A stretch of DNA of 64,000 nucleotides, taken from Thermoflexia bacterium. Lineage in GTDB: Bacteria > Chloroflexota > Anaerolineae > B4-G1. Below the pieces are notes generated by a model. It was not told the DNA's origin, did not search any database, and worked only from the letters and a program-made list of their open reading frames with translations. Both the position numbers and the translations under genes were made by a program. Positions 1-64,000 of the stretch are shown here, piece by piece (within the stretch, counting starts at the first letter, position 1; every line of letters begins with the position of its first letter). The DNA is taken from contig DUEK01000002.1 in assembly GCA_011192155.1 (NCBI GenBank), positions 12,388 to 76,387 on the forward strand, given 5' to 3'.

Positions 1-2
1 TG

Positions 3-2105
3 AATAGCGGCGGCCCGTTTCCGGTGTTGGGCGTAACCTACGGGCCGTGGTTCTACGTTCACAGTGTATATTCCTACCTCCTGCTTTTGTTCGGCATATT
101 CTTGCTCTACCAGACGCACCGGCGCGCCATCAAAAAGCGCCTGTACCGCAGCCAAACGGGCTTGCTGATAATCAGCGCGCTCGCGCTGTTGGCAGCTAAC
201 GCACTTGATACCGGCGGACTGAACCCTTTCCCTTACCTGGCCTTGACCCCTCTGGCTTTCACCATAACGGGGCTGATATTGTTCTGGAACCTGTACCGCC
301 TGCGTTTGTTCGATATCGTGCCGGTGGCCCGCGACCTCGTCATCGAGAGTATAGAGGACGCGGTGATTGCCCTGGATGATCAAGACCGTATCGTGGATTT
401 GAACACGGCTGCGGGACAAATCCTAGATCGCCCAGTGGCGAAAATGATTGGGCAACCGGTCGACCTGGCGTTTTCCCATTGGCCTGATCTGGTGGAGCGC
501 TATCGCACCGCATCCGAGACGGGGGCTACGTTTGACCTCGTCACAGCGCAACACCATTTTGACGCGCGCCTTTCGCTCCTGCGTGACCGGTCGAACCGCA
601 CCATCGGTCGCCTGATCGTTTTGCACGATGTCACCGCGCGGCTGCGGGCAGAGCGGGCGCTGCAACAGGTGCGCGACGATTTGGAGAGACGGGTCGAGGA
701 GCGAACGTCCGAGCTCTCACAGGTCAACATACAATTGAAGCGCGAAATTGTCGAGCGCGAACTGGCGGAGGAGAGGTCACAGCGGTTGTTGGATCAACAA
801 GTCGCCGTCAACCAACTGTCCCTGGCCCTGGGCCAAACCCATGACCTGGACGAGATTTACTATATCATCTATGACCACGCACGGCTGTTGATGGACGTCG
901 TATCTTTCATCGTCTCATCATACAATCCACAAGAGCGATTGATCCACGCCGAGTTTGTCATCGTCAATGGGACTGTCCTGGACGCCGCCGATTTGCCCCC
1001 TATCCTGCTGGAAGAGCCAGGGTGCGGCACGCAGAGCCGCGTCATCCGCACGGGCAAACCACTCTACGTTCCTGACTGGCGGCGGGCGATGGAGCAAACC
1101 CAGGTTCAGTATCAGATTAACGATACGAGCAACGATATCTTTCCCGGCCCGCCTCCGCCAGAAGCAGAACCAGAGTCAACCAACTCGGCTCTCCTGACGC
1201 CGATGCGGGTCAGGGGAGAAACCGTTGGCGTGATGCAGGTGCAGAGTTACCAATTAGACGCCTACAGCTCGGATGATCTCGACCTCCTGGCGGCGCTGGC
1301 GAACGTGTCCGCCGTCGCCATTGAGAATGTGCGGCTGTATACCAAGGAGCAACAGCGCGCTGCCAGGTTAACCCGTATTCTGGAGCAACAACAAGAACTG
1401 GATAGTCTCAAGGACGCGGTCATCCAAAACGTCTCCCACGAACTGCGCACTCCTTTGGCCATTGCCCAGGGCTATGCCGAGTTGTTGGAAAGCGGCGACC
1501 TGGGTGAGTTGAGCACCGGGCAGCAGGAGGCGATGAGCATAGTCGCCCGGCGTATACGCGCGCTCGGCGGGATAATAGGGAACTTTACCGGCATTCTGGA
1601 TGCCGAGACGCGCAACCTGGCGCGGGAGTCGGTGAACCTGGCCGACCTGGTGCGCGAGCCGCTGGCCGATTTCCAGGCCATTGCGGAGCAGGTGCAGTTG
1701 ACGCTGACGGCGCAAGTAGCGCCCGGCTTGCCGCCGGTGTGGGGCGACCCCTTTCGCCTACGGCAGGTGGTGGACAATTTGCTGGACAATGCCATCAAGT
1801 TTACGCCGGCTGGCGGTCACATCACTGCGCGGTTGAGGCGGGAGCAAGAAGGCGTGTTGTTGGAGGTGACAGATACCGGAATCGGCATCCCGCCCGATAG
1901 GCTGGAGCGCGTCTTTGAACGCTTTTACCAGGTGGATGGCAGTACGACCCGGCGCTACGGCGGAACTGGGCTGGGACTGGCGTTGGTCAAAGAAGTCGTG
2001 GAGGCGCACAGAGGCCGGGTGGGCGTGGAGAGCAGGGAGGGAGTAGGCAGCGTATTTGTCGTCTGGCTGCCGGTGGAAGGAGCGGTTGGTGAGGAGAAAG
2101 AGTGA
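3..2105 (+). CDS. Sensor histidine kinase, probably 5'-truncated by the window edge (multi-TM N-terminus, PAS, GAF, HisKA, HATPase_c)
   Basis: The frame is open from nt 3 with no stop before the track's GTG at 24, so the gene likely starts upstream. Hydrophobic N-terminal helices. PAS-like 'IEDAVIALDDQDRIVDLNTAAGQIL'. H-box 'VSHELRTPLA'. ATPase boxes 'DNLLDNAIKFT', 'DTGIGIP', 'GGTGLGLALV'. Confidence 0.85.
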   Translation, partial: NSGGPFPVLGVTYGPWFYVHSVYSYLLLLFGIFLLYQTHRRAIKKRLYRSQTGLLIISALALLAANALDTGGLNPFPYLALTPLAFTITGLILFWNLYRLRLFDIVPVARDLVIESIEDAVIALDDQDRIVDLNTAAGQILDRPVAKMIGQPVDLAFSHWPDLVERYRTASETGATFDLVTAQHHFDARLSLLRDRSNRTIGRLIVLHDVTARLRAERALQQVRDDLERRVEERTSELSQVNIQLKREIVERELAEERSQRLLDQQVAVNQLSLALGQTHDLDEIYYIIYDHARLLMDVVSFIVSSYNPQERLIHAEFVIVNGTVLDAADLPPILLEEPGCGTQSRVIRTGKPLYVPDWRRAMEQTQVQYQINDTSNDIFPGPPPPEAEPESTNSALLTPMRVRGETVGVMQVQSYQLDAYSSDDLDLLAALANVSAVAIENVRLYTKEQQRAARLTRILEQQQELDSLKDAVIQNVSHELRTPLAIAQGYAELLESGDLGELSTGQQEAMSIVARRIRALGGIIGNFTGILDAETRNLARESVNLADLVREPLADFQAIAEQVQLTLTAQVAPGLPPVWGDPFRLRQVVDNLLDNAIKFTPAGGHITARLRREQEGVLLEVTDTGIGIPPDRLERVFERFYQVDGSTTRRYGGTGLGLALVKEVVEAHRGRVGVESREGVGSVFVVWLPVEGAVGEEKE

Positions 2106-2106
2106 G

Positions 2107-5100
2107 ATGGAGGAGCATACCCAAGCGCGGCCCGTTTCTTGGAAGCGAAAACTGTATTTTCTAGCTTATTACGCCATACTGCCCGCCGCAGTCACATTGC
2201 TCGTTAGCCTGGGGTGGTACGCGGTGTTTCACCAGAGCCAGACGCTGACCCAGGCAGCCATCACGGCTTACCAACAGACCGAGCTAGAGATCGTGCGGAT
2301 GGCGGCGCGCAGCGTGAACAATTACGTTCATGATCAGATAGAGATACACGGCCGCAGCGACATTGTTGAGATTGAACAAGAAATTTTTCGCCGGTTCATC
2401 GCCCCCATTCTCCTGCTGGAGCACGGCGATGCCTGGATTTACGCCCCCGACCACGTCGTATTTGATCTGAGCAGTGATTTTCCCGACGAATACCGGGGCA
2501 AAAGCATGGCCGAGATATTCGCCCTGCAAGTAGAAAACGGGGCCAGCCACTATGAGGAGATGACGGAGGCGGTGACGAACGCGCGCGAGGGCGTGGGCTG
2601 GTACATCTGGCTGCCAGACAAGGGCAAAGAGATCGCCGCCTGGACGCCGGTGCGAGTGGGCGAGCGCGTCTGGACGATTGGCCTTTCCACGCCGCTGCCC
2701 GAGATTCTGGAATCTACCGGCGCGGCGCGGCAGATGCAGGTGTTGAGGATAATGATGAGTTGGGAGACTGTGGGGGCATTGGTTCTGCTGCTCGCTTGGG
2801 TGATGGGCACGCTGCAACGCCAGCGAACCGATCTGGCTCTGCGGGAGAGCGAGGCGCAGTACCGCCAGTCCGTAGAGAACTCGCCCAACCCAATTTTTTC
2901 CGTTGACCGGCAAGGAATTATCCAGACCTGGACCCCGGCCTGTGGGCGGTTTTTTCAATATGAGCCAGAGGAGGTTATCGGGCAGCCGTATCGCAAGTTG
3001 CTGTGGGAGCCTGACGATGCTCGCGCCGTCAAAGCTATGTTGGCCCAAGTTTGGCAGGGGCGTTCGTTGAGCGATCAGGATATGACATATCGTTCTCAAG
3101 ACGGGACACAGCGGTTCACGGTCTCCCGGTTGTACCCTTTGCGCGATCCCGATGGTAGTGTGCGAGGATGCACATTTGCCAACACCGACGTCACTGCGCG
3201 GGTGCGGGCCGAGCGCGAGATCAAAGAGCGCCGCATATACCTCGAAGGCGTCCTGGCGGCCACCCCCGATGCCATCGTCACCCTGAATGCTCAACATAAA
3301 ATCGTGGAGTGGAACCCGGGCGCAGAGAGGTTGTTCGGATACTCGCCGGAGGAGGCAATGGGCCGAGATCTGGACGCCCTGATCACCAATCCCGGTGTCC
3401 GGGAGGAAGCGCTCGGTTTTACGAGTATGGCCCTCGACGAGGGGAAACCGACAGGGCCGGTGGAAACCGTCCGTTACCGCCAGGATGGCTCTCCGGTGAA
3501 CGTGATCTTGACCGGAGCGCCCATTATCCTGGACGGCGAGCTGATCGGGGCAGTCGCAGTCTATACCAACATCACCGCGCGAGTGCGGGCGGCGGAGGCG
3601 CTGCGCGAGTCGGAGAAAAAGTACCGGGAACTGGTAGACAATTCGCTGGTGGGCATCTATATCACCCAGAATCACGTGTTGAAATTCTGCAACCAGGGAT
3701 TGGCCGACATATTTGGCTATCGGAGCATCGGGGAAATTGAAGGAGAACACGTCAGGGATCTGGTCGCGCCCGAAAGTTGGGAGCGGGTGGATAGAGAAGT
3801 AAGATTGAGGGAATCGGCCCAGAAGGACGCCACGCGCTACGAGTTCAGGGGAGTTCGACAGGATGGCGCTACCTTTGACGTAGAGGTGCTGGGCAAGCGC
3901 ATCACTTACCATGGGAAACCGGCCATCCAGGGCACGATGATCGACGTCACCGAGCGCAAGCGGGCGGAGCGCCTGTTGCAAGCCTTAAACCAGGCCGCCC
4001 TCGCTATGGGAAATGCCCATACGCCAAAAAAGACATTGGCCGCGGTGGCGGCGACGCTCAAGGAGCTTGGCTTCACCTGCATGATCCTTCTAGTAGACGA
4101 GAACCAAAGCAAGTTATCTGTCGAGTACTTGGGCATTGCGAGCCGGTTGGTCGAAGCTGCCGAAAAGTTGGCGGGTATAAAGCGACAAGATATCTTGATC
4201 CCCATCGAAAACCTAGATACATACAAGCAGGTCATCTGGGAGGGAAAGACCATTTTCATAGAGGATGTAACAGAGAGTATGCGACAGGCATTGCCTGGCT
4301 TTGCCAAGCGCTTGGCGGGGCGGCTGGTAGAGATGCTGAATTTGCGGACAGGCATTGTCGCTCCTCTTATCGTGGAAGGCGAGGCCGTCGGACTGCTCTC
4401 GGTGCAGGCGGATGACCTGACCGAGAGCGATACGCCAGTCATCATCGCCTTTGCTCATCAGGTGGCCGCCGCCTGGCGCAAGGCCGAGTTGTTCGAGCAG
4501 GCGCGACGTGAAATCGTCGAGCGCAAGCGGGTGGAGGACGTGCTGCGTCAGCGCACGGCCGAGCTGGAAGCGCGCAACGAGGAACTGGACGCCTTTGCTC
4601 ACACCGTAGCTCACGATCTCAAAGCCCCGCTTACTCCCATAATCGCCTATGCTGAGATATTGGCGGAGGACTATGCCGCCAAAATGGATCCCCAGGAGTT
4701 GCAGTTCTTGCGCAACATTGCGCGGGGCGGGCACAGAATGGGGCGCATCATTGACGAGCTAATGCTGCTGGCCGGGCTGCGAGAGATGGATCCGCAGTTC
4801 GAACCGCTGGACATGGCCGCTATCGTATCCGAGGTCCAGGCGCGATTGGCCCAAAGTATCGAGCAGTCTCGGGCCGACATCACTCTGCCAGAGACCTGGC
4901 CGGCGGTGCTGGGCTATGGGCCGTGGGTGGAGGAAGTGTGGGTCAACTATCTCAGCAATGCGCTCAAGTACGGGGGAAAACCGGAGGAGGGAACCCCGCC
5001 GCGCATCGAGTTAGGCTTTGACGAACTTGTAAACTCGCACATTCGTTTCTGGATACGCGATAACGGCCTCAGTCTCACGCCAGAGGAACAGGCGCAGTTG

Positions 5101-5274
5101 TTCACATCATTCACGCGGCTCAACCACGCGCGCGCCGAAGGGCATGGTCTGGGGTTGTCCATCGTGCGCCGCATCGTGGAAAAGCTGGGGGGGCAGGTAG
5201 GGGTAGAGGGTGAGATAGGCCGGGGAAACCTCTTTTTCTTCACCCTGCCAGGCATTGAAGGGAGCAAGTTATGA
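2107..5274 (+). CDS. Sensor histidine kinase (2 TM flanking a Cache-like periplasmic domain, 3 PAS, GAF-like, HisKA, HATPase_c)
   Basis: ATG at 2107 (M18 of the track ORF) follows a GGAG-rich stretch and avoids overlapping the upstream gene. PAS motifs 'NPIFSVDRQGIIQTW', 'PDAIVTLNAQHKIVEWNPGAERLFGY', 'VGIYITQNHVLKFCNQG'. H-box 'VAHDLKAPLT'. G-box 'GHGLGLSIV'. Confidence 0.85.
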   Translation: MEEHTQARPVSWKRKLYFLAYYAILPAAVTLLVSLGWYAVFHQSQTLTQAAITAYQQTELEIVRMAARSVNNYVHDQIEIHGRSDIVEIEQEIFRRFIAPILLLEHGDAWIYAPDHVVFDLSSDFPDEYRGKSMAEIFALQVENGASHYEEMTEAVTNAREGVGWYIWLPDKGKEIAAWTPVRVGERVWTIGLSTPLPEILESTGAARQMQVLRIMMSWETVGALVLLLAWVMGTLQRQRTDLALRESEAQYRQSVENSPNPIFSVDRQGIIQTWTPACGRFFQYEPEEVIGQPYRKLLWEPDDARAVKAMLAQVWQGRSLSDQDMTYRSQDGTQRFTVSRLYPLRDPDGSVRGCTFANTDVTARVRAEREIKERRIYLEGVLAATPDAIVTLNAQHKIVEWNPGAERLFGYSPEEAMGRDLDALITNPGVREEALGFTSMALDEGKPTGPVETVRYRQDGSPVNVILTGAPIILDGELIGAVAVYTNITARVRAAEALRESEKKYRELVDNSLVGIYITQNHVLKFCNQGLADIFGYRSIGEIEGEHVRDLVAPESWERVDREVRLRESAQKDATRYEFRGVRQDGATFDVEVLGKRITYHGKPAIQGTMIDVTERKRAERLLQALNQAALAMGNAHTPKKTLAAVAATLKELGFTCMILLVDENQSKLSVEYLGIASRLVEAAEKLAGIKRQDILIPIENLDTYKQVIWEGKTIFIEDVTESMRQALPGFAKRLAGRLVEMLNLRTGIVAPLIVEGEAVGLLSVQADDLTESDTPVIIAFAHQVAAAWRKAELFEQARREIVERKRVEDVLRQRTAELEARNEELDAFAHTVAHDLKAPLTPIIAYAEILAEDYAAKMDPQELQFLRNIARGGHRMGRIIDELMLLAGLREMDPQFEPLDMAAIVSEVQARLAQSIEQSRADITLPETWPAVLGYGPWVEEVWVNYLSNALKYGGKPEEGTPPRIELGFDELVNSHIRFWIRDNGLSLTPEEQAQLFTSFTRLNHARAEGHGLGLSIVRRIVEKLGGQVGVEGEIGRGNLFFFTLPGIEGSKL

Positions 5275-6356
5275 CGATCCACAAGCGTAAAGAGATGGTC
5301 AACCGGCGCGAGTTCCTGAAAGGAGCGGCGACGCTGGGAAGCGCTGCTCTGACAGCGCGCCTCTTGGGTAATGTGGCTGCGCCAGCGCAGGCGGACGCCG
5401 GTGAGCTGGAGCATCACATTTACCTGCCGGCCGTTTCCGGCCAACGAGCCTCGGTTAATGCCGCCCCTGCCGGTTCCTCGAAACTTGGTCTGCACACCTT
5501 GCGCGCCGACGGCGCGGAATCGTTCGTGCGAGACGTACACGATGCCGGCGCGCATGTGGCGCTGGTCAAGGGTGTGGATGAGTTCGGTTATTTGCGCATG
5601 GTCAAAACAATCTCACCCCAGACAGTCACCATCGGCCGCTCGAACGTTGTGCAGGCGGTGTCTCCCAGCGGCGACCCGGTGGAGGCGGCGGTGTGGCTGA
5701 TGGATCAACACATGCCCAAGTGGCAGTGGGAGGCGGACATTGTAGATTATTGGGAGATACAGAACGAGAACGACCCGCCCACCATAGCGGGCCACGTCTG
5801 GCTGGCGGAGGTGTACATCGCCGCTATGGGAATCGCCGAGGAGAACGGACACAAGCTGGCGATCTTTTCCTACAGCACCGGCGTGCCCCAGTGGCACGAG
5901 TGGGAGGCCATCGTAGAGACGGGTGTCTTTGCGCGGGCCAAAGCGGGAGGCCACATCCTGGCGCTGCACGAGTATGGTTGGCCGACGACGGATAATCGTT
6001 GGGGCGAGGCCACCGAGGACCTGCCTCCCTACCAAGACCGGGGTGTTTTGACGGGCCGCTACCGCTACCTCTACCGCGACTTTCTCATCCCGCGCGGAGA
6101 GGTCATCCCGCTGGCGATCACCGAGAGCGGACTTGACCCGCTGCTGGAAAACGCCCCCCCGGGTGATTGGAAACATCGTTACGTGGACACCATGATCTGG
6201 TACGATACCAAGTTGCGCGAGGACGATTACGTCATCGGCGCGACGATGTTTACACTCGGCCCTTATGGTATTTGGGAGAACTATGATTATGAGGAATTAC
6301 TGCGGCCCAATTCTTACGGCGATAACTTTCGGGACTATATCGTCTCGCTGGGGTAG
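5271..6356 (+). CDS. Tat-signal secreted protein, TIM-barrel glycoside-hydrolase-like (clan GH-A-like)
   Basis: Twin-arginine motif 'NRREFLKGAATLG...AQA'. 'YWEIQNEND' (NE acid/base-like) and 'ITESGLD' (nucleophile-like) have the spacing typical of GH-A enzymes. ATGA overlap with the upstream kinase stop. Family not verified. Confidence 0.45.
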   Translation: MTIHKRKEMVNRREFLKGAATLGSAALTARLLGNVAAPAQADAGELEHHIYLPAVSGQRASVNAAPAGSSKLGLHTLRADGAESFVRDVHDAGAHVALVKGVDEFGYLRMVKTISPQTVTIGRSNVVQAVSPSGDPVEAAVWLMDQHMPKWQWEADIVDYWEIQNENDPPTIAGHVWLAEVYIAAMGIAEENGHKLAIFSYSTGVPQWHEWEAIVETGVFARAKAGGHILALHEYGWPTTDNRWGEATEDLPPYQDRGVLTGRYRYLYRDFLIPRGEVIPLAITESGLDPLLENAPPGDWKHRYVDTMIWYDTKLREDDYVIGATMFTLGPYGIWENYDYEELLRPNSYGDNFRDYIVSLG

Positions 6357-6857
6357 AGTGGCAGGTGGCAAGTCATCCTCCGACCAGACGGCTATGCCGC
6401 GCCGTCGGAGGAGCGCGGCCGTCACTCCCTGACCGGCCCTCAGTTTTCCCGTGTGCGCGCCGTTGTAGATGCAATCGCTGCCGCAGGAAGGGCTGCGCTG
6501 CTTGAGGATAGCCCCGGCGACGCTGTACCGCTGCGCGACTGCCAACGCGCACTCCGCCCCGCGCACGTAGGCCGCGGTCACATCCTCTCCTGTGATCGTC
6601 ACCACCCGCGCTCGCCCGTCCAGTACGTCGTTTCCGTCCCCGCCCACGATCTCGGCCGGCGGACGAGGCGTCGGCAAACCTCCCGCCGCCTCGGGGCAGA
6701 TCGGCGCGACCTGCCCTCGCGCCGCCAGGGGTAGCAACTCGGCCTGAAGCCGGCTGTCGCCGTCGTAGGCCGTGGGGATTCCCAGCAGGCACGCGCTGAC
6801 CAGGTAAACGGGGCTATCCCAGGACTGTTCAGTTCTAAGCAGACTCGATAGATCCAA
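6297..6857 (-). CDS. DUF523 family protein (TudS/YbbK-like, Cys-rich)
   Basis: 'VYLVSACLLG', 'ICPE..GGLPTPR' and 'KQRSPSCG' are typical of DUF523. TTG start at 6857 is uncertain. The 3' end overlaps the convergent gene by 60 nt. Confidence 0.6.
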   Translation of the reverse strand: MDLSSLLRTEQSWDSPVYLVSACLLGIPTAYDGDSRLQAELLPLAARGQVAPICPEAAGGLPTPRPPAEIVGGDGNDVLDGRARVVTITGEDVTAAYVRGAECALAVAQRYSVAGAILKQRSPSCGSDCIYNGAHTGKLRAGQGVTAALLRRRGIAVWSEDDLPPATLPQRDDIVPKVIAVRIGPQ

Positions 6858-6873
6858 TTTTCACGAAATCCAA

Positions 6874-7192
6874 GCGTAGACGTAACTGCTCAGCCAGGTA
6901 GTCATTGCACAGAGTCATACAGAGAATGCACAGAGAATTACAGAGATATGTGCTTACGTCCGCCCAGAGGCGAGCGTCCGCCAGCAATTCCCGTTATGGG
7001 GGAAAAGTCAGGTCGTAGCCGCGATTTCGCAATCGCGCAGGGCGCTTTACGCGGAAAAACAGACGCGATTTGGAAATCGCGGCTACAAAACGGGAATTGC
7101 TGAGCGTCCGCAGGCAAGCTTTTCTCTTTTCCCTCCGTGAAACTCTGTGCATCTCGGTGTTCCAGGTTATGCCTGAGCAGTTACGCGTAGAC
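6874..7192. mobile_element. MITE-like non-autonomous element (copy 1) with terminal inverted repeats and an 8-bp direct flank
   Basis: Direct repeat GCGTAGAC at 6874-6881 and 7185-7192. TIRs GTAACTGCTCAG (6882-6893) and CTGAGCAGTTAC (7173-7184). Subterminal CACAGAG/CTCTGTG repeats. Nested inverted repeat GTAGCCGCGATTTC...GAAATCGCGGCTAC. No ORF. Confidence 0.6.
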
Positions 7193-7377
7193 CAAGATTG
7201 GTAGTCACGTGCGCGACGTAGTGGAATGCGGTTGACGCCACTTCACAGACGATTATAGGAGACATTCGCGGCAAGTCAAGCTCTTGCGGCAAATGAATGC
7301 GCCGGCTACGAGTCAGGGGGTTGCCACTCTCGTCTGTAGCGAGTACAATCGGGTGAAAGCAAAAAGAGTGGATACCA

Positions 7378-8205
7378 ATGACAAAGCCTCAAATCCCAAG
7401 TCTCAAACCCCTGATGGCCTGTTGTTCATTGTTCATCGTCCTGGCGGCGTGCGCCCCTCCCGACGACGTCTGGAATCGCGTACTTGAGACCGGAACCTTG
7501 CGCGTGGGGATGGACGCCAGCTTTCCGCCCTTTGAGAGCATTTCCGCCGATGGCGCGTTGGCGGGGTTTGACGTGGCCCTGGCGCGTGAGTTGGGCCGGC
7601 GATTGGGCGTCAAGGTAGAGTTCGTCGCCAACTTGCCCTACGACGGTCTCTACGATGCGTTGACGGCGGGCGCCGACCGCAGCCGGTCGGGCGTGGACGC
7701 CGTCATCTCCGCCCTGGTCATCAATCCCGATAGGATGGCCGATTTTGCCTACTCGGTTTCCTACTTTGACGCAGGGCAGGTGTTGGTGATGCGTGAGGGG
7801 GAGACCGGCGTTGGAGGGATGGCTGACCTGGGCGGGCGCGCGCTGGCGGCCGAGTTCGGGACGCGGGGGGATATGGAGGCGCGCAAGTGGGCGCGGGAAT
7901 TATCCGACCTGACTATCTTGCCTTGTCAGACGGCGGCCGAGGCGCTGGGGGCGGTCGCGGCGGGGGAGGCTGATGTTGCGCTGGTAGATCACGTCTCGGC
8001 GCTAGGTCAAACCCCAGGGGTTTCAGAAAACCCCTGGGGTTTAGTCGTTATAGGAAAGCCAGTTGTTGAGGAACCTTATGCTGTAGCTGTGCGCAAAGAA
8101 AGCCAGCGCCTCTTGCGAGCGATCAACGAGGCGCTGGCAGAGATGGAAGCGGATGGAACAATGAGCGCGCTGGTCGAGCGGTGGCTGCTAGGAAATAGTT
8201 TTTGA
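7378..8205 (+). CDS. Amino-acid ABC transporter substrate-binding lipoprotein (family 3 SBP)
   Basis: Lipobox 'LAAC'. SBP_bac_3-like 'LRVGMDASFPPFE', 'GFDVALARELGRRLGVKVEFV', 'VDAVISALVINPDR'. Carries an in-frame palindromic repeat at 8009-8042. Confidence 0.8.
   Translation: MTKPQIPSLKPLMACCSLFIVLAACAPPDDVWNRVLETGTLRVGMDASFPPFESISADGALAGFDVALARELGRRLGVKVEFVANLPYDGLYDALTAGADRSRSGVDAVISALVINPDRMADFAYSVSYFDAGQVLVMREGETGVGGMADLGGRALAAEFGTRGDMEARKWARELSDLTILPCQTAAEALGAVAAGEADVALVDHVSALGQTPGVSENPWGLVVIGKPVVEEPYAVAVRKESQRLLRAINEALAEMEADGTMSALVERWLLGNSF
8009..8042. repeat. Palindromic repeat (GGTTTCAGAAAACC-centred) inserted in-frame in the binding-protein CDS
   Basis: AAACCCCAGGGGTTT-CAG-AAAACCCCTGGGGTTT, translated as 'QTPGVSENPWGL'. 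Same family as 14888-14920, 38346-38372, 55218-55244 and 57935-57974. Confidence 0.75.
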
Positions 8206-8270
8206 AAAAGGCCCAAAACCCGCCAGGCTGTTTCTTCCACAATGAAGAGCGCCGCAAGGGTTTTGGGCGC
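8203..8270 (-). repeat. Long-hairpin repeat element (family C), terminator-like, between convergent genes
   Basis: Arms GCCCAAAACCC (8211-8221) and GGGTTTTGGGC (8258-8268). The reverse complement of the interior closely matches the element at 14712-14775. Flanked by TTTTTGAAAAA. Confidence 0.55.
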
Positions 8271-8280
8271 TGTCCGCCAA

Positions 8281-9027
8281 CTAGAGAATATGGCTCAAGA
8301 ACAGCCGTGTTCTCTCTTCCTTTGGGTTGACAAAGAGCTCTTCAGTGGATGCCTCCTCGACGATGCTCCCAGCATCAAGAAATACCATGCGATCAGCGGC
8401 GGCTCTGGCAAAGCTCATCTCGTGGGAGACGATCACCATCGTCATGCCCTCCTTCGCCAGGTCGAGCATCACATCCAGCACCTCGCGGATCATCTCGGGG
8501 TCGAGCGCCGAGGTCGGTTCGTCAAAGAGCATGATCTTGGGGTCCATCGCCAGCGCCCGGGCCATAGCCACGCGCTGTTGCTGTCCGCCGGAGAGTTGAT
8601 CGGGATAGACGTCGGCTTTTTCGGGCAGGCCTACTCGCTTCAATAGTCGGCGCGCGGTTTCTTCAGCTTCCTTTTTGGAGCGGTCAAGCACCTTCTCCTG
8701 CGCCAGTGTGATGTTCTGCAACGCGGTCAGGTGGGGGAAGAGGTTGAATAGTTGAAACACCATCCCTACTTCCGTCCGCACCTTGTCAATATCCACCTGT
8801 TTATCGGTGACGCAGACGCCGTCTATGACGATGCGGCCGCGATCCACTTTTTCCAGTTGGTTGATACAGCGCAAGAAGGTGGACTTGCCTCCCCCGCTGG
8901 GTCCAAATATAAAGACCACCTCACCCTGATGGACGTCCAGGCTGACGTCTACCACGGCATGGACGTGTCCAAAGCTCTTGTAGACGTGCTCGACTTGTAT
9001 GATGGGGTCATTTGTGTTATTTGTCAC
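8281..9027 (-). CDS. Amino-acid ABC transporter ATP-binding protein (GlnQ/HisP-like)
   Basis: Walker A 'GPSGGGKST', signature '[15 protein letters not shown]', Walker B '[11 protein letters not shown]', H-loop 'VSHEM'. Confidence 0.9.
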
Positions 9028-9910
9028 TGGACATTCTCCTTTCCAATGTCCTCACCCCTATTGATAACAAAAGGGTCATGCATAGGTAGAGGAAAGCGAC
9101 CGTGTTCCAGGTCTCAAAGGTGCGGAAGGTTCGGGCGCGATTAAGTTTGCCCAAGTGGGTGAGATCTCTCACGGCCAGGATTGAGATCAGGGATGAATCT
9201 TTGAGCATGGAGATAAAATCGTTGCCCAGGGGGGGTAGAACCCGGCGCACCGCCTGGGGCAGAATGACGTACCGCATGGCCTTAAAGTAGCTCATGCCCA
9301 GGGAACGAGCGGCTTCCATCTGTCCTCGCGTGATGGATTCGATCCCCGCTCGGAATACCTCCGCCTCGTAGGCCCCATAGCCAAAGGCCAGCCCCACAAT
9401 CGCCCTGATCTTTAAATCCACGTCTTGGATGTTGATGTCGGCCAGGGAGGCGGCCCACTGCGCCAAAAATCCGCTGGTTACACTCTGAAGCGTTGTGTCA
9501 CCCACCCAATGCAGCAAAGTGAGGATAAGGGGGGTCACCACGTAGGCAAAGTAGATGATGAGGATCAGCATGGGGATTCCCCGGATGACCTCGACGTAGA
9601 GGGTGGCGATGGTATAGAAGACCACGTTCTTTGAGACCCGCCCCAGGCCGGCGATGAGGCCCAGGATCAGGGCCAGGCTGAAGGATATGATGGTCACGGA
9701 AACGGTGAGTTCAAGGCCCGCGATGAGAAAGAGGAAAGCGTCTTGATAGGCGGGGGCGGTAACGATAAAGTAGACGATGAGAACTCCCAGCAACAGAATG
9801 ATGATAGCCCACCAGGGCGCCTGGGACAGATTTCCTATCCACGGGATCAACTTGGGCTGGGACTTTTCAATTGTGCGTTTGGTAGCCATGGCGCTCCTTT
9901 CCAAAGCCAA
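9017..9910 (-). CDS. Amino-acid ABC transporter permease (His/Glu/Gln/Arg family)
   Basis: Multiple TM helices. EAA-like loop '[22 protein letters not shown]'. 11-nt overlap with the ATPase gene. An alternative start at M8 is possible. Confidence 0.85.
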
Positions 9911-9991
9911 CGAGAGGTGTATGGCAAACTGCGGGACGCCAGGGGCGCCCCGCAGTTCAATCAGTCTAAAGCCGAGGCGTTTTCCTCTGGC

Positions 9992-10879
9992 CTATTCCGG
10001 CGTGCAGGGCCGTAGGAGCCACGTCTCGCAGATCTCGTCCATCGAGCCATCAGCGAACATCTGCTGCATAGCCCAGTTGATGGACGTCCTGAGATCGCTG
10101 AGGGGCGGGAAGTAGATGGTCAGGAGCTCTCCACCGGTGACGGAGAAGGCTACCTTCATTTCACCGGGGTGCTCGCCCATAAAGCCAATGGCCGCGACCT
10201 CGTCGATGATGACGGTATCCACGTCGCCGGCCAGCAGGGCCACGACGGGCATGTCATATTCCTCAAAGCTAACGACCCTATCTTCACCGACGAGCTTGAT
10301 GGCAGCGATCTCGTTGGTGGTGCCCATCTGGGTGGCGATGTTCAGATCCGAGGCCACCAGAGCATCTTCGTCGCCGATCTCGTCGTCAGCTCGCACCAGG
10401 ATTACCTGCCCGTACTCGACGTAAGGCATAGAGGTATCGAGATTCAGGCTGCGGGGCAAGGTGAGCGTGATGCCGCCCTGACCTACGTCGTACTCGCCTG
10501 CTGCCAGAGCCTCAAAGTAGCTATCCCAGGCGCATTCCTTAAATACTGGTGTGCAGTTGAGCTTGTTGCAGACCTCGTTCCAAAAGTCATAGTCAAAGCC
10601 TATGCCTTCTCCACTCTCATCCAGATAGGTGAAAGGCGGGTAGGCATTGTCCACCGGGATGACGATCTCTCGTCCTCCCAGGTCGGTCAGAGGTACGCCA
10701 GGCTCTGCACATTCTGGGCACTCTGGCGCTTCTGGGCACTCTGGCGCTTCTGGACAGGGGGGACACTCTCCGCCCTCTGGGCACGCGGGGCACTCTGGGC
10801 ACTCGGTCGGCCCGCCACAAGCAGCGAGCACCAGGCTCAGAATGCTGATGAGCGTCACTACTACGGTAAACTTTTTCAT
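9992..10879 (-). CDS. Amino-acid ABC transporter substrate-binding lipoprotein with a Cys-Pro-Glu-rich hinge
   Basis: Signal peptide plus lipobox 'LAACGG', then 'PTECPECPACPEGGECPPCPEAPECPEAPECPECAEPG', then an SBP_bac_3-like body ('NAYPPFTYLDESGEGIGFDYDFW'). Confidence 0.8.
   Translation of the reverse strand: MKKFTVVVTLISILSLVLAACGGPTECPECPACPEGGECPPCPEAPECPEAPECPECAEPGVPLTDLGGREIVIPVDNAYPPFTYLDESGEGIGFDYDFWNEVCNKLNCTPVFKECAWDSYFEALAAGEYDVGQGGITLTLPRSLNLDTSMPYVEYGQVILVRADDEIGDEDALVASDLNIATQMGTTNEIAAIKLVGEDRVVSFEEYDMPVVALLAGDVDTVIIDEVAAIGFMGEHPGEMKVAFSVTGGELLTIYFPPLSDLRTSINWAMQQMFADGSMDEICETWLLRPCTPE
10700..10810. repeat. Degenerate 18-nt tandem repeat encoding the (C-P-E)n hinge
   Basis: TTCTGGGCACTCTGGCGC occurs at 10711-10728 and 10729-10746, followed by degenerate copies. 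Confidence 0.7.
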
Positions 10880-10987
10880 GGTTTTTTCCCTCCTTTTGGG
10901 GTTATTTCTTCCCTCTCAGGGGAAGTGATCCGATATTGTTGACTATTCTAGTATATATCATCACCTTTGTCAAATGCGCGTTATTGA

Positions 10988-11016
10988 TTGACAATTGTGT
11001 TGAAAGCCGTTAGAAT
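10988..11016 (+). promoter_or_regulatory. Sigma-70-like promoter upstream of the amidinotransferase gene
   Basis: TTGACA (10988-10993), 17-nt spacer, TAGAAT (11011-11016), about 48 nt upstream of the ATG at 11064. Confidence 0.5.
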
Positions 11017-11063
11017 CTTGGCGCGATAAAGCTAAATGTCCGTATACTATTGGAGGGAAACAA

Positions 11064-12176
11064 ATGGAAAGAAGGACTAGCAATCAGCGAGATAAAAGTA
11101 TTTCCTACCCCGTTGTCAACGCTCACAATGAGTGGGATCCATTAGAAGAGGTCATCGTGGGCATCGTGGAGGGAGCGACAGTTCCGCCGTGGGAAGCCGT
11201 CACGCCGGCGGTCGTTCATCACCCAGAACTGTTGGATTTCTACCGGCGGCACGGCGGCCAGCCCTGGTCGCGAGAACTGCTGGACGCCGCTCGGAAAGAC
11301 CTGGACGAGTTCGTCCACATCCTCGAAGCGGAAGGCGTGACTGTCCGCCGTCCCGCACCTTACGACACTGCCAAGTCGTTCTCCACGCCTGATTTCGAAA
11401 GCCAGTCCAGTTGCGGGGCCTTGATGCCCAGGGACGTGCTGCTCGTCATCGGCGACCAGATCATCGAAGCGCCGATGGGCTGGCGGTCGAGATACCACGA
11501 GAACCACGCCTATAAAGAGTTGTGCAAAGAGTACTTTCGGCAAGGAGCCAGATGGGTGTCTGCTCCTCGGCCTCAATTGAGTGACGCGACCTACAAAGAG
11601 AACTATGTGCCGCCGCAGGAAGGGGAGCAGATGAGGATTGCTCTCACCGAGTTCGAGCCTCTGTTCGACGCCGCCGACGTGATCAAATGCGGGCGGGATC
11701 TTTTTGTCATACAGAGCAGTTGCTGTAACCGCTTTGGCATTGACTGGCTACAGCGCCACCTGGGGGACGACTATCGCGTGCACGAGGTCGAGCACTTTGA
11801 CACCCACCCCTTGCACATAGATGCCACCTTTTACCCTCTGTCGCCGGGCAAACTCTTGATCAATCCAGAACGTATCACAAAAGTGCCAAAGGTTTTCGAG
11901 AAGGGGGGTTGGGACATACTGCATTGCCCCCAGCCCAATATGCCCGCTAGCCACCCCATGTACACTTGCAGCAAGTGGTTGAGTATGAACGTGCTCATGC
12001 TCGACGAGGAGCGCGTGATCGTCTCAAAGGGAGAGGACGATCTTATCAGGGCGTTCAAGAACTGGGGGTTCAAGCCCATCGTCTGTGACTTTTACCATTT
12101 TGAATCCATCGCGGGCGGCTTTCACTGCGCCACGTTGGATATCAGGCGCAGGGGAAAGTTAGAGTCATATTTCTAA
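11064..12176 (+). CDS. Amidinotransferase (glycine/inosamine amidinotransferase family)
   Basis: 'NEWDPLEEVIVG' near the N-terminus and C-terminal 'GGFHCATLD' (catalytic Cys context) are typical of the GATM/StrB1 family. About 370 aa. Confidence 0.7.
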   Translation: MERRTSNQRDKSISYPVVNAHNEWDPLEEVIVGIVEGATVPPWEAVTPAVVHHPELLDFYRRHGGQPWSRELLDAARKDLDEFVHILEAEGVTVRRPAPYDTAKSFSTPDFESQSSCGALMPRDVLLVIGDQIIEAPMGWRSRYHENHAYKELCKEYFRQGARWVSAPRPQLSDATYKENYVPPQEGEQMRIALTEFEPLFDAADVIKCGRDLFVIQSSCCNRFGIDWLQRHLGDDYRVHEVEHFDTHPLHIDATFYPLSPGKLLINPERITKVPKVFEKGGWDILHCPQPNMPASHPMYTCSKWLSMNVLMLDEERVIVSKGEDDLIRAFKNWGFKPIVCDFYHFESIAGGFHCATLDIRRRGKLESYF

Positions 12177-12196
12177 TTCAACAAGGAGAGGCATAG

Positions 12197-13630
12197 ATGA
12201 AACTAGGATTACAATCAATGGGAATGTTTAGCCAGGATCAGGATGCTCTGAAAAAAGTACACGCTCATTCTTTGGACCTGATCGAGCAGTGCGGGATCAG
12301 GTTCCATTCCGACAAGGCGCAAGAGATGTGGCACGGGTTCGGAGCGGAAGTCGTCGGCGATGTCGTCAAAATACCGGGTCAACTGGTCGAATCCGCCCTG
12401 AAGAAAGCGCCCGGCTCTTTTACGTTATGTGCGCGAGATCCCAGGTTCGATCGCGAGCTGGATGGCGCGCACACTTACTACTCTCAAGATGGGTGCGCCG
12501 CCTTTACCAGAGATTTTGAAACGGGTGAGCGCCGAGCTTCTTGCAAGCAAGATATCGCCAAGATGGCCCTGATATCAGATTATTTGGATACCGTTGATAT
12601 CATCAGCCCTACAGTGAGCGCCCAAGACGCGCCGACGGCCGGGGTGGTGGTACACGAATTGGAAGCCTGTTTTGTCAATTCTGGCAAACACATAGTAACC
12701 GAGACCGTCGCCAGCGCCAGGGAGGCCCAAGCGCAGATAGATCTGGCTTCCGCTGTGGCGGGCGGCAAAGAGAAACTGCGGGAACGGCCCATCTTTAGTA
12801 ACTTTGTGTGCACCATTTCTCCCCTCACCCAAGACCCAGGCGGTATCGAGGCCGCGCTAGAGTTTGCGGCGGCCGGTGTGCCGGTTGGTCTGTACAGTAT
12901 GGCGACGGCCGGCGTGACCTCGCCGGTGACTCTGGCCGGCACCCTGGCGGTGCTCAACGCGGAGGTGATCAGCGCCCTGGCGCTCATACAACTCGCCGTG
13001 CCGGGCGCCAAGGTGTTCTACTCCGGCGGCCCGGCCACCCTGGATCTGAGAACCGGCGCGTATACGGCCAGTTCTCCGGAGGCGCTCTGGCTCAGGATGA
13101 TGGTCGCAGAGCTGGCCGGGTTCTACAGGTTGCCGTCCATCGTGGGGACTGGCGCCACCAGCGCCAAGACGCCGGGCGCGCAAGCGGCCTGGGAGAACAC
13201 CCTTTCCTACCTCTTGCCCTCCCTGGCGGGCGCGAGTCTCCTTTTTGGGATGGGGCTTTTGGATGGCTCGAACTTGCTCACCTACGAACAGATTGTGCTG
13301 GACGCTGAGATTGGCGCGCTGGTCAGGAGGGTTCTATCTGGCGTGGATTTCAGCGACGATGCTTTCGCCACCGACCTGATCCAAAAACTGGGGCCGGGCG
13401 GCGTCTTTTTGAGCCAGCGACACACAGCCGATAATATGCGAGAGGCGCTATCATTGCCGCTGTTGAGCGATCGAGCCAGCTACGAGCACTGGTACCGGAA
13501 CGGGGAGCATAACCGCGTCGAGGTAGCCAGGCAAAAGGTCAGGGAAATTCTGGCCGAGCACCGACCCCTGTCCCTATCTGAAAGCGTGAGGCAGGAAATG
13601 GCAGACGTGGTAGCGGCTTATTCGAGCTAG
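12197..13630 (+). CDS. MttB-family (trimethylamine/quaternary-amine) methyltransferase, non-pyrrolysine type
   Basis: N-terminus 'KKVHAHSLDLIEQCGIRFHSDKAQEMW...VKIPGQLVESALKKAPGSFTLCARDP' matches the conserved MttB-family opening. 477 aa with no in-frame TAG. Confidence 0.75.
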   Translation: MKLGLQSMGMFSQDQDALKKVHAHSLDLIEQCGIRFHSDKAQEMWHGFGAEVVGDVVKIPGQLVESALKKAPGSFTLCARDPRFDRELDGAHTYYSQDGCAAFTRDFETGERRASCKQDIAKMALISDYLDTVDIISPTVSAQDAPTAGVVVHELEACFVNSGKHIVTETVASAREAQAQIDLASAVAGGKEKLRERPIFSNFVCTISPLTQDPGGIEAALEFAAAGVPVGLYSMATAGVTSPVTLAGTLAVLNAEVISALALIQLAVPGAKVFYSGGPATLDLRTGAYTASSPEALWLRMMVAELAGFYRLPSIVGTGATSAKTPGAQAAWENTLSYLLPSLAGASLLFGMGLLDGSNLLTYEQIVLDAEIGALVRRVLSGVDFSDDAFATDLIQKLGPGGVFLSQRHTADNMREALSLPLLSDRASYEHWYRNGEHNRVEVARQKVREILAEHRPLSLSESVRQEMADVVAAYSS

Positions 13631-13632
13631 TG

Positions 13633-14709
13633 ATGAGAATCGAGGTAGACTGCGAGCGCATCCGGCGCAACGCTGCGGCCATCGTCGGAATGTGCGCGCC
13701 TCACGGGATCGAGGTCGTTGGAGTGACCAAAGCCTGCTGCGGCCATCCCGATGTGGCGCACGCTATGCTGGCGGGCGGAGTGAGCGTGCTGGCCGACTCG
13801 CGCCTGAAAAACGTGCGTCGGCTGCGGAAGGCGGGCATTGACGCGGACGTCATGTTGCTGCGCCTGCCCAGTTTGAGCGAAGCCGACGAGGTGGTCGGGC
13901 TTGTGCAGATAAGTCTCAACTCGGAGGTGGAGACGGTGCGGGCGCTATCCCGCGCCGCGCAGGCGCGAGGCTTGACCCATCAGGTGATCCTCATGGTGGA
14001 GATGGGCGACCGCCGGGAGGGCCTGATGCCGGATGATGTCCTGAACGCCGCGCGGACGATATGCGCTCTCCCCGGCATTGACCTGGCGGGGATCGGTACC
14101 AACCTGGTCTGCATCGGGGGCGTGCTGCCCACGCTGGAGAACACGCAATCGCTGGTGGCCCTGGCCGAGTCCATTGAGCAGGCGCTGGGGATGCGTTTCC
14201 GGGTGATCTCGGGCGGCAACACGTATGACCTGGATTTCGTTCTGCGCGGCCAAATGCCCGCGCGCGTGAACCAGCTTCGCGTCGGCGAGGGCATACTGCT
14301 GGGGGTGAACAGCGTCACCAAGAATCCGCTGCCCTGCCCGCACCAGGATGCCTTTAACGTGGCGGCGGACGTGATCGAAGTCAAGACCAAGCCATCCTTG
14401 CCAGAAGGCCCAATCGCGACCGACGCCTTTGGGCGCGCGCCTCACTGGGAAGATTTGGGACTGCGGCGGCGGGCTATCCTGGCCCTGGGCGAGCAGGATA
14501 TGCGCATTGATGGTCTGCGTCCCAAGCGGCAGGGCGCGACCATCGTGGGCGCCAGCTCCGATCACCTGGTGGTGGACGTGACCGAGGCGCATCCGCCCGT
14601 TCGTCTGGGCGACGAGATGGAGTTTGCCCCCACGTACGCGGCCGTAGCCACCGCGATGGCCAGCGTTGGAGGAGCAAAGGTCGTCTGGTCTATCTCTGCT
14701 CACGGGTGA
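13633..14709 (+). CDS. PLP-dependent alanine/ornithine-racemase-like protein (Ala_racemase_N fold)
   Basis: 'VVGVTKACCG' (PLP-lysine context) and barrel-like repeats. ATG at 13633; the track's GTG at 13630 abuts the upstream stop. Confidence 0.55.
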   Translation: MRIEVDCERIRRNAAAIVGMCAPHGIEVVGVTKACCGHPDVAHAMLAGGVSVLADSRLKNVRRLRKAGIDADVMLLRLPSLSEADEVVGLVQISLNSEVETVRALSRAAQARGLTHQVILMVEMGDRREGLMPDDVLNAARTICALPGIDLAGIGTNLVCIGGVLPTLENTQSLVALAESIEQALGMRFRVISGGNTYDLDFVLRGQMPARVNQLRVGEGILLGVNSVTKNPLPCPHQDAFNVAADVIEVKTKPSLPEGPIATDAFGRAPHWEDLGLRRRAILALGEQDMRIDGLRPKRQGATIVGASSDHLVVDVTEAHPPVRLGDEMEFAPTYAAVATAMASVGGAKVVWSISAHG

Positions 14710-14711
14710 GC

Positions 14712-14775
14712 GCCCAAAACCCCTGCGGCGTCCTTCATTTTGCGAGAAACAGCGAAGGCGGGGTTTTGGGTTTTT
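14712..14775 (+). repeat. Long-hairpin repeat element (family C), terminator-like, after the racemase-like gene
   Basis: Arms GCCCAAAACCCC (14712-14723) and GGGGTTTTGGG (14760-14770), followed by TTTTTC. Interior homologous (reverse complement) to 8222-8257. Confidence 0.55.
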
Positions 14776-14887
14776 CAAAAAAGCTGTTTCTTAGCCTATT
14801 TTCCGCACCTCTGGACAGCTTGATTTGGGGCTTGACACTTTGTTCTTCCAAACCCAATTTGGGCAGATTCGCCGTCTGGGTCAGTGA

Positions 14888-14920
14888 GAAACCAGGTTTT
14901 TCAGAAAAAACCTGGTTTCT
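14888..14920. repeat. Palindromic repeat, GGTTTTTCAGAAAAAACC-centred
   Basis: AGAAACCAGGTTTTT-C-AGAAAAAACCTGGTTTCT, a near-perfect palindrome in non-coding DNA. Confidence 0.7.
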
Positions 14921-14978
14921 TTCCCCGCTTTTTGAAAAAGACACAAATAGGCTGCGCCAGGATGCGAAATATAGGCTC

Positions 14979-15118
14979 AGTAGATCCAAATTTCAGACCT
15001 CGGAGGTCTCGGAAGGCGACATTGGCAGCAAAATTGCTTAGATTGCGCCCGTTTTTACCGGCAAAGGCGCTCTTGAGAGACCTCCGAGGTCTTGTTGTCG
15101 TAACATTTTGGATCTACT
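14979..15118. mobile_element. MITE-like element with AGTAGATCCAAA / TTTGGATCTACT termini and internal AGACCTCGGAGGTCT palindromes
   Basis: Inverted termini at 14979-14990 and 15107-15118. CAGACCTCGGAGGTCTC near the left end and GAGACCTCCGAGGTCT near the right. The same AGACCTCCGAGGT motif is nested in the MITE at 62341-62623. Confidence 0.5.
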
Positions 15119-15342
15119 GATTCTGCTTGTCCAGCCGCGAAAGAGCGGAAGTTACTTTTTGGGGCGGAATTAAGGCTCTATGAAACCCTACATCATCAAT
15201 GGCCAGGGAGCTGCGAATGTACTGCGGATGAACTGTGGAATGATACTGCAAAACGGCGTGTGTCAAATTCGAGCCGCGGCCGGAGGGGGTAGCACAAGTT
15301 TTTGAGCAATCTGAATTGTAACTAATTTGTAACGGAGTAGAA

Positions 15343-15371
15343 TTGGCGTGGATATTGGAATCTGCTATAAT
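15343..15371 (+). promoter_or_regulatory. Sigma-70-like promoter for the signalling supercluster
   Basis: TTGGCG (15343-15348), 17-nt spacer, TATAAT (15366-15371), 72 nt upstream of the first REC gene. Confidence 0.4.
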
Positions 15372-15442
15372 GAGAAGCGATACACTAACACAGCCTGTTT
15401 TACTCAGCTCGGAGGCAAATTCTGTTACGGAGGGCTTTTCTT

Positions 15443-15820
15443 ATGAGTGATGTACAAATCCTCTACATCGAGGATGATCCCTCAAACCGCCTGTTGGTGC
15501 GGCGTATCCTGGAGGCGGAGGGTTATTCCATTACGGAAGCGGTGAGTGGTTTGGCCGGGTTGGAAATGGCTGCTCAAACAAAGCCGGATTTGATCCTGTT
15601 GGACATTAACCTTCCAGAGATAGATGGTTACGATCTGGCCCGGCGCTTTCGTGATACGTCCGGCTTGCAACAAGTGCCCATCCTGGCTCTTACAGCCAAC
15701 GTGATGAAAGGGGACCGGGAGCGCACACTGGAAGCAGGTTGTGATGGCTATATTCAAAAACCTATTGACGTAGACCGGTTGCCCGATCAGGTCAAAGCCG
15801 CGCTGCAGAAGAATAGATAG
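15443..15820 (+). CDS. Single-domain response regulator (CheY-like receiver)
   Basis: 'ILYIEDDPSN', 'LILLDINLPEIDG', 'ILALTA' and 'GYIQKP' form a complete REC signature. Confidence 0.9.
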   Translation: MSDVQILYIEDDPSNRLLVRRILEAEGYSITEAVSGLAGLEMAAQTKPDLILLDINLPEIDGYDLARRFRDTSGLQQVPILALTANVMKGDRERTLEAGCDGYIQKPIDVDRLPDQVKAALQKNR

Positions 15821-15835
15821 GTCATAGAGGTAATA

Positions 15836-16246
15836 ATGAGTGTACAACCAAAAGAGGCTACGATACTTGTTGTCGAGGATAACTTTCAGAATTTTGTGCT
15901 TATCACACGCCTGCTGGCCTACCTGGGTGTGAAAAAGTGCGAGTGGAAAGCATCGGGTTGGCAGGTGTTAGAGTTCGCCGAGTCGTTGCCACACATTGAT
16001 TTGATATTGATGGATCTCTTCTTGCCAGAAGAAGACGGGTATCAAGTGCTGAGCAAGTTGCGCGCTCACTCTCGCTTCGAGGATACGCTCATCATTGCTG
16101 TGACTGCCGATGTATCCACTGAAAACCTGGAGCGCGCTCGTAAATCTGGTTTCAATGGTTTCATTGGCAAGCCACTTGACCCGGATCGTTTTCCCAACCA
16201 AATCCGCCGTGTCTTGCGAGGCGAAGAGATATGGGACCTCGGGTAA
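15836..16246 (+). CDS. Single-domain response regulator (receiver)
   Basis: 'ILVVEDNFQN', 'LILMDLFLPEEDG', 'IIAVTA', 'GFIGKP'. Confidence 0.85.
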   Translation: MSVQPKEATILVVEDNFQNFVLITRLLAYLGVKKCEWKASGWQVLEFAESLPHIDLILMDLFLPEEDGYQVLSKLRAHSRFEDTLIIAVTADVSTENLERARKSGFNGFIGKPLDPDRFPNQIRRVLRGEEIWDLG

Positions 16247-16274
16247 TTGGGACACAGGACACGGGTGATCTACC

Positions 16275-18878
16275 ATGTTGTCGTCAAATTCGCAGGAGCG
16301 GCCTCGGATTCCAACCACTGGGATGCGCGGAGGGCTGGGCAGAACTCTACTGACCGCCTTCCTGGTCCTGGCGATTATACCCCTTAGCGCTATCAGTTGG
16401 TATGCTACCCTCCGCGAGCGGCAAGATATTCAACGTGAAGTGACTGCCAAACTATCGGCCGTGGCCGCGCTGATGGGGACGCAACTTTGCTGGTGTACTG
16501 AGCGCTGTACTGCCGATCTGGCGCTTGCGGCGGCTTCACCCGCTATCCAGGAGAATGTAGACGTCCTGCTCACCGACCCAGTTGACACCGACCCCGCCCG
16601 TGATGCATTGCGCCTCCAATTACAGACCATGCTCTCGCAAGCCTCACTCTTTCAGCGCTTGGCCGTGCTTGATAGCGAGGGCAATGTGCTGGTTTCCACT
16701 GACCCACAGGTCGAGAACACTCAGCTCGAACCTCAACTTGATTCAACCGCTCCATTCTCATCAGAGGGAAGCGAAGCGACCGATGGCGGGGCGCTGATGC
16801 TTATTCAGGCTATCACTGGCCAGGATGACGAGACGCTTGGCCTGTTGGCTGGTTGGCTCAACCTCGGCGATCTCGTCGCCGATCTGCAGGCGGCTAGCGA
16901 TCTGGGAGAGATGGGCAAAATTTACCTCGTGGATGCCAACGGAGTGGTGCTGCCTTTCTCCCAGCAAAGGGAAGCAACGCGGCTTCAGGGGCAAGAAGCG
17001 ATTGGTCAGGGTATTGAATTTGCTCACGCCGGCGAGAACCGAGAAGGACACTCGTCCTGGACAACGAGTACAGGGCTTTACGAAAACTATGCCGGTGACT
17101 CTGTCATCGGGGTCTATCATTGGGTGCCGGAATTGAATCTGGCGCTGGTGGCGGAGCAGGCTCAAGAGGATGCCTTTGCCCCGACCGAGAACGTCGCGGC
17201 AGCCGTCGTCGGCGCCACGCTGGTGGTGGCGCTGGTCACTGCCGTGATCGCTGCGGTCGTGACGCGGCAAATCACGCAGCCAATCGTGCGTTTGACCGAG
17301 TCGGCGCTTAACATCGCAGAAGGGGACATGGAGCAGCGTGTTCCCGTCAAGTCGAGGGATGAAATTGGCATACTGGCCTATGTATTCAACCACATGACGG
17401 CCGAGTTGAAAACTCTTTACGATGACCTGGAAAATAAGGTCGTACGACGCACAGCCCTTCTACAGCAGGCTAACTACCAGATACAGCGACGAGCCATCCA
17501 ACTTGCTACCACCGTTGAGGTCAGCCAGGCGTCCACCCTGATTCTGGAGCCAGGCCAGCTATTGCGCGAAGTGGTGCAATTGATACATAGTAGCTTTTTT
17601 GCCTATTCCTTCGTTGGTATCTACCTTTTGGATGATACGGGCAAGCGGGCGTTGCTCAGAGAAGGCAAGGGCGGCAAAGAGGAAGTGATGGCCGCCAAGT
17701 CGGAGCCGGTGCGTGTGGATGTCGCGTTGCTGCACTTGGATGGTATTGGTAACGGGAGCGCGGTTAGTCAGGCTGCCTTGACGGGAGATCCGCACATTGT
17801 CCGCTGGGACGCTGAGCGCGCGCAGAAAACGTTTTCCTCTCCCTACATCCGCGCAGAGGCGGCGCTGCCGCTCAGGATGGGGGAACAGATCATCGGCGTG
17901 CTCAACATTCTAAGCACCGAGGAGGACGACTTTGACGCGGACGACGTCTCTGTCCTTCAAAACGTGGCAAACCAAATTGCTATTGCTCTGGAGAACGCCC
18001 GCGCCTACGCCGTGGAGCGGGAAGCAGCTGATCGCTTGCGAGAACTGGATCGCTCCAAGCGTCGTTTCTTGGCCAACATGTCCCACGAACTACGCACCCC
18101 CCTCACCAACATCCTCGGCTTCTCGCGGTTGATGTTGAAGGAGATTGACGCGTCTGCCTCAATCAAGGGAAAGCGCCGTGTTGCTTCCGCCGGTTCGCTC
18201 ATGGAGCAAAACCGGAACGACCTGGAGATCATTTACAACAATGGTCAACACTTGCTGGGCCTGATCAACGACTTGTTGGATGTCTCTCAGATCGAAGCCG
18301 GTTTGATGGAACTAGAGTTCCGTGCTGTGGATGTGGCTGACTTGATCAATAGCGTGATGGCTACCACCAGCGCGCTAGTGCGCGATAAGGATATCGAGTT
18401 GCATCAAGAGATTGCGCCTAACCTGCCTACAGTGCAAGCCGACCAAGCGCGCGTTCGACAAGTGTTACTGTTACTCTTGACTAATGCGGCCAAGTTTACG
18501 CTGGAGGGAAGTATCACTGTACGGGCGTGGTCCGACGATGGCGAGGTTTTAGTAAGCATCAGCGATACCGGTGTGGGCATCTTGCCCGAGGACCGGGAGC
18601 GTATCTTTGAGCAATTTGAACAGGGTACCATCCTGATTGAAGGGAAGCGGAGTGTTTCCCTGTTGAATGGTCGCCACCCGAACGGCGCTGGCTTGGGGCT
18701 GGCCTTGAGCAAGGAGTTTGTAGAAATGCACGGCGGGCGTATCTGGGTGGAGAGCGAGGTGGGGCAGGGCTCTACTTTTACATTCACATTGCCTCTGAAA
18801 CCCGAGTCGGCGGATGACAAATATGTCAGCTCGGCAAAAGCCGGAATCGGAATGGTGAAAAGGAAGGAAGAAGTATGA
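16275..18878 (+). CDS. Sensor histidine kinase (periplasmic domain, HAMP, coiled coil, GAF, HisKA, HATPase_c), the kinase-bearing founder of the HAMP-GAF family
   Basis: TM / periplasmic domain of about 280 aa / TM. HAMP 'ITQPIVRLTESALNIAEGDMEQRVPVKSRDEIGILAYVFNHMTAEL'. GAF 'FVGIYLLDDTGKRALLREGKGG...AALPLRMGEQIIGVLNILS'. H-box 'MSHELRTPLTNILGFS'. 'GAGLGLALSKEFVEMHGG'. Carries four copies or relics of the 30-nt repeat core. Confidence 0.9.
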   Translation: MLSSNSQERPRIPTTGMRGGLGRTLLTAFLVLAIIPLSAISWYATLRERQDIQREVTAKLSAVAALMGTQLCWCTERCTADLALAAASPAIQENVDVLLTDPVDTDPARDALRLQLQTMLSQASLFQRLAVLDSEGNVLVSTDPQVENTQLEPQLDSTAPFSSEGSEATDGGALMLIQAITGQDDETLGLLAGWLNLGDLVADLQAASDLGEMGKIYLVDANGVVLPFSQQREATRLQGQEAIGQGIEFAHAGENREGHSSWTTSTGLYENYAGDSVIGVYHWVPELNLALVAEQAQEDAFAPTENVAAAVVGATLVVALVTAVIAAVVTRQITQPIVRLTESALNIAEGDMEQRVPVKSRDEIGILAYVFNHMTAELKTLYDDLENKVVRRTALLQQANYQIQRRAIQLATTVEVSQASTLILEPGQLLREVVQLIHSSFFAYSFVGIYLLDDTGKRALLREGKGGKEEVMAAKSEPVRVDVALLHLDGIGNGSAVSQAALTGDPHIVRWDAERAQKTFSSPYIRAEAALPLRMGEQIIGVLNILSTEEDDFDADDVSVLQNVANQIAIALENARAYAVEREAADRLRELDRSKRRFLANMSHELRTPLTNILGFSRLMLKEIDASASIKGKRRVASAGSLMEQNRNDLEIIYNNGQHLLGLINDLLDVSQIEAGLMELEFRAVDVADLINSVMATTSALVRDKDIELHQEIAPNLPTVQADQARVRQVLLLLLTNAAKFTLEGSITVRAWSDDGEVLVSISDTGVGILPEDRERIFEQFEQGTILIEGKRSVSLLNGRHPNGAGLGLALSKEFVEMHGGRIWVESEVGQGSTFTFTLPLKPESADDKYVSSAKAGIGMVKRKEEV
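16761..16780 (+). repeat. 30-nt-family repeat core, single copy (read as SEGSEAT)
   Basis: TCAGAGGGAAGCGAAGCGAC, one mismatch to the core TCAAAGGGAAGCGAAGCGAC. Confidence 0.6.
16965..16982 (+). repeat. 30-nt-family repeat core, single copy (read as QREATR)
   Basis: CAAAGGGAAGCAACGCGG. Same variant as 45464-45481. Confidence 0.6.
18161..18180 (+). repeat. 30-nt-family repeat relic (read as IKGKRR) in the DHp region of the kinase
   Basis: AATCAAGGGAAAGCGCCGTG. Peptide 'SIKGKRRV' compares with 'PIKGKRRG' at 22456-22520. Lies within a segment about 12 aa longer than the corresponding stretch of the 38411 kinase. Confidence 0.45.
18637..18650 (+). repeat. 30-nt-family repeat relic (read as IEGKRS) in the HATPase_c domain
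   Basis: TTGAAGGGAAGCGG inside 'FEQGTILIEGKRSVSLLNGRHPNGAGLGL', a stretch that is much shorter in the other kinases of this window. Confidence 0.4.
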
Positions 18879-20590
18879 GCAAAGTATCGAGATCAATTCT
18901 CTCCGCGCGCGTGACAAACATCCGCGCCCGACTCGTGGGGAACGTGCTCATTGTTTTGTCTCTGCTTTCCCTGACTGTTGTTCTTTACTCTGCGGCTTTC
19001 TCTCGCCTGGATCAGGCCGTCGTCGTTCTGAAGGAGGCGGTGACGCAACCCGGCGCGCTGATGGTTGAGCAGCAGACCGCCGCTCTTGCAGAGACCGACG
19101 CGGCGCTCAATATGGTGCAGACCGTCCCCATTGTGTGGGGGCTGTTGATTGGGGGCGTGTTTGTGGTTATTGCTTTCACCACCGTCCATTCCATCGCCCG
19201 CCCACTGGAACAGTTGACCGAGGCAGCCGGGCATTTGGCTGCGGGGAATCTGGAGGAGCGGGTGCCGGTCAAGCGGTCAGACGAGTTTGGTAGCCTGGGC
19301 ATTGCTTTCAACGAGATGGCCGAACAGCTTCAGGCCTCCTACGTTGAATTGGAAGACCAGGTGGCCGAGCGGACTCGCGCTCTCCAGGATGCCAACTATG
19401 CCCTCCAGCGGCGGGCTATCCAACTGGAGGCCAGTTCCGAAGTAGGGCAGGCCATCGCTTCCATCTTTGACATAGACCAGTTGCTGCGCACAACAGTCGA
19501 ATTGATTCGCGACCGTTTCAAATTTTATCACGCCGGCATCTTTTTGTTGGACGAGACCGGGAAGTGGGCGGTTCTTCGGGAGGCCACCGGCGAGGCCGGC
19601 GCGCAGATGAAGACCCAGGGCCACCGTCTGGCCGTGGACAACAACAGCATGGTCGGCTGGGCCGCTTTGCATCGCCAGTCTCGCATTACGCTGGACGTGG
19701 GAGAGGATGCTGTTCGTTTCGCCAACCCCCTGCTTCCTTACACCCGGTCAGAGATGAGCATCCCGTTGATGTTCGGCGGGCGAGTGCTTGGTGTATTGAA
19801 CGTTCAATCCATTGAGGAGGCCGCCTTTGACGAGGACGATGTGCGAACGCTGCAAAGTATGGCTAACCAAGTCGCCGTCGCCATCGAGAACGCCCGCCGG
19901 GTCTCTGACGAGGCGGCGATGTTGGAGGCGACCAGCCCCATCTATCGCGCCAGCCGCCACCTAACGACGGCGACGACGACCAGCGAGGTTGCCGACGCGA
20001 TCATCGACTCTGTGGCTGAGACAGGGGCCGACGGCTGTTTGGTGGTAGAGTTTGTGTTCTCTCCTAGCGGCGAGCCTCAGGCCCTCATGTATCGGGGAGT
20101 GTGGCGGCGGGATCGGGAACCCCAGTTCAAACCCGGCCTGCGGCTCCCAATCTCGGAAAGCCCTTTTCCTTTCGAGTTGGTGAGCAATCTGTGGGCGGTG
20201 ACTGATGTGGAGCAGGATAGCCGATTGCCCCAGAGCGCCCGCCGGGTCTTTATGGCGACAGATACGCGGGCGTTGGTCAACATTCCTCTGCGCTCTGGCG
20301 AGGACGTGATCGGTCAGGTCGTTGTCCTGCGTACCACTCCTGGCTCCTTCTCAGATAGCGCCCTGCGCCTATACGAAGTTCTAAGCGGCCAGGCGTCGGT
20401 GGCGCTGGAGCGCGCTCAATTGGTAGAGAGGGCGCAACGACGCGCGCAACAGGAGCGGACGACGCTCCAGATGGTTGACCACATTCGCCGCGCCGTGGAC
20501 GTAGAGCAGGTTTTACAGATCACGGCGGAGCAGATTTCACAGGCGATGGAAGTGCCGCGCGTTTCTATCGAGTTGAGCCTCGAAGAATGA
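18875..20590 (+). CDS. HAMP-GAF-GAF receptor-like protein without a recognisable output domain (paralogue 1; 2 TM, short loop)
   Basis: ATGA overlap with the kinase stop. HAMP 'ARPLEQLTEAAGHLAAGNLEERVPVKRSDEFGSLGIAFNEMAEQL'. GAF1 'FKFYHAGIFLLDETGKWAVLREATGEAG...TRSEMSIPL'. A second full GAF. Family tail 'QRRAQQERTTLQMVDHIRRAVDVEQVLQITAEQI...RVSIEL'. Confidence 0.85.
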   Translation: MSKVSRSILSARVTNIRARLVGNVLIVLSLLSLTVVLYSAAFSRLDQAVVVLKEAVTQPGALMVEQQTAALAETDAALNMVQTVPIVWGLLIGGVFVVIAFTTVHSIARPLEQLTEAAGHLAAGNLEERVPVKRSDEFGSLGIAFNEMAEQLQASYVELEDQVAERTRALQDANYALQRRAIQLEASSEVGQAIASIFDIDQLLRTTVELIRDRFKFYHAGIFLLDETGKWAVLREATGEAGAQMKTQGHRLAVDNNSMVGWAALHRQSRITLDVGEDAVRFANPLLPYTRSEMSIPLMFGGRVLGVLNVQSIEEAAFDEDDVRTLQSMANQVAVAIENARRVSDEAAMLEATSPIYRASRHLTTATTTSEVADAIIDSVAETGADGCLVVEFVFSPSGEPQALMYRGVWRRDREPQFKPGLRLPISESPFPFELVSNLWAVTDVEQDSRLPQSARRVFMATDTRALVNIPLRSGEDVIGQVVVLRTTPGSFSDSALRLYEVLSGQASVALERAQLVERAQRRAQQERTTLQMVDHIRRAVDVEQVLQITAEQISQAMEVPRVSIELSLEE

Positions 20591-22383
20591 TTGGAGTGAC
20601 AGGTGAAATGGACATGCAATCTGTACCTGATTGGGAAAGCGAAATCGAGGACCGCCGCACCACGTTTCTGAATAGTTTACTGTTGGTTGCAGCGGTTGGC
20701 GGTCTAGTGGCGATAGTCCTAACCTACGTCACACTGCCAAAGGATATGACTGTACTGGAACGATGGATTGAGGTAATTCCTTTCCTTGCCGGCTGGTTGA
20801 TCGTGTTGATTATTTGGGCATGGCGCGGTTTGGGTTACAGCACCCGCGCGTTGATTGTACTTCTGATCGTCTATGGCTTGAGTGTCTTCATCTTTCGCCG
20901 AGGGGGACTGCCTGGCAGCGGGCGTGTCTGGCTGTTACTGCTGCCAGCCCTGGCCTTTATCCTGGCAGGCGCACGCCTCGGCATCGCAGCCGGAGCCATC
21001 GGTATCTTGACCTACTCCATCTTTGCCCTTGCTTTTAGTCAAAAGTGGCTGGTTCCTCTAGTATCAGAGGATCAGGTTGCGCTGACGACGTGGTTCAGTG
21101 AGGGAGGCTCCTTCCTGCTTATAACGGCCAGCTTGACGCTAATCTTGTGGTCGTACGGACGGGGTTGGCTGGGGGCACTGGCGAGGATGAGTGCGACCAG
21201 CCAGCAGTTGCAAGTCCAGGCGCAGGAATTGAAGGCGGCAAACGAACAGTTGCGATTGCAGACTTCCCGGTTGCGGACGACAGCCGAGATTGCTCGTGCT
21301 GGCTCCTCTATTTTGGATCCAGAGGCGTTGTGCGCCGAGGTGGTTGACCGAGTCCAGGAAGAATTCGAGTCTATAGGTGTATATTACGTGGGCCTGTTTC
21401 TGCTCAGCGAGATTAGTAGGGACACGGGTGAGCAGTTTGCCGTGCTAAAAGCCGCCACTGGCGAGGCTGGAAAGCTGTTGTTAGAGATGAATCACGAGCT
21501 GGCGCTGGATGACACGACCTTGATCGGGCAGTGCATCGTTCGTCGGGATGCCCGTGTTATATCAAGTATGGAAGAGGATACGGCGCGCTTTGACGCTGTT
21601 CCCATGTCGTACACGCGCTCGGAAGCTGCCCTCCCGCTGCATTCCCGTGGGCGCATCCTGGGCGCGTTGAGCGTGCAAAGTGCGCGGGAAGCATCTTTCG
21701 ATGAGACTGACGTCGCTGTCCTGCAGACCATGGCCGATCAAGTAGCGGTGGCGATTGACAACGCCAGACTCTTCAGCCAGGCTGAGACTGCCCTGGAAGA
21801 TGTTCGGGCCGCTCACCGCCGTTACTTGACCAAGTCTTGGGAAGAATTCCTGGCTGCGGGACTGGTCACTCGGGTGGATTACGCTCAGCCAGGGGCAGAG
21901 TTGGGAGATAGCGAGTTCTTGCGCGATGCGCAGCGTGCTGCAATGGTGCACGAGAGGGCAGTGGTCTTGGATGGCCCACCCCGCACAAAGGGAAGCGAGG
22001 GAGCAGGGAAGCAGGATGAGTATAGGGAAGCGCAGACGGCGCTCGTGGTCCCTTTGAAATTACGAGAGCAAATCATAGGCACAATGACCTTGCACGAAAC
22101 GCGCCGTCAGCGACCGTGGGATGCTGGAGAAATCGCCATGTCGGAAACCATCGCCGAGCAGGTTGCGTTGAGCGTCGAGAACCTGCGCCTGATGGACGAG
22201 GTCCAGCGCCGCGCCGCCCGCGAGCGGCTGGTGGGCGAGATTTCGGATCAGATGCAGCGCGCCACGGATATGGGATCTTTGCTACGCATCACGGCGGAAG
22301 AGTTAAACCGCGTTCTGGGCGGCTCGCGCGCCTACGTGCGCCTGGGCGTGGCGGCAGGGTTAGCCGGCGAGACGGAGCACTAG
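20587..22383 (+). CDS. 6TM-coiled-coil-GAF-GAF receptor-like protein without an output domain (paralogue 2)
   Basis: ATGA overlap. Six hydrophobic helices. GAF1 'VYYVGLFLL...FAVLKAATGEAG...TRSEAALPLHSRGRILGALSVQS'. Tail 'QRRAARERLVGEISDQMQRATDMGSLLRITAEELNRVLGGSRAYVRL'. Confidence 0.85.
   Translation: MIGVTGEMDMQSVPDWESEIEDRRTTFLNSLLLVAAVGGLVAIVLTYVTLPKDMTVLERWIEVIPFLAGWLIVLIIWAWRGLGYSTRALIVLLIVYGLSVFIFRRGGLPGSGRVWLLLLPALAFILAGARLGIAAGAIGILTYSIFALAFSQKWLVPLVSEDQVALTTWFSEGGSFLLITASLTLILWSYGRGWLGALARMSATSQQLQVQAQELKAANEQLRLQTSRLRTTAEIARAGSSILDPEALCAEVVDRVQEEFESIGVYYVGLFLLSEISRDTGEQFAVLKAATGEAGKLLLEMNHELALDDTTLIGQCIVRRDARVISSMEEDTARFDAVPMSYTRSEAALPLHSRGRILGALSVQSAREASFDETDVAVLQTMADQVAVAIDNARLFSQAETALEDVRAAHRRYLTKSWEEFLAAGLVTRVDYAQPGAELGDSEFLRDAQRAAMVHERAVVLDGPPRTKGSEGAGKQDEYREAQTALVVPLKLREQIIGTMTLHETRRQRPWDAGEIAMSETIAEQVALSVENLRLMDEVQRRAARERLVGEISDQMQRATDMGSLLRITAEELNRVLGGSRAYVRLGVAAGLAGETEH
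21985..22000 (+). repeat. 30-nt-family repeat core relic (read as TKGSEG)
   Basis: ACAAAGGGAAGCGAGG within the inter-GAF linker of paralogue 2. Confidence 0.45.
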
Positions 22384-22419
22384 ATCGTCAAAGCTGGATT
22401 GTGGGAAGGGAAGAAAGAT

Positions 22420-24384
22420 ATGAGCGAGTCAGCAAAAAAGCCAGGTTTCGCTACACGCGGCCCCGCCCCGATCAAAGGGAAGCGACGCGGCCCCGCCCCG
22501 ATCAAAGGGAAGCGACGCGGCGTAAGCGTTCGGCTCTTGCTTATGGGAAGTTCGTTTGTCATCATATTTCTGCTCTTGGCGGGTACTGTCCTCAACTATA
22601 TCTTTGTCTTTCGTTTGGCCCAGGCATCGAAGGCGGTGGGTGAGGAGATGGAGCGAGCCAACGCAGCGCTGGAGGTGGGCCGGGCGACGTCTGATTTATT
22701 CCTGGTTCTGGCGCAAGAGGCGTCGAGCCAGGATGCTGTTGACTTTGCCCAGTCTGTGAGAAAAGCCGAGCAGTCATTGATCGAGGTGGAGAAACGGTTG
22801 ACAGAAAGCGCTGCTTCTTTGCCGGTGGACGATCCGGTGCGGATCAACCTCGACAGGCTCGCGACCCGCACCGCCGATATACATACCCTCATAGACCGCG
22901 TAATTGTGCGAGTGGACGCAGGGGAGTGGTGGTATGTCGAGCAGCTCGTGCGAATCATAGTTTACCGTCATCGTATCTCTGTGATCGAATTGGTAGAACA
23001 GATGGGGAACTCAACTTCCGAGCGCCGCCGCGATGCTGAATCTGATGTCGATGCTGCCCGCCTCATGTTGCAGGTGGTTCCTATAGTGGTAGGGTTGTTG
23101 GTCGTCGGTGTGGTTGTGGGTACCGCCTTTGTCACCCATCGCAGTATTTCCAAGCCGGTGGAACGGTTGACCGACGCGGCCACTCGCTTGGCCTCTGGGC
23201 GACTGGAGGAGCGAGTCCCCATTGAGCGGATAGACGAGTTCCGGCGCTTGGCAGTCGCTTTCAACGAGATGACTGACCAACTGGAGGCTTCTTATACACA
23301 ACTGGAGCAACGCGTGGCCGAGCGCACGCGTGGCTTGCAGGCGGCGGCCGCGGTCGGGCGTGCCACTACCTCAATGCTTGACCCAGATCAACTACTGCGT
23401 CGCGTGGTGAACCTGGCCCGCGAGCGGTTCGATCTCTATTACGTAGGGCTGTTCCTTCTCGAAAGCGACTCTGGCCGCACGTTTGCCGTGCTTCGGGCTG
23501 GCACGGGTGAGGCCGGGCGGCAGATGATGGCGCAGGGGCACAGACTGGAAGTTGGCGGCGATTCGATGATTGGTCAGTGCACCTCTATGAACGAGGCGCG
23601 CGTTGCTTTGGACGTGGGCGAAGAAGCTGTGCGTTTCGATAACCCCCTCTTGCCGCAGACCCGTTCCGAACTGGCCCTGCCGCTCGTGGCGCGAGGCCGC
23701 GTCATCGGCGCGATGACCGTGCAGAGCGTGAAAGAGTCCGCTTTCGACGAAGAGTACATCGCCGTGTTGCAGACCATGGCTGACCAAGTGGCGGTGGCCA
23801 TTAACAACGCACACCTCTTTGCCGAGGCCCGGGCCGCACTGGAGGAGATGGCGGCTACTCAACGGCGCTATCTGGGCCAGGCGTGGGCCGAATACACGCA
23901 GACCGCAGAAGAGATTGCCTACGAGACCATGCGTCCGGGCGACGCCCCATTGGGTGACGCTATCCTGCCCGAGATTCAGCAAGTGGTGGAGCGGCGGAGT
24001 ACAGTAGCGTTGCAGAACGCCTCTCACACTTTGGCGCCTTTACATTCCGCTCTGATTTCGCCTATTGCTCTGCGCGGCGAGATTATTGGCGCGCTGGGCG
24101 TCCACGCCGATAAAGAGGATCGGCAGTGGAGCGACGATGACGTTGCCATCATTGAGGCCGTCGTCGAGCGTATGGCTCTGGCTGCCGAGAACATCCGTTT
24201 GCTGGAGGATACCCAGCGCCGCGCTGTCCGCGAGCGGCTGACGAGCGAGGTGACGGCCCGTATGCGCGAGACGCTGGACGTAGACACAGTGCTGCAAACG
24301 GCCATCCGCGAGATTGGAGAGGTACTGGATATTGCCAGGATTAAGGTGCGGATGGGAACTGGGAAGCCACCGATGCCTGAGTAG
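22420..24384 (+). CDS. 4-helix-bundle-like sensor / HAMP / GAF / GAF-like receptor protein without an output domain (paralogue 3)
   Basis: ATG at 22420 (M8 of the track ORF) follows GGGAAGGGAAGAAAG. TM / about 190-aa helical periplasmic domain / TM. HAMP 'ISKPVERLTDAATRLASGRLEERVPIERIDEFRRLAVAFNEMTDQL'. GAF1 'FDLYYVGLFLLE'. Tail 'QRRAVRERLTSEVTARMRETLDVDTVLQTAIREI...RIKVRM'. Confidence 0.85.
   Translation: MSESAKKPGFATRGPAPIKGKRRGPAPIKGKRRGVSVRLLLMGSSFVIIFLLLAGTVLNYIFVFRLAQASKAVGEEMERANAALEVGRATSDLFLVLAQEASSQDAVDFAQSVRKAEQSLIEVEKRLTESAASLPVDDPVRINLDRLATRTADIHTLIDRVIVRVDAGEWWYVEQLVRIIVYRHRISVIELVEQMGNSTSERRRDAESDVDAARLMLQVVPIVVGLLVVGVVVGTAFVTHRSISKPVERLTDAATRLASGRLEERVPIERIDEFRRLAVAFNEMTDQLEASYTQLEQRVAERTRGLQAAAAVGRATTSMLDPDQLLRRVVNLARERFDLYYVGLFLLESDSGRTFAVLRAGTGEAGRQMMAQGHRLEVGGDSMIGQCTSMNEARVALDVGEEAVRFDNPLLPQTRSELALPLVARGRVIGAMTVQSVKESAFDEEYIAVLQTMADQVAVAINNAHLFAEARAALEEMAATQRRYLGQAWAEYTQTAEEIAYETMRPGDAPLGDAILPEIQQVVERRSTVALQNASHTLAPLHSALISPIALRGEIIGALGVHADKEDRQWSDDDVAIIEAVVERMALAAENIRLLEDTQRRAVRERLTSEVTARMRETLDVDTVLQTAIREIGEVLDIARIKVRMGTGKPPMPE
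22456..22520 (+). repeat. 30-nt tandem repeat, about 2.2 copies (read as GPAPIKGKRR)
   Basis: CGCGGCCCCGCCCCGATCAAAGGGAAGCGA at 22456-22485 and 22486-22515, plus a partial copy. Encodes the cytoplasmic N-terminal tail of paralogue 3. Confidence 0.9.
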
Positions 24385-24435
24385 GCGCTGGTGATCTAAC
24401 TACAGAGCTGGATTGTGGAAAGGGAAAGAAGAAAG

Positions 24436-26484
24436 ATGAGCAAATCGTCAGGGCCAATTTCCGCTGTGTCCGTCACCGCGCGCCGCATAAGCATTCGCGC
24501 CTTACTTGTGAGTACCCTGCTCACCGTTCTGGTCTTGCTTTTGCTGATCACTGTTCTCAACTACACGTTTGCAGCCCGCTTGACTCGGGCCTTGTCAGTG
24601 ATGGAGGAAGAGACGGCACGGGCTAGCATAGCGCTAGAGGTGAATAAGGAGGCGGCCAATGTGCTTGCGGCTTTGGCGCAAGGAGTAGTGACCAATGACG
24701 CCGCTTACTTTACCCAGATTGTGAAAGAAGCCGGCCAAGCATTGAGCGATGCGGAGGGACGCTTGGTAGAGAGCGCTGACGCGTTGCCGCCGGATGACCC
24801 GCTGCGAATCAAGCTCTATGGGCTTGCAACCAGCTCTGGCGATATATATCGCCTGACGATCCTCTTGCCCCGGCGGGCAGAGGAGGGAAAGTGGTGGGAG
24901 ATCGAACAGTTTGAGCGGTCGTTGATTCCCTACTATGGACGTTTGGTGACCGAGTCGGCAGACCAGGTGAGAGCGGCGACGGTTGAGCGGCGGGCTATTG
25001 CTGTGGCAGAAGTAGGAGATATTCGCTACAAGATGCAGGTGACCCCTGTGGCGGCAGGACTGTTGATTCTAGTCGTGGCGGCGAGCGCTGTCTTTATCAC
25101 CATCCGCAGCATCGCCCGCCCGGTAGAGCGACTGACTGATACAGTTGCCCGCCTGGCCGCCGGGCGACTGGAGGAACGGGTCAGTGTTGGGGGGGCGGCC
25201 GAGTTTGGCCATTTAGCCACCGCCTTCAACGAGATGGCTGACCAACTGGAGATCTCTTATACCCAATTGGAGCATCGCGTGGCCGAGCGTTCCCGCGCCC
25301 TGGAGCGTCGCGCGGCTTACCTGGAGGCTGCGGCCGAGGTGAGCCGCGCCGCCGCCTCAATATTGGAGACCGATCGGTTGATGCAGCGGGCGGTCGAGTT
25401 GATTCGTGAGCGGTTCGATATGCACTATGTGGGCCTGTTCCTGGTGGACGAGGGGAACGAGTGGGCCGTATTACGGGCTGGTAGCGGCGAGGCCGGACGG
25501 GCTATGCTGGCTCGCGGGCACCGTCTCAAGGTTGGAGAGGGTATGATTGGTTGGAGCATCGCCAACGCTGAGGCCCGCATTGCCTCGAAAGCAGAGACAG
25601 ACACCGTGCGCCTGGTCATACCCGAATTGGCGGCCACGCGTTCCGAGGCGGCCTTGCCCCTGCGCTCGCGTGGCCGGGTGCTGGGCGCGTTGAGCGTACA
25701 GGATGACCAACCTGATGCTTTTGATCAGGATGCCATCACCGCGTTGCAGACGATGACCGATCAGATAGCGGTGGCCCTGGATAACGCGCAGCTCCTGGTC
25801 GCCAGCCAGACGGCCCTGGAAGCGGAGCGCCGCGCCTATGGCGAAGCTAGCCGTCAAGCCTGGGTCGAGTTATTGCGCGCCCGCACCGATTGGGGCTATG
25901 ACTATGAGCACAAATCCGTCACGCCGGCCTATGGCGACTGGGACCCCGAGATGCAGCGGGTTGTTCAGCAAGGTGCAAGTGTGCAGGAAGCCGCTTCGCT
26001 GTCCTTGGATCGGGAGGGGAATGGTGATGGAGAACACACCCTATTCATCCCGCTCAAAGTACGTGACCAGGTGATAGGCGCGCTAAGCTTTTGCAAAGGC
26101 GCGGCCGGCGCAGACCCCACACGATCAAGGGGAAGCGACACAGATCCCGGCCAAACCATCAAACCGTGGACAGCGGACGAGGTCGCTTTGCTGGAAACAC
26201 TGACCGAGCAACTGGGTGTGGCCCTGGAAAGCGCCCGGCTCTACCAGGATACCCAGCGCCGCGCTGCCCGCGAGCGGCTGACCAGTGAGGTCACGGCTCG
26301 CATGCGCGAGACGCTGGATATGGATACTGTGCTCAGAACCGCGACGGACGAAATATATCGAGCATTGGGCCTGGAAAAGATCATCGTTCGCCTGGCGACG
26401 GGAGAGGCGAATGACGAGTCGGCGCTTGGAGATACTACGACCACTGCCCAGAGAGGGCGAACTCTGCAGGAGGAGGTGGTATGA
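24436..26484 (+). CDS. 4-helix-bundle-like sensor / HAMP / GAF / GAF-like receptor protein without an output domain (paralogue 4; tandem duplicate of paralogue 3)
   Basis: ATG at 24436 is preceded by the same leader GCTGGATTGTGG(A/G)AAGGGAA as paralogue 3. HAMP 'IARPVERLTDTVARLAAGRLEERVSVGGAAEFGHLATAFNEMADQL'. GAF1 'FDMHYVGLFLVDEGNEWAVLRAGSGEAG'. Tail 'QRRAARERLTSEVTARMRETLDMDTVLRTATDEI...KIIVRL'. Confidence 0.85.
   Translation: MSKSSGPISAVSVTARRISIRALLVSTLLTVLVLLLLITVLNYTFAARLTRALSVMEEETARASIALEVNKEAANVLAALAQGVVTNDAAYFTQIVKEAGQALSDAEGRLVESADALPPDDPLRIKLYGLATSSGDIYRLTILLPRRAEEGKWWEIEQFERSLIPYYGRLVTESADQVRAATVERRAIAVAEVGDIRYKMQVTPVAAGLLILVVAASAVFITIRSIARPVERLTDTVARLAAGRLEERVSVGGAAEFGHLATAFNEMADQLEISYTQLEHRVAERSRALERRAAYLEAAAEVSRAAASILETDRLMQRAVELIRERFDMHYVGLFLVDEGNEWAVLRAGSGEAGRAMLARGHRLKVGEGMIGWSIANAEARIASKAETDTVRLVIPELAATRSEAALPLRSRGRVLGALSVQDDQPDAFDQDAITALQTMTDQIAVALDNAQLLVASQTALEAERRAYGEASRQAWVELLRARTDWGYDYEHKSVTPAYGDWDPEMQRVVQQGASVQEAASLSLDREGNGDGEHTLFIPLKVRDQVIGALSFCKGAAGADPTRSRGSDTDPGQTIKPWTADEVALLETLTEQLGVALESARLYQDTQRRAARERLTSEVTARMRETLDMDTVLRTATDEIYRALGLEKIIVRLATGEANDESALGDTTTTAQRGRTLQEEVV
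25990..26018 (-). repeat. 30-nt-family repeat, degenerate single copy in antisense orientation (read as ASLSLDREG)
   Basis: GCCGCTTCGCTGTCCTTGGATCGGGAGGG compares with GACGCTTCGCTTCCCTTTGATCGTGAGGG at 34891-35010. Same linker position as in paralogue 8. Confidence 0.5.
26123..26140 (+). repeat. 30-nt-family repeat core, single copy (read as SRGSD)
   Basis: GATCAAGGGGAAGCGACA within a loop of the second GAF-like module of paralogue 4. Confidence 0.55.
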
Positions 26485-28451
26485 GTATTCGAACTCGCCT
26501 AGTTCTGGTTATGCTGTTGGTGGGCGTGCTCCCGACCTTGATCGCCGGTTTTGTGGCTACAGACCAGATGCAGGACTTGGCCATTCAAAGTAGCCAGACC
26601 GCTCTGGAAGAGTTGGCGAAAGCGTCCATCCGCAGCAAGGCTCTCGTCGCAGCCCACCAGATTCAATCATACCTGAGCCTTCATCCCGAGATAGACCCCT
26701 ACGACGTAGCCGCGCTGGAGACCAACCATGACCTCGCTATTCTAGCTATCCAGCCCGTCGGCCAGACCGGCTACACCGCCGTCTTTGACGCTGAGGGGAT
26801 CACCCGCTTTCACGTAAACCCTGAAATCGTAGGCGTGGATCTATCCACTATGGCCGACACCCTGCCAGAGTTCTGGGCCATCTTGTCCGCTTCTCTCGAT
26901 GGATCCACCTCCGAGGGTTATTACGATTGGCGAGAGGCTGACGGTAGTATCCGGCGCAAGTTTATGGCCATCACGCTGGTGGAGGGCACCTCGTTGCGAG
27001 TAGCGGCCACCACCTATATGGACGAGTTTACCCGCCCGGCCCAGGCGATGACGGCGGAGTTGGAGCGGCTGTCTGCTCTTGCGTACCGTCGTTTCAACCT
27101 GTTTGTCGCAGTTGTGGCCCTGGTGTCGCTGGGGGTGGGCCTGATCTTTGGCATCCGTCTTATCGCGCCGCTCAGAGAGATGGCCGCGACCGCTACCAGA
27201 GTTGCGCAGGGGGAATGGGATGCTATCCGCCCCTTCCCCCGTAGGGATGAGCTAGGCGCCCTCAACCGCGCCTTTCACTCAATGACGCTCCGCTTGAAGG
27301 AAATGGTACAGGGCCTGGAGCAAGAAGTGGCGGCGAGGACGATGGATCTGGAGCGCCGCTCCCGTTACCTGGAGGCGACCGCCAAGGTTGCCAGGGATAC
27401 AACCTTGCTTTTGGACCTGGAAACGCTGTTTTCACGGATCACTGCTTCGATCAGCGAACAGTTTGATTTTCACCGTATCGGCATCTTTCTGCTAGATTCC
27501 AGCGGCGAATGGGCGGTGTTGCGGGCCGCGTCCGGCGAGGGCGGGCGGCGGGCGTTGGCCGGCGGCCTCCGGCTCAGGGTCGGTAGAGAGGGTATCGTGG
27601 GCTATGTCACCGGGACGGGAGAACCGTACTTTGCGCCGGATGTGAGCGAGGACCCGTTGTTCATCTATGATCCGGGCCTAGCCGACACACGCTCCGAAAT
27701 GGTGCTGCCGCTGCGAGCGCGGGGGGAGATCATCGGTGCGCTGGACGCGCAGAGCACAGAGACGGAGGCGTTCAATGAGGAGGACGTGGCCGTATTACAG
27801 ACGCTGGCCGACCAGATCGCCATGGCTATCAGCAACGCGCGGCTTTTCCAACATGCGCAGAAAAGCCTGGAAACGGAGCGGCTGGCCTATGGAAAGTTGA
27901 GCCGCGAGGCTTGGGCAGGGCTACTCCAAACCCGGCTCGACCTGGGATTTGCCAGGGATGAGCGCGGCATTTCCCCAGCCGGCGACAAGTGGGGGCCGGA
28001 GATGGAAACGGCGCTACAGACCGGAAGGACCGTGCCGGGCAAAGATGGCGCGGCCAGCCTGGCCCAACCGATCAAGGTGCGCGGGCACGTCGTTGGCGTG
28101 ATTGACGCGCAAAAACCCAAGGAGAGCGGCGAGTGGTCGCCGGAACAGATTGCGCTTTTGGAGACCCTGTCCGACCAGTTGGGCGCGGCCCTGGAAAGCG
28201 CCCGACTCTACCAGGATACCCAGCGCCGCGCCGCCCGCGAGCGGCTGACCAGTGAGGTCACGGCTCGCATGCGCGAGACGTTGGATATGGATACTGTGCT
28301 CAAGACTGCTGCGCAAGAGGTGCGGCAGGCTTTGGGACTGCCGAAAGTCGTGATTAGGCTATGTGGCTCTCCTCCTTCGTCCCGTACCGCTGGGGGTGTT
28401 CGCGGTGGAGATGAGCTGGCCCGATCGGATGGTGAGGAGAGGAGCGTATGA
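26481..28451 (+). CDS. Cache-like sensor / HAMP / GAF / GAF-like receptor protein without an output domain (paralogue 5)
   Basis: ATGA overlap. Periplasmic 'GYYDWREADGSIRRKFMAITLVEGTSLRVAATTYMDEF' is Cache-like. HAMP 'LIAPLREMAATATRVAQGEWD...DELGALNRAFHSMTLRL'. GAF1 'FDFHRIGIFLLDSSGEWAVLRAASGEGG'. Tail 'QRRAARERLTSEVTARMRETLDMDTVLKTAAQEV...KVVIRL'. Confidence 0.85.
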   Translation: MSIRTRLVLVMLLVGVLPTLIAGFVATDQMQDLAIQSSQTALEELAKASIRSKALVAAHQIQSYLSLHPEIDPYDVAALETNHDLAILAIQPVGQTGYTAVFDAEGITRFHVNPEIVGVDLSTMADTLPEFWAILSASLDGSTSEGYYDWREADGSIRRKFMAITLVEGTSLRVAATTYMDEFTRPAQAMTAELERLSALAYRRFNLFVAVVALVSLGVGLIFGIRLIAPLREMAATATRVAQGEWDAIRPFPRRDELGALNRAFHSMTLRLKEMVQGLEQEVAARTMDLERRSRYLEATAKVARDTTLLLDLETLFSRITASISEQFDFHRIGIFLLDSSGEWAVLRAASGEGGRRALAGGLRLRVGREGIVGYVTGTGEPYFAPDVSEDPLFIYDPGLADTRSEMVLPLRARGEIIGALDAQSTETEAFNEEDVAVLQTLADQIAMAISNARLFQHAQKSLETERLAYGKLSREAWAGLLQTRLDLGFARDERGISPAGDKWGPEMETALQTGRTVPGKDGAASLAQPIKVRGHVVGVIDAQKPKESGEWSPEQIALLETLSDQLGAALESARLYQDTQRRAARERLTSEVTARMRETLDMDTVLKTAAQEVRQALGLPKVVIRLCGSPPSSRTAGGVRGGDELARSDGEERSV

Positions 28452-30859
28452 ACCGGACAGATACTGCTTCTGTGCGCCCGCGAGGTTTGAAGTGGCGGTT
28501 GGCCGACGTCTCTTTGCGTTTCAAGTTATACGTCGCTTTGGGCGTTTCGATCTTGGGCTTGCTCGTCATCGCCGGTGTGACTGTCTCTACCAGTGTGGTC
28601 AATCAGCGACTGGTGGACCGCACTCTGACGCGCCAGCGCCAGTTGGCCGACTTGGCATCCGCCATCAACAACGACCTGCTGACTGTTCAGAACCAGGCTT
28701 TCGAGTTCTACGATACCTGGGACAGCACCGGTTTTGAGGCATCGGGTCAGGGTGGATTTGAAGCTGCCCGGAGGGCCTACGTGACTCCGTTGCGGGAGCA
28801 GATAGATCGGATTCGAGACAACATTGCCGCAATTGAGCAGCTAGAGCCTGATGAATCTACCCGCGCTGTTTTGGCGAGCATCGCGAGTAACGTGGATGCG
28901 TACGAGACCAGTTTGCTCGAAATGAGCGACCATATGGAAAACCTGGGCTTTTACTACAGCGGCGAGGCTGGTCAGACGCGGGCAGCTATGGGCGAGCTAC
29001 AGGCCCTGCTGGACGACGCCGGCCTGGAATCGCTCAAGGCCACCACTCTGGAGATCAGGCGGCAGGAAAAGAACTTTTTCCTGTACTCTGACCTCGCTTC
29101 TGCCAGGATCGTGCAAGAGTGGATTGGACAGTTCGGAGAGCAGATCGCTGCCATAGATGACGATCAACTGTCGTCGGAAGACAGGGCTCGGCTGGATTAT
29201 TTGATCGAGCGTTATCTTGATCACTTTCTTGCTGCCGCGAACCACTTTAGCCTGCTCGACCAAAGCCGGGGGAACCTCATTAGCCAAAGCGACTTGACCG
29301 GTGTACTGGTCACCGACTTGTTCGAGCAACAACAGATTGAATTCGACGCTACGCTAGAGCAGCTTCGAGGGCGACAGTCTAACATCACCTTTGTGGTGAT
29401 TGGCTTGGCCCTGATAGCTTTTTTTGTCAGTGTCTCTGTCGCTTACATTGTCGCCGATCAGATAGTTCGGCCGGTCCAGATGTTGGGCGAGGCTGCCGAG
29501 CGGCTGGGCGCGGGCGATTTGGACGTTCGCGCCGCCGTCCGCGGGCAGGATGAGATCGGCGCCACCGCTGCCGCTTTCAACTTTATGGCCGACCGATTGC
29601 GGGACTTGCTCACCGGATTGGAGCGGCGCGTGGCTGACCGCACCCGCGCACTGGAGCAGCGCTCCTCCTACCTGGAAGCATCGGCTGAGGTGGGGCGCGC
29701 TGCTACCTCGATCCTGGAGACGGACCAGTTGATCCGCCAGGTGGTTGACCTAATCCGCGACCGGTTTGGCTTGTACTACGTGGGGTTGTTCCTGGTGGAC
29801 GAGGCGGGCGAATGGGCCGCGCTGCGGGCCGGCACCGGCGAGTTTGGTCAGATGATGCTGGCGCGGGAGCACAGGCTGGCGGTGGGCGGGGATTCGATGA
29901 TCGGTCAGTGCGTGTCTCGAGACGAGGCGCGCATTGCGCTGGACGTTGGTGAGGAGGCTGCCCGCTTCGATAACCCGCTGTTGCCAGATACGCGCTCGGA
30001 GCTGGCCTTGCCGCTTCGTTCTCGTGGGCGCGTAGTCGGGGCGATGAGCGTGCAGAGCGTGGAGGAGTCTGCTTTCGACGAGGCTGCTATTGCCGTGTTG
30101 CAGACGATGGCTGACCAAGTGGCGGTGGCGCTCGACAACGCTCGCCTATTCGCCGAAGCTCAAGCGGCCGTGGATGCAGCGCGCAGCGCCTACGGCGAAA
30201 TGAGCCGTGAGGCATGGAGTAAGCTGCTCCGCGCTCAACCCGATATGGCCTACCGTAGCGACGAACGCGGCGTCGCCAGGGCCGAGGGCGTATGGCGGCC
30301 TGAGATGGAGCGGGCGCTGCGGGAAGGCGAGACCATGTTGGGCGACGGCGATGGCGAGAGGCGTCCTCTGGCCATACCTATCAAAGTGCGCGGTGACGTC
30401 ATCGGTGTGTTGGATACCTACAAGCCCGGCGGCGCGGACGAGTGGATGCCCGAGGAGGTCGCTTTGTTGGAAACATTGGCCGACCAGTTGGGCACGGCGT
30501 TGGAGAGCGCGCGGCTCTACGGGGATGCGCAGCGCAGCGCCGCCCGCGAGCGATTAGTCTCCGAGATCACTGATAGGATGCGGCGCGCCGCCGATGTGGA
30601 GGGTATCGTGCAGGCGGCCGTGGATGAACTTTTCAGTGTATTGGGAACGTCCCGCGCTTTTGTGCGCCTCACCTCTCCCGATCAAAGGGAAGCAAGGCGG
30701 CCCCTGCGCGATCAAAGGGAAGCAAGGCGGCCCCTGCGCGATCAAAGGGAAGCAAGGCGGCCCCTACGCGATCAAAGGGGAGCAAGGCGGCCCCTGCGCG
30801 ATCAAAGGGAAGCAAGGCGACGTTCGCCCTCGCCAACGCGCGATGTGAAAGTTGAGTGA
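28448..30859 (+). CDS. Long helical (CHASE3/4HB-like) sensor / HAMP / GAF / GAF-like receptor protein without an output domain (paralogue 6)
   Basis: ATGA overlap. About 270-aa helical periplasmic domain. HAMP 'IVRPVQMLGEAAERLGAGDLDVRAAVRGQDEIGATAAAFNFMADRL'. GAF1 'FGLYYVGLFLVDEAGEWAALRAGTGEFG'. Tail 'QRSAARERLVSEITDRMRRAADVEGIVQAAVDEL...RAFVRL', followed by a 5x DQREARRPLR repeat. Confidence 0.85.
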   Translation: MNRTDTASVRPRGLKWRLADVSLRFKLYVALGVSILGLLVIAGVTVSTSVVNQRLVDRTLTRQRQLADLASAINNDLLTVQNQAFEFYDTWDSTGFEASGQGGFEAARRAYVTPLREQIDRIRDNIAAIEQLEPDESTRAVLASIASNVDAYETSLLEMSDHMENLGFYYSGEAGQTRAAMGELQALLDDAGLESLKATTLEIRRQEKNFFLYSDLASARIVQEWIGQFGEQIAAIDDDQLSSEDRARLDYLIERYLDHFLAAANHFSLLDQSRGNLISQSDLTGVLVTDLFEQQQIEFDATLEQLRGRQSNITFVVIGLALIAFFVSVSVAYIVADQIVRPVQMLGEAAERLGAGDLDVRAAVRGQDEIGATAAAFNFMADRLRDLLTGLERRVADRTRALEQRSSYLEASAEVGRAATSILETDQLIRQVVDLIRDRFGLYYVGLFLVDEAGEWAALRAGTGEFGQMMLAREHRLAVGGDSMIGQCVSRDEARIALDVGEEAARFDNPLLPDTRSELALPLRSRGRVVGAMSVQSVEESAFDEAAIAVLQTMADQVAVALDNARLFAEAQAAVDAARSAYGEMSREAWSKLLRAQPDMAYRSDERGVARAEGVWRPEMERALREGETMLGDGDGERRPLAIPIKVRGDVIGVLDTYKPGGADEWMPEEVALLETLADQLGTALESARLYGDAQRSAARERLVSEITDRMRRAADVEGIVQAAVDELFSVLGTSRAFVRLTSPDQREARRPLRDQREARRPLRDQREARRPLRDQRGARRPLRDQREARRRSPSPTRDVKVE
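30680..30819 (+). repeat. 30-nt tandem repeat, 5 copies (read as DQREARRPLR)
   Basis: GATCAAAGGGAAGCAAGGCGGCCCCTGCGC starts at 30680, 30710, 30740, 30770 and 30800, with 1-2 substitutions. Forms the C-terminal extension of paralogue 6. Confidence 0.9.
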
Positions 30860-30898
30860 TCGGCCTATGTATTGCGTATTACTCTCAAGGCGGGAATA

Positions 30899-31660
30899 AT
30901 GACTACAACTATTGCCATCAGCAATCAGAAAGGTGGGGTAGCCAAGACCACCACTTGTCTCTCGTTGGGGGCCTGTCTATCTGAGATGGGCAAGATCGTC
31001 ATGCTCGTGGATATGGACCCTCAGGCCAACCTCACGCTTTCACTGGGATTGAAACCGAAGGAAATGCGTTGCACAGTGGGGGACGCCCTCCTGGGAAACA
31101 ACTCACTGATTGGCGTCAGCCGCGAGAGTCCCGTATACGGTCTGGATATCGTCCCGGCCAATCAAGGATTGGTCATCCTCGATAGAGTTCTCTATGGGAG
31201 GCCCGGCTACCAGTTTCGTCTAAAGAACGGGCTGGATGACGTTGACGAGGGGTTCTATGACTATGTCTTGATTGACTGCCCCCCTTCTCTGGGGACGTTG
31301 ACGCTCAATGCCCTGACGGCAGCCGATCTCCTCATCATACCCATCCAGACTGAGTATTACGCTGCACATACGTTACTTTACTTTATCAGGCTGGTGCAGC
31401 GCGTGCGAGAAAAGACCAATCCGCGCCTGAAATATCGTGTGTTAGTGACGATGTACGACCGGCGTAACAAGATCTATCGCATTATACTTAACCAGTTGCA
31501 GCGCGGGCTGAGCAAGGCGCTCTTTGAGACGATTATTGAGGTAGATACCAAATTGAGGGAAAGCCCGGTGTTCGGTCAGCCGATCACGCTCTACGCGCCC
31601 AAGACTCGTGGAGCTAGACAATACCGCGCCCTGGCCCAGGAGTTGATAAATCATGAGTGA
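30899..31660 (+). CDS. ParA/MinD-family P-loop ATPase
   Basis: Deviant Walker A 'SNQKGGVAKTTT'. 'VDMDPQANLT'. Walker B-like 'YVLIDCPPSLG'. ATG at 30899 (M10 of the track ORF). The stop overlaps the next gene's start by 8 nt. Confidence 0.85.
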   Translation: MTTTIAISNQKGGVAKTTTCLSLGACLSEMGKIVMLVDMDPQANLTLSLGLKPKEMRCTVGDALLGNNSLIGVSRESPVYGLDIVPANQGLVILDRVLYGRPGYQFRLKNGLDDVDEGFYDYVLIDCPPSLGTLTLNALTAADLLIIPIQTEYYAAHTLLYFIRLVQRVREKTNPRLKYRVLVTMYDRRNKIYRIILNQLQRGLSKALFETIIEVDTKLRESPVFGQPITLYAPKTRGARQYRALAQELINHE

Positions 31661-33509
31661 TAATGACCTCCGAGACCATCTCAGCGGATTGTTCTCCGAC
31701 CTATCCCCATCAAAGGGAAGCGAAGCGACTCCCGCCCTCTCAAAGGGAAGCGAAGCGACTCCCGCCCCATCAAAGGGAAGCGAAGCGACTATTGTTCCTG
31801 AACCGGATTCGGAGACGGAGGCAAGGAAAGCGGAATCTCTCTCACTAGAGGAAAGAGTCATTTTCGATCTTGTCGGAGGTGATGCCGCTGGAAGCAATGC
31901 GACGCTTTCCTTCGATCGTGAGTCGCCCGTGGCTGCGCCTGCCGCAGCAGAGCCGGAGGCGGCGGAACCATCTCTATCAGCTCCGGTCGGGCCGGAAGGG
32001 ATTGGAGCGTGGAGGGTCACGCTGGGGAAACGGAGTGTCAGTGTTCTCAGTGTCCTTTTATACGGCGTGATCATCCTTGGAGGAGTGCCCCTCGCCTTTT
32101 TGCTGATTCGCTTCGTTGGGCGGGGAGCGGTGGATTGGTCGGGTTTCCCTTTGTATCTTGGACTATACACGCTGGCCGTCGTCGTCACGCTGGCGCAGTG
32201 GTTGTTCAATTCCTTCTTATCGAAGGCTCTCCAGGAGGCGGAGGGGCAGCGTGACGAGGCGTTTCGCTCTCGGACATCTCTCACAGACCGGGTGCAAAGA
32301 CTGGCTGCCGCCAACGCTTCATTGCAAAAGCGGGCGCTCCAACTTCAGACCGGGGCCGTAATCACTCGCGCCGTCGTCTCAATACTGGAACAAGATGGAT
32401 TGATCCAGGAGGCGGTAAACCTGATCTGTGACCGATTTGATTTCTACTATGTTGGCATCTATATGGTTGACAAAGCTGGCGCGAACACCGATGAGGAGTG
32501 GGCGGTGTTGCAGGCAGGTACGGGCGAGGCGGGCGCTCAGATGTTGGCGCAAGGTCATAGGCTCAAGGTGGACGGCGCATCGGTGGTCGGGCGCTGCATC
32601 GTCAGTGCCCAGGCCCGCATTGCGTTGGATACCACTTTGGCGCAGGATTGGTTGCTGTACGATGATGAGTCGACCGGGCCAAGTGAGGAGGCTGGGCGCC
32701 TTGACGAAGCGCTAGACACTATTGAGCACAATTCGCTGCTGCCAAAAACACGCTCAGAAATAGTTCTGCCCTTGCTTTCTAGCGGCCAGTCCCACACAGA
32801 GAAACGGCGCGACGTGATCGGCGCGCTGGACATCCACAGCGTTGAGCGGGAGGCGTTTTCTGAGCAAGACGTCTCCGTATTTCAGATGATGGCCGATCAC
32901 GTGGCAGCAGCCATTGATAACGCGCGGGCGTTTACGGAAATCCAGGATCGCCTGGGGGAGCTTCGGCGAAGCCGCACACGCGAACAGCGGGCCAGGCTGT
33001 TGTCTCCTCGGCCCATTCCTCTATACGAACGCGCGCAGCCGGGTGTAAGCTCGCTCAGTGGCGATGTGCTATCTGAGATTGAACAGGTTGTGGCGCAGCG
33101 GAGGGTGGTGGTGCAATCCAGTGCAAGTGATGATGGTGGAAAATCCACCCTGGTGGCGCCTGTTGCGTTGCGCGACCAAGTGATCGGCGCTTTGGGGTTG
33201 CAGGAGGTGGGAGAGGGGCGACAATGGACGGACGACGAGGTTGCCCTCATCGAGGCTGTGGCCGATCAGATGGCGCTCGCTATCGAGAACGCCCGTTTGC
33301 TGGAAGATACGCGACGGCGAGCGGAGCAAGAGCAGGTGCTTAACGAGATGACGGCCCGCTTCACCCGCTCTCCTGACGTGAGCGGCTTATTGCGCTCCGC
33401 CGTGCGCGAACTGGGACGCTTGCTCCCGGTCGAAGAGGTGTCGGTCCACGTGGGGCCGCCTGATGAAACCTCCGTGGCGAGCGAGGATGGAGAGGCGAAT
33501 CATGTCTGA
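31653..33509 (+). CDS. Disordered N-terminus / 2TM / coiled-coil / GAF / GAF-like receptor protein without an output domain (paralogue 7)
   Basis: About 130-aa acidic low-complexity N-terminus containing a 3x SKGSEATPA repeat. 2 TM. GAF1 'FDFYYVGIYMVD...EWAVLQAGTGEAG' with extra loops. Tail 'RRRAEQEQVLNEMTARFTRSPDVSGLLRSAVRELGRLL...EVSVHV'. Confidence 0.8.
   Translation: MSDNDLRDHLSGLFSDLSPSKGSEATPALSKGSEATPAPSKGSEATIVPEPDSETEARKAESLSLEERVIFDLVGGDAAGSNATLSFDRESPVAAPAAAEPEAAEPSLSAPVGPEGIGAWRVTLGKRSVSVLSVLLYGVIILGGVPLAFLLIRFVGRGAVDWSGFPLYLGLYTLAVVVTLAQWLFNSFLSKALQEAEGQRDEAFRSRTSLTDRVQRLAAANASLQKRALQLQTGAVITRAVVSILEQDGLIQEAVNLICDRFDFYYVGIYMVDKAGANTDEEWAVLQAGTGEAGAQMLAQGHRLKVDGASVVGRCIVSAQARIALDTTLAQDWLLYDDESTGPSEEAGRLDEALDTIEHNSLLPKTRSEIVLPLLSSGQSHTEKRRDVIGALDIHSVEREAFSEQDVSVFQMMADHVAAAIDNARAFTEIQDRLGELRRSRTREQRARLLSPRPIPLYERAQPGVSSLSGDVLSEIEQVVAQRRVVVQSSASDDGGKSTLVAPVALRDQVIGALGLQEVGEGRQWTDDEVALIEAVADQMALAIENARLLEDTRRRAEQEQVLNEMTARFTRSPDVSGLLRSAVRELGRLLPVEEVSVHVGPPDETSVASEDGEANHV
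31709..31790 (+). repeat. 30-nt tandem repeat, about 2.7 copies (read as SKGSEATPA)
   Basis: (A/C)TCAAAGGGAAGCGAAGCGACTCCCGCCC is repeated, with cores at 31710, 31740 and 31770. Confidence 0.9.
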
Positions 33510-33567
33510 ATGGATGGGTGAACGTTTTGAGTGACGACTGAGCGTTTCACAAAGAGAGGAAACGATA

Positions 33568-35415
33568 ATGTCCAATTGGGTTAAGAGATTCCTTGCCCCG
33601 CCGGTATTTGAGGACGACGAGGATCAGGCGCGTAATGCGGCGTTACTCAACACCCTTCTGTGGGCTACGTTCGGGATAATCGTAGCAGCCGCTCCGGTAC
33701 TGATCATATTCAATACAAGCGCGAGCGGTGTGTTTCTATCCACCGTGATTGTTGTGTTATTCGCTTTGGCAGTCCTGGGACTGATTCGAGTGCTGCATCG
33801 TGGACGTGTGCGGCTGGCAACCATACTCGTGCTGCTTCTTTTATTGGTGATGTTCACTGTCACAATCTATACCTTTGGCGGAATACGCAATACTACTGCC
33901 TCTGGTTACCTCATAGTCGTTTTCATAGCAGGATTGCTTTTGGGTGGGCGCGCCGCGCTCGTGTTTGGTTTATTGAGCATGTTGGGCGCGTTGGGCGTAT
34001 TCTGCGCTGAACGGTATTGGACTATTCCTATTCCGTTTACACCCAAGGTAAATTTTGATGACCTGGGTATGTTGTTTGCCTTTTCTGGCCTGATGGTGGT
34101 ATTGGTAAATCTTGCCCAGCGTAGCATTGTTAGCGCGCTCGAACGCGCCCGGAGCAGCGAGCGTATCTTGGCTGACGCCAACCGAGAACTGCGAGTTGAA
34201 CGTGATGCATTCCAGTCTCGCATCCGAGAGATGGAGCGCCGGTCTAGGCAGTTCCAAGCGGCGGCTGAAGTAGCCCGCGATATCGTTGCTGCTCGTGAAC
34301 TGGGCGACCTGCTGAACCGGGCCGTCAACTTGATCCGAGAGCGCTTTGGGTTCTACCACGCCGGCATTTTCTTGGTGAACGATCAGGGCGAGTACGCCGT
34401 CTTACAGGCAGCCACCGGCAAAGCCGGCCGCCAGATGCTGGAGCAGGGGCACCGGTTGAAGGTGGGCGAGGTGGGCATCGTGGGTTATGTCACTGCGGTG
34501 GGTCTGTCTCGCATCGCCCTGGATGTGGGGGCCGACGCGGTGCATTTCGACAATCCATTGTTGCCGGAGACTCGTTCGGAAATGGCATTGCCGCTTCGCG
34601 TGGGAAAGGATGTCATCGGTGCCTTGGATGTGCAGAGCCGGGACGCGGGGGCTTTTGACGAGGAAGATGTGACTATCCTACAGACGATAGCCGACCAGGT
34701 GGCGGTAGCCATCCAGAACGCCCGCTTGCTCCACGAAGCGCAGCAGACGGTGCGCGAGCTTGAGACGGTCTCTGGGCAATACACCCAAGAAGCGTGGCTC
34801 ACTGAGCGGCCGCGGGGATACCGTTACCGGGGGTTGGGTGTCGAGCAGGTTTTCGAATATCCCTCAGAGGTTCGCCAGGCGTGGCAGCAGGGAGACGCTT
34901 CGCTTCCCTTTGATCGTGAGGGAGACGCTTCGCTTCCCTTTGATCGTGAGGGAGGCGCTTCGCTTCCCTTTGATCGTGAGGGAGGCGCTTCGCTTCCCTT
35001 TGATCGTGAAGGGCGACTCATAACCACTCCTCAACTTGAGGCTGGGGGCGACGGGGGAGAAACTATCAGCAGCCTGGCCGTGCCTCTGAAACTGCGCGAC
35101 CAAGTGTTGGGCGTACTCCACCTGCGCTTTGAGGATGATGCGGCCTCGCCCGAAATGATTTCGCTGGTTGAAGAGATGGCCGACCGCTTGGCCCTGGCTC
35201 TGGAAAGCGCCCGCCTGTTCGAGGAGACGCAATCCCGCGCCCGGCGCGAGCAGACCATCCGCCAGATCACTGAGCAGATGCGCCGTGCCGTGGATGTGGA
35301 GACCATCCTGCAGACTACCATTACCCGCTTGGGAGAGGCCGTGGGCGCGCCTCGGGTCTATGTCCGTCTGGGTACCGGGGTGGAAAAGTTGTCAGATAAC
35401 AATAAAAGGAGTTGA
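33568..35415 (+). CDS. 6TM / coiled-coil / GAF / GAF-like receptor protein without an output domain (paralogue 8)
   Basis: Five to six hydrophobic helices. GAF1 'FGFYHAGIFLVNDQGEYAVLQAATGKAG...TRSEMALPL'. Linker with a 4x 'DASLPFDREG' repeat. Tail 'QSRARREQTIRQITEQMRRAVDVETILQTTITRLGEAVGAPRVYVRL'. Confidence 0.85.
   Translation: MSNWVKRFLAPPVFEDDEDQARNAALLNTLLWATFGIIVAAAPVLIIFNTSASGVFLSTVIVVLFALAVLGLIRVLHRGRVRLATILVLLLLLVMFTVTIYTFGGIRNTTASGYLIVVFIAGLLLGGRAALVFGLLSMLGALGVFCAERYWTIPIPFTPKVNFDDLGMLFAFSGLMVVLVNLAQRSIVSALERARSSERILADANRELRVERDAFQSRIREMERRSRQFQAAAEVARDIVAARELGDLLNRAVNLIRERFGFYHAGIFLVNDQGEYAVLQAATGKAGRQMLEQGHRLKVGEVGIVGYVTAVGLSRIALDVGADAVHFDNPLLPETRSEMALPLRVGKDVIGALDVQSRDAGAFDEEDVTILQTIADQVAVAIQNARLLHEAQQTVRELETVSGQYTQEAWLTERPRGYRYRGLGVEQVFEYPSEVRQAWQQGDASLPFDREGDASLPFDREGGASLPFDREGGASLPFDREGRLITTPQLEAGGDGGETISSLAVPLKLRDQVLGVLHLRFEDDAASPEMISLVEEMADRLALALESARLFEETQSRARREQTIRQITEQMRRAVDVETILQTTITRLGEAVGAPRVYVRLGTGVEKLSDNNKRS
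34891..35010 (-). repeat. 30-nt tandem repeat, 4 copies, antisense orientation (read as G(D/G)ASLPFDRE)
   Basis: GGAG(A/G)CGCTTCGCTTCCCTTTGATCGTGA(G/A) at 34891, 34921, 34951 and 34981. It is the reverse complement of the GATCAAAGGGAAGCGAAGCG core. Confidence 0.9.
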
Positions 35416-35418
35416 GAA

Positions 35419-35781
35419 ATGGCATACGAACTCGAAATGAGAGACGACGGTATTTTGCGGATGGCCTTTATCGGTGATATGGATCAGCAGGACCTGGAAG
35501 CCTTTCGCCAAGAATTTGATCCATTCCTGGAATCGGCCACGGAGGCGGAACCGTTGCGCGTCCTCGTGGATGGCAGCCGGTCAGGAAAATACACGTCGGG
35601 AGCGCGCAAAATCTTTGTTGATCTGTACAGGTCTCTCAAAATAGGGAATGTGGCCCTCGTGGCCGCTCCGCGCTACAGCCGGGTGCTGGTCGGTTTCGTC
35701 CTCAAGGCTACTGGGCGGGATAACATTCATCTTTTTGACTCGGAGGAGGAAGGTTTGGCTTGGTTGAGGGGTGAAAGCTAG
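35419..35781 (+). CDS. Small STAS / SpoIIAA-like protein
   Basis: 120 aa. The alternating beta/alpha pattern 'GILRMAFIGDMDQQDLEAFRQEF...PLRVLVDGSRSG...ARKIFVDL...NVALVAAPRYSRVLVGFV' resembles the SpoIIAA-like/STAS fold. Starts 4 nt after the upstream stop. Family call unverified. Confidence 0.5.
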   Translation: MAYELEMRDDGILRMAFIGDMDQQDLEAFRQEFDPFLESATEAEPLRVLVDGSRSGKYTSGARKIFVDLYRSLKIGNVALVAAPRYSRVLVGFVLKATGRDNIHLFDSEEEGLAWLRGES

Positions 35782-35858
35782 TGGATTGCTGCCCGCCAGT
35801 AGGACAAGATATCACCAACCAAACCAACTAGTAACTATTATTTGTCGAGGAAACGACG

Positions 35859-38357
35859 ATGAGTGAGACCTCACTTGAGGAATATAGACAATTGGTGGAA
35901 AAGCAGGGATGGGCGTTGATGGACATCGTCCAATCCGTGGCTCTGGGCGACATGGACGCAAAGGTTGAGATCCCGGAGGGGATCGAAGTGCTTTCCGAGT
36001 TGGCCGTCGGCGTGGAGATGATGATTGATGATCTTCGTGAGATGTTGGCCGAGCAGGAGCGTGCTGGGGCGGAGTTGGCACGCCGCGCCCTGCAACTTTC
36101 TACCGCTGCCGAGGTCTCCCGCGCTTCCTCCTCCATCCTTCGCCTGGATGAGCTTCTTCCCCAGGCAGTGGAGTTGATCCGCGACCGTTTCAACTTTTAC
36201 TACGTCGGCATTTTCCTGTTGGACGAGGGAGGACAACGTGCGGTGCTGCAGGCCGGCACAGGCGAGGCGGGTCGTCAGATGTTGGAAGCGGGGCATGCAT
36301 TGGAGGTGAGCGATACCTCAATGATTGGTGGGTGCGTCCTACACAAAGAGGCGCGCATCGCGCTGGACGTGGGAGAGGAACCGGTACGTTTCAATAACCC
36401 ATTCCTGCCAGACACACACTCAGAGATGGCGTTGCCGCTGCTCAGCCTGAGCGAGCCCGTTGGCGCGATGACCATTCAGAGCACCAAGATGGCCGCTTTT
36501 AGCGAGGGGGACGTGGCGGTGTTGCAGACGATGGCCGACCAACTCGCCACTGCCATCGCCAACGCCCGCTTGTTCGAACAAACTCAGGCTACCCTGAGCT
36601 ATGCCGAGGCGCTCTACGAGGGCAGCGAGCGGGTGGTGCGTGCCACGACCATAGACGACGTTCTGCAAGCGCTGGTTCACTCAACCTTGTTGCAGCGACT
36701 GACCCGCAGCACTATTAATCTCTTTGATCGCCCATGGGGCGACGAGCGCCCCGAGTCTATGACGGTTGTGGCAGCCTGGGAGCGTGATGCAGCGTCAGCA
36801 GCGCCTGAGGGCAAAAGATTGTCCGTTTCTGTCGGCGTCCGCCACATGCTGGATCAGTTTCCGGCCACGCACTGGTTTGACCGGGATGAGCCGCGCATCG
36901 TGCGGGATATTGCCACAGACGAGCACATAGACGAGCGCACCCGCATCCTGTTCGCGGAGCAGCTTGGCCTGCAGAGCATGATGATTTTTCCCCTGGTTGC
37001 GGGCGAGCAGTGGATCGGTGTTCTCGCGGCGCAAGGTAACGTCGCGCTGGATGTAGGCGAAGCCGAGATTCGCCAGATCACCGCTCTGACCGAGCAGTCC
37101 GCTGCTGTGATTCAGAGCTTGCGATTGCTCCAAGAAGCCCAGACTCGCGCTCACCGCGAGCAGGCCCTGCGCGAGATTGCCGCCGTTGTTGCCGCTAGTA
37201 CAGACCTGGTGGCAGGTTTGCCCGCTATCACTGAGCACTTGTGTCAACTGATCCCCTTGGATGTACTGACCCTGGCTACCTACACCCCCGGCGAGCCGGA
37301 GTATACGCTCTTTGCCTCTCCCAATATGAGGGATAGCGAAGCGGCCCCTTCCAATATGAGGGATAGCGAAGCGGCCCCTTCCAATATGAGGGATAGCGAA
37401 GCGGCCCCTTCCAATATGAGGGATAGCGAAGCGGCTCTTGGCGCAGAGACGAAGGCCGATCACTTTGCCCGACCCGGCATCTATTTGCCGGTGGAGGGGA
37501 CCTGCCCTGGATGGGTCATTACCCATCGGGAACCCTGGCTGGAGGCGGACATTCGCCAGGAGATGCTATTTTTGGAGGATGAGCAACTTGTCTCTGAGGG
37601 AATAATCTCACGATTGTCTTTGCCGCTGTTGGTTGGGGAGCAGGTTGTCGGCACCATCAACCTGACCAGTACACAACCTAGCGCTTTTACTGAGGCGCAT
37701 CTGCTGTTCCTGCAGCAGGTGGCTGACCAGATGGCGTCGGCCCTGGATCGCTCCCGTCTGCTGCAAGAGACCCGCAGCGCCTTGACCGAGGCCGAGGCCA
37801 CCCACCGCGCCTACCTACAACGTGGCTGGCGTGATTATCTGCGCCAGCAAGAAACGCTGCAACAAGGGGCTTTCCTCTACGATCGGACGCAAGGAGCAAC
37901 CGTGCTGGATGGCTTGGCCGAACCCGTTGCCGGGCTTTGGTTGCCAGAGATGGAGCGCGCTCTGGCTGAAGGACTTGTCGCCGCAACCGGGAACGGTGAC
38001 GACGGGGAGCGACGAACGGGATTGGCTATCCCCATTGTCCTGCGTGGACAGACCATCGGCGTTCTGGGCGTGGATGACCCCGCTGGCGAGCATAGATGGT
38101 CTGAAGACGACCGGGCCGTGATCGAGGCGGTCGGGAGGCAATTGGCCCAAGCGTTGGAGAACGCCCGCTTGCTGGGAGAGACCCAGTTGCGCGCGCAGCG
38201 AGAACGCATTATCGGTGACATCGCCAGCCGGGTTCGCGCCTCTATGGATATGAAGAATATTCTACAGACAACCGTGCGGGAACTGGGCATAGCGCTTGGT
38301 ACCGACCGGGCCTTCATCCGGCTGAACCCAGACACACAGCCATCGGAGAAACCCTAA
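35859..38357 (+). CDS. Soluble degenerate-HAMP / GAF x3-4 receptor-like protein without an output domain (paralogue 9)
   Basis: No TM. HAMP-like remnant 'VALGDMDAKVEIPEGIEVLSELAVGVEMMIDDL'. GAF1 'FNFYYVGIFLLDEGGQRAVLQAGTGEAG'. Further GAFs. A 4x SNMRDSEAAP repeat. Tail 'QLRAQRERIIGDIASRVRASMDMKNILQTTVRELGIALGTDRAFIRL'. The stop lies inside a palindromic repeat. Confidence 0.85.
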   Translation: MSETSLEEYRQLVEKQGWALMDIVQSVALGDMDAKVEIPEGIEVLSELAVGVEMMIDDLREMLAEQERAGAELARRALQLSTAAEVSRASSSILRLDELLPQAVELIRDRFNFYYVGIFLLDEGGQRAVLQAGTGEAGRQMLEAGHALEVSDTSMIGGCVLHKEARIALDVGEEPVRFNNPFLPDTHSEMALPLLSLSEPVGAMTIQSTKMAAFSEGDVAVLQTMADQLATAIANARLFEQTQATLSYAEALYEGSERVVRATTIDDVLQALVHSTLLQRLTRSTINLFDRPWGDERPESMTVVAAWERDAASAAPEGKRLSVSVGVRHMLDQFPATHWFDRDEPRIVRDIATDEHIDERTRILFAEQLGLQSMMIFPLVAGEQWIGVLAAQGNVALDVGEAEIRQITALTEQSAAVIQSLRLLQEAQTRAHREQALREIAAVVAASTDLVAGLPAITEHLCQLIPLDVLTLATYTPGEPEYTLFASPNMRDSEAAPSNMRDSEAAPSNMRDSEAAPSNMRDSEAALGAETKADHFARPGIYLPVEGTCPGWVITHREPWLEADIRQEMLFLEDEQLVSEGIISRLSLPLLVGEQVVGTINLTSTQPSAFTEAHLLFLQQVADQMASALDRSRLLQETRSALTEAEATHRAYLQRGWRDYLRQQETLQQGAFLYDRTQGATVLDGLAEPVAGLWLPEMERALAEGLVAATGNGDDGERRTGLAIPIVLRGQTIGVLGVDDPAGEHRWSEDDRAVIEAVGRQLAQALENARLLGETQLRAQRERIIGDIASRVRASMDMKNILQTTVRELGIALGTDRAFIRLNPDTQPSEKP
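37321..37440 (+). repeat. 30-nt tandem repeat, 4 copies, divergent family member (read as SNMRDSEAAP)
   Basis: CCAATATGAGGGATAGCGAAGCGGCCCCTT is repeated four times, the last copy diverging. It shares AGCGAAGCGGC(C/T)CC with the ppk copy at 51993-52031. Confidence 0.85.
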
Positions 38358-38372
38358 AGGTTTTCTGAAACA
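38346..38372. repeat. Palindromic repeat (GGTTTTCTGAAAC-centred) containing the stop codon of paralogue 9
   Basis: GAGAAACCCTAAAGGTTTTCTGAAAC, with TAA at 38355-38357 inside the arm. Its reverse complement nearly matches 55218-55244. Confidence 0.65.
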
Positions 38373-38410
38373 GTTTGGATAGTGAAAACAGCCTGTAGGA
38401 GTAGTGAGCA

Positions 38411-41400
38411 ATGGCAAAGGCAAGTGATAAGCGAAAAACTAGCGCGCAACTGATTGAAGAGTTGCAGGAGCCAGCGGAGATGCCATGTGAGAGCGTGGAG
38501 CGTCTGAAGGTTCTGTTAGAATCCGTGCCGAGTGGGATTGTGGTGATTGACGCTGAAACGCACGAGATCGTTGCCGCCAACCCTGCCACTATCGAAATGC
38601 TCGGCGCTCCCCTGGAGCAGGTGATTGGTTCTGTGTGCCACAACTATATTTGTCCGGCGGAGAAGGGACGCTGTCCCATCACTGACCTCGGACAGATGGT
38701 GGACAAAGCGGAGCGAGTGTTGCTCACGCCCGACGGCGAGCGCGTGCCGATTCTAAAGACAGTGGCTTCCGTGATGCTGAATGGCCGTGAGCATTTGATC
38801 GAGAGCTTTGTGGACATCACCGAGCACAAACAAACAGAGCGTGCGTTGCGAAAGAGCGAGGAAAAATACCGAGTCATTCTCGATAGTATTGAAGAAGCAT
38901 ATTACGAGGTTGACCTGGCCGGGAATTTCACATTCTTTAACGACGCGCTGTGCGCGATGCTGGGGTACACCAGAGACGAGTTGATGGGCGCGAACTACCG
39001 GCAGTACACGGGCGATGAGAACACCGAGAGAGTGTACCAGACCTTCAACACGGTCTATCGGACAAAGGAACCGGCAGCGCTATTTGATTGGGAGATTATT
39101 AGAAAAGATGGGACCAACAAGTTGGTCGAGGCGTCTGTATCTCTGATGACTGACCCGGTAGGGGACGAGCCTCTCGGTTTCCGGGGTATTGTGCGCGATG
39201 TCACTGAGCGCGCCCGAAGCGAAGTGATTCGTGCGCGGACGGAGGCCGAGATCGTCAAGCTCAACAGCGAGTTGACCACTCTGAACAGGATCGGTCAAGC
39301 CCTTATCTCTGCTTTGAACATGGAGGAGACGCTGACCATTATCACTGAGCGTGTGTCCCACTTGATGGGTGTGGCGGCGGCCTCGGTGGTCCTTCACGAC
39401 GAGGCCCAGGGCGATTTGTATTTCGCCGCGGCATCTGGCGAGGGCGCGGATTTTGTATTGAGCGCCCGGTTTGGGCTGGGGCAAGGGATCGCAGGCTGGG
39501 TTGTCCAGCACGGCGAAGCGGCGATAGTGCCGGATGTATCGCAGGACGAGCGCTTTTTCGACGATTTGGACAAAAGGAGCGGCCTGACCACGCGTTCAAT
39601 TCTGTGCGTCCCCTTGCAGGCCAAAGGACAGGTGATTGGCGCTATCGAGGTGATGAATAAGAAGGCGGGGGACTTTGACCAGGAGGACTTGCGGTTTCTG
39701 ACTTCGCTGGCAGCGCCGGCGGCCACCGCCATCGAGAACGCCCGCCTGTTTGAGCAATCGCAGGCCTTCGCTCAAGACCTGGCCGTGCTGAACGAGTTGA
39801 GTCAGGCCCTCACCGCCCGCCTGAGCGTGGAGGAGGTGTTGGAGGAGGCGTACCGGCAGATCGCTCGCTTGGTAGATACGACCAACTTTTACATCGGACT
39901 CTACGACCAGGAGAAAGATGAGGTGGCTATTTCGTTTATGGTCTCTAAATCGGAGATTGACCGGCAGATTACGGTCATTCCTGCGGCTCATGGTTTCACC
40001 GGCTACATCATTCGCAATCGCACCAGCGTGCTCGTCAAGGAGAACGTGGCCGAGTGGTTGGAGGAGAAAGGGATTGAAATGGTGGGCGACCCTGCTTGTT
40101 CCTGGCTGGGAGTGCCGCTGCTCGTCGGCGATCAGGTGTTGGGGGTGATGGCGGTTCAGAGCTACACCACCCCCTGTCTCTATGGCGAACACGACCTGGA
40201 TCTGCTGATGGCCATCGCCGGCCCGATGGCCATCGCCATCCAGAACGCCCGGTTGTACGAGCAGGCGCAGCACGAAATTGGAGAGCGCAAGCAAGCGGAG
40301 GCGGAGGTGCGGCGGCGAGCGGAGCAAGCCGCGCTGACCTACGAAGTGGGCCAGCGCGTGAGCGGCGAGTTGGGGCTGGGCGAACTGCTAGCTGAAATAG
40401 TTACCGTTGTGCGTGATGCCTTTGATTACTATGGCGTGATGCTGCTGCTTGAGGAAGAAACCGGAAGACTCACACCTGATCAAGGGGAAGCGAAACGACT
40501 GACTTTACAATCTATTGCAGGCGGCTATGCCGATGTTTTTCCATCAGACCTTGAAATTGCTGTTGGAGAAGGAATGATAGGACATGCGGCGGCGAGCGGC
40601 AAATCTCAAATCAGCAACGATGTCAGCCAGAACCCCTATTACGCGCGCAAGGCGGAGGAGGAAACAAAGTCGGAGCTTGCCGTACCTATCAGGAGTGGAC
40701 GTAAACTCATTGGCGTGCTCGATCTGCAGAGCGATGAATTGGATGCTTTCGACGAGACCGACGTGATGCTGATGGAGACGCTGGCCGACCAGATCGGTGC
40801 GGCGATTGGGAACGCCCGCCTGTACGAAGAAGCCCAACGGCGGTTGCGAGAGCAGACCATGCTCTTTGACGTCAGTCAGCGCCTCGCCGATACCCCTTTG
40901 CAGGTCGACGAGATCGCCAAAGTCGCCGCCCGCCAGTTCACAGAGGTGATGGAGGCGGCAGAGTGCTCTCTCTCCTTGCTCGATCCCCAGGGAGATGCGC
41001 TACAAACTCTGGCGGACTTTGTGACCAAAGATGGGATCATTCTCCAGAACGATGAACAAGAGGAGGAATCGTTTGCCCTATCGGATTATCCGGCCACCGC
41101 CCGCGTGATGGAGACGCGGCAGCCGTTGGTGGTGCAGGCCAGCGACCCCGGCGCCGACCCAGATGAGCTGGCCTATATGCGCCAACATGAGATCGCCACG
41201 CTGGCTATTGTCCCTCTAGTGGCCAAAGGCCAGGCAGTGGGCGTCATAGAGATAGTGATGTGGGAAGAGCACCACTACACGGCGGAGTGGCTCAACTTGG
41301 CGATGACGTTGGCGAATCAGATAGCGGGGGCGCTGGAAAACGCGCGGCTGTACGAGGAAATCCAACGAGAGCTGACCGAGCGCAAGCGGATGGAAGAAGT

Positions 41401-44400
41401 GTTGCAAGAAACACACGAGGAGCTAGAAAAATACACGACCATCCTGGAGCGTCAGACCGCCAGGCTTCGTGTGGGAGCCGAGGTGGCCCGCGAGGTCTCT
41501 GCTATCCTCGATGTGCATCAACTTCTCGACGAGACAGTACGTCTCATCTCCGATGAATTTGGCTTTTACCACGCCGGCGTCTTTATGGTGGGCGATCTGG
41601 GCGAGTATGCTATCTTGCGCGCTTCCTCTTCTGAGGGCGGGCGTCGTATGCTGGAGCGGGGTTATAGAGTGCCGGTTGACGCGCGACCAGAGCCGCCAGA
41701 CGCGAGCGGCATCGTGGGCTATGTTGCGGCGACGGGCGAATATCGCATCGCCCTAGATGTGGGCGAGAATGTCGCGACGCTCCCCTCTGATCGGAGAGGA
41801 GCCGTTTCTTTCAATAACCCCGACCTGCCTGATACTCGCTCCGAAATATGCCTTCCGCTGAGAATGCACGGTCGCACCATCGGCGTGTTGGATATTCAGT
41901 CTGCTCAAGAGGCTGCCTTCTCCGAGAGCGATATGGCGGGCTTTCAGACACTGGCCGACCAATTGGCCGTCTCTATAGAGAACGCTCGCCTGGTGGAGCG
42001 CACGGAGGACCAGTTGAGCGAAATGGGTCGCCTCTACGGTGAATACAGCGCCGCTGCCTGGGCCGACCTGCTGTCGCCAGAGCGTCCGAGGGGTTACATC
42101 TATGATCGCGTTGATGTCCTGCCGGTCATGGACTCGCCGTCCCCGACGCTCGACTTGGCCCCAGCGCGCGGCGAATCGGAAACGACAGGCTCAATGCTGA
42201 CTATGCCGCTCAAGCTGCGCGGCCAGACCATCGGCGTTCTGGGCGTTCAGGAAAGTGACGGCGTTCGCGAATGGTCGCCCGAAGAAGTCGCTATTGTCGA
42301 GGCGGTGAGCGACCAGGTAGCCATAGCGCTGGATAGCGCCCGCCTGTTCGGCGAGGCTCGCACCCACGCTGCGGAGATGGTCGTGTTGAACGAATTAGCC
42401 CAGTCCCTCACCGCCCGCCTGACCGTGGAGGAGGTGCTGGAAGAGACCTATCGGGGTGTCTCTCGGTTGATGGATACCACCAACTTTTACATTGGCCTCT
42501 ACAACCCCGAGTTAGATAGTGTTTCGTTCCCGTTGGCTTTTGAGCATGGCCAAGCAGCGAACTGGCGACCGCGCAGGCTGAGTTCAGGTCTTACAGAGCA
42601 TATCATTCGCAGCAGGCAGCCATTGCTCGTGCGAGAGGGAGTATCTGAACGGATGGAAGAGTTGGGGATTGAGATGATTGGAGCGCCTGCTCTTTCTTGG
42701 CTAGGCGCGCCGCTGTTGGTCGGCGACCGGGTGCTAGGGGTGATGGCCATTCAGAGTACGACCACTCCCCGCGCCTACGGCAAGCATGAGCAAGATTTAC
42801 TGACGGCTGTCGCTAGCCAGACGGCCATTGCCCTGCAGAGCGCCAACTTGTTCCACGAGACTCAACGGAGGGCGACGCAGTTGGCCGCCGCCGCCGAGGT
42901 CGCCCGGGATGCCACCGCTATCTTGGAGGTAGACCAGTTGCTAGACGAGACGGTGCATCTCATCTCCGAACAGTTCGGCTATTACCACGCCGGCGTCTTT
43001 CTCCTGGATGAACAGGACGAGTACGCCGTTTTGCAAGCCGCCTCCTCCGAGGGCGGGCGGCGGATGTTGGAACGGGGGCACAGATTAAAGGTCGGTAAGG
43101 TTGGCATCGTTGGTTACGCTGCGGCGACGGGAGAACCTCGTGTCGCCCTGGACGTGGGGCAGGACGAGGTACACTTTGCCCACGACGATCTCCCCGATAC
43201 CCATTCAGAGATGGGATTGCCGCTAAAAGTGCGCGAGCAAGTGATCGGTGTGCTGGATGTTCAATCTGAGCAGGTCGCTGCCTTTTCTGAGGATGACGTG
43301 TCGGCCTTGCAAACGATGGCCGATCAGTTGGCCACCGCTATCGCCAACGCTCGCCTGTTCCAAGAGACCCGGTCCGAGGCCCAGCGTCGCGCTCTCATCA
43401 ACGAGATGCTCCAGGCTGCCTCCACGTCGCTGAACCCGGAAGAGTTGCTCCACCAGGCTGGAGAGGTTATCTCTCAGCGTTTGGAGTCGCCCTCCGCGAT
43501 CTTTACCTGGGATGCGGCGGAGGAGATACTCTGTACTGTCGCCGTCCACGATTCTAAAGCTGCCGATGTCCCATTGCCTGAAGCGTTTCGAGAAATGACT
43601 CGCGTGATAAACCCCGCCCTCTTTGAGGCGGTGGGGAAGCGCCGCACCAGCATCTTGGAAGTGACATCTTCTGATCAGGAGGAAGCAACACGCTTTGCTG
43701 GCGTGAGCGGCCCACTGGTCGCTACGGCTAAACGGAACCAGGCGCAATCTGTTATTTACGTTCCTTTGGTCTCCCGCGATCAGGTGCTGGGTGTGCTCGG
43801 CATTGGGAGGCTTGAGGATCAGCCGCTCGTGAACGTCGAATTCATCGAGCTTTTGGCCGCCAACCTGAGCGTGGCTGTGGAAAACGCCCGCCTGTACCAG
43901 GGGGCGGTGCAAACCGCCGAGCGGTTGACAGAGGTGGACCGACTCAAGAGCCAGTTCCTAGCTAACATGTCTCATGAACTGCGCACGCCGCTCAACTCTA
44001 TCATTGGCTTCTCCCGCGTCATTCTCAAGGAGATTGACGGCCCGCTCACCGATATGCAGCGCACCGATCTGCAAGCCGTCTACAACAGCGGGCAGCACTT
44101 GTTGGGCCTGATCAACGATATCCTGGAAGTGGCCAAGATAGATTCTGGCAAGATGGAGTTGGTTTCTGAAGTGGTGAACTTGCAAGACATCATCAAGGGC
44201 GTCATGTCCACCGCTATCGCGCTGGTCAAAGACAAGTCTGGCGTCAAGTTGCAGCAGGTCGTCCCTCAAGATTTGCCGACGATAATGGGCGATACACGGC
44301 GCATCCGTCAAGCGATTCTCAATCTTGTCTCTAACGCTGCCAAGTTCACCACGGAAGGCTTCATTCGCGTGGAGGTTGAGGTTGCAGACAACGAAGTTGT

Positions 44401-45463
44401 CATTTCTGTGGCCGATAGCGGTATTGGTATCCCGCCGGATAAGATTGACATGATCTTTGAGCCTTTCACCCAAGCTGATTCTTCCACTACTCGCGAGGCC
44501 GGAGGCACAGGATTGGGCCTTTCTATCACCAGTAGCTTTGTCAAGATGCACGGTGGTCGTATGTGGGTGGAGAGTGAGGCGGGAGAGGGTTCCACTTTCT
44601 ACATGACGTTGCCCATCCATGGAGCTTCTCTGTCCGAGGAAGAGGCGGGGAAGGAGCAACTGGAGCCGGAGCCTGAACTTGAACAAAAAACTGTTCTTTG
44701 TGTAGAGGACGACGACGGGGTTGTCACCCTCTTTCGCCGCTACTTGAACAATCAAGGCTACAACGTCGTTGGCCTCACCGACAGCACGGTGGCGGTGGAA
44801 CGGGCACGAGAGCTACAGCCGTTTGCCATCACGCTGGATGTGATGATGCCCGGCAAGGATGGCTGGCAGGTCATTCAAGAGTTGAAGGCCGATCCCGAAA
44901 CCTGTGACATTCCTGTTATCATGTGTACTATTGTGGGGGAGAAGGAGTATGGCATCAGTTTGGGCGCGGTCGATTACTTGCTCAAGCCAATTCTCGAACA
45001 TGACCTGCTGGCTGCGCTGGGTCGCCTGGACTGGGCGGGGGGCCAACACCTGGTGTTGGTGGTGGACGACCAGCCGGAGGATCGAAACCTGCTGCGCCGG
45101 ATGCTCGAGGGCCAAGAGGGGTACGAGGTTGTGGAGGCGGGCGGTGGCCAGGAGGCCATCGCCGCGATCCAACAAACACCGCCCCACGTTATCATCCTGG
45201 ATCTTATGATGCCGAACGTGGATGGGTTCGCCGTTTTGGAGGCGGTTAAAACGGACGAGAATACTCGCTCTATTCCTATCATTGTTGTAACTGCCAAGGA
45301 CCTGACCACAGAAGAGCGAGAGGCCCTCAGTAGTGGAGTGGAGGCATTGCTGCAAAAGGGGATCTTTGAGCAGCACGAGCTACTGGCAGACGTGGCAGAG
45401 GCGCTGAACCGATTAGGAGACAACGCAGGAGGTGAATCAAGATATGAAGCAGACCCCACATAA
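38411..45463 (+). CDS. Giant hybrid sensor histidine kinase (2 PAS, about 9 GAF, HisKA, HATPase_c, 2 REC), 2350 aa
   Basis: PAS1 carries 'CHNYICPAEKGRCP'. PAS2 'YRVILDSIEEAYYEVDLAGNFTFFNDA'. Serial GAFs, two of receptor-paralogue type ('FGFYHAGVFMV', 'FGYYHAGVFLLDEQDEYAVLQAASSEGG'). H-box 'MSHELRTPLNSIIGFS'. 'GGTGLGLSITSSFVKMHGG'. REC 'VLCVEDDDG...TLDVMMPGKDG' and 'VLVVDDQPED...ILDLMMPNVDG'. Confidence 0.9.
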   Translation: MAKASDKRKTSAQLIEELQEPAEMPCESVERLKVLLESVPSGIVVIDAETHEIVAANPATIEMLGAPLEQVIGSVCHNYICPAEKGRCPITDLGQMVDKAERVLLTPDGERVPILKTVASVMLNGREHLIESFVDITEHKQTERALRKSEEKYRVILDSIEEAYYEVDLAGNFTFFNDALCAMLGYTRDELMGANYRQYTGDENTERVYQTFNTVYRTKEPAALFDWEIIRKDGTNKLVEASVSLMTDPVGDEPLGFRGIVRDVTERARSEVIRARTEAEIVKLNSELTTLNRIGQALISALNMEETLTIITERVSHLMGVAAASVVLHDEAQGDLYFAAASGEGADFVLSARFGLGQGIAGWVVQHGEAAIVPDVSQDERFFDDLDKRSGLTTRSILCVPLQAKGQVIGAIEVMNKKAGDFDQEDLRFLTSLAAPAATAIENARLFEQSQAFAQDLAVLNELSQALTARLSVEEVLEEAYRQIARLVDTTNFYIGLYDQEKDEVAISFMVSKSEIDRQITVIPAAHGFTGYIIRNRTSVLVKENVAEWLEEKGIEMVGDPACSWLGVPLLVGDQVLGVMAVQSYTTPCLYGEHDLDLLMAIAGPMAIAIQNARLYEQAQHEIGERKQAEAEVRRRAEQAALTYEVGQRVSGELGLGELLAEIVTVVRDAFDYYGVMLLLEEETGRLTPDQGEAKRLTLQSIAGGYADVFPSDLEIAVGEGMIGHAAASGKSQISNDVSQNPYYARKAEEETKSELAVPIRSGRKLIGVLDLQSDELDAFDETDVMLMETLADQIGAAIGNARLYEEAQRRLREQTMLFDVSQRLADTPLQVDEIAKVAARQFTEVMEAAECSLSLLDPQGDALQTLADFVTKDGIILQNDEQEEESFALSDYPATARVMETRQPLVVQASDPGADPDELAYMRQHEIATLAIVPLVAKGQAVGVIEIVMWEEHHYTAEWLNLAMTLANQIAGALENARLYEEIQRELTERKRMEEVLQETHEELEKYTTILERQTARLRVGAEVAREVSAILDVHQLLDETVRLISDEFGFYHAGVFMVGDLGEYAILRASSSEGGRRMLERGYRVPVDARPEPPDASGIVGYVAATGEYRIALDVGENVATLPSDRRGAVSFNNPDLPDTRSEICLPLRMHGRTIGVLDIQSAQEAAFSESDMAGFQTLADQLAVSIENARLVERTEDQLSEMGRLYGEYSAAAWADLLSPERPRGYIYDRVDVLPVMDSPSPTLDLAPARGESETTGSMLTMPLKLRGQTIGVLGVQESDGVREWSPEEVAIVEAVSDQVAIALDSARLFGEARTHAAEMVVLNELAQSLTARLTVEEVLEETYRGVSRLMDTTNFYIGLYNPELDSVSFPLAFEHGQAANWRPRRLSSGLTEHIIRSRQPLLVREGVSERMEELGIEMIGAPALSWLGAPLLVGDRVLGVMAIQSTTTPRAYGKHEQDLLTAVASQTAIALQSANLFHETQRRATQLAAAAEVARDATAILEVDQLLDETVHLISEQFGYYHAGVFLLDEQDEYAVLQAASSEGGRRMLERGHRLKVGKVGIVGYAAATGEPRVALDVGQDEVHFAHDDLPDTHSEMGLPLKVREQVIGVLDVQSEQVAAFSEDDVSALQTMADQLATAIANARLFQETRSEAQRRALINEMLQAASTSLNPEELLHQAGEVISQRLESPSAIFTWDAAEEILCTVAVHDSKAADVPLPEAFREMTRVINPALFEAVGKRRTSILEVTSSDQEEATRFAGVSGPLVATAKRNQAQSVIYVPLVSRDQVLGVLGIGRLEDQPLVNVEFIELLAANLSVAVENARLYQGAVQTAERLTEVDRLKSQFLANMSHELRTPLNSIIGFSRVILKEIDGPLTDMQRTDLQAVYNSGQHLLGLINDILEVAKIDSGKMELVSEVVNLQDIIKGVMSTAIALVKDKSGVKLQQVVPQDLPTIMGDTRRIRQAILNLVSNAAKFTTEGFIRVEVEVADNEVVISVADSGIGIPPDKIDMIFEPFTQADSSTTREAGGTGLGLSITSSFVKMHGGRMWVESEAGEGSTFYMTLPIHGASLSEEEAGKEQLEPEPELEQKTVLCVEDDDGVVTLFRRYLNNQGYNVVGLTDSTVAVERARELQPFAITLDVMMPGKDGWQVIQELKADPETCDIPVIMCTIVGEKEYGISLGAVDYLLKPILEHDLLAALGRLDWAGGQHLVLVVDDQPEDRNLLRRMLEGQEGYEVVEAGGGQEAIAAIQQTPPHVIILDLMMPNVDGFAVLEAVKTDENTRSIPIIVVTAKDLTTEEREALSSGVEALLQKGIFEQHELLADVAEALNRLGDNAGGESRYEADPT
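40478..40500 (+). repeat. 30-nt-family repeat, single copy (read as DQGEAKRL) inside a GAF of the giant kinase
   Basis: GATCAAGGGGAAGCGAAACGACT. A 10-aa insert 'TPDQGEAKRL' lies between 'EETGRL' and 'TLQSIAGG', flanked by GACTCAC / GACTGAC. Confidence 0.6.
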
Positions 45464-47141
45464 TCAAAGGGAAGCAACGCGACATAAATTCGAGCACCAG
45501 GTTTGGTTAGAGTGTGCGGGCTGTGGACATCGCGTCTTGTTTACCCACCCACTGAAAGCGTGTGAGAAGTGTGGTGGGCAATGGCTCGACGCGAGTTATG
45601 ACTATGACAGCGTCCGCGAGCAGTGGCCTGCTGTGTTGAGTGAGCGACCCTTTGACATGTGGCGCTACAGGGAGCTTCTTCCCCTGCGCGACGACACCAA
45701 TAAAGTGACCATGGGTGAGGGAGGAACGCCGCTGCTCCACGCCACCAACTTGGGGCTGATGCTCGGCGCTCCGCACATCTACTTCAAGGACGAGCGGCAA
45801 GGGCCGACCGGTTCATTCAAAGACCGGCAGGCGGCGTTGGCCATCTCGGTGATGAAAGAGCACGACATGACCGAGGCAGTTGTTGCCTCTACCGGCAATG
45901 TCGCCATCTCCTACTCAGCCTACTCTGCGCTGGCCGGTATCAAGATGTGGACCTTTCTCACCAGCCTGGTGCCCCCTGAGAAAATGCGCGAGGTAGCGCT
46001 CTATGGGAGCGAGGTCATCAAAGTGACTGCCTCTTATGATCAGACCAAGAAAGTGGCGGCGGATTTTGCGGAGCGTAAGGGCATTTTTCTCGACCGAGGG
46101 ATTCGGAGTATAGCGGCCCGCGAGGCTATGAAAACCGTCGCTTTCGAGATGGCCGAGCAATTGCCCATGTTGATTGGCGACGGCGATACCCTCTGGCGCG
46201 CGCCCGATTGGTACATCCAGGCCACCAGTGGGGGGATGGGGCCGGTGGGCGTGTGGAAAGCTTACGAGGAGATGGTGAGACTGGGGCTGGTGGACAAGAT
46301 GCCCAAGCTGGCCTGCATCCAGGTCGCCGGCTGCGCGCCGATGGTTCACTCCTTCAACAAGGGCCTGGACGAGGCCGAGCCGGTCCTCAACCCGCAGACC
46401 TTGGTCATCACCATCGCCACCGGCAGCCCTGGCCCGGCCTACACTTTTCTGTCTCGCGTCATTCGAGAGCACGGGGGAGCCTTTGAGGCCGTGACTGACG
46501 AAGAGGTCTTTCGCGCTATGCACGTGATGGCCAAGTTGGACGGCGTCTCGATGGAGACGGCGGCCGCGACGGCCTTTGCTGGGTTGTTCAAGTTGCTCAA
46601 TAAGGGTATAATAAAGCGTGATGAGGTCGTGGTCGTCAATTGCTCCGGACATACCTTCCCGGTCGAAAAGCACTTGCTGGGCGATGAGTGGGCGCGAACG
46701 GTTGATGTGCCCAAGAGAGAGGACGCTGTCGAGGAGGGATTGCTAGGCTCTCTGGAACAACTCGACGGTCGGGTGCAGAGCATTGTCATCATTGAGGATA
46801 ATCCCCAGGCCACGTTGTTGTTGCGGCGTATCTTGCAGACACGAGGGGAGTACCGGATATTTGAGGCTCACGACGGAATCGCAGGCTTGGAGTTGGTGCG
46901 CCGCGAGCGGCCCGATTTGATCTTGCTAGACCTGATGATGCCGGGTATGGATGGCTTTGAAGTGCTAGATGCGCTCAAGGCCGACGAAAACTTGAGCGAC
47001 GTGCCGGTGATTGTCATCACGGCCAAGGAGTTGACGATTGCCGAACGGCAGCGTCTCAGCGGGAGGATTGACAAGTTAATGCAAAAAGGCTCTTTTACTG
47101 ACGAGGAGTTGCTGACAGAAATCCTAAAGCGGGCGGCATGA
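45444..47141 (+). CDS. Threonine-synthase-family PLP enzyme fused to a C-terminal response-regulator receiver domain
   Basis: AGGAGG at 45427-45432, then ATG at 45444. N-terminal zinc ribbon 'CAGCGHRV...CEKCGG'. PLP-lysine motif 'GPTGSFKDRQA'. 'ASTGNVAIS'. 'ATSGGMGP'. C-terminal REC 'IVIIEDNPQA...LILLDLMMPGMDG...VIVITAKE...LMQKG'. Confidence 0.8.
   Translation: MKQTPHNQREATRHKFEHQVWLECAGCGHRVLFTHPLKACEKCGGQWLDASYDYDSVREQWPAVLSERPFDMWRYRELLPLRDDTNKVTMGEGGTPLLHATNLGLMLGAPHIYFKDERQGPTGSFKDRQAALAISVMKEHDMTEAVVASTGNVAISYSAYSALAGIKMWTFLTSLVPPEKMREVALYGSEVIKVTASYDQTKKVAADFAERKGIFLDRGIRSIAAREAMKTVAFEMAEQLPMLIGDGDTLWRAPDWYIQATSGGMGPVGVWKAYEEMVRLGLVDKMPKLACIQVAGCAPMVHSFNKGLDEAEPVLNPQTLVITIATGSPGPAYTFLSRVIREHGGAFEAVTDEEVFRAMHVMAKLDGVSMETAAATAFAGLFKLLNKGIIKRDEVVVVNCSGHTFPVEKHLLGDEWARTVDVPKREDAVEEGLLGSLEQLDGRVQSIVIIEDNPQATLLLRRILQTRGEYRIFEAHDGIAGLELVRRERPDLILLDLMMPGMDGFEVLDALKADENLSDVPVIVITAKELTIAERQRLSGRIDKLMQKGSFTDEELLTEILKRAA
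45462..45485 (+). repeat. 30-nt-family repeat core, single copy, spanning the giant-kinase stop and the ThrC-REC N-terminus (read as NQREATR)
   Basis: AATCAAAGGGAAGCAACGCGAC immediately overlaps or follows the TAA at 45461-45463. Confidence 0.6.
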
Positions 47142-48493
47142 GTAGCCAAGATAAAATGAAGCGTATCAAGATTCTTTATGTAGAGGATGATCCATCCAGT
47201 GCTACACTGGTGCGTCGCTTGCTCGAAAGCGAGGGTTACCAGGTTGTACATGCCGCAGATGGCCTGGCTGCCATAGAGGCCGCCAGGCGCGAAATACCGG
47301 CCCTGATTTTGATGGACATAAACATCGGCGGCCTGGATGGCTACGAGGTGACCACTCGCTTGCGATCCATCGAGGAAGTGGAGGGGGTGCCTATCGTGGC
47401 CGTCACTGCCGCCACGTTGGATGGCGACCGAGAGCGGGCGCTCATTGCCGGGTGTACCGGCTATATCGCCAAGCCGATTGATGTGGATAAATTCCCGGAA
47501 CAGGTATACTCCTTCCTGCAAGGGACGAAGGAAGAGATCGAGTCTGCGGAGGAAAAGAGCGAGTATCTGGTCGAGTACAGCCGCAGTTTGGTGAATCGGT
47601 TGGAGACCAAGATCCGTGAATTGGAGGGAGCGCACGCCGAGTTACAGCGGATTGAGAAAGTAAAGTCGGATTTCATCATCTTGGCCAGCCACGAATTGCG
47701 CACGCCGATGACGTGTGTCTACGGTTACATCCAGATGCTGCTCGCTAACCCTGATATTCCCGGTGATGCCGATGAAGAGGGCAGCGCCCGCAACCTGCTT
47801 CATCGCATCGCCGCTGCCACGCATCGGCTTGGCCTGGTCTTTGACGAAATTCGCAACGTTTCCCTCATTGACGCCGATCGCTTAGACTTGGCCTGGGAGC
47901 CGGTGCCTCTGAAATCTCTGATCTATAACGTGGTGGGTAACTTGCAGAAAGCTGGTCCAACGCGGGATCTGCGATTCGAGTTTGAGGGAGTAGAAGAGTT
48001 GCCGGTGCTCTATGGGGATGATAAGCGCTTGCATCAAGCGCTATGGAACGTCGTTAGCAATTCGATAAAGTATACGCCCAATGGCGGGTGTATACGTATC
48101 GTAGGCCATCAAATTCAGGATACGGTACATCTCTCTATCCAGGATAGCGGCGTGGGTATTCCGCAGGCGGAGCAGGAGCACATATTCGATCACTTTTACG
48201 TGCTGGAAGATACGAGCCTTCACCACTCGAGTAAGACTGCGTTTAAAGGGGGCGGGTTAGGACTGGGGCTTACTGTGGCGCGAGGCATCATTGAAACCCA
48301 CGGCGGCAAGATCTGGGTAGAAAGCGAAGGGTACGACGAGGAGCAGTTACCGGGTAGCGTCTTTCACATTCTCCTGCCGTTGCGTAAAACTTCTTTCTCG
48401 CTAACTGATGCGTCTATTCCAGCTTCCATTCCAGAGGAGCATTACCCTCTGCCAGACGCATCCCCGGATCGCGCGCCATCAGAATCATACTGA
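47138..48493 (+). CDS. Hybrid histidine kinase (N-terminal REC, HisKA, HATPase_c)
   Basis: ATGA overlap with the upstream gene. REC 'ILYVEDDPSSA...LILMDINIGGLDG...IVAVTAA...GYIAKP'. H-box 'ASHELRTPMT'. 'NSIKYTPNGG'. 'DSGVGIP'. 'GGGLGLGLTVARGIIETHGG'. Confidence 0.9.
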   Translation: MSSQDKMKRIKILYVEDDPSSATLVRRLLESEGYQVVHAADGLAAIEAARREIPALILMDINIGGLDGYEVTTRLRSIEEVEGVPIVAVTAATLDGDRERALIAGCTGYIAKPIDVDKFPEQVYSFLQGTKEEIESAEEKSEYLVEYSRSLVNRLETKIRELEGAHAELQRIEKVKSDFIILASHELRTPMTCVYGYIQMLLANPDIPGDADEEGSARNLLHRIAAATHRLGLVFDEIRNVSLIDADRLDLAWEPVPLKSLIYNVVGNLQKAGPTRDLRFEFEGVEELPVLYGDDKRLHQALWNVVSNSIKYTPNGGCIRIVGHQIQDTVHLSIQDSGVGIPQAEQEHIFDHFYVLEDTSLHHSSKTAFKGGGLGLGLTVARGIIETHGGKIWVESEGYDEEQLPGSVFHILLPLRKTSFSLTDASIPASIPEEHYPLPDASPDRAPSESY

Positions 48494-49331
48494 CTCCCAG
48501 CAGCCCGCTCCCAAGCCACTGTACGAGCGTTAACCGCTCGCCCAGCAATAGGAAAGCCAGCACTAGGCTGACGATGAGTTCCAGCAGGCTGGCCATCGCC
48601 GTCTCAACTCCCCCCAGCCGTTCTAGTGCAAAGAACATTGTCAGCCGAGATAGGGCCGTCGTCAGGCCCAGCGCCAATATGGCGCTCCAGCCGGTGCTCG
48701 CGATAGGTTCCAGCGGCTGCGATTGCACCGCCCGCGCCACGCCGACCACGCAGGCCATAGTCGTCAGGATGTAGAGCGCCGCTTTGCGCGCCGGCACGTC
48801 GGCCAGCACCCACTGCCCCAACACCAGATGCCAGCCGTAGGTCGCCGCTGAGGCGATCATCAACGTCACCCCCAGCCAGTTCAATACCCCAGGTTCCGCG
48901 CGCGTTAGCAAGTAGATGCCTAGCGTGGAGAGCGCGAGCCGCGACATAGTGAGGCGCGTCAACGGTTGCCCGGCAGCAAAGAGGAACAGCACCACCCACA
49001 GCGGGTAGAGAGTGTTGAGTAGAGAGGCGCGGGAGGCATTTACGTGCAAGAGACCCGTGTAGTAGAACAGCGACCCAAAGCCATTGACCGCGCCCACACC
49101 GATGCACCCAATGAGGTCTCGCCAGGAGATGGCGATCTCGCGGCGCCAAAAGATCAAAAAAACTAACCAGAGGAGCAACGCTGCCGCCACTGTGCGAAAG
49201 GCCACCAGCGTATATGGTGTGACGCCGTTGGCGTAGGCCATCTTGCCTAGAATGGGCGACCAACCCAAGAAAAAACTGGCTGCCACTGTGGCTGTGATCC
49301 CTTGACGTTGTTTGCGGCTTAGATTTGACAT
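48414..49331 (-). CDS. EamA/DMT-family transporter
   Basis: About 10 predicted TM helices in two EamA-like halves. The 3' end overlaps the convergent kinase gene by 80 nt. Confidence 0.7.
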   Translation of the reverse strand: MSNLSRKQRQGITATVAASFFLGWSPILGKMAYANGVTPYTLVAFRTVAAALLLWLVFLIFWRREIAISWRDLIGCIGVGAVNGFGSLFYYTGLLHVNASRASLLNTLYPLWVVLFLFAAGQPLTRLTMSRLALSTLGIYLLTRAEPGVLNWLGVTLMIASAATYGWHLVLGQWVLADVPARKAALYILTTMACVVGVARAVQSQPLEPIASTGWSAILALGLTTALSRLTMFFALERLGGVETAMASLLELIVSLVLAFLLLGERLTLVQWLGSGLLGVSMILMARDPGMRLAEGNAPLEWKLE

Positions 49332-49402
49332 TTTACCTATCCTGCCGTTCCTTTCTCAATCCGTTATTGTGCTGTGAGCATACCTGTGTTACACTTCTCG
49401 CG

Positions 49403-49930
49403 ATGACTTTGAGACAAAAACTAATCATCGGCATAGTCTTGGCGCTGGCGGGATTGGCGCTGCGTCCGTTTGGCGCTGGTATCTTGTCCTTGTTCACACC
49501 TGCGCCTCGGGTTGATGTATCCACCGAGTTCGGCCAAACCGCCGGCCCGAAAAGGCCGGCCGAAGCACTCTCGCAGGAAACGTGCCGCTGGGCAGCTGCT
49601 CAAATGCTGGCCCAGGCCGGGCTGGGCGGAACTGCGACGCTGAATCCCGATGGCTTGCTTTGCCTCAATGTTACGTACATTCCCTTGCCAGACGAGACGT
49701 CCGACGCAGCCGCTCAACTGGTCTGGGGGGCCTTTGACGTTGCGCTGGCCTTGCAACAACGCAATTGTGAATTTACCCAGATCGAGGTTGTCATCCTGAC
49801 TCGATGCGATCAATCCGGCGCTCGAATTGAAGCGAGCGTCGGAGCAGCTGACCTAGCGGCCTTTGGCGCGGGCGAATTGAGTGAGGATGAGTTCATCGAG
49901 TGTGTGATGTATACTACTCTTTCTCAATGA
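49403..49930 (+). CDS. Hypothetical membrane-anchored protein
   Basis: ATG at 49403 (M27 of the track ORF) gives an N-terminal TM 'LIIGIVLALAGLALRPFGAGIL'. No recognisable domain. Confidence 0.4.
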   Translation: MTLRQKLIIGIVLALAGLALRPFGAGILSLFTPAPRVDVSTEFGQTAGPKRPAEALSQETCRWAAAQMLAQAGLGGTATLNPDGLLCLNVTYIPLPDETSDAAAQLVWGAFDVALALQQRNCEFTQIEVVILTRCDQSGARIEASVGAADLAAFGAGELSEDEFIECVMYTTLSQ

Positions 49931-51269
49931 CGAACTCCCGGTCAAAGACTTGTTCCAGCAGCAGACCTTTATCCAGCGCTCGCTCTCGCTCCGGTTCTGC
50001 ATACCCGCGCATAGTGCAGCGTGCGATTATCTGCTGAGGTGAAACCTCACACGTGAGATCCTCCACAATGCTGCGGTGGGTGCGATCTAACCCATCGGCC
50101 ACTCGCAGGAGCGCGGCCAATACGGCCACGAGTCGCTGGTCCGCCGGCTCTAGCGCGGCAAAGTGAGCATGTTCATTCTTTGGGAGCGCGCGCCGGTGGT
50201 AACGGGCAATCGAGCCGATGATGAGACGCTCGCGCGCGTCGAAGGGCAGTTGCGTGGCGCCACGGATGATGCGCAGACTGGTCTTGTGATGTCGCCGCTG
50301 TCCTTCGACCCAGCCGATGTCGTGCAACAGAGCGCCGCACTGCAGCCAGAAGCGCTCCTCTGCGCCTAGCTGGTGCAGCAGCCTCAGCTCATCGAACAGC
50401 CGCAGGGCCAGCCGCGTCACTTGATGGGAGTGTTCCACCTCGTAATCGCAGCGCTCCGCCAGCCGGAGCACTGCCTGTAGGCGACGCTCTTCCTCTTGTT
50501 GCAGGGGAGAGATCGAGGCGGGCACTTTCATTATTGTGTCCAGGGCGCGGCCCTGGATCAACATTTGCGCGAACGCCTCCGGCAACCCGTACTCCCGGGT
50601 TGCGGTGACTGCCCCGAGCACATCGTACGCCAACCGAAAATGCTGCACCTGAATGTCTGGTTCGATCTGCAAGATGGCATAGCAGGCGCGCGGATCACCG
50701 TCGTCGGGTCGGCCCACGCTGCCGGTGTTGATGAACCATACCCCCTCCACCTGACGCGCAAAGGGCCGGTGCGAGTGACCACAGATGATCACATCGGCGT
50801 TCGTCGTCTGCGCCAGTTCGCGCAACCGTTTCTTTGGTGTGTCGGAGGTGAGAGTCTCCTCGTTTGAAGCGGGGCTTCCGTGTGTCAGCAAGATGCGCAG
50901 CCCCTCTACCCGCAATTGTCTTTCCTGGGGGAGGGAGCGCAGGTAGTCGTGATTCTCTGGGAAGAGATGGTCAAAAGCCCACCGGAAAGCCAGGAATTTT
51001 TCTGGCCGTTTGCTCTTTTGCCACTTTTTCCTTTTCCGCTCGAATTCTAGTACTTTGAGATCATAGTTGCCCACGATGCTGACTGCCCGCTCTTGCCGCA
51101 GCAACTGGATCACCTCGTTGGGAAATGGGCCGTAGCCGAGCAAGTCGCCAGCGTTCCAAATTGCTTTGACGTTGCGCTGGCGCGCATGCACCACCACTGC
51201 TTCGAGCGCCGGTAGGTTGGCGTGAACGTCCCCGATCAATGCCAACTTTACGGGCGTGTTATTCCTCAC
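49914..51269 (-). CDS. Metallophosphoesterase (MJ0936/YfcE-like) fused to an HD domain (Ppx/GppA C-terminal type)
   Basis: Phosphoesterase motifs 'LIGDVHAN', 'GDLLGYGP', 'LLTHGSP', 'ICGHSH'. HD region 'HSHQVTRLALRLFDEL...LLHDIGW...HHKTS'. The start overlaps the ppk stop by 11 nt. Confidence 0.7.
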   Translation of the reverse strand: MRNNTPVKLALIGDVHANLPALEAVVVHARQRNVKAIWNAGDLLGYGPFPNEVIQLLRQERAVSIVGNYDLKVLEFERKRKKWQKSKRPEKFLAFRWAFDHLFPENHDYLRSLPQERQLRVEGLRILLTHGSPASNEETLTSDTPKKRLRELAQTTNADVIICGHSHRPFARQVEGVWFINTGSVGRPDDGDPRACYAILQIEPDIQVQHFRLAYDVLGAVTATREYGLPEAFAQMLIQGRALDTIMKVPASISPLQQEEERRLQAVLRLAERCDYEVEHSHQVTRLALRLFDELRLLHQLGAEERFWLQCGALLHDIGWVEGQRRHHKTSLRIIRGATQLPFDARERLIIGSIARYHRRALPKNEHAHFAALEPADQRLVAVLAALLRVADGLDRTHRSIVEDLTCEVSPQQIIARCTMRGYAEPERERALDKGLLLEQVFDREFVIEKE

Positions 51270-53460
51270 TATGCCATATCCCCCGATGCTCGATCATCCA
51301 CGATTGAGAGTCTAGCTCAGGCTCACCGGGTTCGGGATGCACCCGCTCGTAGCTGCCATCGGGCAACAATCGCCGGGCCTGTACATTATCTCTCAGGTGA
51401 ATACCCAAAATCTGAGCGCGCACGGCGTCTCGCAAGCGCGCATCCTCCACCGGGAACAATTGTTCCACCCTCCGGTCGAGATTGCGGGGCATCAGGTCGG
51501 CGCTGCCGAGCAGCATCTCGTCCTCGCCTCCGTTGTGAAAGTAGTAGAGGCGGGGGTGTTCCAGGAAGCGGCCCACGATAGAGGTGACGGTGATATTCTC
51601 GCTCACCCTCGGCACGCCGGGCCGCAGGCAGCAGATGCCGCGCACTTGCAGATCAACCTTCACTCCGGCCTGCGAAGCACGGTAGAGCGCCTGGATGCAG
51701 GCCCTATCTACCAGCGCGTTCATCTTGAAAGCCAGGTAGCCGTCCCCGCGCTCTTGGTGCCGCTCGATTTCACGTTCGATGCGATTCAGTATTTCCTTCC
51801 GCATCACGCCTGGAGCCACCAACAGCTTGCGATACTCTTGCTTGGTGGAGTAGCCGGTGAGGGCATTGAACAGATCGGATACATCCGCGCCGATGTCTGG
51901 GTCACAAGTGAAAAAGCCAATGTCCGTGTAGAGGCGGGCGGTGACGTCATTATAGTTGCCGGTGCTCATGTGGACGTAGCGAGTGAGGGTGTCTCCCTCC
52001 CGCTCAAAGGGAAGCGAAGCGGCTCCTTCCCGGCGCACCACCAGGAGGAGCTTGGTGTGCGTCTTGAGTCCCATCACCCCATATACCACATGCACTCCTG
52101 CTTGCTCCAGCGCCCGCGCCCACACAATGTTGTTCTCTTCGTCAAAGCGCGCCTTTAGTTCGACCAACACGGCTACTTGTTTCCCATTCTTGCGCGCTTT
52201 CATCAGCGCGGCCACGATCGGCGAATCCGGGCCGACTCGGTACAACGTCTGCTTGATCGCCAGCACGTTGGGGTCTCGCGCCGCCCGGCGGACGAACTCT
52301 ACCACCGGGTCGAAGCTATCGTAGGGATGGTAGAGCAGGACGTTGCGATGGCGGATTGCGGAAAAGATGTTCTTCTCTGGGGATAGGGGCGGAGGCACAG
52401 ACTGCTGAAAAGGCGAGTCCTTCAGCTCGGGGCGGTTTACGCGAGCCAGATCCACGAGGTCGGCCAGTCCGATGGGGCCATCTACCGTGTAGACCTGATA
52501 GGGCGCCAGGCCAAGATTGGCGATCAGGGTATCGCGCACCCGTTCCGACATGTCGCCGTCTACCTCCAGCCGCACTGCTAAACCAAAATGGCGCATGCGC
52601 ACACTCTCTTGGATGGAAGTCAGCAAGTCTGCGGCTTCATCCTCCTCAATTTCAGGATCGGCATCGCGGGTGACGCGGAAAGGGTAAGCGGCCACGATCT
52701 CCATGCCAGGAAAGAGCATGTCCAGATTAGCGACCACTGCTTCTTCCAGCCACACAAAGTTGCTGGACATTGTTTGCGCCAGTCCCAGGCTTTGATAGTC
52801 GTCGGCTGTTTCTTCGCTGGGGATGCGCAGCAGGCGGGGGAATGTCCCCGGCGCCTTCAGGCGGGCGAACCGCTCCCCGCGCAGGGGATCGTTGATCACC
52901 ACCGCCAAGTTGAGGCTGAGGTTGGAGATGTGAGGAAATGGGTGCCCTGGATCAAAGGCCAGCGGCGTGAGGGTGGGGAATATCTCTTCTCGAAAGTACT
53001 GGCGCAACAGTTTGCACTGCTTGTGCTTCAGATCGCTATAGTTGAGAACTTTTATCCCGGCTTCTCGCAGTTTCGGCAACAGATCATAATGCCAGCAGTC
53101 GTACTGCCGGGATAGCTCCGGGAGCAACTCGCGACGGATGGCGGCCAGTTGCTCGGCCGGCGTCATACCATCCGGTGGGGCTTTCAATGCTCCAGCCGCC
53201 AATTGCCGGCGCAGGCCAGAGACGCGGATCATAAAGAACTCGTCCAGATTGCTGGCAAAGATGGACAGAAACTTGACCCGTTCCAACAGCGGGTGGCGCT
53301 TATCCAGCGCTTCCTCCAGCACTCGATGGTTGAACTGAAGCCAGCTTAACTCGCGATTGATGTAGAGGTGGGGGGCATCCAAACCAACATTGCTCTTGGA
53401 TGTCTCGAGTTGAGCAGAGCGCTTTACTTGTTTCTTCTTTTTCTTTTTCTTTTTTCCCAT
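51259..53460 (-). CDS. ppk: Polyphosphate kinase 1
   Basis: 'ELSWLQFNHRVLEEA', 'GLKTHTKLLLVVRRE', 'YVHMSTGNYN' and 'ARLYTD'. N-terminus 'MGKKKKKKKKQVKR'. Contains a 30-nt-family insert at 51993-52031. Confidence 0.9.
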   Translation of the reverse strand: MGKKKKKKKKQVKRSAQLETSKSNVGLDAPHLYINRELSWLQFNHRVLEEALDKRHPLLERVKFLSIFASNLDEFFMIRVSGLRRQLAAGALKAPPDGMTPAEQLAAIRRELLPELSRQYDCWHYDLLPKLREAGIKVLNYSDLKHKQCKLLRQYFREEIFPTLTPLAFDPGHPFPHISNLSLNLAVVINDPLRGERFARLKAPGTFPRLLRIPSEETADDYQSLGLAQTMSSNFVWLEEAVVANLDMLFPGMEIVAAYPFRVTRDADPEIEEDEAADLLTSIQESVRMRHFGLAVRLEVDGDMSERVRDTLIANLGLAPYQVYTVDGPIGLADLVDLARVNRPELKDSPFQQSVPPPLSPEKNIFSAIRHRNVLLYHPYDSFDPVVEFVRRAARDPNVLAIKQTLYRVGPDSPIVAALMKARKNGKQVAVLVELKARFDEENNIVWARALEQAGVHVVYGVMGLKTHTKLLLVVRREGAASLPFEREGDTLTRYVHMSTGNYNDVTARLYTDIGFFTCDPDIGADVSDLFNALTGYSTKQEYRKLLVAPGVMRKEILNRIEREIERHQERGDGYLAFKMNALVDRACIQALYRASQAGVKVDLQVRGICCLRPGVPRVSENITVTSIVGRFLEHPRLYYFHNGGEDEMLLGSADLMPRNLDRRVEQLFPVEDARLRDAVRAQILGIHLRDNVQARRLLPDGSYERVHPEPGEPELDSQSWMIEHRGIWHSEE
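51993..52031 (+). repeat. 30-nt-family repeat, single copy, antisense to ppk (read as AASLPFEREG)
   Basis: CTCCCTCCCGCTCAAAGGGAAGCGAAGCGG, followed by CTCCTTCCC, which repeats the 5' 9 nt. The unit matches the reverse complement of 34891-34920 at most positions. Confidence 0.8.
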
Positions 53461-53594
53461 TGCTTTTTCCGTGAGATGATGCGGTGATGGAAATTGTACA
53501 AGGTCAGGTGCGTCAATTCAGGGAGCGCTTTGCCCAACGGAAGCGTCGCCTGGGGAATTGTATCACGTCGGCGCGGGGTTGGGATGGGCAAAGG

Positions 53595-54371
53595 TCAATC
53601 GCCCTTATCGTCATCCTTCTTCTTCTTACCTTTTTTGATTCTAGCCTCCGCAGGTTGGTAATCGAGTTCTTTGCTCAAGACTTGGACCAGGGTGCGCAGC
53701 GCCTTGACCCTGGCGAACCACTTGTCGTTGCCCTCAATGACCGTCCAAGGGGCCGTGACGGTGCTGGTGCGAAGTAGCATATCCTCCACAGCAGTCTTGT
53801 ACTTGCCCCACTTATCACGATTGCGCCAGTCCTCGTCGGTGAGCTTCCATTGTTTGTAAGGAGTATTCTTGCGTTCCTGGAAGCGGCGTAACTGTTCCTC
53901 TGGGCTGATATGAATCCAGAACTTGGCGACAACCATTCCGAAATCAACCAACTGGCGCTCGAACTCGTTGATCTCGCGGTAGGCGCGTTTCCACTCTTCC
54001 TCGGTGCAAAAGCCTTCGACCCGCTCCACCATCACGCGCCCGTACCAGGTCCGGTCAAAGATGAGTATCTGTTTTTCGTCCGGCGGCTTTAGCCGGCGCC
54101 AGAAGCGCCACAGGTAGTGATGGGTGGCATCGTCCCCTTTGGGCGCGGCGATAGAGAAAACCTCATAGCCGCGCGGGTCCAAGCGCTCGGTGACGCGCTT
54201 GATGTTGCCCCCTTTGCCTCCAGCGTCCCAGCCTTCGTATACCACCACCAGCGTGCGCTTTTGCACGTAAAGCTGATAGGCCAATTCGCGCAACTGCAAT
54301 TGATAGCGGCTTAATTTTGCAACGTATTCCTCTTTCGTGAGGCTTTTGCTCAGATCTACTGTTTCCAACAT
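53595..54371 (-). CDS. ppk2: Polyphosphate kinase 2 family protein (single PPK2 domain)
   Basis: Walker A 'EGWDAGGKGG'. 'FDRTWYGRVMVERVEGF'. C-terminal tail 'KKGKKKKDDDKGD'. Confidence 0.85.
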   Translation of the reverse strand: MLETVDLSKSLTKEEYVAKLSRYQLQLRELAYQLYVQKRTLVVVYEGWDAGGKGGNIKRVTERLDPRGYEVFSIAAPKGDDATHHYLWRFWRRLKPPDEKQILIFDRTWYGRVMVERVEGFCTEEEWKRAYREINEFERQLVDFGMVVAKFWIHISPEEQLRRFQERKNTPYKQWKLTDEDWRNRDKWGKYKTAVEDMLLRTSTVTAPWTVIEGNDKWFARVKALRTLVQVLSKELDYQPAEARIKKGKKKKDDDKGD

Positions 54372-54381
54372 GCTCGTCCTC

Positions 54382-55188
54382 CTATTCTGGCGGCTCGACT
54401 TGATGCTCTGGCTTGGCGACTTCCACCTCGCCCTGGGCTTTGTCTAGAGCTTTTGGCTCTTCCGGCAGCGGAAAGCCGCGTTTTTCCAGGGCCTCTCCTA
54501 GACGTTGGATGATCGTTTCGAAAATCTTGACCCACGCCCAGCGATTGTTGGTGGCTTCCACGATGGTCCAGGGTCCCCACTCGGTTTCGGTGCGTTCCAG
54601 CATTTCCTCGACGGCGAGCAGATACTCGTCATATTTGCGATGGTGCTCCCAGTCCTCCGGCTGGACGTGCCATGCTTCCAGTGGATCCTGCTCCAGCTTT
54701 TTAAAGCGCTTTTTCTGCTCGCTTTTGCTGATGTGCAGCCAGAATTTTATGATGACATAGCCGTCGTCGGCGATGGTGCGCTCAAAGTTCGCAATATCCC
54801 GGTAAGCCTTGCGCCACTCCCCCTTGGTCGTCAATTTCTCTACGCGCTCCACCAGCACCCGGCCGTACCAACTACGGTCGAAAATGCCCATCTCCCCATA
54901 GTTGGGTAGCTTTTGCCAAAAGCGCCACAGCCAGGGCATGTGCATCTCATAGGTGCGCGGGGCCTGGATAGGGTGAAGTTTAAAGCCGCGCGGCTCCAGC
55001 CTGCGGGTGAGCGTTTTGATAGAAGTCCCCTTGCCGGCCGCATCCCAGCCTTCGAAGATGATCACACTGGGGATGTTGGCATCCCAGCACGCCTTTTGCA
55101 GGTTGTACAGCCGGTCGCGCAGGCCGGGCATCTTTTTCTTGTATATCTTCTTTTTCAGTTTTTTTGTCAGGTCTACTTTTTCCAACAT
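54382..55188 (-). CDS. ppk2: Polyphosphate kinase 2 family protein (second copy)
   Basis: Walker A 'EGWDAAGKGT', 'FDRSWYGRVLVERVEKL'. 10-nt gap to the downstream ppk2. Confidence 0.85.
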   Translation of the reverse strand: MLEKVDLTKKLKKKIYKKKMPGLRDRLYNLQKACWDANIPSVIIFEGWDAAGKGTSIKTLTRRLEPRGFKLHPIQAPRTYEMHMPWLWRFWQKLPNYGEMGIFDRSWYGRVLVERVEKLTTKGEWRKAYRDIANFERTIADDGYVIIKFWLHISKSEQKKRFKKLEQDPLEAWHVQPEDWEHHRKYDEYLLAVEEMLERTETEWGPWTIVEATNNRWAWVKIFETIIQRLGEALEKRGFPLPEEPKALDKAQGEVEVAKPEHQVEPPE

Positions 55189-55217
55189 TTTGAACCTCCC
55201 CCAGTTGAGACTCTAAT

Positions 55218-55244
55218 GGTTTCAGAAAACCCTTAGGGCCTTTT
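55218..55244. repeat. Palindromic repeat (GGTTTCAGAAAACC-centred) containing the stop codon and last codons of adk
   Basis: GGTTTCAGAAAACCCTTAGGGCCTTTT. The reverse complement reads '...EKALRVF*'. Confidence 0.65.
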
Positions 55245-55902
55245 CCACGGCAGCGCGCAACTCGGCCTGCACCGCCTCTATGGGTTGATCACCGTTGACC
55301 TCGGCCAACACGCCCTGGTCGCGGTAGTAATCAATCAGCGGGCTGGTCTGTTTCCAATAGACTTTGAGTCGTTTGCGGACAGTCTCCGGCCTGTCGTCGT
55401 CGCGCTGGTACAGCTCGCCCCCGTCTCTATCGCACACCCCTTCCTTTTGGGGCGGGTTGAACTGGACGTGGTACGATTCCCCGCACACGCGGCAGATGCG
55501 GCGTCCACCCACCCGTTCCACCAGTACCTCGTCGGGCACGGCGATGTTGGGCACCAGCTTGATCTTGTGCCCTTGGGTGGTCAGCGCCGCGTCGAGTGCT
55601 TCTGCCTGGGCAATGGTGCGCGGAAAGCCATCCAGCAGCGCGCCGCCGGCGCAATCCGGCCGGCTCAAGCGATCCATGACCATAGCGATGGTGATGTCGT
55701 CGGGCACCAGCTCCCCGCGATCCATGTATTCTTTGGCCTTTAATCCCAACTCGGTTTCGTTGCCAAGATTCTCCCGGAAGAGATCGCCGCTGGCAACGTG
55801 AGATAGTTCGAGCGCTTCTCGTAGTTGGGCCGCTTGAGTTCCCTTTCCCGAGGCCGGCGGGCCGAGAAGAATGATGAACGTAGGTCCTTTTGCCATAGTC
55901 AC
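55222..55902 (-). CDS. adk: Adenylate kinase (long form with Zn-type lid)
   Basis: P-loop 'GPPASGKGTQA', 'GFPRT', lid 'CRVCGESYH...CDRDGGEL'. Confidence 0.9.
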   Translation of the reverse strand: MTMAKGPTFIILLGPPASGKGTQAAQLREALELSHVASGDLFRENLGNETELGLKAKEYMDRGELVPDDITIAMVMDRLSRPDCAGGALLDGFPRTIAQAEALDAALTTQGHKIKLVPNIAVPDEVLVERVGGRRICRVCGESYHVQFNPPQKEGVCDRDGGELYQRDDDRPETVRKRLKVYWKQTSPLIDYYRDQGVLAEVNGDQPIEAVQAELRAAVEKALRVF

Positions 55903-55930
55903 ACCTCCATTTGAGTTACGTGCAATTCAA

Positions 55931-57820
55931 TCACAATGGCGCCCCTGCCAATGCCACTGACCGGTTAAAGCCGTGGCTCTGAAAATATGCCCACACCTGA
56001 GGAAAGGCGTCCAATAGACGTTGTATCTCGGTTTGCCTGGTCGCCAGGTAAGCGGCGACGCCCGGCGCTATGATAGGCTCGCTGGGCAAAGCGGCCATCT
56101 TTTTCCCGGCTTGGGCGTGCCCCCACGTGCCCCAGGTCAAGAAATCGCGCAGTAGATTGCTGGCTACCACCGCGTCCTGAAGATCACCCAGGTGGTCTTG
56201 GAGATTTTTCATCTCTTTGATCAGCTCCTTGGCCTCTGGTCCCAGCACTTCCTGGAAGAACTCGAGCGTATAGCGCAGTCGCTTGGCCGCTATGCGGAGC
56301 TGGTGCAGCCGCTCCAGCGGGACATCTGGCCCGCTCACCCACTCGTCGTAAGCCTGGATATCCGCCATGCGTTGGTACACGGCCACCGGCGCGACGTGTC
56401 GCAACCGGTTGGGCAGCGGCTCGCCTTTCTCCGAGAACACGGGGAGCGCCGCAGCGTTGGAGGCCTCTAGAAACTCTGTGAACCGTTTTTTGAACTGGGC
56501 GTAGCGTTCGTTATCCAGGTGAGCCAGCATCCTCTCTCTGGCCCGCTTGCGCTCCGTTTCCCATGCCTTTCGCAGCGGAGCTAGGTCGCCCTGCTGCTCC
56601 GGGGGCAGCGTGTCCAGGTAGCGTTGTGTTTTTTCCCAGAATACGTCCAGGTCTCGCACGTCGCCCAGCGCCTGCCCGGTGCGCCGCAGATCCTTGACGA
56701 GGGGCTTTAACTGCTTCATATCTAGGTAAGCGCCAAACACGCGGAAGGCGGCACGCATCCGCCGGGTGGCTACCCGCATATCGTGTAGCTCTTCGATGTC
56801 CTCACCCAGCCGAGTTCCCGGCTCGTAGTACAGCATACGCTGAAAGTGAAAGTAAAACGTTTTGCGCGCAGCCGCGGCCATCGAGTCGCTCGCTTCCAGC
56901 CCCAGTTCTTTGGGCGGTTTCTTGCGGGTTGGGCGAGTTGGACGCACGACTGGAGGGCGGGGCGGCTCTTCCGATTCTGTGGCGGGCTGGGCCTCGCCCA
57001 AAACGTCATCGGGAAAGACGGATAGGCGATCTTGCCGAAAGGCTGCCAGCCAGCGCCGCACTGTCCGATCTGTTCTTTTGGCCCACTTGCCCACCTCCGT
57101 CTGGGTCGCCCCCTCGTCCAGGGCCAGGAGCGCGCGCGCGCGGAGGCCGTCCGCGTCGTCTCGTTCGGCGACCCGCTGGCAGATGGCGCGCTCTCGCGGC
57201 GTCAGTAACCGGTCTTTCAATAAAGCCAGCGCCCGCTCAAACTTGGAGCGGAGTTCAGGTTCCAATCCCCACTCGTCTTGCAGGCAGGCCACGATCGTTG
57301 TTAGGTTCTCCTCGGCGCCTTTGGGCGCTAGTTCGACTTCCAGTTCAAGGTAAGTGTGCTCCTCGCCCGCGATGGTCAAATGTACGTCGTCCAGGCTCAA
57401 CTCGGCTACTGTTTGTTTACCCCGTTTCATCTGACGCACGATGCGCGTCTGTTGGAGGGAGAAGAGCGGCAGGAGCGGCGCGCCCCCAGTCAACCGGAGC
57501 ACTCGCTCGCGCATGGGGCTGGCGGGCCACTCGGCGGGTGGCGCGGCGGCGGGTAGCAGCGTCTCTAGTTCCTCCCGCCGGTGGACGGCTCCCTCGGCGC
57601 TTCCCAGTCCCTTGAGAGTGAGCAATACCCCTTCTTCCTGCTCGCGTTGACGGTAGGCATAGCCGGCAGCCAGAATCAGTTGGTCGGCTGTATCCAGGTA
57701 GGTATCGCGTACTTGTTTGACCTGGCGCGCCGATAGCGCGAACTCGGCCAGTTGGTCGGCCGCTTGCAAGCGTTGAAAGGTCTTGATCTCCGAGACGGCG
57801 AACTTGGCTTCAATTTCCAT
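55931..57820 (-). CDS. CYTH (triphosphate tunnel) / HTH-like insert / CHAD domain protein
   Basis: 'MEIEAKFAV' (ExExK). Middle segment 'LALDEGATQTEVGKWAKRTDRTVRRWLAAF' is HTH-like. C-terminal helical CHAD motifs 'HDMRVATRRMRAAFRVF' and 'HQLRIAAKRLRYTLEFF'. Confidence 0.75.
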   Translation of the reverse strand: MEIEAKFAVSEIKTFQRLQAADQLAEFALSARQVKQVRDTYLDTADQLILAAGYAYRQREQEEGVLLTLKGLGSAEGAVHRREELETLLPAAAPPAEWPASPMRERVLRLTGGAPLLPLFSLQQTRIVRQMKRGKQTVAELSLDDVHLTIAGEEHTYLELEVELAPKGAEENLTTIVACLQDEWGLEPELRSKFERALALLKDRLLTPRERAICQRVAERDDADGLRARALLALDEGATQTEVGKWAKRTDRTVRRWLAAFRQDRLSVFPDDVLGEAQPATESEEPPRPPVVRPTRPTRKKPPKELGLEASDSMAAAARKTFYFHFQRMLYYEPGTRLGEDIEELHDMRVATRRMRAAFRVFGAYLDMKQLKPLVKDLRRTGQALGDVRDLDVFWEKTQRYLDTLPPEQQGDLAPLRKAWETERKRARERMLAHLDNERYAQFKKRFTEFLEASNAAALPVFSEKGEPLPNRLRHVAPVAVYQRMADIQAYDEWVSGPDVPLERLHQLRIAAKRLRYTLEFFQEVLGPEAKELIKEMKNLQDHLGDLQDAVVASNLLRDFLTWGTWGHAQAGKKMAALPSEPIIAPGVAAYLATRQTEIQRLLDAFPQVWAYFQSHGFNRSVALAGAPL

Positions 57821-57934
57821 TGTCTATACCTCAAGTTGGGGGGTGAAAGTACCTTGAGTACAGTATATACCATGTGGCTCGATTAGTAAAATCGTGATTC
57901 GGTGTTGTTGTGTGATACACTTTGCCCTGGCACG

Positions 57935-57974
57935 AAAAAACCCCAAAGGTTTTCTGAGACCTTTAGGGTTTGCC
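57935..57974. repeat. Palindromic repeat, full two-arm copy, intergenic
   Basis: AAAAAACCCCAAAGGTTTTCTGAGACCTTTAGGGTTTGCC. Confidence 0.65.
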
Positions 57975-58005
57975 TGTAATGGCGGCCCCAAATCAGTTTT
58001 TATGC

Positions 58006-59421
58006 TCACGCTTGGGTGACTGCGCCCTGAATGTGTTCCCACGCGGCCCGCACTTTTTCTAGTTCTTGAGGGCGTTCGGGTATTTCGCCATAGTGTACGG
58101 CGATGTATGCCTCGGTGATGCAGTCTATTTCTGCGTGGTTTTCGGGAAAGGCGCGCTCGAGGGTGGGGCGGTACTCGTAGGGGGTCTCGTGGGGGGCGCG
58201 GGGGTAGCCCTGCTCGGCCGCCAGCGCGCTCATGTGGGCATAGATGCGGCGGATGGTCATAGCCGCGAGGAAGCGGCCCAGGAAGGAGCGTCCCAGCGCG
58301 GCTGCCTCATCTAGCCGGCGGCGTCCGCGCAACAGCAAGTCACGCAGGGAGCGGCGCAGGCGGATACCTTCCCACACCGACTCGCGCTCGTCACCGCGCC
58401 GCCGCCCGGCGCGGACGCGCAGTTTGTGCAGGGAGAAGGCTACTACCAGCAGCAGGAGCAGCAGGCCTCCGATCAAGCCGATTGATCTCGCCAGCGCCAG
58501 TTGTTCGGGCGTGAAAGGCGGTCGTCCAGCCTGCTGCGGCAGCCCTTCGGCGGGTAAAGATGGTTGTGCGAACTCAAAGCCTTGCAGGTTGATCTCGCCA
58601 AAGACGGTGTGTAGGAGCGCCATCACGGCGTACATGATCCAGCTCAGAACATAGACCAGTCCGGCGATGAATACTCTTGATGCTGCCCAGAGCGGCGTCA
58701 AGATGCGGCTGATGCTCTCGCCCGTCATCAATGTCGCTACGCCCGCCGCCAGTAGGAGGATGATCAGAGTAGCAGCCGCCAGCGCCGCCAGCCAGCCCAA
58801 GTTGAAGGGGGATTGCGCGCCCCCGTATTGCTGCCCCACCTCCTCCGCCCGCGCCAGACCGATCCCCATCAAGCTGAAAAAGAAATAGACGAACACAAAT
58901 TGGTAGAGCGGCCAGGGAAGGATGAATCCGCCTACTACTATGGTGACGGCCAGCGCGACCAATCCCAGGCGGAAGCGAAAGGCGACGCTGGCGCTATCGA
59001 GCCTCCGTTGGGCCAGCACCAGCCCGCGCTGCCAGAAGAACAGAACTGATAAAAAGACGAGTATATCTTGTGACGCGCTCTCTTGTTGCAGGCTGCGAAA
59101 GATGTCCACCAGCCAGGCGGGGTTCAAGAGGGCCGTTTGGGCGTGAAGCAACTGGTGGATAGTGAACAACCCGCTGACCAATATCCCCAGCGCCAGCAGC
59201 GGGGAGCGCAGAGACGGGGAAAGGGGGGATTGCAGGGTCAGGCGGGCGGCGTAATGCACTCCCATCACCACGCAGAAGAACATGATTGTGACCGGCAGCG
59301 TGCGGACGGGCGTGATGAGCGAAAGCAGCGAGGCAAAGAGCGGGGTGATGATGCAGACATCCATCGCCCCCAGGGACAGGAACACCAACTCGCGGCGGGC
59401 GGTGGCGCGGAAGCTAGTCAC
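58006..59421 (-). CDS. Multi-TM protein with a C-terminal DUF4129-like domain
   Basis: About 8 TM helices. C-terminus 'PHETPYEYRPTLERAFPENHAEIDCITEAYIAVHYGE' is typical of DUF4129. Downstream partner in a MoxR/DUF58 operon. Confidence 0.6.
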   Translation of the reverse strand: MTSFRATARRELVFLSLGAMDVCIITPLFASLLSLITPVRTLPVTIMFFCVVMGVHYAARLTLQSPLSPSLRSPLLALGILVSGLFTIHQLLHAQTALLNPAWLVDIFRSLQQESASQDILVFLSVLFFWQRGLVLAQRRLDSASVAFRFRLGLVALAVTIVVGGFILPWPLYQFVFVYFFFSLMGIGLARAEEVGQQYGGAQSPFNLGWLAALAAATLIILLLAAGVATLMTGESISRILTPLWAASRVFIAGLVYVLSWIMYAVMALLHTVFGEINLQGFEFAQPSLPAEGLPQQAGRPPFTPEQLALARSIGLIGGLLLLLLVVAFSLHKLRVRAGRRRGDERESVWEGIRLRRSLRDLLLRGRRRLDEAAALGRSFLGRFLAAMTIRRIYAHMSALAAEQGYPRAPHETPYEYRPTLERAFPENHAEIDCITEAYIAVHYGEIPERPQELEKVRAAWEHIQGAVTQA

Positions 59422-60730
59422 CGGCTTCCTCCCGCCGAGGTCCTAACCCGGCGGCTCGCAGCGCGGCCATTGCGCTGTATGATTGTCCCTGGAAGGCGCG
59501 CGTGGATGCAGGCAGGTGATAAGCGGCGATCCCGTCCAGCGGGGGCGGCGCTTCCGAGGCCAACGAGACCAGCGCCACGCGCCGTCCCGCGTCCCGGAGT
59601 TGTAGCATTATTGTGGATAGTTCATCGGTCACGATGGCGGTCACTACGACCAACGTAGCTCCCCAGGGCAGGCGGGGACTTTCCCGGCGCAGTAGTTCGT
59701 GAATGGACGCGGTGGCAAAGCTGGTCACGGCGGCCAGCGATTCCAGCACGGCGGCCAATTGGCCTGGCGAGCGGCCTGGAAGCACGCGAATGGGTTGATC
59801 GGAGAGGGGCAAGCTGCCATTGGCGATCAGCCCCACTTTGTATTTTTGCCCCACGGCCCAGGTGGCGATGGAGCCGGCCGTGCTGATGGTGTGCTCGAAC
59901 AGTTCTGGAAGGACGCCCTGCCAACTATGGGCAAAGGTGGCGACGTTCAGCAAGATGACGAGGGTGAGCGTTGTGGTTGGCTCAAAGACGCGCACCTGTA
60001 GTTTGCCTCGGTGGGCGGTGGCCTTCCAGTGGATGTGACGCAGACTGTCTTGGGGGTGGTGGTCGCGGATGCCGATGGTACACAGGGGGTCTTTTATCAA
60101 GCGGCGATGTGCTTTCCGCTCGCCGAAGGGTTCTTTGGAGGGCAGCCCCAGTTCCTCCATCGGCCAGATGCGGGGGTAAACGACCAGCCGGTCGCGGCGC
60201 TTGTGGTTTGCCTGCGTCTCAAAGAGGGTGAATATGTCGCCCGACTTGAGCGCCGCCGGCCCTAGCTTGTAGATGCCGCGCGCGGTGCAGTTCAGTTCGT
60301 AGCGCCGGTTGGCTCGTTCGTACCAGCGCAGGGAGAGGACGAGCGGGAGTTTGCCAACTTGAGGGGCGTGGGTGGGCAGGAGCATGCCGTGCGCCAGGGG
60401 CAAAGCGGTGGGAATCTGGTCGCTGATCTCTAGCCAACTCAGGGGCAGGAGCTTGCGGTTGGTGACGCGCGCTGTCATCTCGACCGTCTCGCCGGGAAAG
60501 GTGCACTGTTTGTCAAAGTATCGTTCGTACTCGACGCGCCGCAGCGACATGCGGTTCCACCACCAGGAAACGGGTATGACGACCAGGAGGCAGGCTGCCA
60601 GGGCAAAGAGGGCGCGTTGGTGCACGAGCAATCCGACGACGATCAGCAACGCCGCCATCTCGATCCAGGCGTGGCTGAATTGGGAGCGACGGTCTTTTTC
60701 TTTATCGTTCGCTGGGGCGTGGTCTGACAT
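59414..60730 (-). CDS. DUF58 (vWA-like) protein
   Basis: 2 N-terminal TM. 'GIRDHHPQDSLRHIHWKATAHRGKLQVRVFE' is the DUF58 signature. 8-nt overlap with the downstream gene. Confidence 0.75.
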   Translation of the reverse strand: MSDHAPANDKEKDRRSQFSHAWIEMAALLIVVGLLVHQRALFALAACLLVVIPVSWWWNRMSLRRVEYERYFDKQCTFPGETVEMTARVTNRKLLPLSWLEISDQIPTALPLAHGMLLPTHAPQVGKLPLVLSLRWYERANRRYELNCTARGIYKLGPAALKSGDIFTLFETQANHKRRDRLVVYPRIWPMEELGLPSKEPFGERKAHRRLIKDPLCTIGIRDHHPQDSLRHIHWKATAHRGKLQVRVFEPTTTLTLVILLNVATFAHSWQGVLPELFEHTISTAGSIATWAVGQKYKVGLIANGSLPLSDQPIRVLPGRSPGQLAAVLESLAAVTSFATASIHELLRRESPRLPWGATLVVVTAIVTDELSTIMLQLRDAGRRVALVSLASEAPPPLDGIAAYHLPASTRAFQGQSYSAMAALRAAGLGPRREEAGD

Positions 60731-60753
60731 GACGGGGCCGCACCTTTTTGGCG

Positions 60754-61692
60754 TTACAATCGCTCCACCGGCGCCGGCACGGTCTCGATCACGTCCATCA
60801 GCACGTCGGCCAACTGGCGCCCTCGCAGTCGCGTCGCCGGACTGATGATGATGCGGTGGGTGAGAATGTAGGGTGACAGCAGTTTGACGTCGTCGGGTAG
60901 GACGTACTCGCGGCCGCGAATGGCGGCCAGCGCCTGGGCGCCCTTGTACAGGGCCAGTGTTCCGCGCGGGCTGACGCCAAGCTGGATGTCTTGATGCTCC
61001 CGCGTGGCCCGGATGACGTCTACAATGTAGCCGCGCACCGATTCCTCGACTTTTACTTCCCGTATCTGTTGTTGCATGGCGATCAGCTCGTTGGGGGTGG
61101 TGACGGATTCCAGCGTCTCCAACGGGTCTTGGCGCTCAAAGCGGAGTAGGATGGCGTGCTCTTCTTCTTCCGTGGGGTAGCCGATGGGGAGCTTGATCAA
61201 GAAGCGGTCAACTTGAGCCTCCGGCAGAGGAAATGTACCCTCCAGTTCGATGGGGTTCTGGGTGGCCATCACCAGGAAGGGACGGGGCAGGGGATATGTC
61301 ACGCCGTCTACGGTGGTCTGCCGCTCTTGCATGGCTTCCAGCAGCGCCGATTGGGTGCGTGGCGTGGCGCGATTGATCTCGTCGGCCAGCACGACCTGCG
61401 ACATCACCGGCCCTGGGCGAAACTCGAATTCCTGTTTTTTCTGGTCAAAGTAACTGATGCCGGTGACATCGGAGGGCAACAGGTCGGGCGTAAATTGGAT
61501 ACGCTTGAATGTGCAGTTCAGACTGGCGGCAATTGTCCGCGCCAGCATGGTTTTGCCAATGCCGGGCACATCTTCGAGAAGGATGTGTCCCTCGCAAAGG
61601 ATGGCGACCAGGGCCAAGTCAATTACCTCGTCTTTGCCGACGATGACTTTTTGGATGTTCTCACGCACGCGGGCGGCGACTTGAGCGATCAT
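60754..61692 (-). CDS. moxR: MoxR-family AAA+ ATPase
   Basis: Walker A 'LLEDVPGIGKT', Walker B/sensor 'VVLADEINRATPRTQSALLEAMQE', 'VMATQNPIE'. Confidence 0.9.
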   Translation of the reverse strand: MIAQVAARVRENIQKVIVGKDEVIDLALVAILCEGHILLEDVPGIGKTMLARTIAASLNCTFKRIQFTPDLLPSDVTGISYFDQKKQEFEFRPGPVMSQVVLADEINRATPRTQSALLEAMQERQTTVDGVTYPLPRPFLVMATQNPIELEGTFPLPEAQVDRFLIKLPIGYPTEEEEHAILLRFERQDPLETLESVTTPNELIAMQQQIREVKVEESVRGYIVDVIRATREHQDIQLGVSPRGTLALYKGAQALAAIRGREYVLPDDVKLLSPYILTHRIIISPATRLRGRQLADVLMDVIETVPAPVERL

Positions 61693-61875
61693 CTGTCCTC
61701 CTGTCTTTCTTGGCAGGTGATTATGGTTAAAAGTTCCCTATATGATACACGCAAGCACGTTTGTTGGTTCAGTTGCCTAGCGATGTTTTTGCGTCAGGGA
61801 GAAGTATAACACAAAATAGGGATGCGCGGTACTTGCTGCCGGCCGCATTCAGTGGACTGGGACTGGCGGGGTCAT

Positions 61876-61904
61876 TTGACACGTGTTTGGACTTGTGATA
61901 TAGT
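61876..61904 (+). promoter_or_regulatory. Sigma-70-like promoter upstream of the Roadblock/LC7 gene
   Basis: TTGACA (61876-61881), 17-nt spacer, TATAGT (61899-61904), 66 nt upstream of the ATG at 61970. Confidence 0.5.
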
Positions 61905-61969
61905 CTGCCTGCGCTTGTGGTAATGGCTTGCTTCGAGCTAAACCTGATGGTGATGTAAAGGAGTGGTAA

Positions 61970-62341
61970 ATGACAGGGTCGCGTTCAGAGCAGATGGTGG
62001 AGCACTTGCGAGGTCTTCAGAGTAGCGCGACTGACGTTGAGGCCTCGGCCGTCGTCAGCGTGGATGGGTTGATCATAGCCTCTCTCCTCCCAACGACCGT
62101 GGAGGAGGATCGCGTATCGGCGATGTCGGCGGCGATGCTCTCGTTGGGCGAGCGCATCGCCAGCGAGCTAGGACGCGGCGTGCTGAATCAGGTCTATGTC
62201 AAGGGTAATAGCGGCTACATTGTCTTGATGTCGGTGGGCGAAGATGCGGTGCTCACTGTGCTGGCGCGCAAGGAGGCCAAATTGGGCCTCATTTTTCTCG
62301 AGATGCGGCGGGCGGTCAAGGGTTTGGCAGGTTTGTTGTAG
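61970..62341 (+). CDS. Roadblock/LC7 (MglB-like) domain protein
   Basis: 123 aa. 'ASAVVSVDGLIIASL...DRVSAMSAAMLSLGERIA...GYIVLMSVGEDAVLTVLA' matches the Robl_LC7 pattern. Confidence 0.7.
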   Translation: MTGSRSEQMVEHLRGLQSSATDVEASAVVSVDGLIIASLLPTTVEEDRVSAMSAAMLSLGERIASELGRGVLNQVYVKGNSGYIVLMSVGEDAVLTVLARKEAKLGLIFLEMRRAVKGLAGLL

Positions 62342-62623
62342 GTACTTTAACTGCTCAGCCCGGGCTGTTACACAGAGGAACACAGAGAAAAGAACATTTT
62401 TGTCGTGGTAACCGTTCAGACCTCCGAGGTTTCAACAGTAATTTGGCTTGGAAAGCGACTTGCGTACCATCAGAAATCGAGCGAGAATGTTATTTCGTAA
62501 ACCTCGGAGGTCTTGATGTTTTTTCTTCCTCCCCTGAATACTTGTTGTATTCTCTGTGAACCTCTGTTTTTTCAGTGGCCCTCTGTGTCCAAACCAGAAT
62601 AGCCTGAGTTGTTACGGTACTTT
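62341..62623. mobile_element. MITE-like non-autonomous element (copy 2), same family as 6874-7192
   Basis: Direct repeat GGTACTTT at 62341-62348 and 62616-62623. TIRs AACTGCTCAGCC and GCCTGAGTTGTTAC. Subterminal CACAGAG/CTCTGTG repeats. Nested inverted repeat CAGACCTCCGAGGTTT...AAACCTCGGAGGTCT. Confidence 0.55.
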
Positions 62624-62680
62624 TTAATCGTGCAAGAGGGCGAACAAGTGCTGTCGCTGTGGATTCGATAAGTGTTGTGT

Positions 62681-62718
62681 GGGGAGGGTCGCCGCCGAGC
62701 GACCCTCCCCACTTTTTG
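62681..62718 (+). terminator. Rho-independent terminator-like hairpin 24 nt upstream of the pyrG start
   Basis: Stem GGGGAGGGTCGC (62681-62692), loop CGCCGA, stem GCGACCCTCCCC (62699-62710), then ACTTTTTG. Confidence 0.6.
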
Positions 62719-62741
62719 TGGGTAGCAGACGAGGTGGGGAT

Positions 62742-64000
<1,259 letters not shown>

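Follow-up and report, generated by a model that had tools for sequence, protein, structure and literature searches.

A threonine synthase-like PLP enzyme fused to a response-regulator receiver in a kinase operon of Chloroflexota

Genes and features of the locus

At positions 45444 to 47141 of the window (the whole stretch of 64,000 nucleotides that was analysed) lies a gene for a protein of 565 amino acids, here called ThrC-REC, in which a PLP-dependent domain of the threonine synthase (ThrC) superfamily is joined to a response-regulator receiver (REC). It sits between two kinase genes, and a transporter gene on the opposite strand is convergent with the second of these. The features of the region are as follows.

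35859-38357, + strand: protein with four GAF domains and no kinase core, the last of an upstream run of GAF-only genes (Pfam)
38411-45463, + strand: upstream hybrid histidine kinase of 2350 aa, with PAS, nine GAF, HisKA, HATPase, REC and REC domains (Pfam)
45427-45432, + strand: Shine-Dalgarno-like AGGAGG, 11 nt 5' of the ATG at 45444 (sequence reading)
45444-47141, + strand: ThrC-REC gene (protein P0001), 565 aa, an open frame without a stop; Pfam PALP and Response_reg
45513-45572, + strand: Cys4 zinc ribbon (C24, C27, C40, C43), all four Cys invariant in 37/37 family members
45705-46646, + strand: PLP fold-type II (PALP) domain, residues 88-401 (Pfam E 3.9e-59)
45819-45821, + strand: Schiff-base lysine K126, invariant, aligning with Lys61 of Thermus ThrC
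46650-46766, + strand: inter-domain linker of about 40 aa, residues 403-441, predicted to be disordered (AF2 pLDDT 31-39)
46782-47117, + strand: receiver, residues 447-558 (Pfam Response_reg E 3.6e-20, 72.6 bits against a cut-off of 30.2)
46929-46931, + strand: receiver phospho-acceptor D496, conserved in 37/37 members
47138-48493, + strand: downstream kinase with the order REC-HisKA-HATPase (Pfam)
48414-49331, - strand: EamA/DMT-family transporter of 305 aa, convergent with the REC-kinase gene (Pfam EamA)

The genes are tightly packed. The ATG of ThrC-REC at 45444 gives a 20-nt overlap with the end of the upstream kinase gene (stop codon at 45461-45463), and its own stop overlaps the start of the REC-kinase gene in the ATGA at 47138-47141. 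A preliminary description of this DNA had placed the gene between the two kinases, overlapping both, and that arrangement stands. The motifs quoted there were likewise all found again, namely CAGCG...CEKCGG (residues 24-45), GSFKDRQA (123-130) and TSGGMG (261-266), and, for the canonical receiver positions, IIEDN (449-453), LLDLMMPGMDG (494-504), VITAK (524-528) and QKG (547-549). The zinc ribbon is also covered by a weak match to Pfam DUF7129. In the AF2 model the protein has a confident ThrC-like core (pLDDT mostly above 90 in the PALP domain) and a confident receiver. The linker between them contains two short conserved patches, PVEKHLLGD and EEGLL.SLE.LD. A predicted complex of the PLP domain with the receiver domain scored 0.00.

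The functional positions of the receiver are conserved almost without exception: among 37 members, E/D451, D452 and K548 are each present in 36, and D496 and T/S526 in all 37. Its closest relative among the local receivers is the terminal receiver (REC2) of the upstream kinase, at 43% identity and 105 bits, with which it shares TAK..LT and a QKG in place of the usual K-P.

Distribution of the fusion

A frameshift or a mis-assembly merging two separate genes could produce such a frame artificially, and the check for such an error agrees with the preliminary description in finding a single gene. Positions 45893-46828, 46515-48327 and 46605-46844 are covered by contigs from sediment and hydrothermal-vent runs of other studies, without a gap and with no more than one mismatch. 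The stretch 46515-46844, which runs from the last part of the PLP domain through the linker into the receiver, is crossed without indels by these independent contigs, and the same architecture recurs across hundreds of independent assemblies and of species. On these grounds an assembly artefact was rejected, and we regard it as barely conceivable.

A database survey for the architecture shows it to be widespread. Both Pfam domains are present in all of more than 120 protein clusters at 77-89% identity, 57 of the 201 genomes sampled from the class have a full-length match (48-75% identity), and a scan with one genome per species found relatives in at least 571 GTDB species. The best 80 of these at least 571 species matches are all from Chloroflexota, and include Anaerolineales, Caldilineae, Ardenticatenaceae, Promineifilaceae, Thermoflexus, Longilinea, Aggregatilineales and one Chloroflexia MAG. 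Other classes of the phylum have the fusion as well, with the same gene order. The module is abundant in the hard-to-study Anaerolineae of sediments, hot springs and activated sludge, Thermoflexus and Longilinea being named genera that carry it. A literature search found no paper describing a ThrC-REC protein.

The PLP domain is not that of a canonical threonine synthase

The best NCBIfam models for ThrC-REC are ThrC equivalogs, every one of them below its cut-off: NF006050 scores 266 against 303, TIGR00260 scores 143 against 167, and NF004170 scores 183 against 421. With Foldseek, threonine synthases rank at the top, and the cysteate synthase CapA2 is 18th. Cysteate synthase was itself considered as an identity and rejected, the TIGR03844 score being 102.8 bits against a cut-off of 324.9.

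The domain was aligned with solved ThrCs from M. tuberculosis (2D1F), Aquifex (2ZSJ), Thermus (1UIM/1V7C), B. subtilis (6CGQ) and Arabidopsis (1E5X). The four bacterial structures have the motifs STGNT, NSxNPxRxEGQKT and GNAGN in common, and these are also kept in the canonical ThrCs of Anaerolineae, while the Arabidopsis enzyme has the variants STGDT, NSLNSLRLEGQKT and GNLGN. At the corresponding positions ThrC-REC has STGNV, DRGIRSIAAREAMKT and SGGMG, and the motif residues common to all five solved ThrCs are absent. In Thermus numbering, T88, N154, S155, R160 and N188, which we take to be the substrate-phosphate binders seen in the analogue complex 1V7C, correspond to V153, R218, G219, A225 (with R226 adjacent) and G263. 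The preliminary description had spoken of a complete ThrC-type core; this is correct for the catalytic core of a fold-type II PLP enzyme, which is complete, but the threonine-synthase-specific motifs are missing from it.

What replaces these motifs is itself conserved. Across 37 members with 43-88% identity, K126, S149, G151, N152, the SGGxG loop and G402-H403-T404 are fixed or almost fixed, and in the remodelled pocket D/E217 is found in 37/37, G219 in 36/37, R/K221 in 36/37 and R/K226 in 31/37. Since the pocket has a conserved D217 and two basic residues, this pattern suggests that it may still bind an anionic group. A ThrC-derived subfamily with a rebuilt substrate pocket is also a place where a new PLP reaction may be found.

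The genomic setting is not that of the threonine pathway either. ThrC-REC sits in a kinase operon and was never found adjoining hom or thrB here; the Thermoflexia MAG has its hom gene at another place, and a search of it for thrB found none. Anaerolineae have at least six ThrC-family groups, two of them with every canonical motif. All 30 relatives searched have, in addition to a ThrC-REC frame of 555-590 aa, a separate ThrC-family gene above the TIGR00260 cut-off, while no ThrC above cut-off was found in the Thermoflexia MAG, which is 83% complete. A housekeeping ThrC was rejected as the identity of the protein on three grounds: the scores below cut-off, the altered motifs and the second ThrC-family gene in 30/30 relatives. 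Whether the core is a bona fide ThrC or a paralogue had been left to phylogeny in the preliminary description; scores, motifs and the tree given below agree on a paralogue that is neither ThrC nor cysteate synthase. Judged by its sequence, ThrC-REC is a member of the ThrC superfamily and not a canonical threonine synthase.

Phylogeny and a second copy

In a maximum-likelihood tree of 61 ThrC-family cores from Anaerolineae, the REC-fused sequences lie together at one end of a long branch (length 1.5, SH-aLRT 100). Within them there are two clades, A, to which the ThrC-REC of 45444-47141 belongs, and A2, each with a support of 98. The tree was then extended with representatives from a library of 1.8 billion proteins. 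In it the fused clade has a support of 94 and is joined by three unfused sisters (P0131, P0132 and P0137; joint support 97), and fused clade and sisters nest together within a larger unfused subfamily (support 100) that is distinct from both canonical ThrC and PRK08197. Given this nesting, a single fusion event would be the simplest history. Clustering at 50% identity leaves only about six full-length fused clusters. Of the unfused sisters, P0131 lies on a contig of 1.5 kb and has no orthologue among 301 Chloroflexota genomes, and the genes neighbouring a P0137-like protein on contig L167 have no Pfam match at all.

Many genomes have two REC-fused paralogues. In the genome analysed here the second copy, on another contig (C46), is an A2 paralogue of 557 aa with 48% identity to ThrC-REC, and behind it lie two genes for single receivers and one for a GNAT protein. 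Other lineages have A2 as one ThrC-REC-REC protein (703-715 aa), with GAF kinases and more receivers encoded around it.

Kinase neighbours and a linked transporter

Gene context was counted at 80 named loci, the denominators being the loci with enough flanking sequence. A kinase gene in the same direction is adjacent at 76 of 80 loci. Upstream, a co-directional kinase is present at 53 of 64, of which 52 have GAF domains and 40 are hybrid kinases; downstream, a REC-kinase is present at 49 of 70. Thirteen of these 53 upstream kinases lack a receiver, and at their loci ThrC-REC is the obvious candidate for the cognate partner. Many related loci also have GAF-only genes 5' of the kinase, as is the case here. 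The upstream kinase of 2350 aa showed no clear membrane segment in a hydropathy scan. Neither an Hpt domain nor a DNA-binding regulator was found among the conserved neighbours.

The transporter gene is part of the same pattern, so that the recurrent order is a GAF kinase, ThrC-REC and, often, a REC-kinase and an EamA-type transporter. An EamA gene lies within 2.6 kb of ThrC-REC at 44 of 59 loci with enough flank, and full-length orthologues of the transporter (35-86% identity) are found beside ThrC-REC at 53 of 80. By tblastn there is no second copy of the EamA orthologue in the Thermoflexia genome, and its NCBIfam match has only a generic name. Of the 57 genomes with ThrC-REC in the class sample, 49 also encode an orthologue, as do 12 of the 144 genomes that lack ThrC-REC, but these counts overstate the support for a link with the transporter, as related genomes are not independent samples. 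Three of these findings go beyond the preliminary description: the transporter linked to ThrC-REC, the second paralogue in the genome, and the missing substrate-phosphate motif of ThrC.

Possible function of the fused enzyme

The reading we favour, and hold to be somewhat more likely than not, is that ThrC-REC is a response regulator with a specialised PLP enzyme as its output. Its N-terminal part would be a catalytically competent zinc-ribbon PLP enzyme from a separate ThrC-derived subfamily with a remodelled substrate pocket. The neighbouring GAF sensor kinase, perhaps together with the downstream REC-kinase, would phosphorylate D496, and phosphorylation would change the catalytic activity, most likely by a receiver-driven shift in the oligomeric state of the enzyme; this route is preferred because the linker looks flexible. 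The enzyme may act, by beta- or gamma-elimination or replacement, on an amino acid whose leaving or side group is anionic, and the EamA-type carrier inherited with it may move the substrate or the product across the membrane. As the fusion of PLP enzyme and receiver has been kept beside a GAF kinase and a transporter in hundreds of Chloroflexota species, the signalling pathway probably switches an amino-acid-type reaction directly. Two-component systems are known to end in transcription, motility or second-messenger enzymes. If a widespread pathway has a PLP amino-acid enzyme as its end point, sensing would be tied directly, at the post-translational level, to metabolism of the amino-acid type or to a metabolite that is secreted.

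Some features were counted against reading ThrC-REC as a regulator. Its receiver is C-terminal, the reverse of the placement in most response regulators; the likeness of this receiver to the kinase REC2 would also fit a phosphate sink; and, with a linker predicted to be disordered, the model offers no visible structural route from the receiver to the active site.

In a reversed scheme, the PLP domain is the input and the receiver the working part. An amino acid bound or turned over by the PLP domain would set how readily the receiver gains or loses phosphate, and the protein would be a metabolite-gated phosphate sink or shuttle in competition with the receivers of the kinase itself. The closeness to REC2 with the shared TAK..LT and QKG, the C-terminal position, the conserved neighbourhood with neither Hpt domain nor DNA-binding regulator, and the extra receivers that surround the sister clade A2 or are fused to it would all suit this role. 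Nevertheless, the full PLP catalytic set is conserved, and the high identity between members fits an enzyme selected for catalysis; the co-inherited transporter is a better match for a metabolic output, and at loci whose upstream kinase is without a receiver, ThrC-REC has the look of a terminal regulator. A phosphate sink is thus regarded as unlikely. A true threonine synthase isozyme, converting O-phosphohomoserine to threonine with a flux tuned by two-component phosphorylation, is in our estimate quite unlikely. Threonine synthases are the best matches by family and by structure, relatives in JGI carry that label, and no ThrC above cut-off was found in the Thermoflexia MAG; however, that MAG is incomplete and the 30 relatives each have another ThrC-family gene above cut-off, every equivalog score is below its threshold, and all five positions taken to bind the substrate phosphate are changed (to V, R, G, A and G). 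That the gene was never found here beside hom or thrB and the presence of two REC-fused paralogues in many genomes also speak against an isozyme.

Comparison with known systems

With ThrC (EC 4.2.3.1), ThrC-REC shares the PLP fold-type II core, the Schiff-base lysine within SFKDR and the STGN loop, and its N-terminal Cys4 ribbon is a feature of the zinc-ribbon ThrCs of PRK08197 (NF006050) and of cysteate synthase. It differs from ThrC in the replacement of NSxNPxR, EGQKT and GNAGN, in the C-terminal receiver, and in belonging to a kinase operon instead of being grouped with hom or thrB. A precedent for a zinc-ribbon descendant of ThrC with different chemistry is cysteate synthase (TIGR03844; CapA2 of Alistipes, 9K3C); CapA2 and ThrC-REC align structurally over 418 columns with an rmsd of 3.0, and their sequence match is 41 bits.

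Receiver-enzyme fusions known from elsewhere include the CheB methylesterase, the diguanylate cyclases PleD and WspR, the HD-GYP protein RpfG, and the RssB/PP2C types. ThrC-REC resembles these enzymatic response regulators in having a complete set of phospho-acceptor residues and in being encoded beside a likely kinase. In contrast to their signalling and second-messenger enzymes, the output of ThrC-REC is a PLP amino-acid enzyme; moreover, its receiver is at the C-terminus, and the conserved lysine is followed by Gly, not Pro.

In the quorum-sensing pairs CqsA/CqsS and LqsA/LqsS, the gene for a PLP-dependent autoinducer synthase lies beside the gene for a sensor kinase. The ThrC-REC locus is similar in linking a PLP enzyme gene to a sensor kinase gene, and by this analogy small-molecule signalling is a possible logic for it. 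However, CqsA is a PLP enzyme of fold type I and an acyl-CoA transferase without a fused receiver, and its sensor is membrane-bound, whereas the ThrC-REC locus has a soluble multi-GAF kinase. Carried further, the GAF kinase, the receiver-gated ThrC-like enzyme and the EamA carrier could be a self-contained small-molecule signalling circuit of Chloroflexota, a proposal that we consider decidedly improbable. In such a circuit the enzyme would make or destroy an amino-acid-derived signal, with synthesis switched by phosphorylation; the carrier would export or import the signal, and the GAF arrays might sense it, much as the preliminary description had supposed that the metabolite might be a GAF ligand. 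If true, filamentous bacteria would have a new chemistry of the autoinducer kind.

Annotation of ThrC-REC genes

In databases the proteins are called either 'threonine synthase' or 'PLP-dependent enzyme', and relatives in JGI are annotated as threonine synthase. The name 'threonine synthase' is probably wrong for these genes, and such misnaming matters for the reconstruction of pathways from MAGs. The label in the ESM Atlas is 'threonine synthase family', nothing more specific.

Genomic surroundings of the module

The signalling module, made up of the GAF hybrid kinase, ThrC-REC, the REC-kinase and the convergent EamA transporter gene, lies between the two arms of a short inverted repeat and is adjoined by a pair of genes on the minus strand:
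38339-38371: 33-nt element
55219-55251: inverted copy of the 33-nt element, 79% complementary
49914-53460 (-): metallophosphoesterase fused to HD / Ppx-GppA domain III, and polyphosphate kinase Ppk1, adjoining the module

The first copy of the element lies shortly before the hybrid kinase gene, which starts at 38411, and the inverted copy 16.8 kb downstream; the genes enclosed are those for the hybrid kinase, ThrC-REC, the REC-kinase, EamA, the phosphoesterase and Ppk1. The phosphoesterase-Ppk1 pair also follows the module in a MAG of the same genus (L079), and none was seen at the more distant loci. Within the module, the REC-kinase and EamA genes converge with an 80-nt overlap of their 3' ends (48414-48493).

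One part of the receiver of ThrC-REC (DLILLDLMMPGMDG, window 46832-46958) showed contig depth up to ~100-fold higher in all four metagenome runs, and many loose contig ends fall there. Receiver genes from other organisms match here in nucleotide sequence.

Related genes in the source genome

The source MAG (G000) carries a second REC-fused gene of this type, belonging to the sister clade A2:
contig C46, locus L004:4874-8255: contains the ThrC-like REC-fused paralogue, 557 aa, 48% identity to the window ThrC-REC

Downstream of it on C46 are two genes for single receivers and one for a GNAT acetyltransferase; in other lineages, clade A2 is represented by one ThrC-REC-REC protein. An ornithine/aspartate carbamoyltransferase gene (L004:10036-10956) lies 3.5 kb beyond the paralogue, and one metagenome contig (L168:1-3185) has such a gene just 3' of ThrC-REC and EamA. 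Its presence at both loci may be coincidence.

On another contig of the MAG (C115, L007:10-2052), a homoserine dehydrogenase gene, the only one found in this genome, comes immediately after one for a GAF histidine kinase. In the same MAG thrB was not found, and the iPGM-type homoserine kinase model reached only 159 bits (cut-off 446).

Other threonine-synthase-family genes and fusions

Within one family of this class, the ThrC-REC-REC gene has a 'threonine synthase' gene as its direct neighbour (L057:6207-11862 and L058:5752-9617). This neighbour is of the true PRK08197 type, the zinc-ribbon threonine synthase (~580 bits), and GAF kinases flank both genes at the two loci. Among ThrC-like proteins of the unfused clade, P0239, P0249 and P0269 are ~610-620 aa long. 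The C-terminus of P0239 is a LeuA allosteric/dimerisation domain (Pfam), a further regulatory fusion within the ThrC-like enzyme family.
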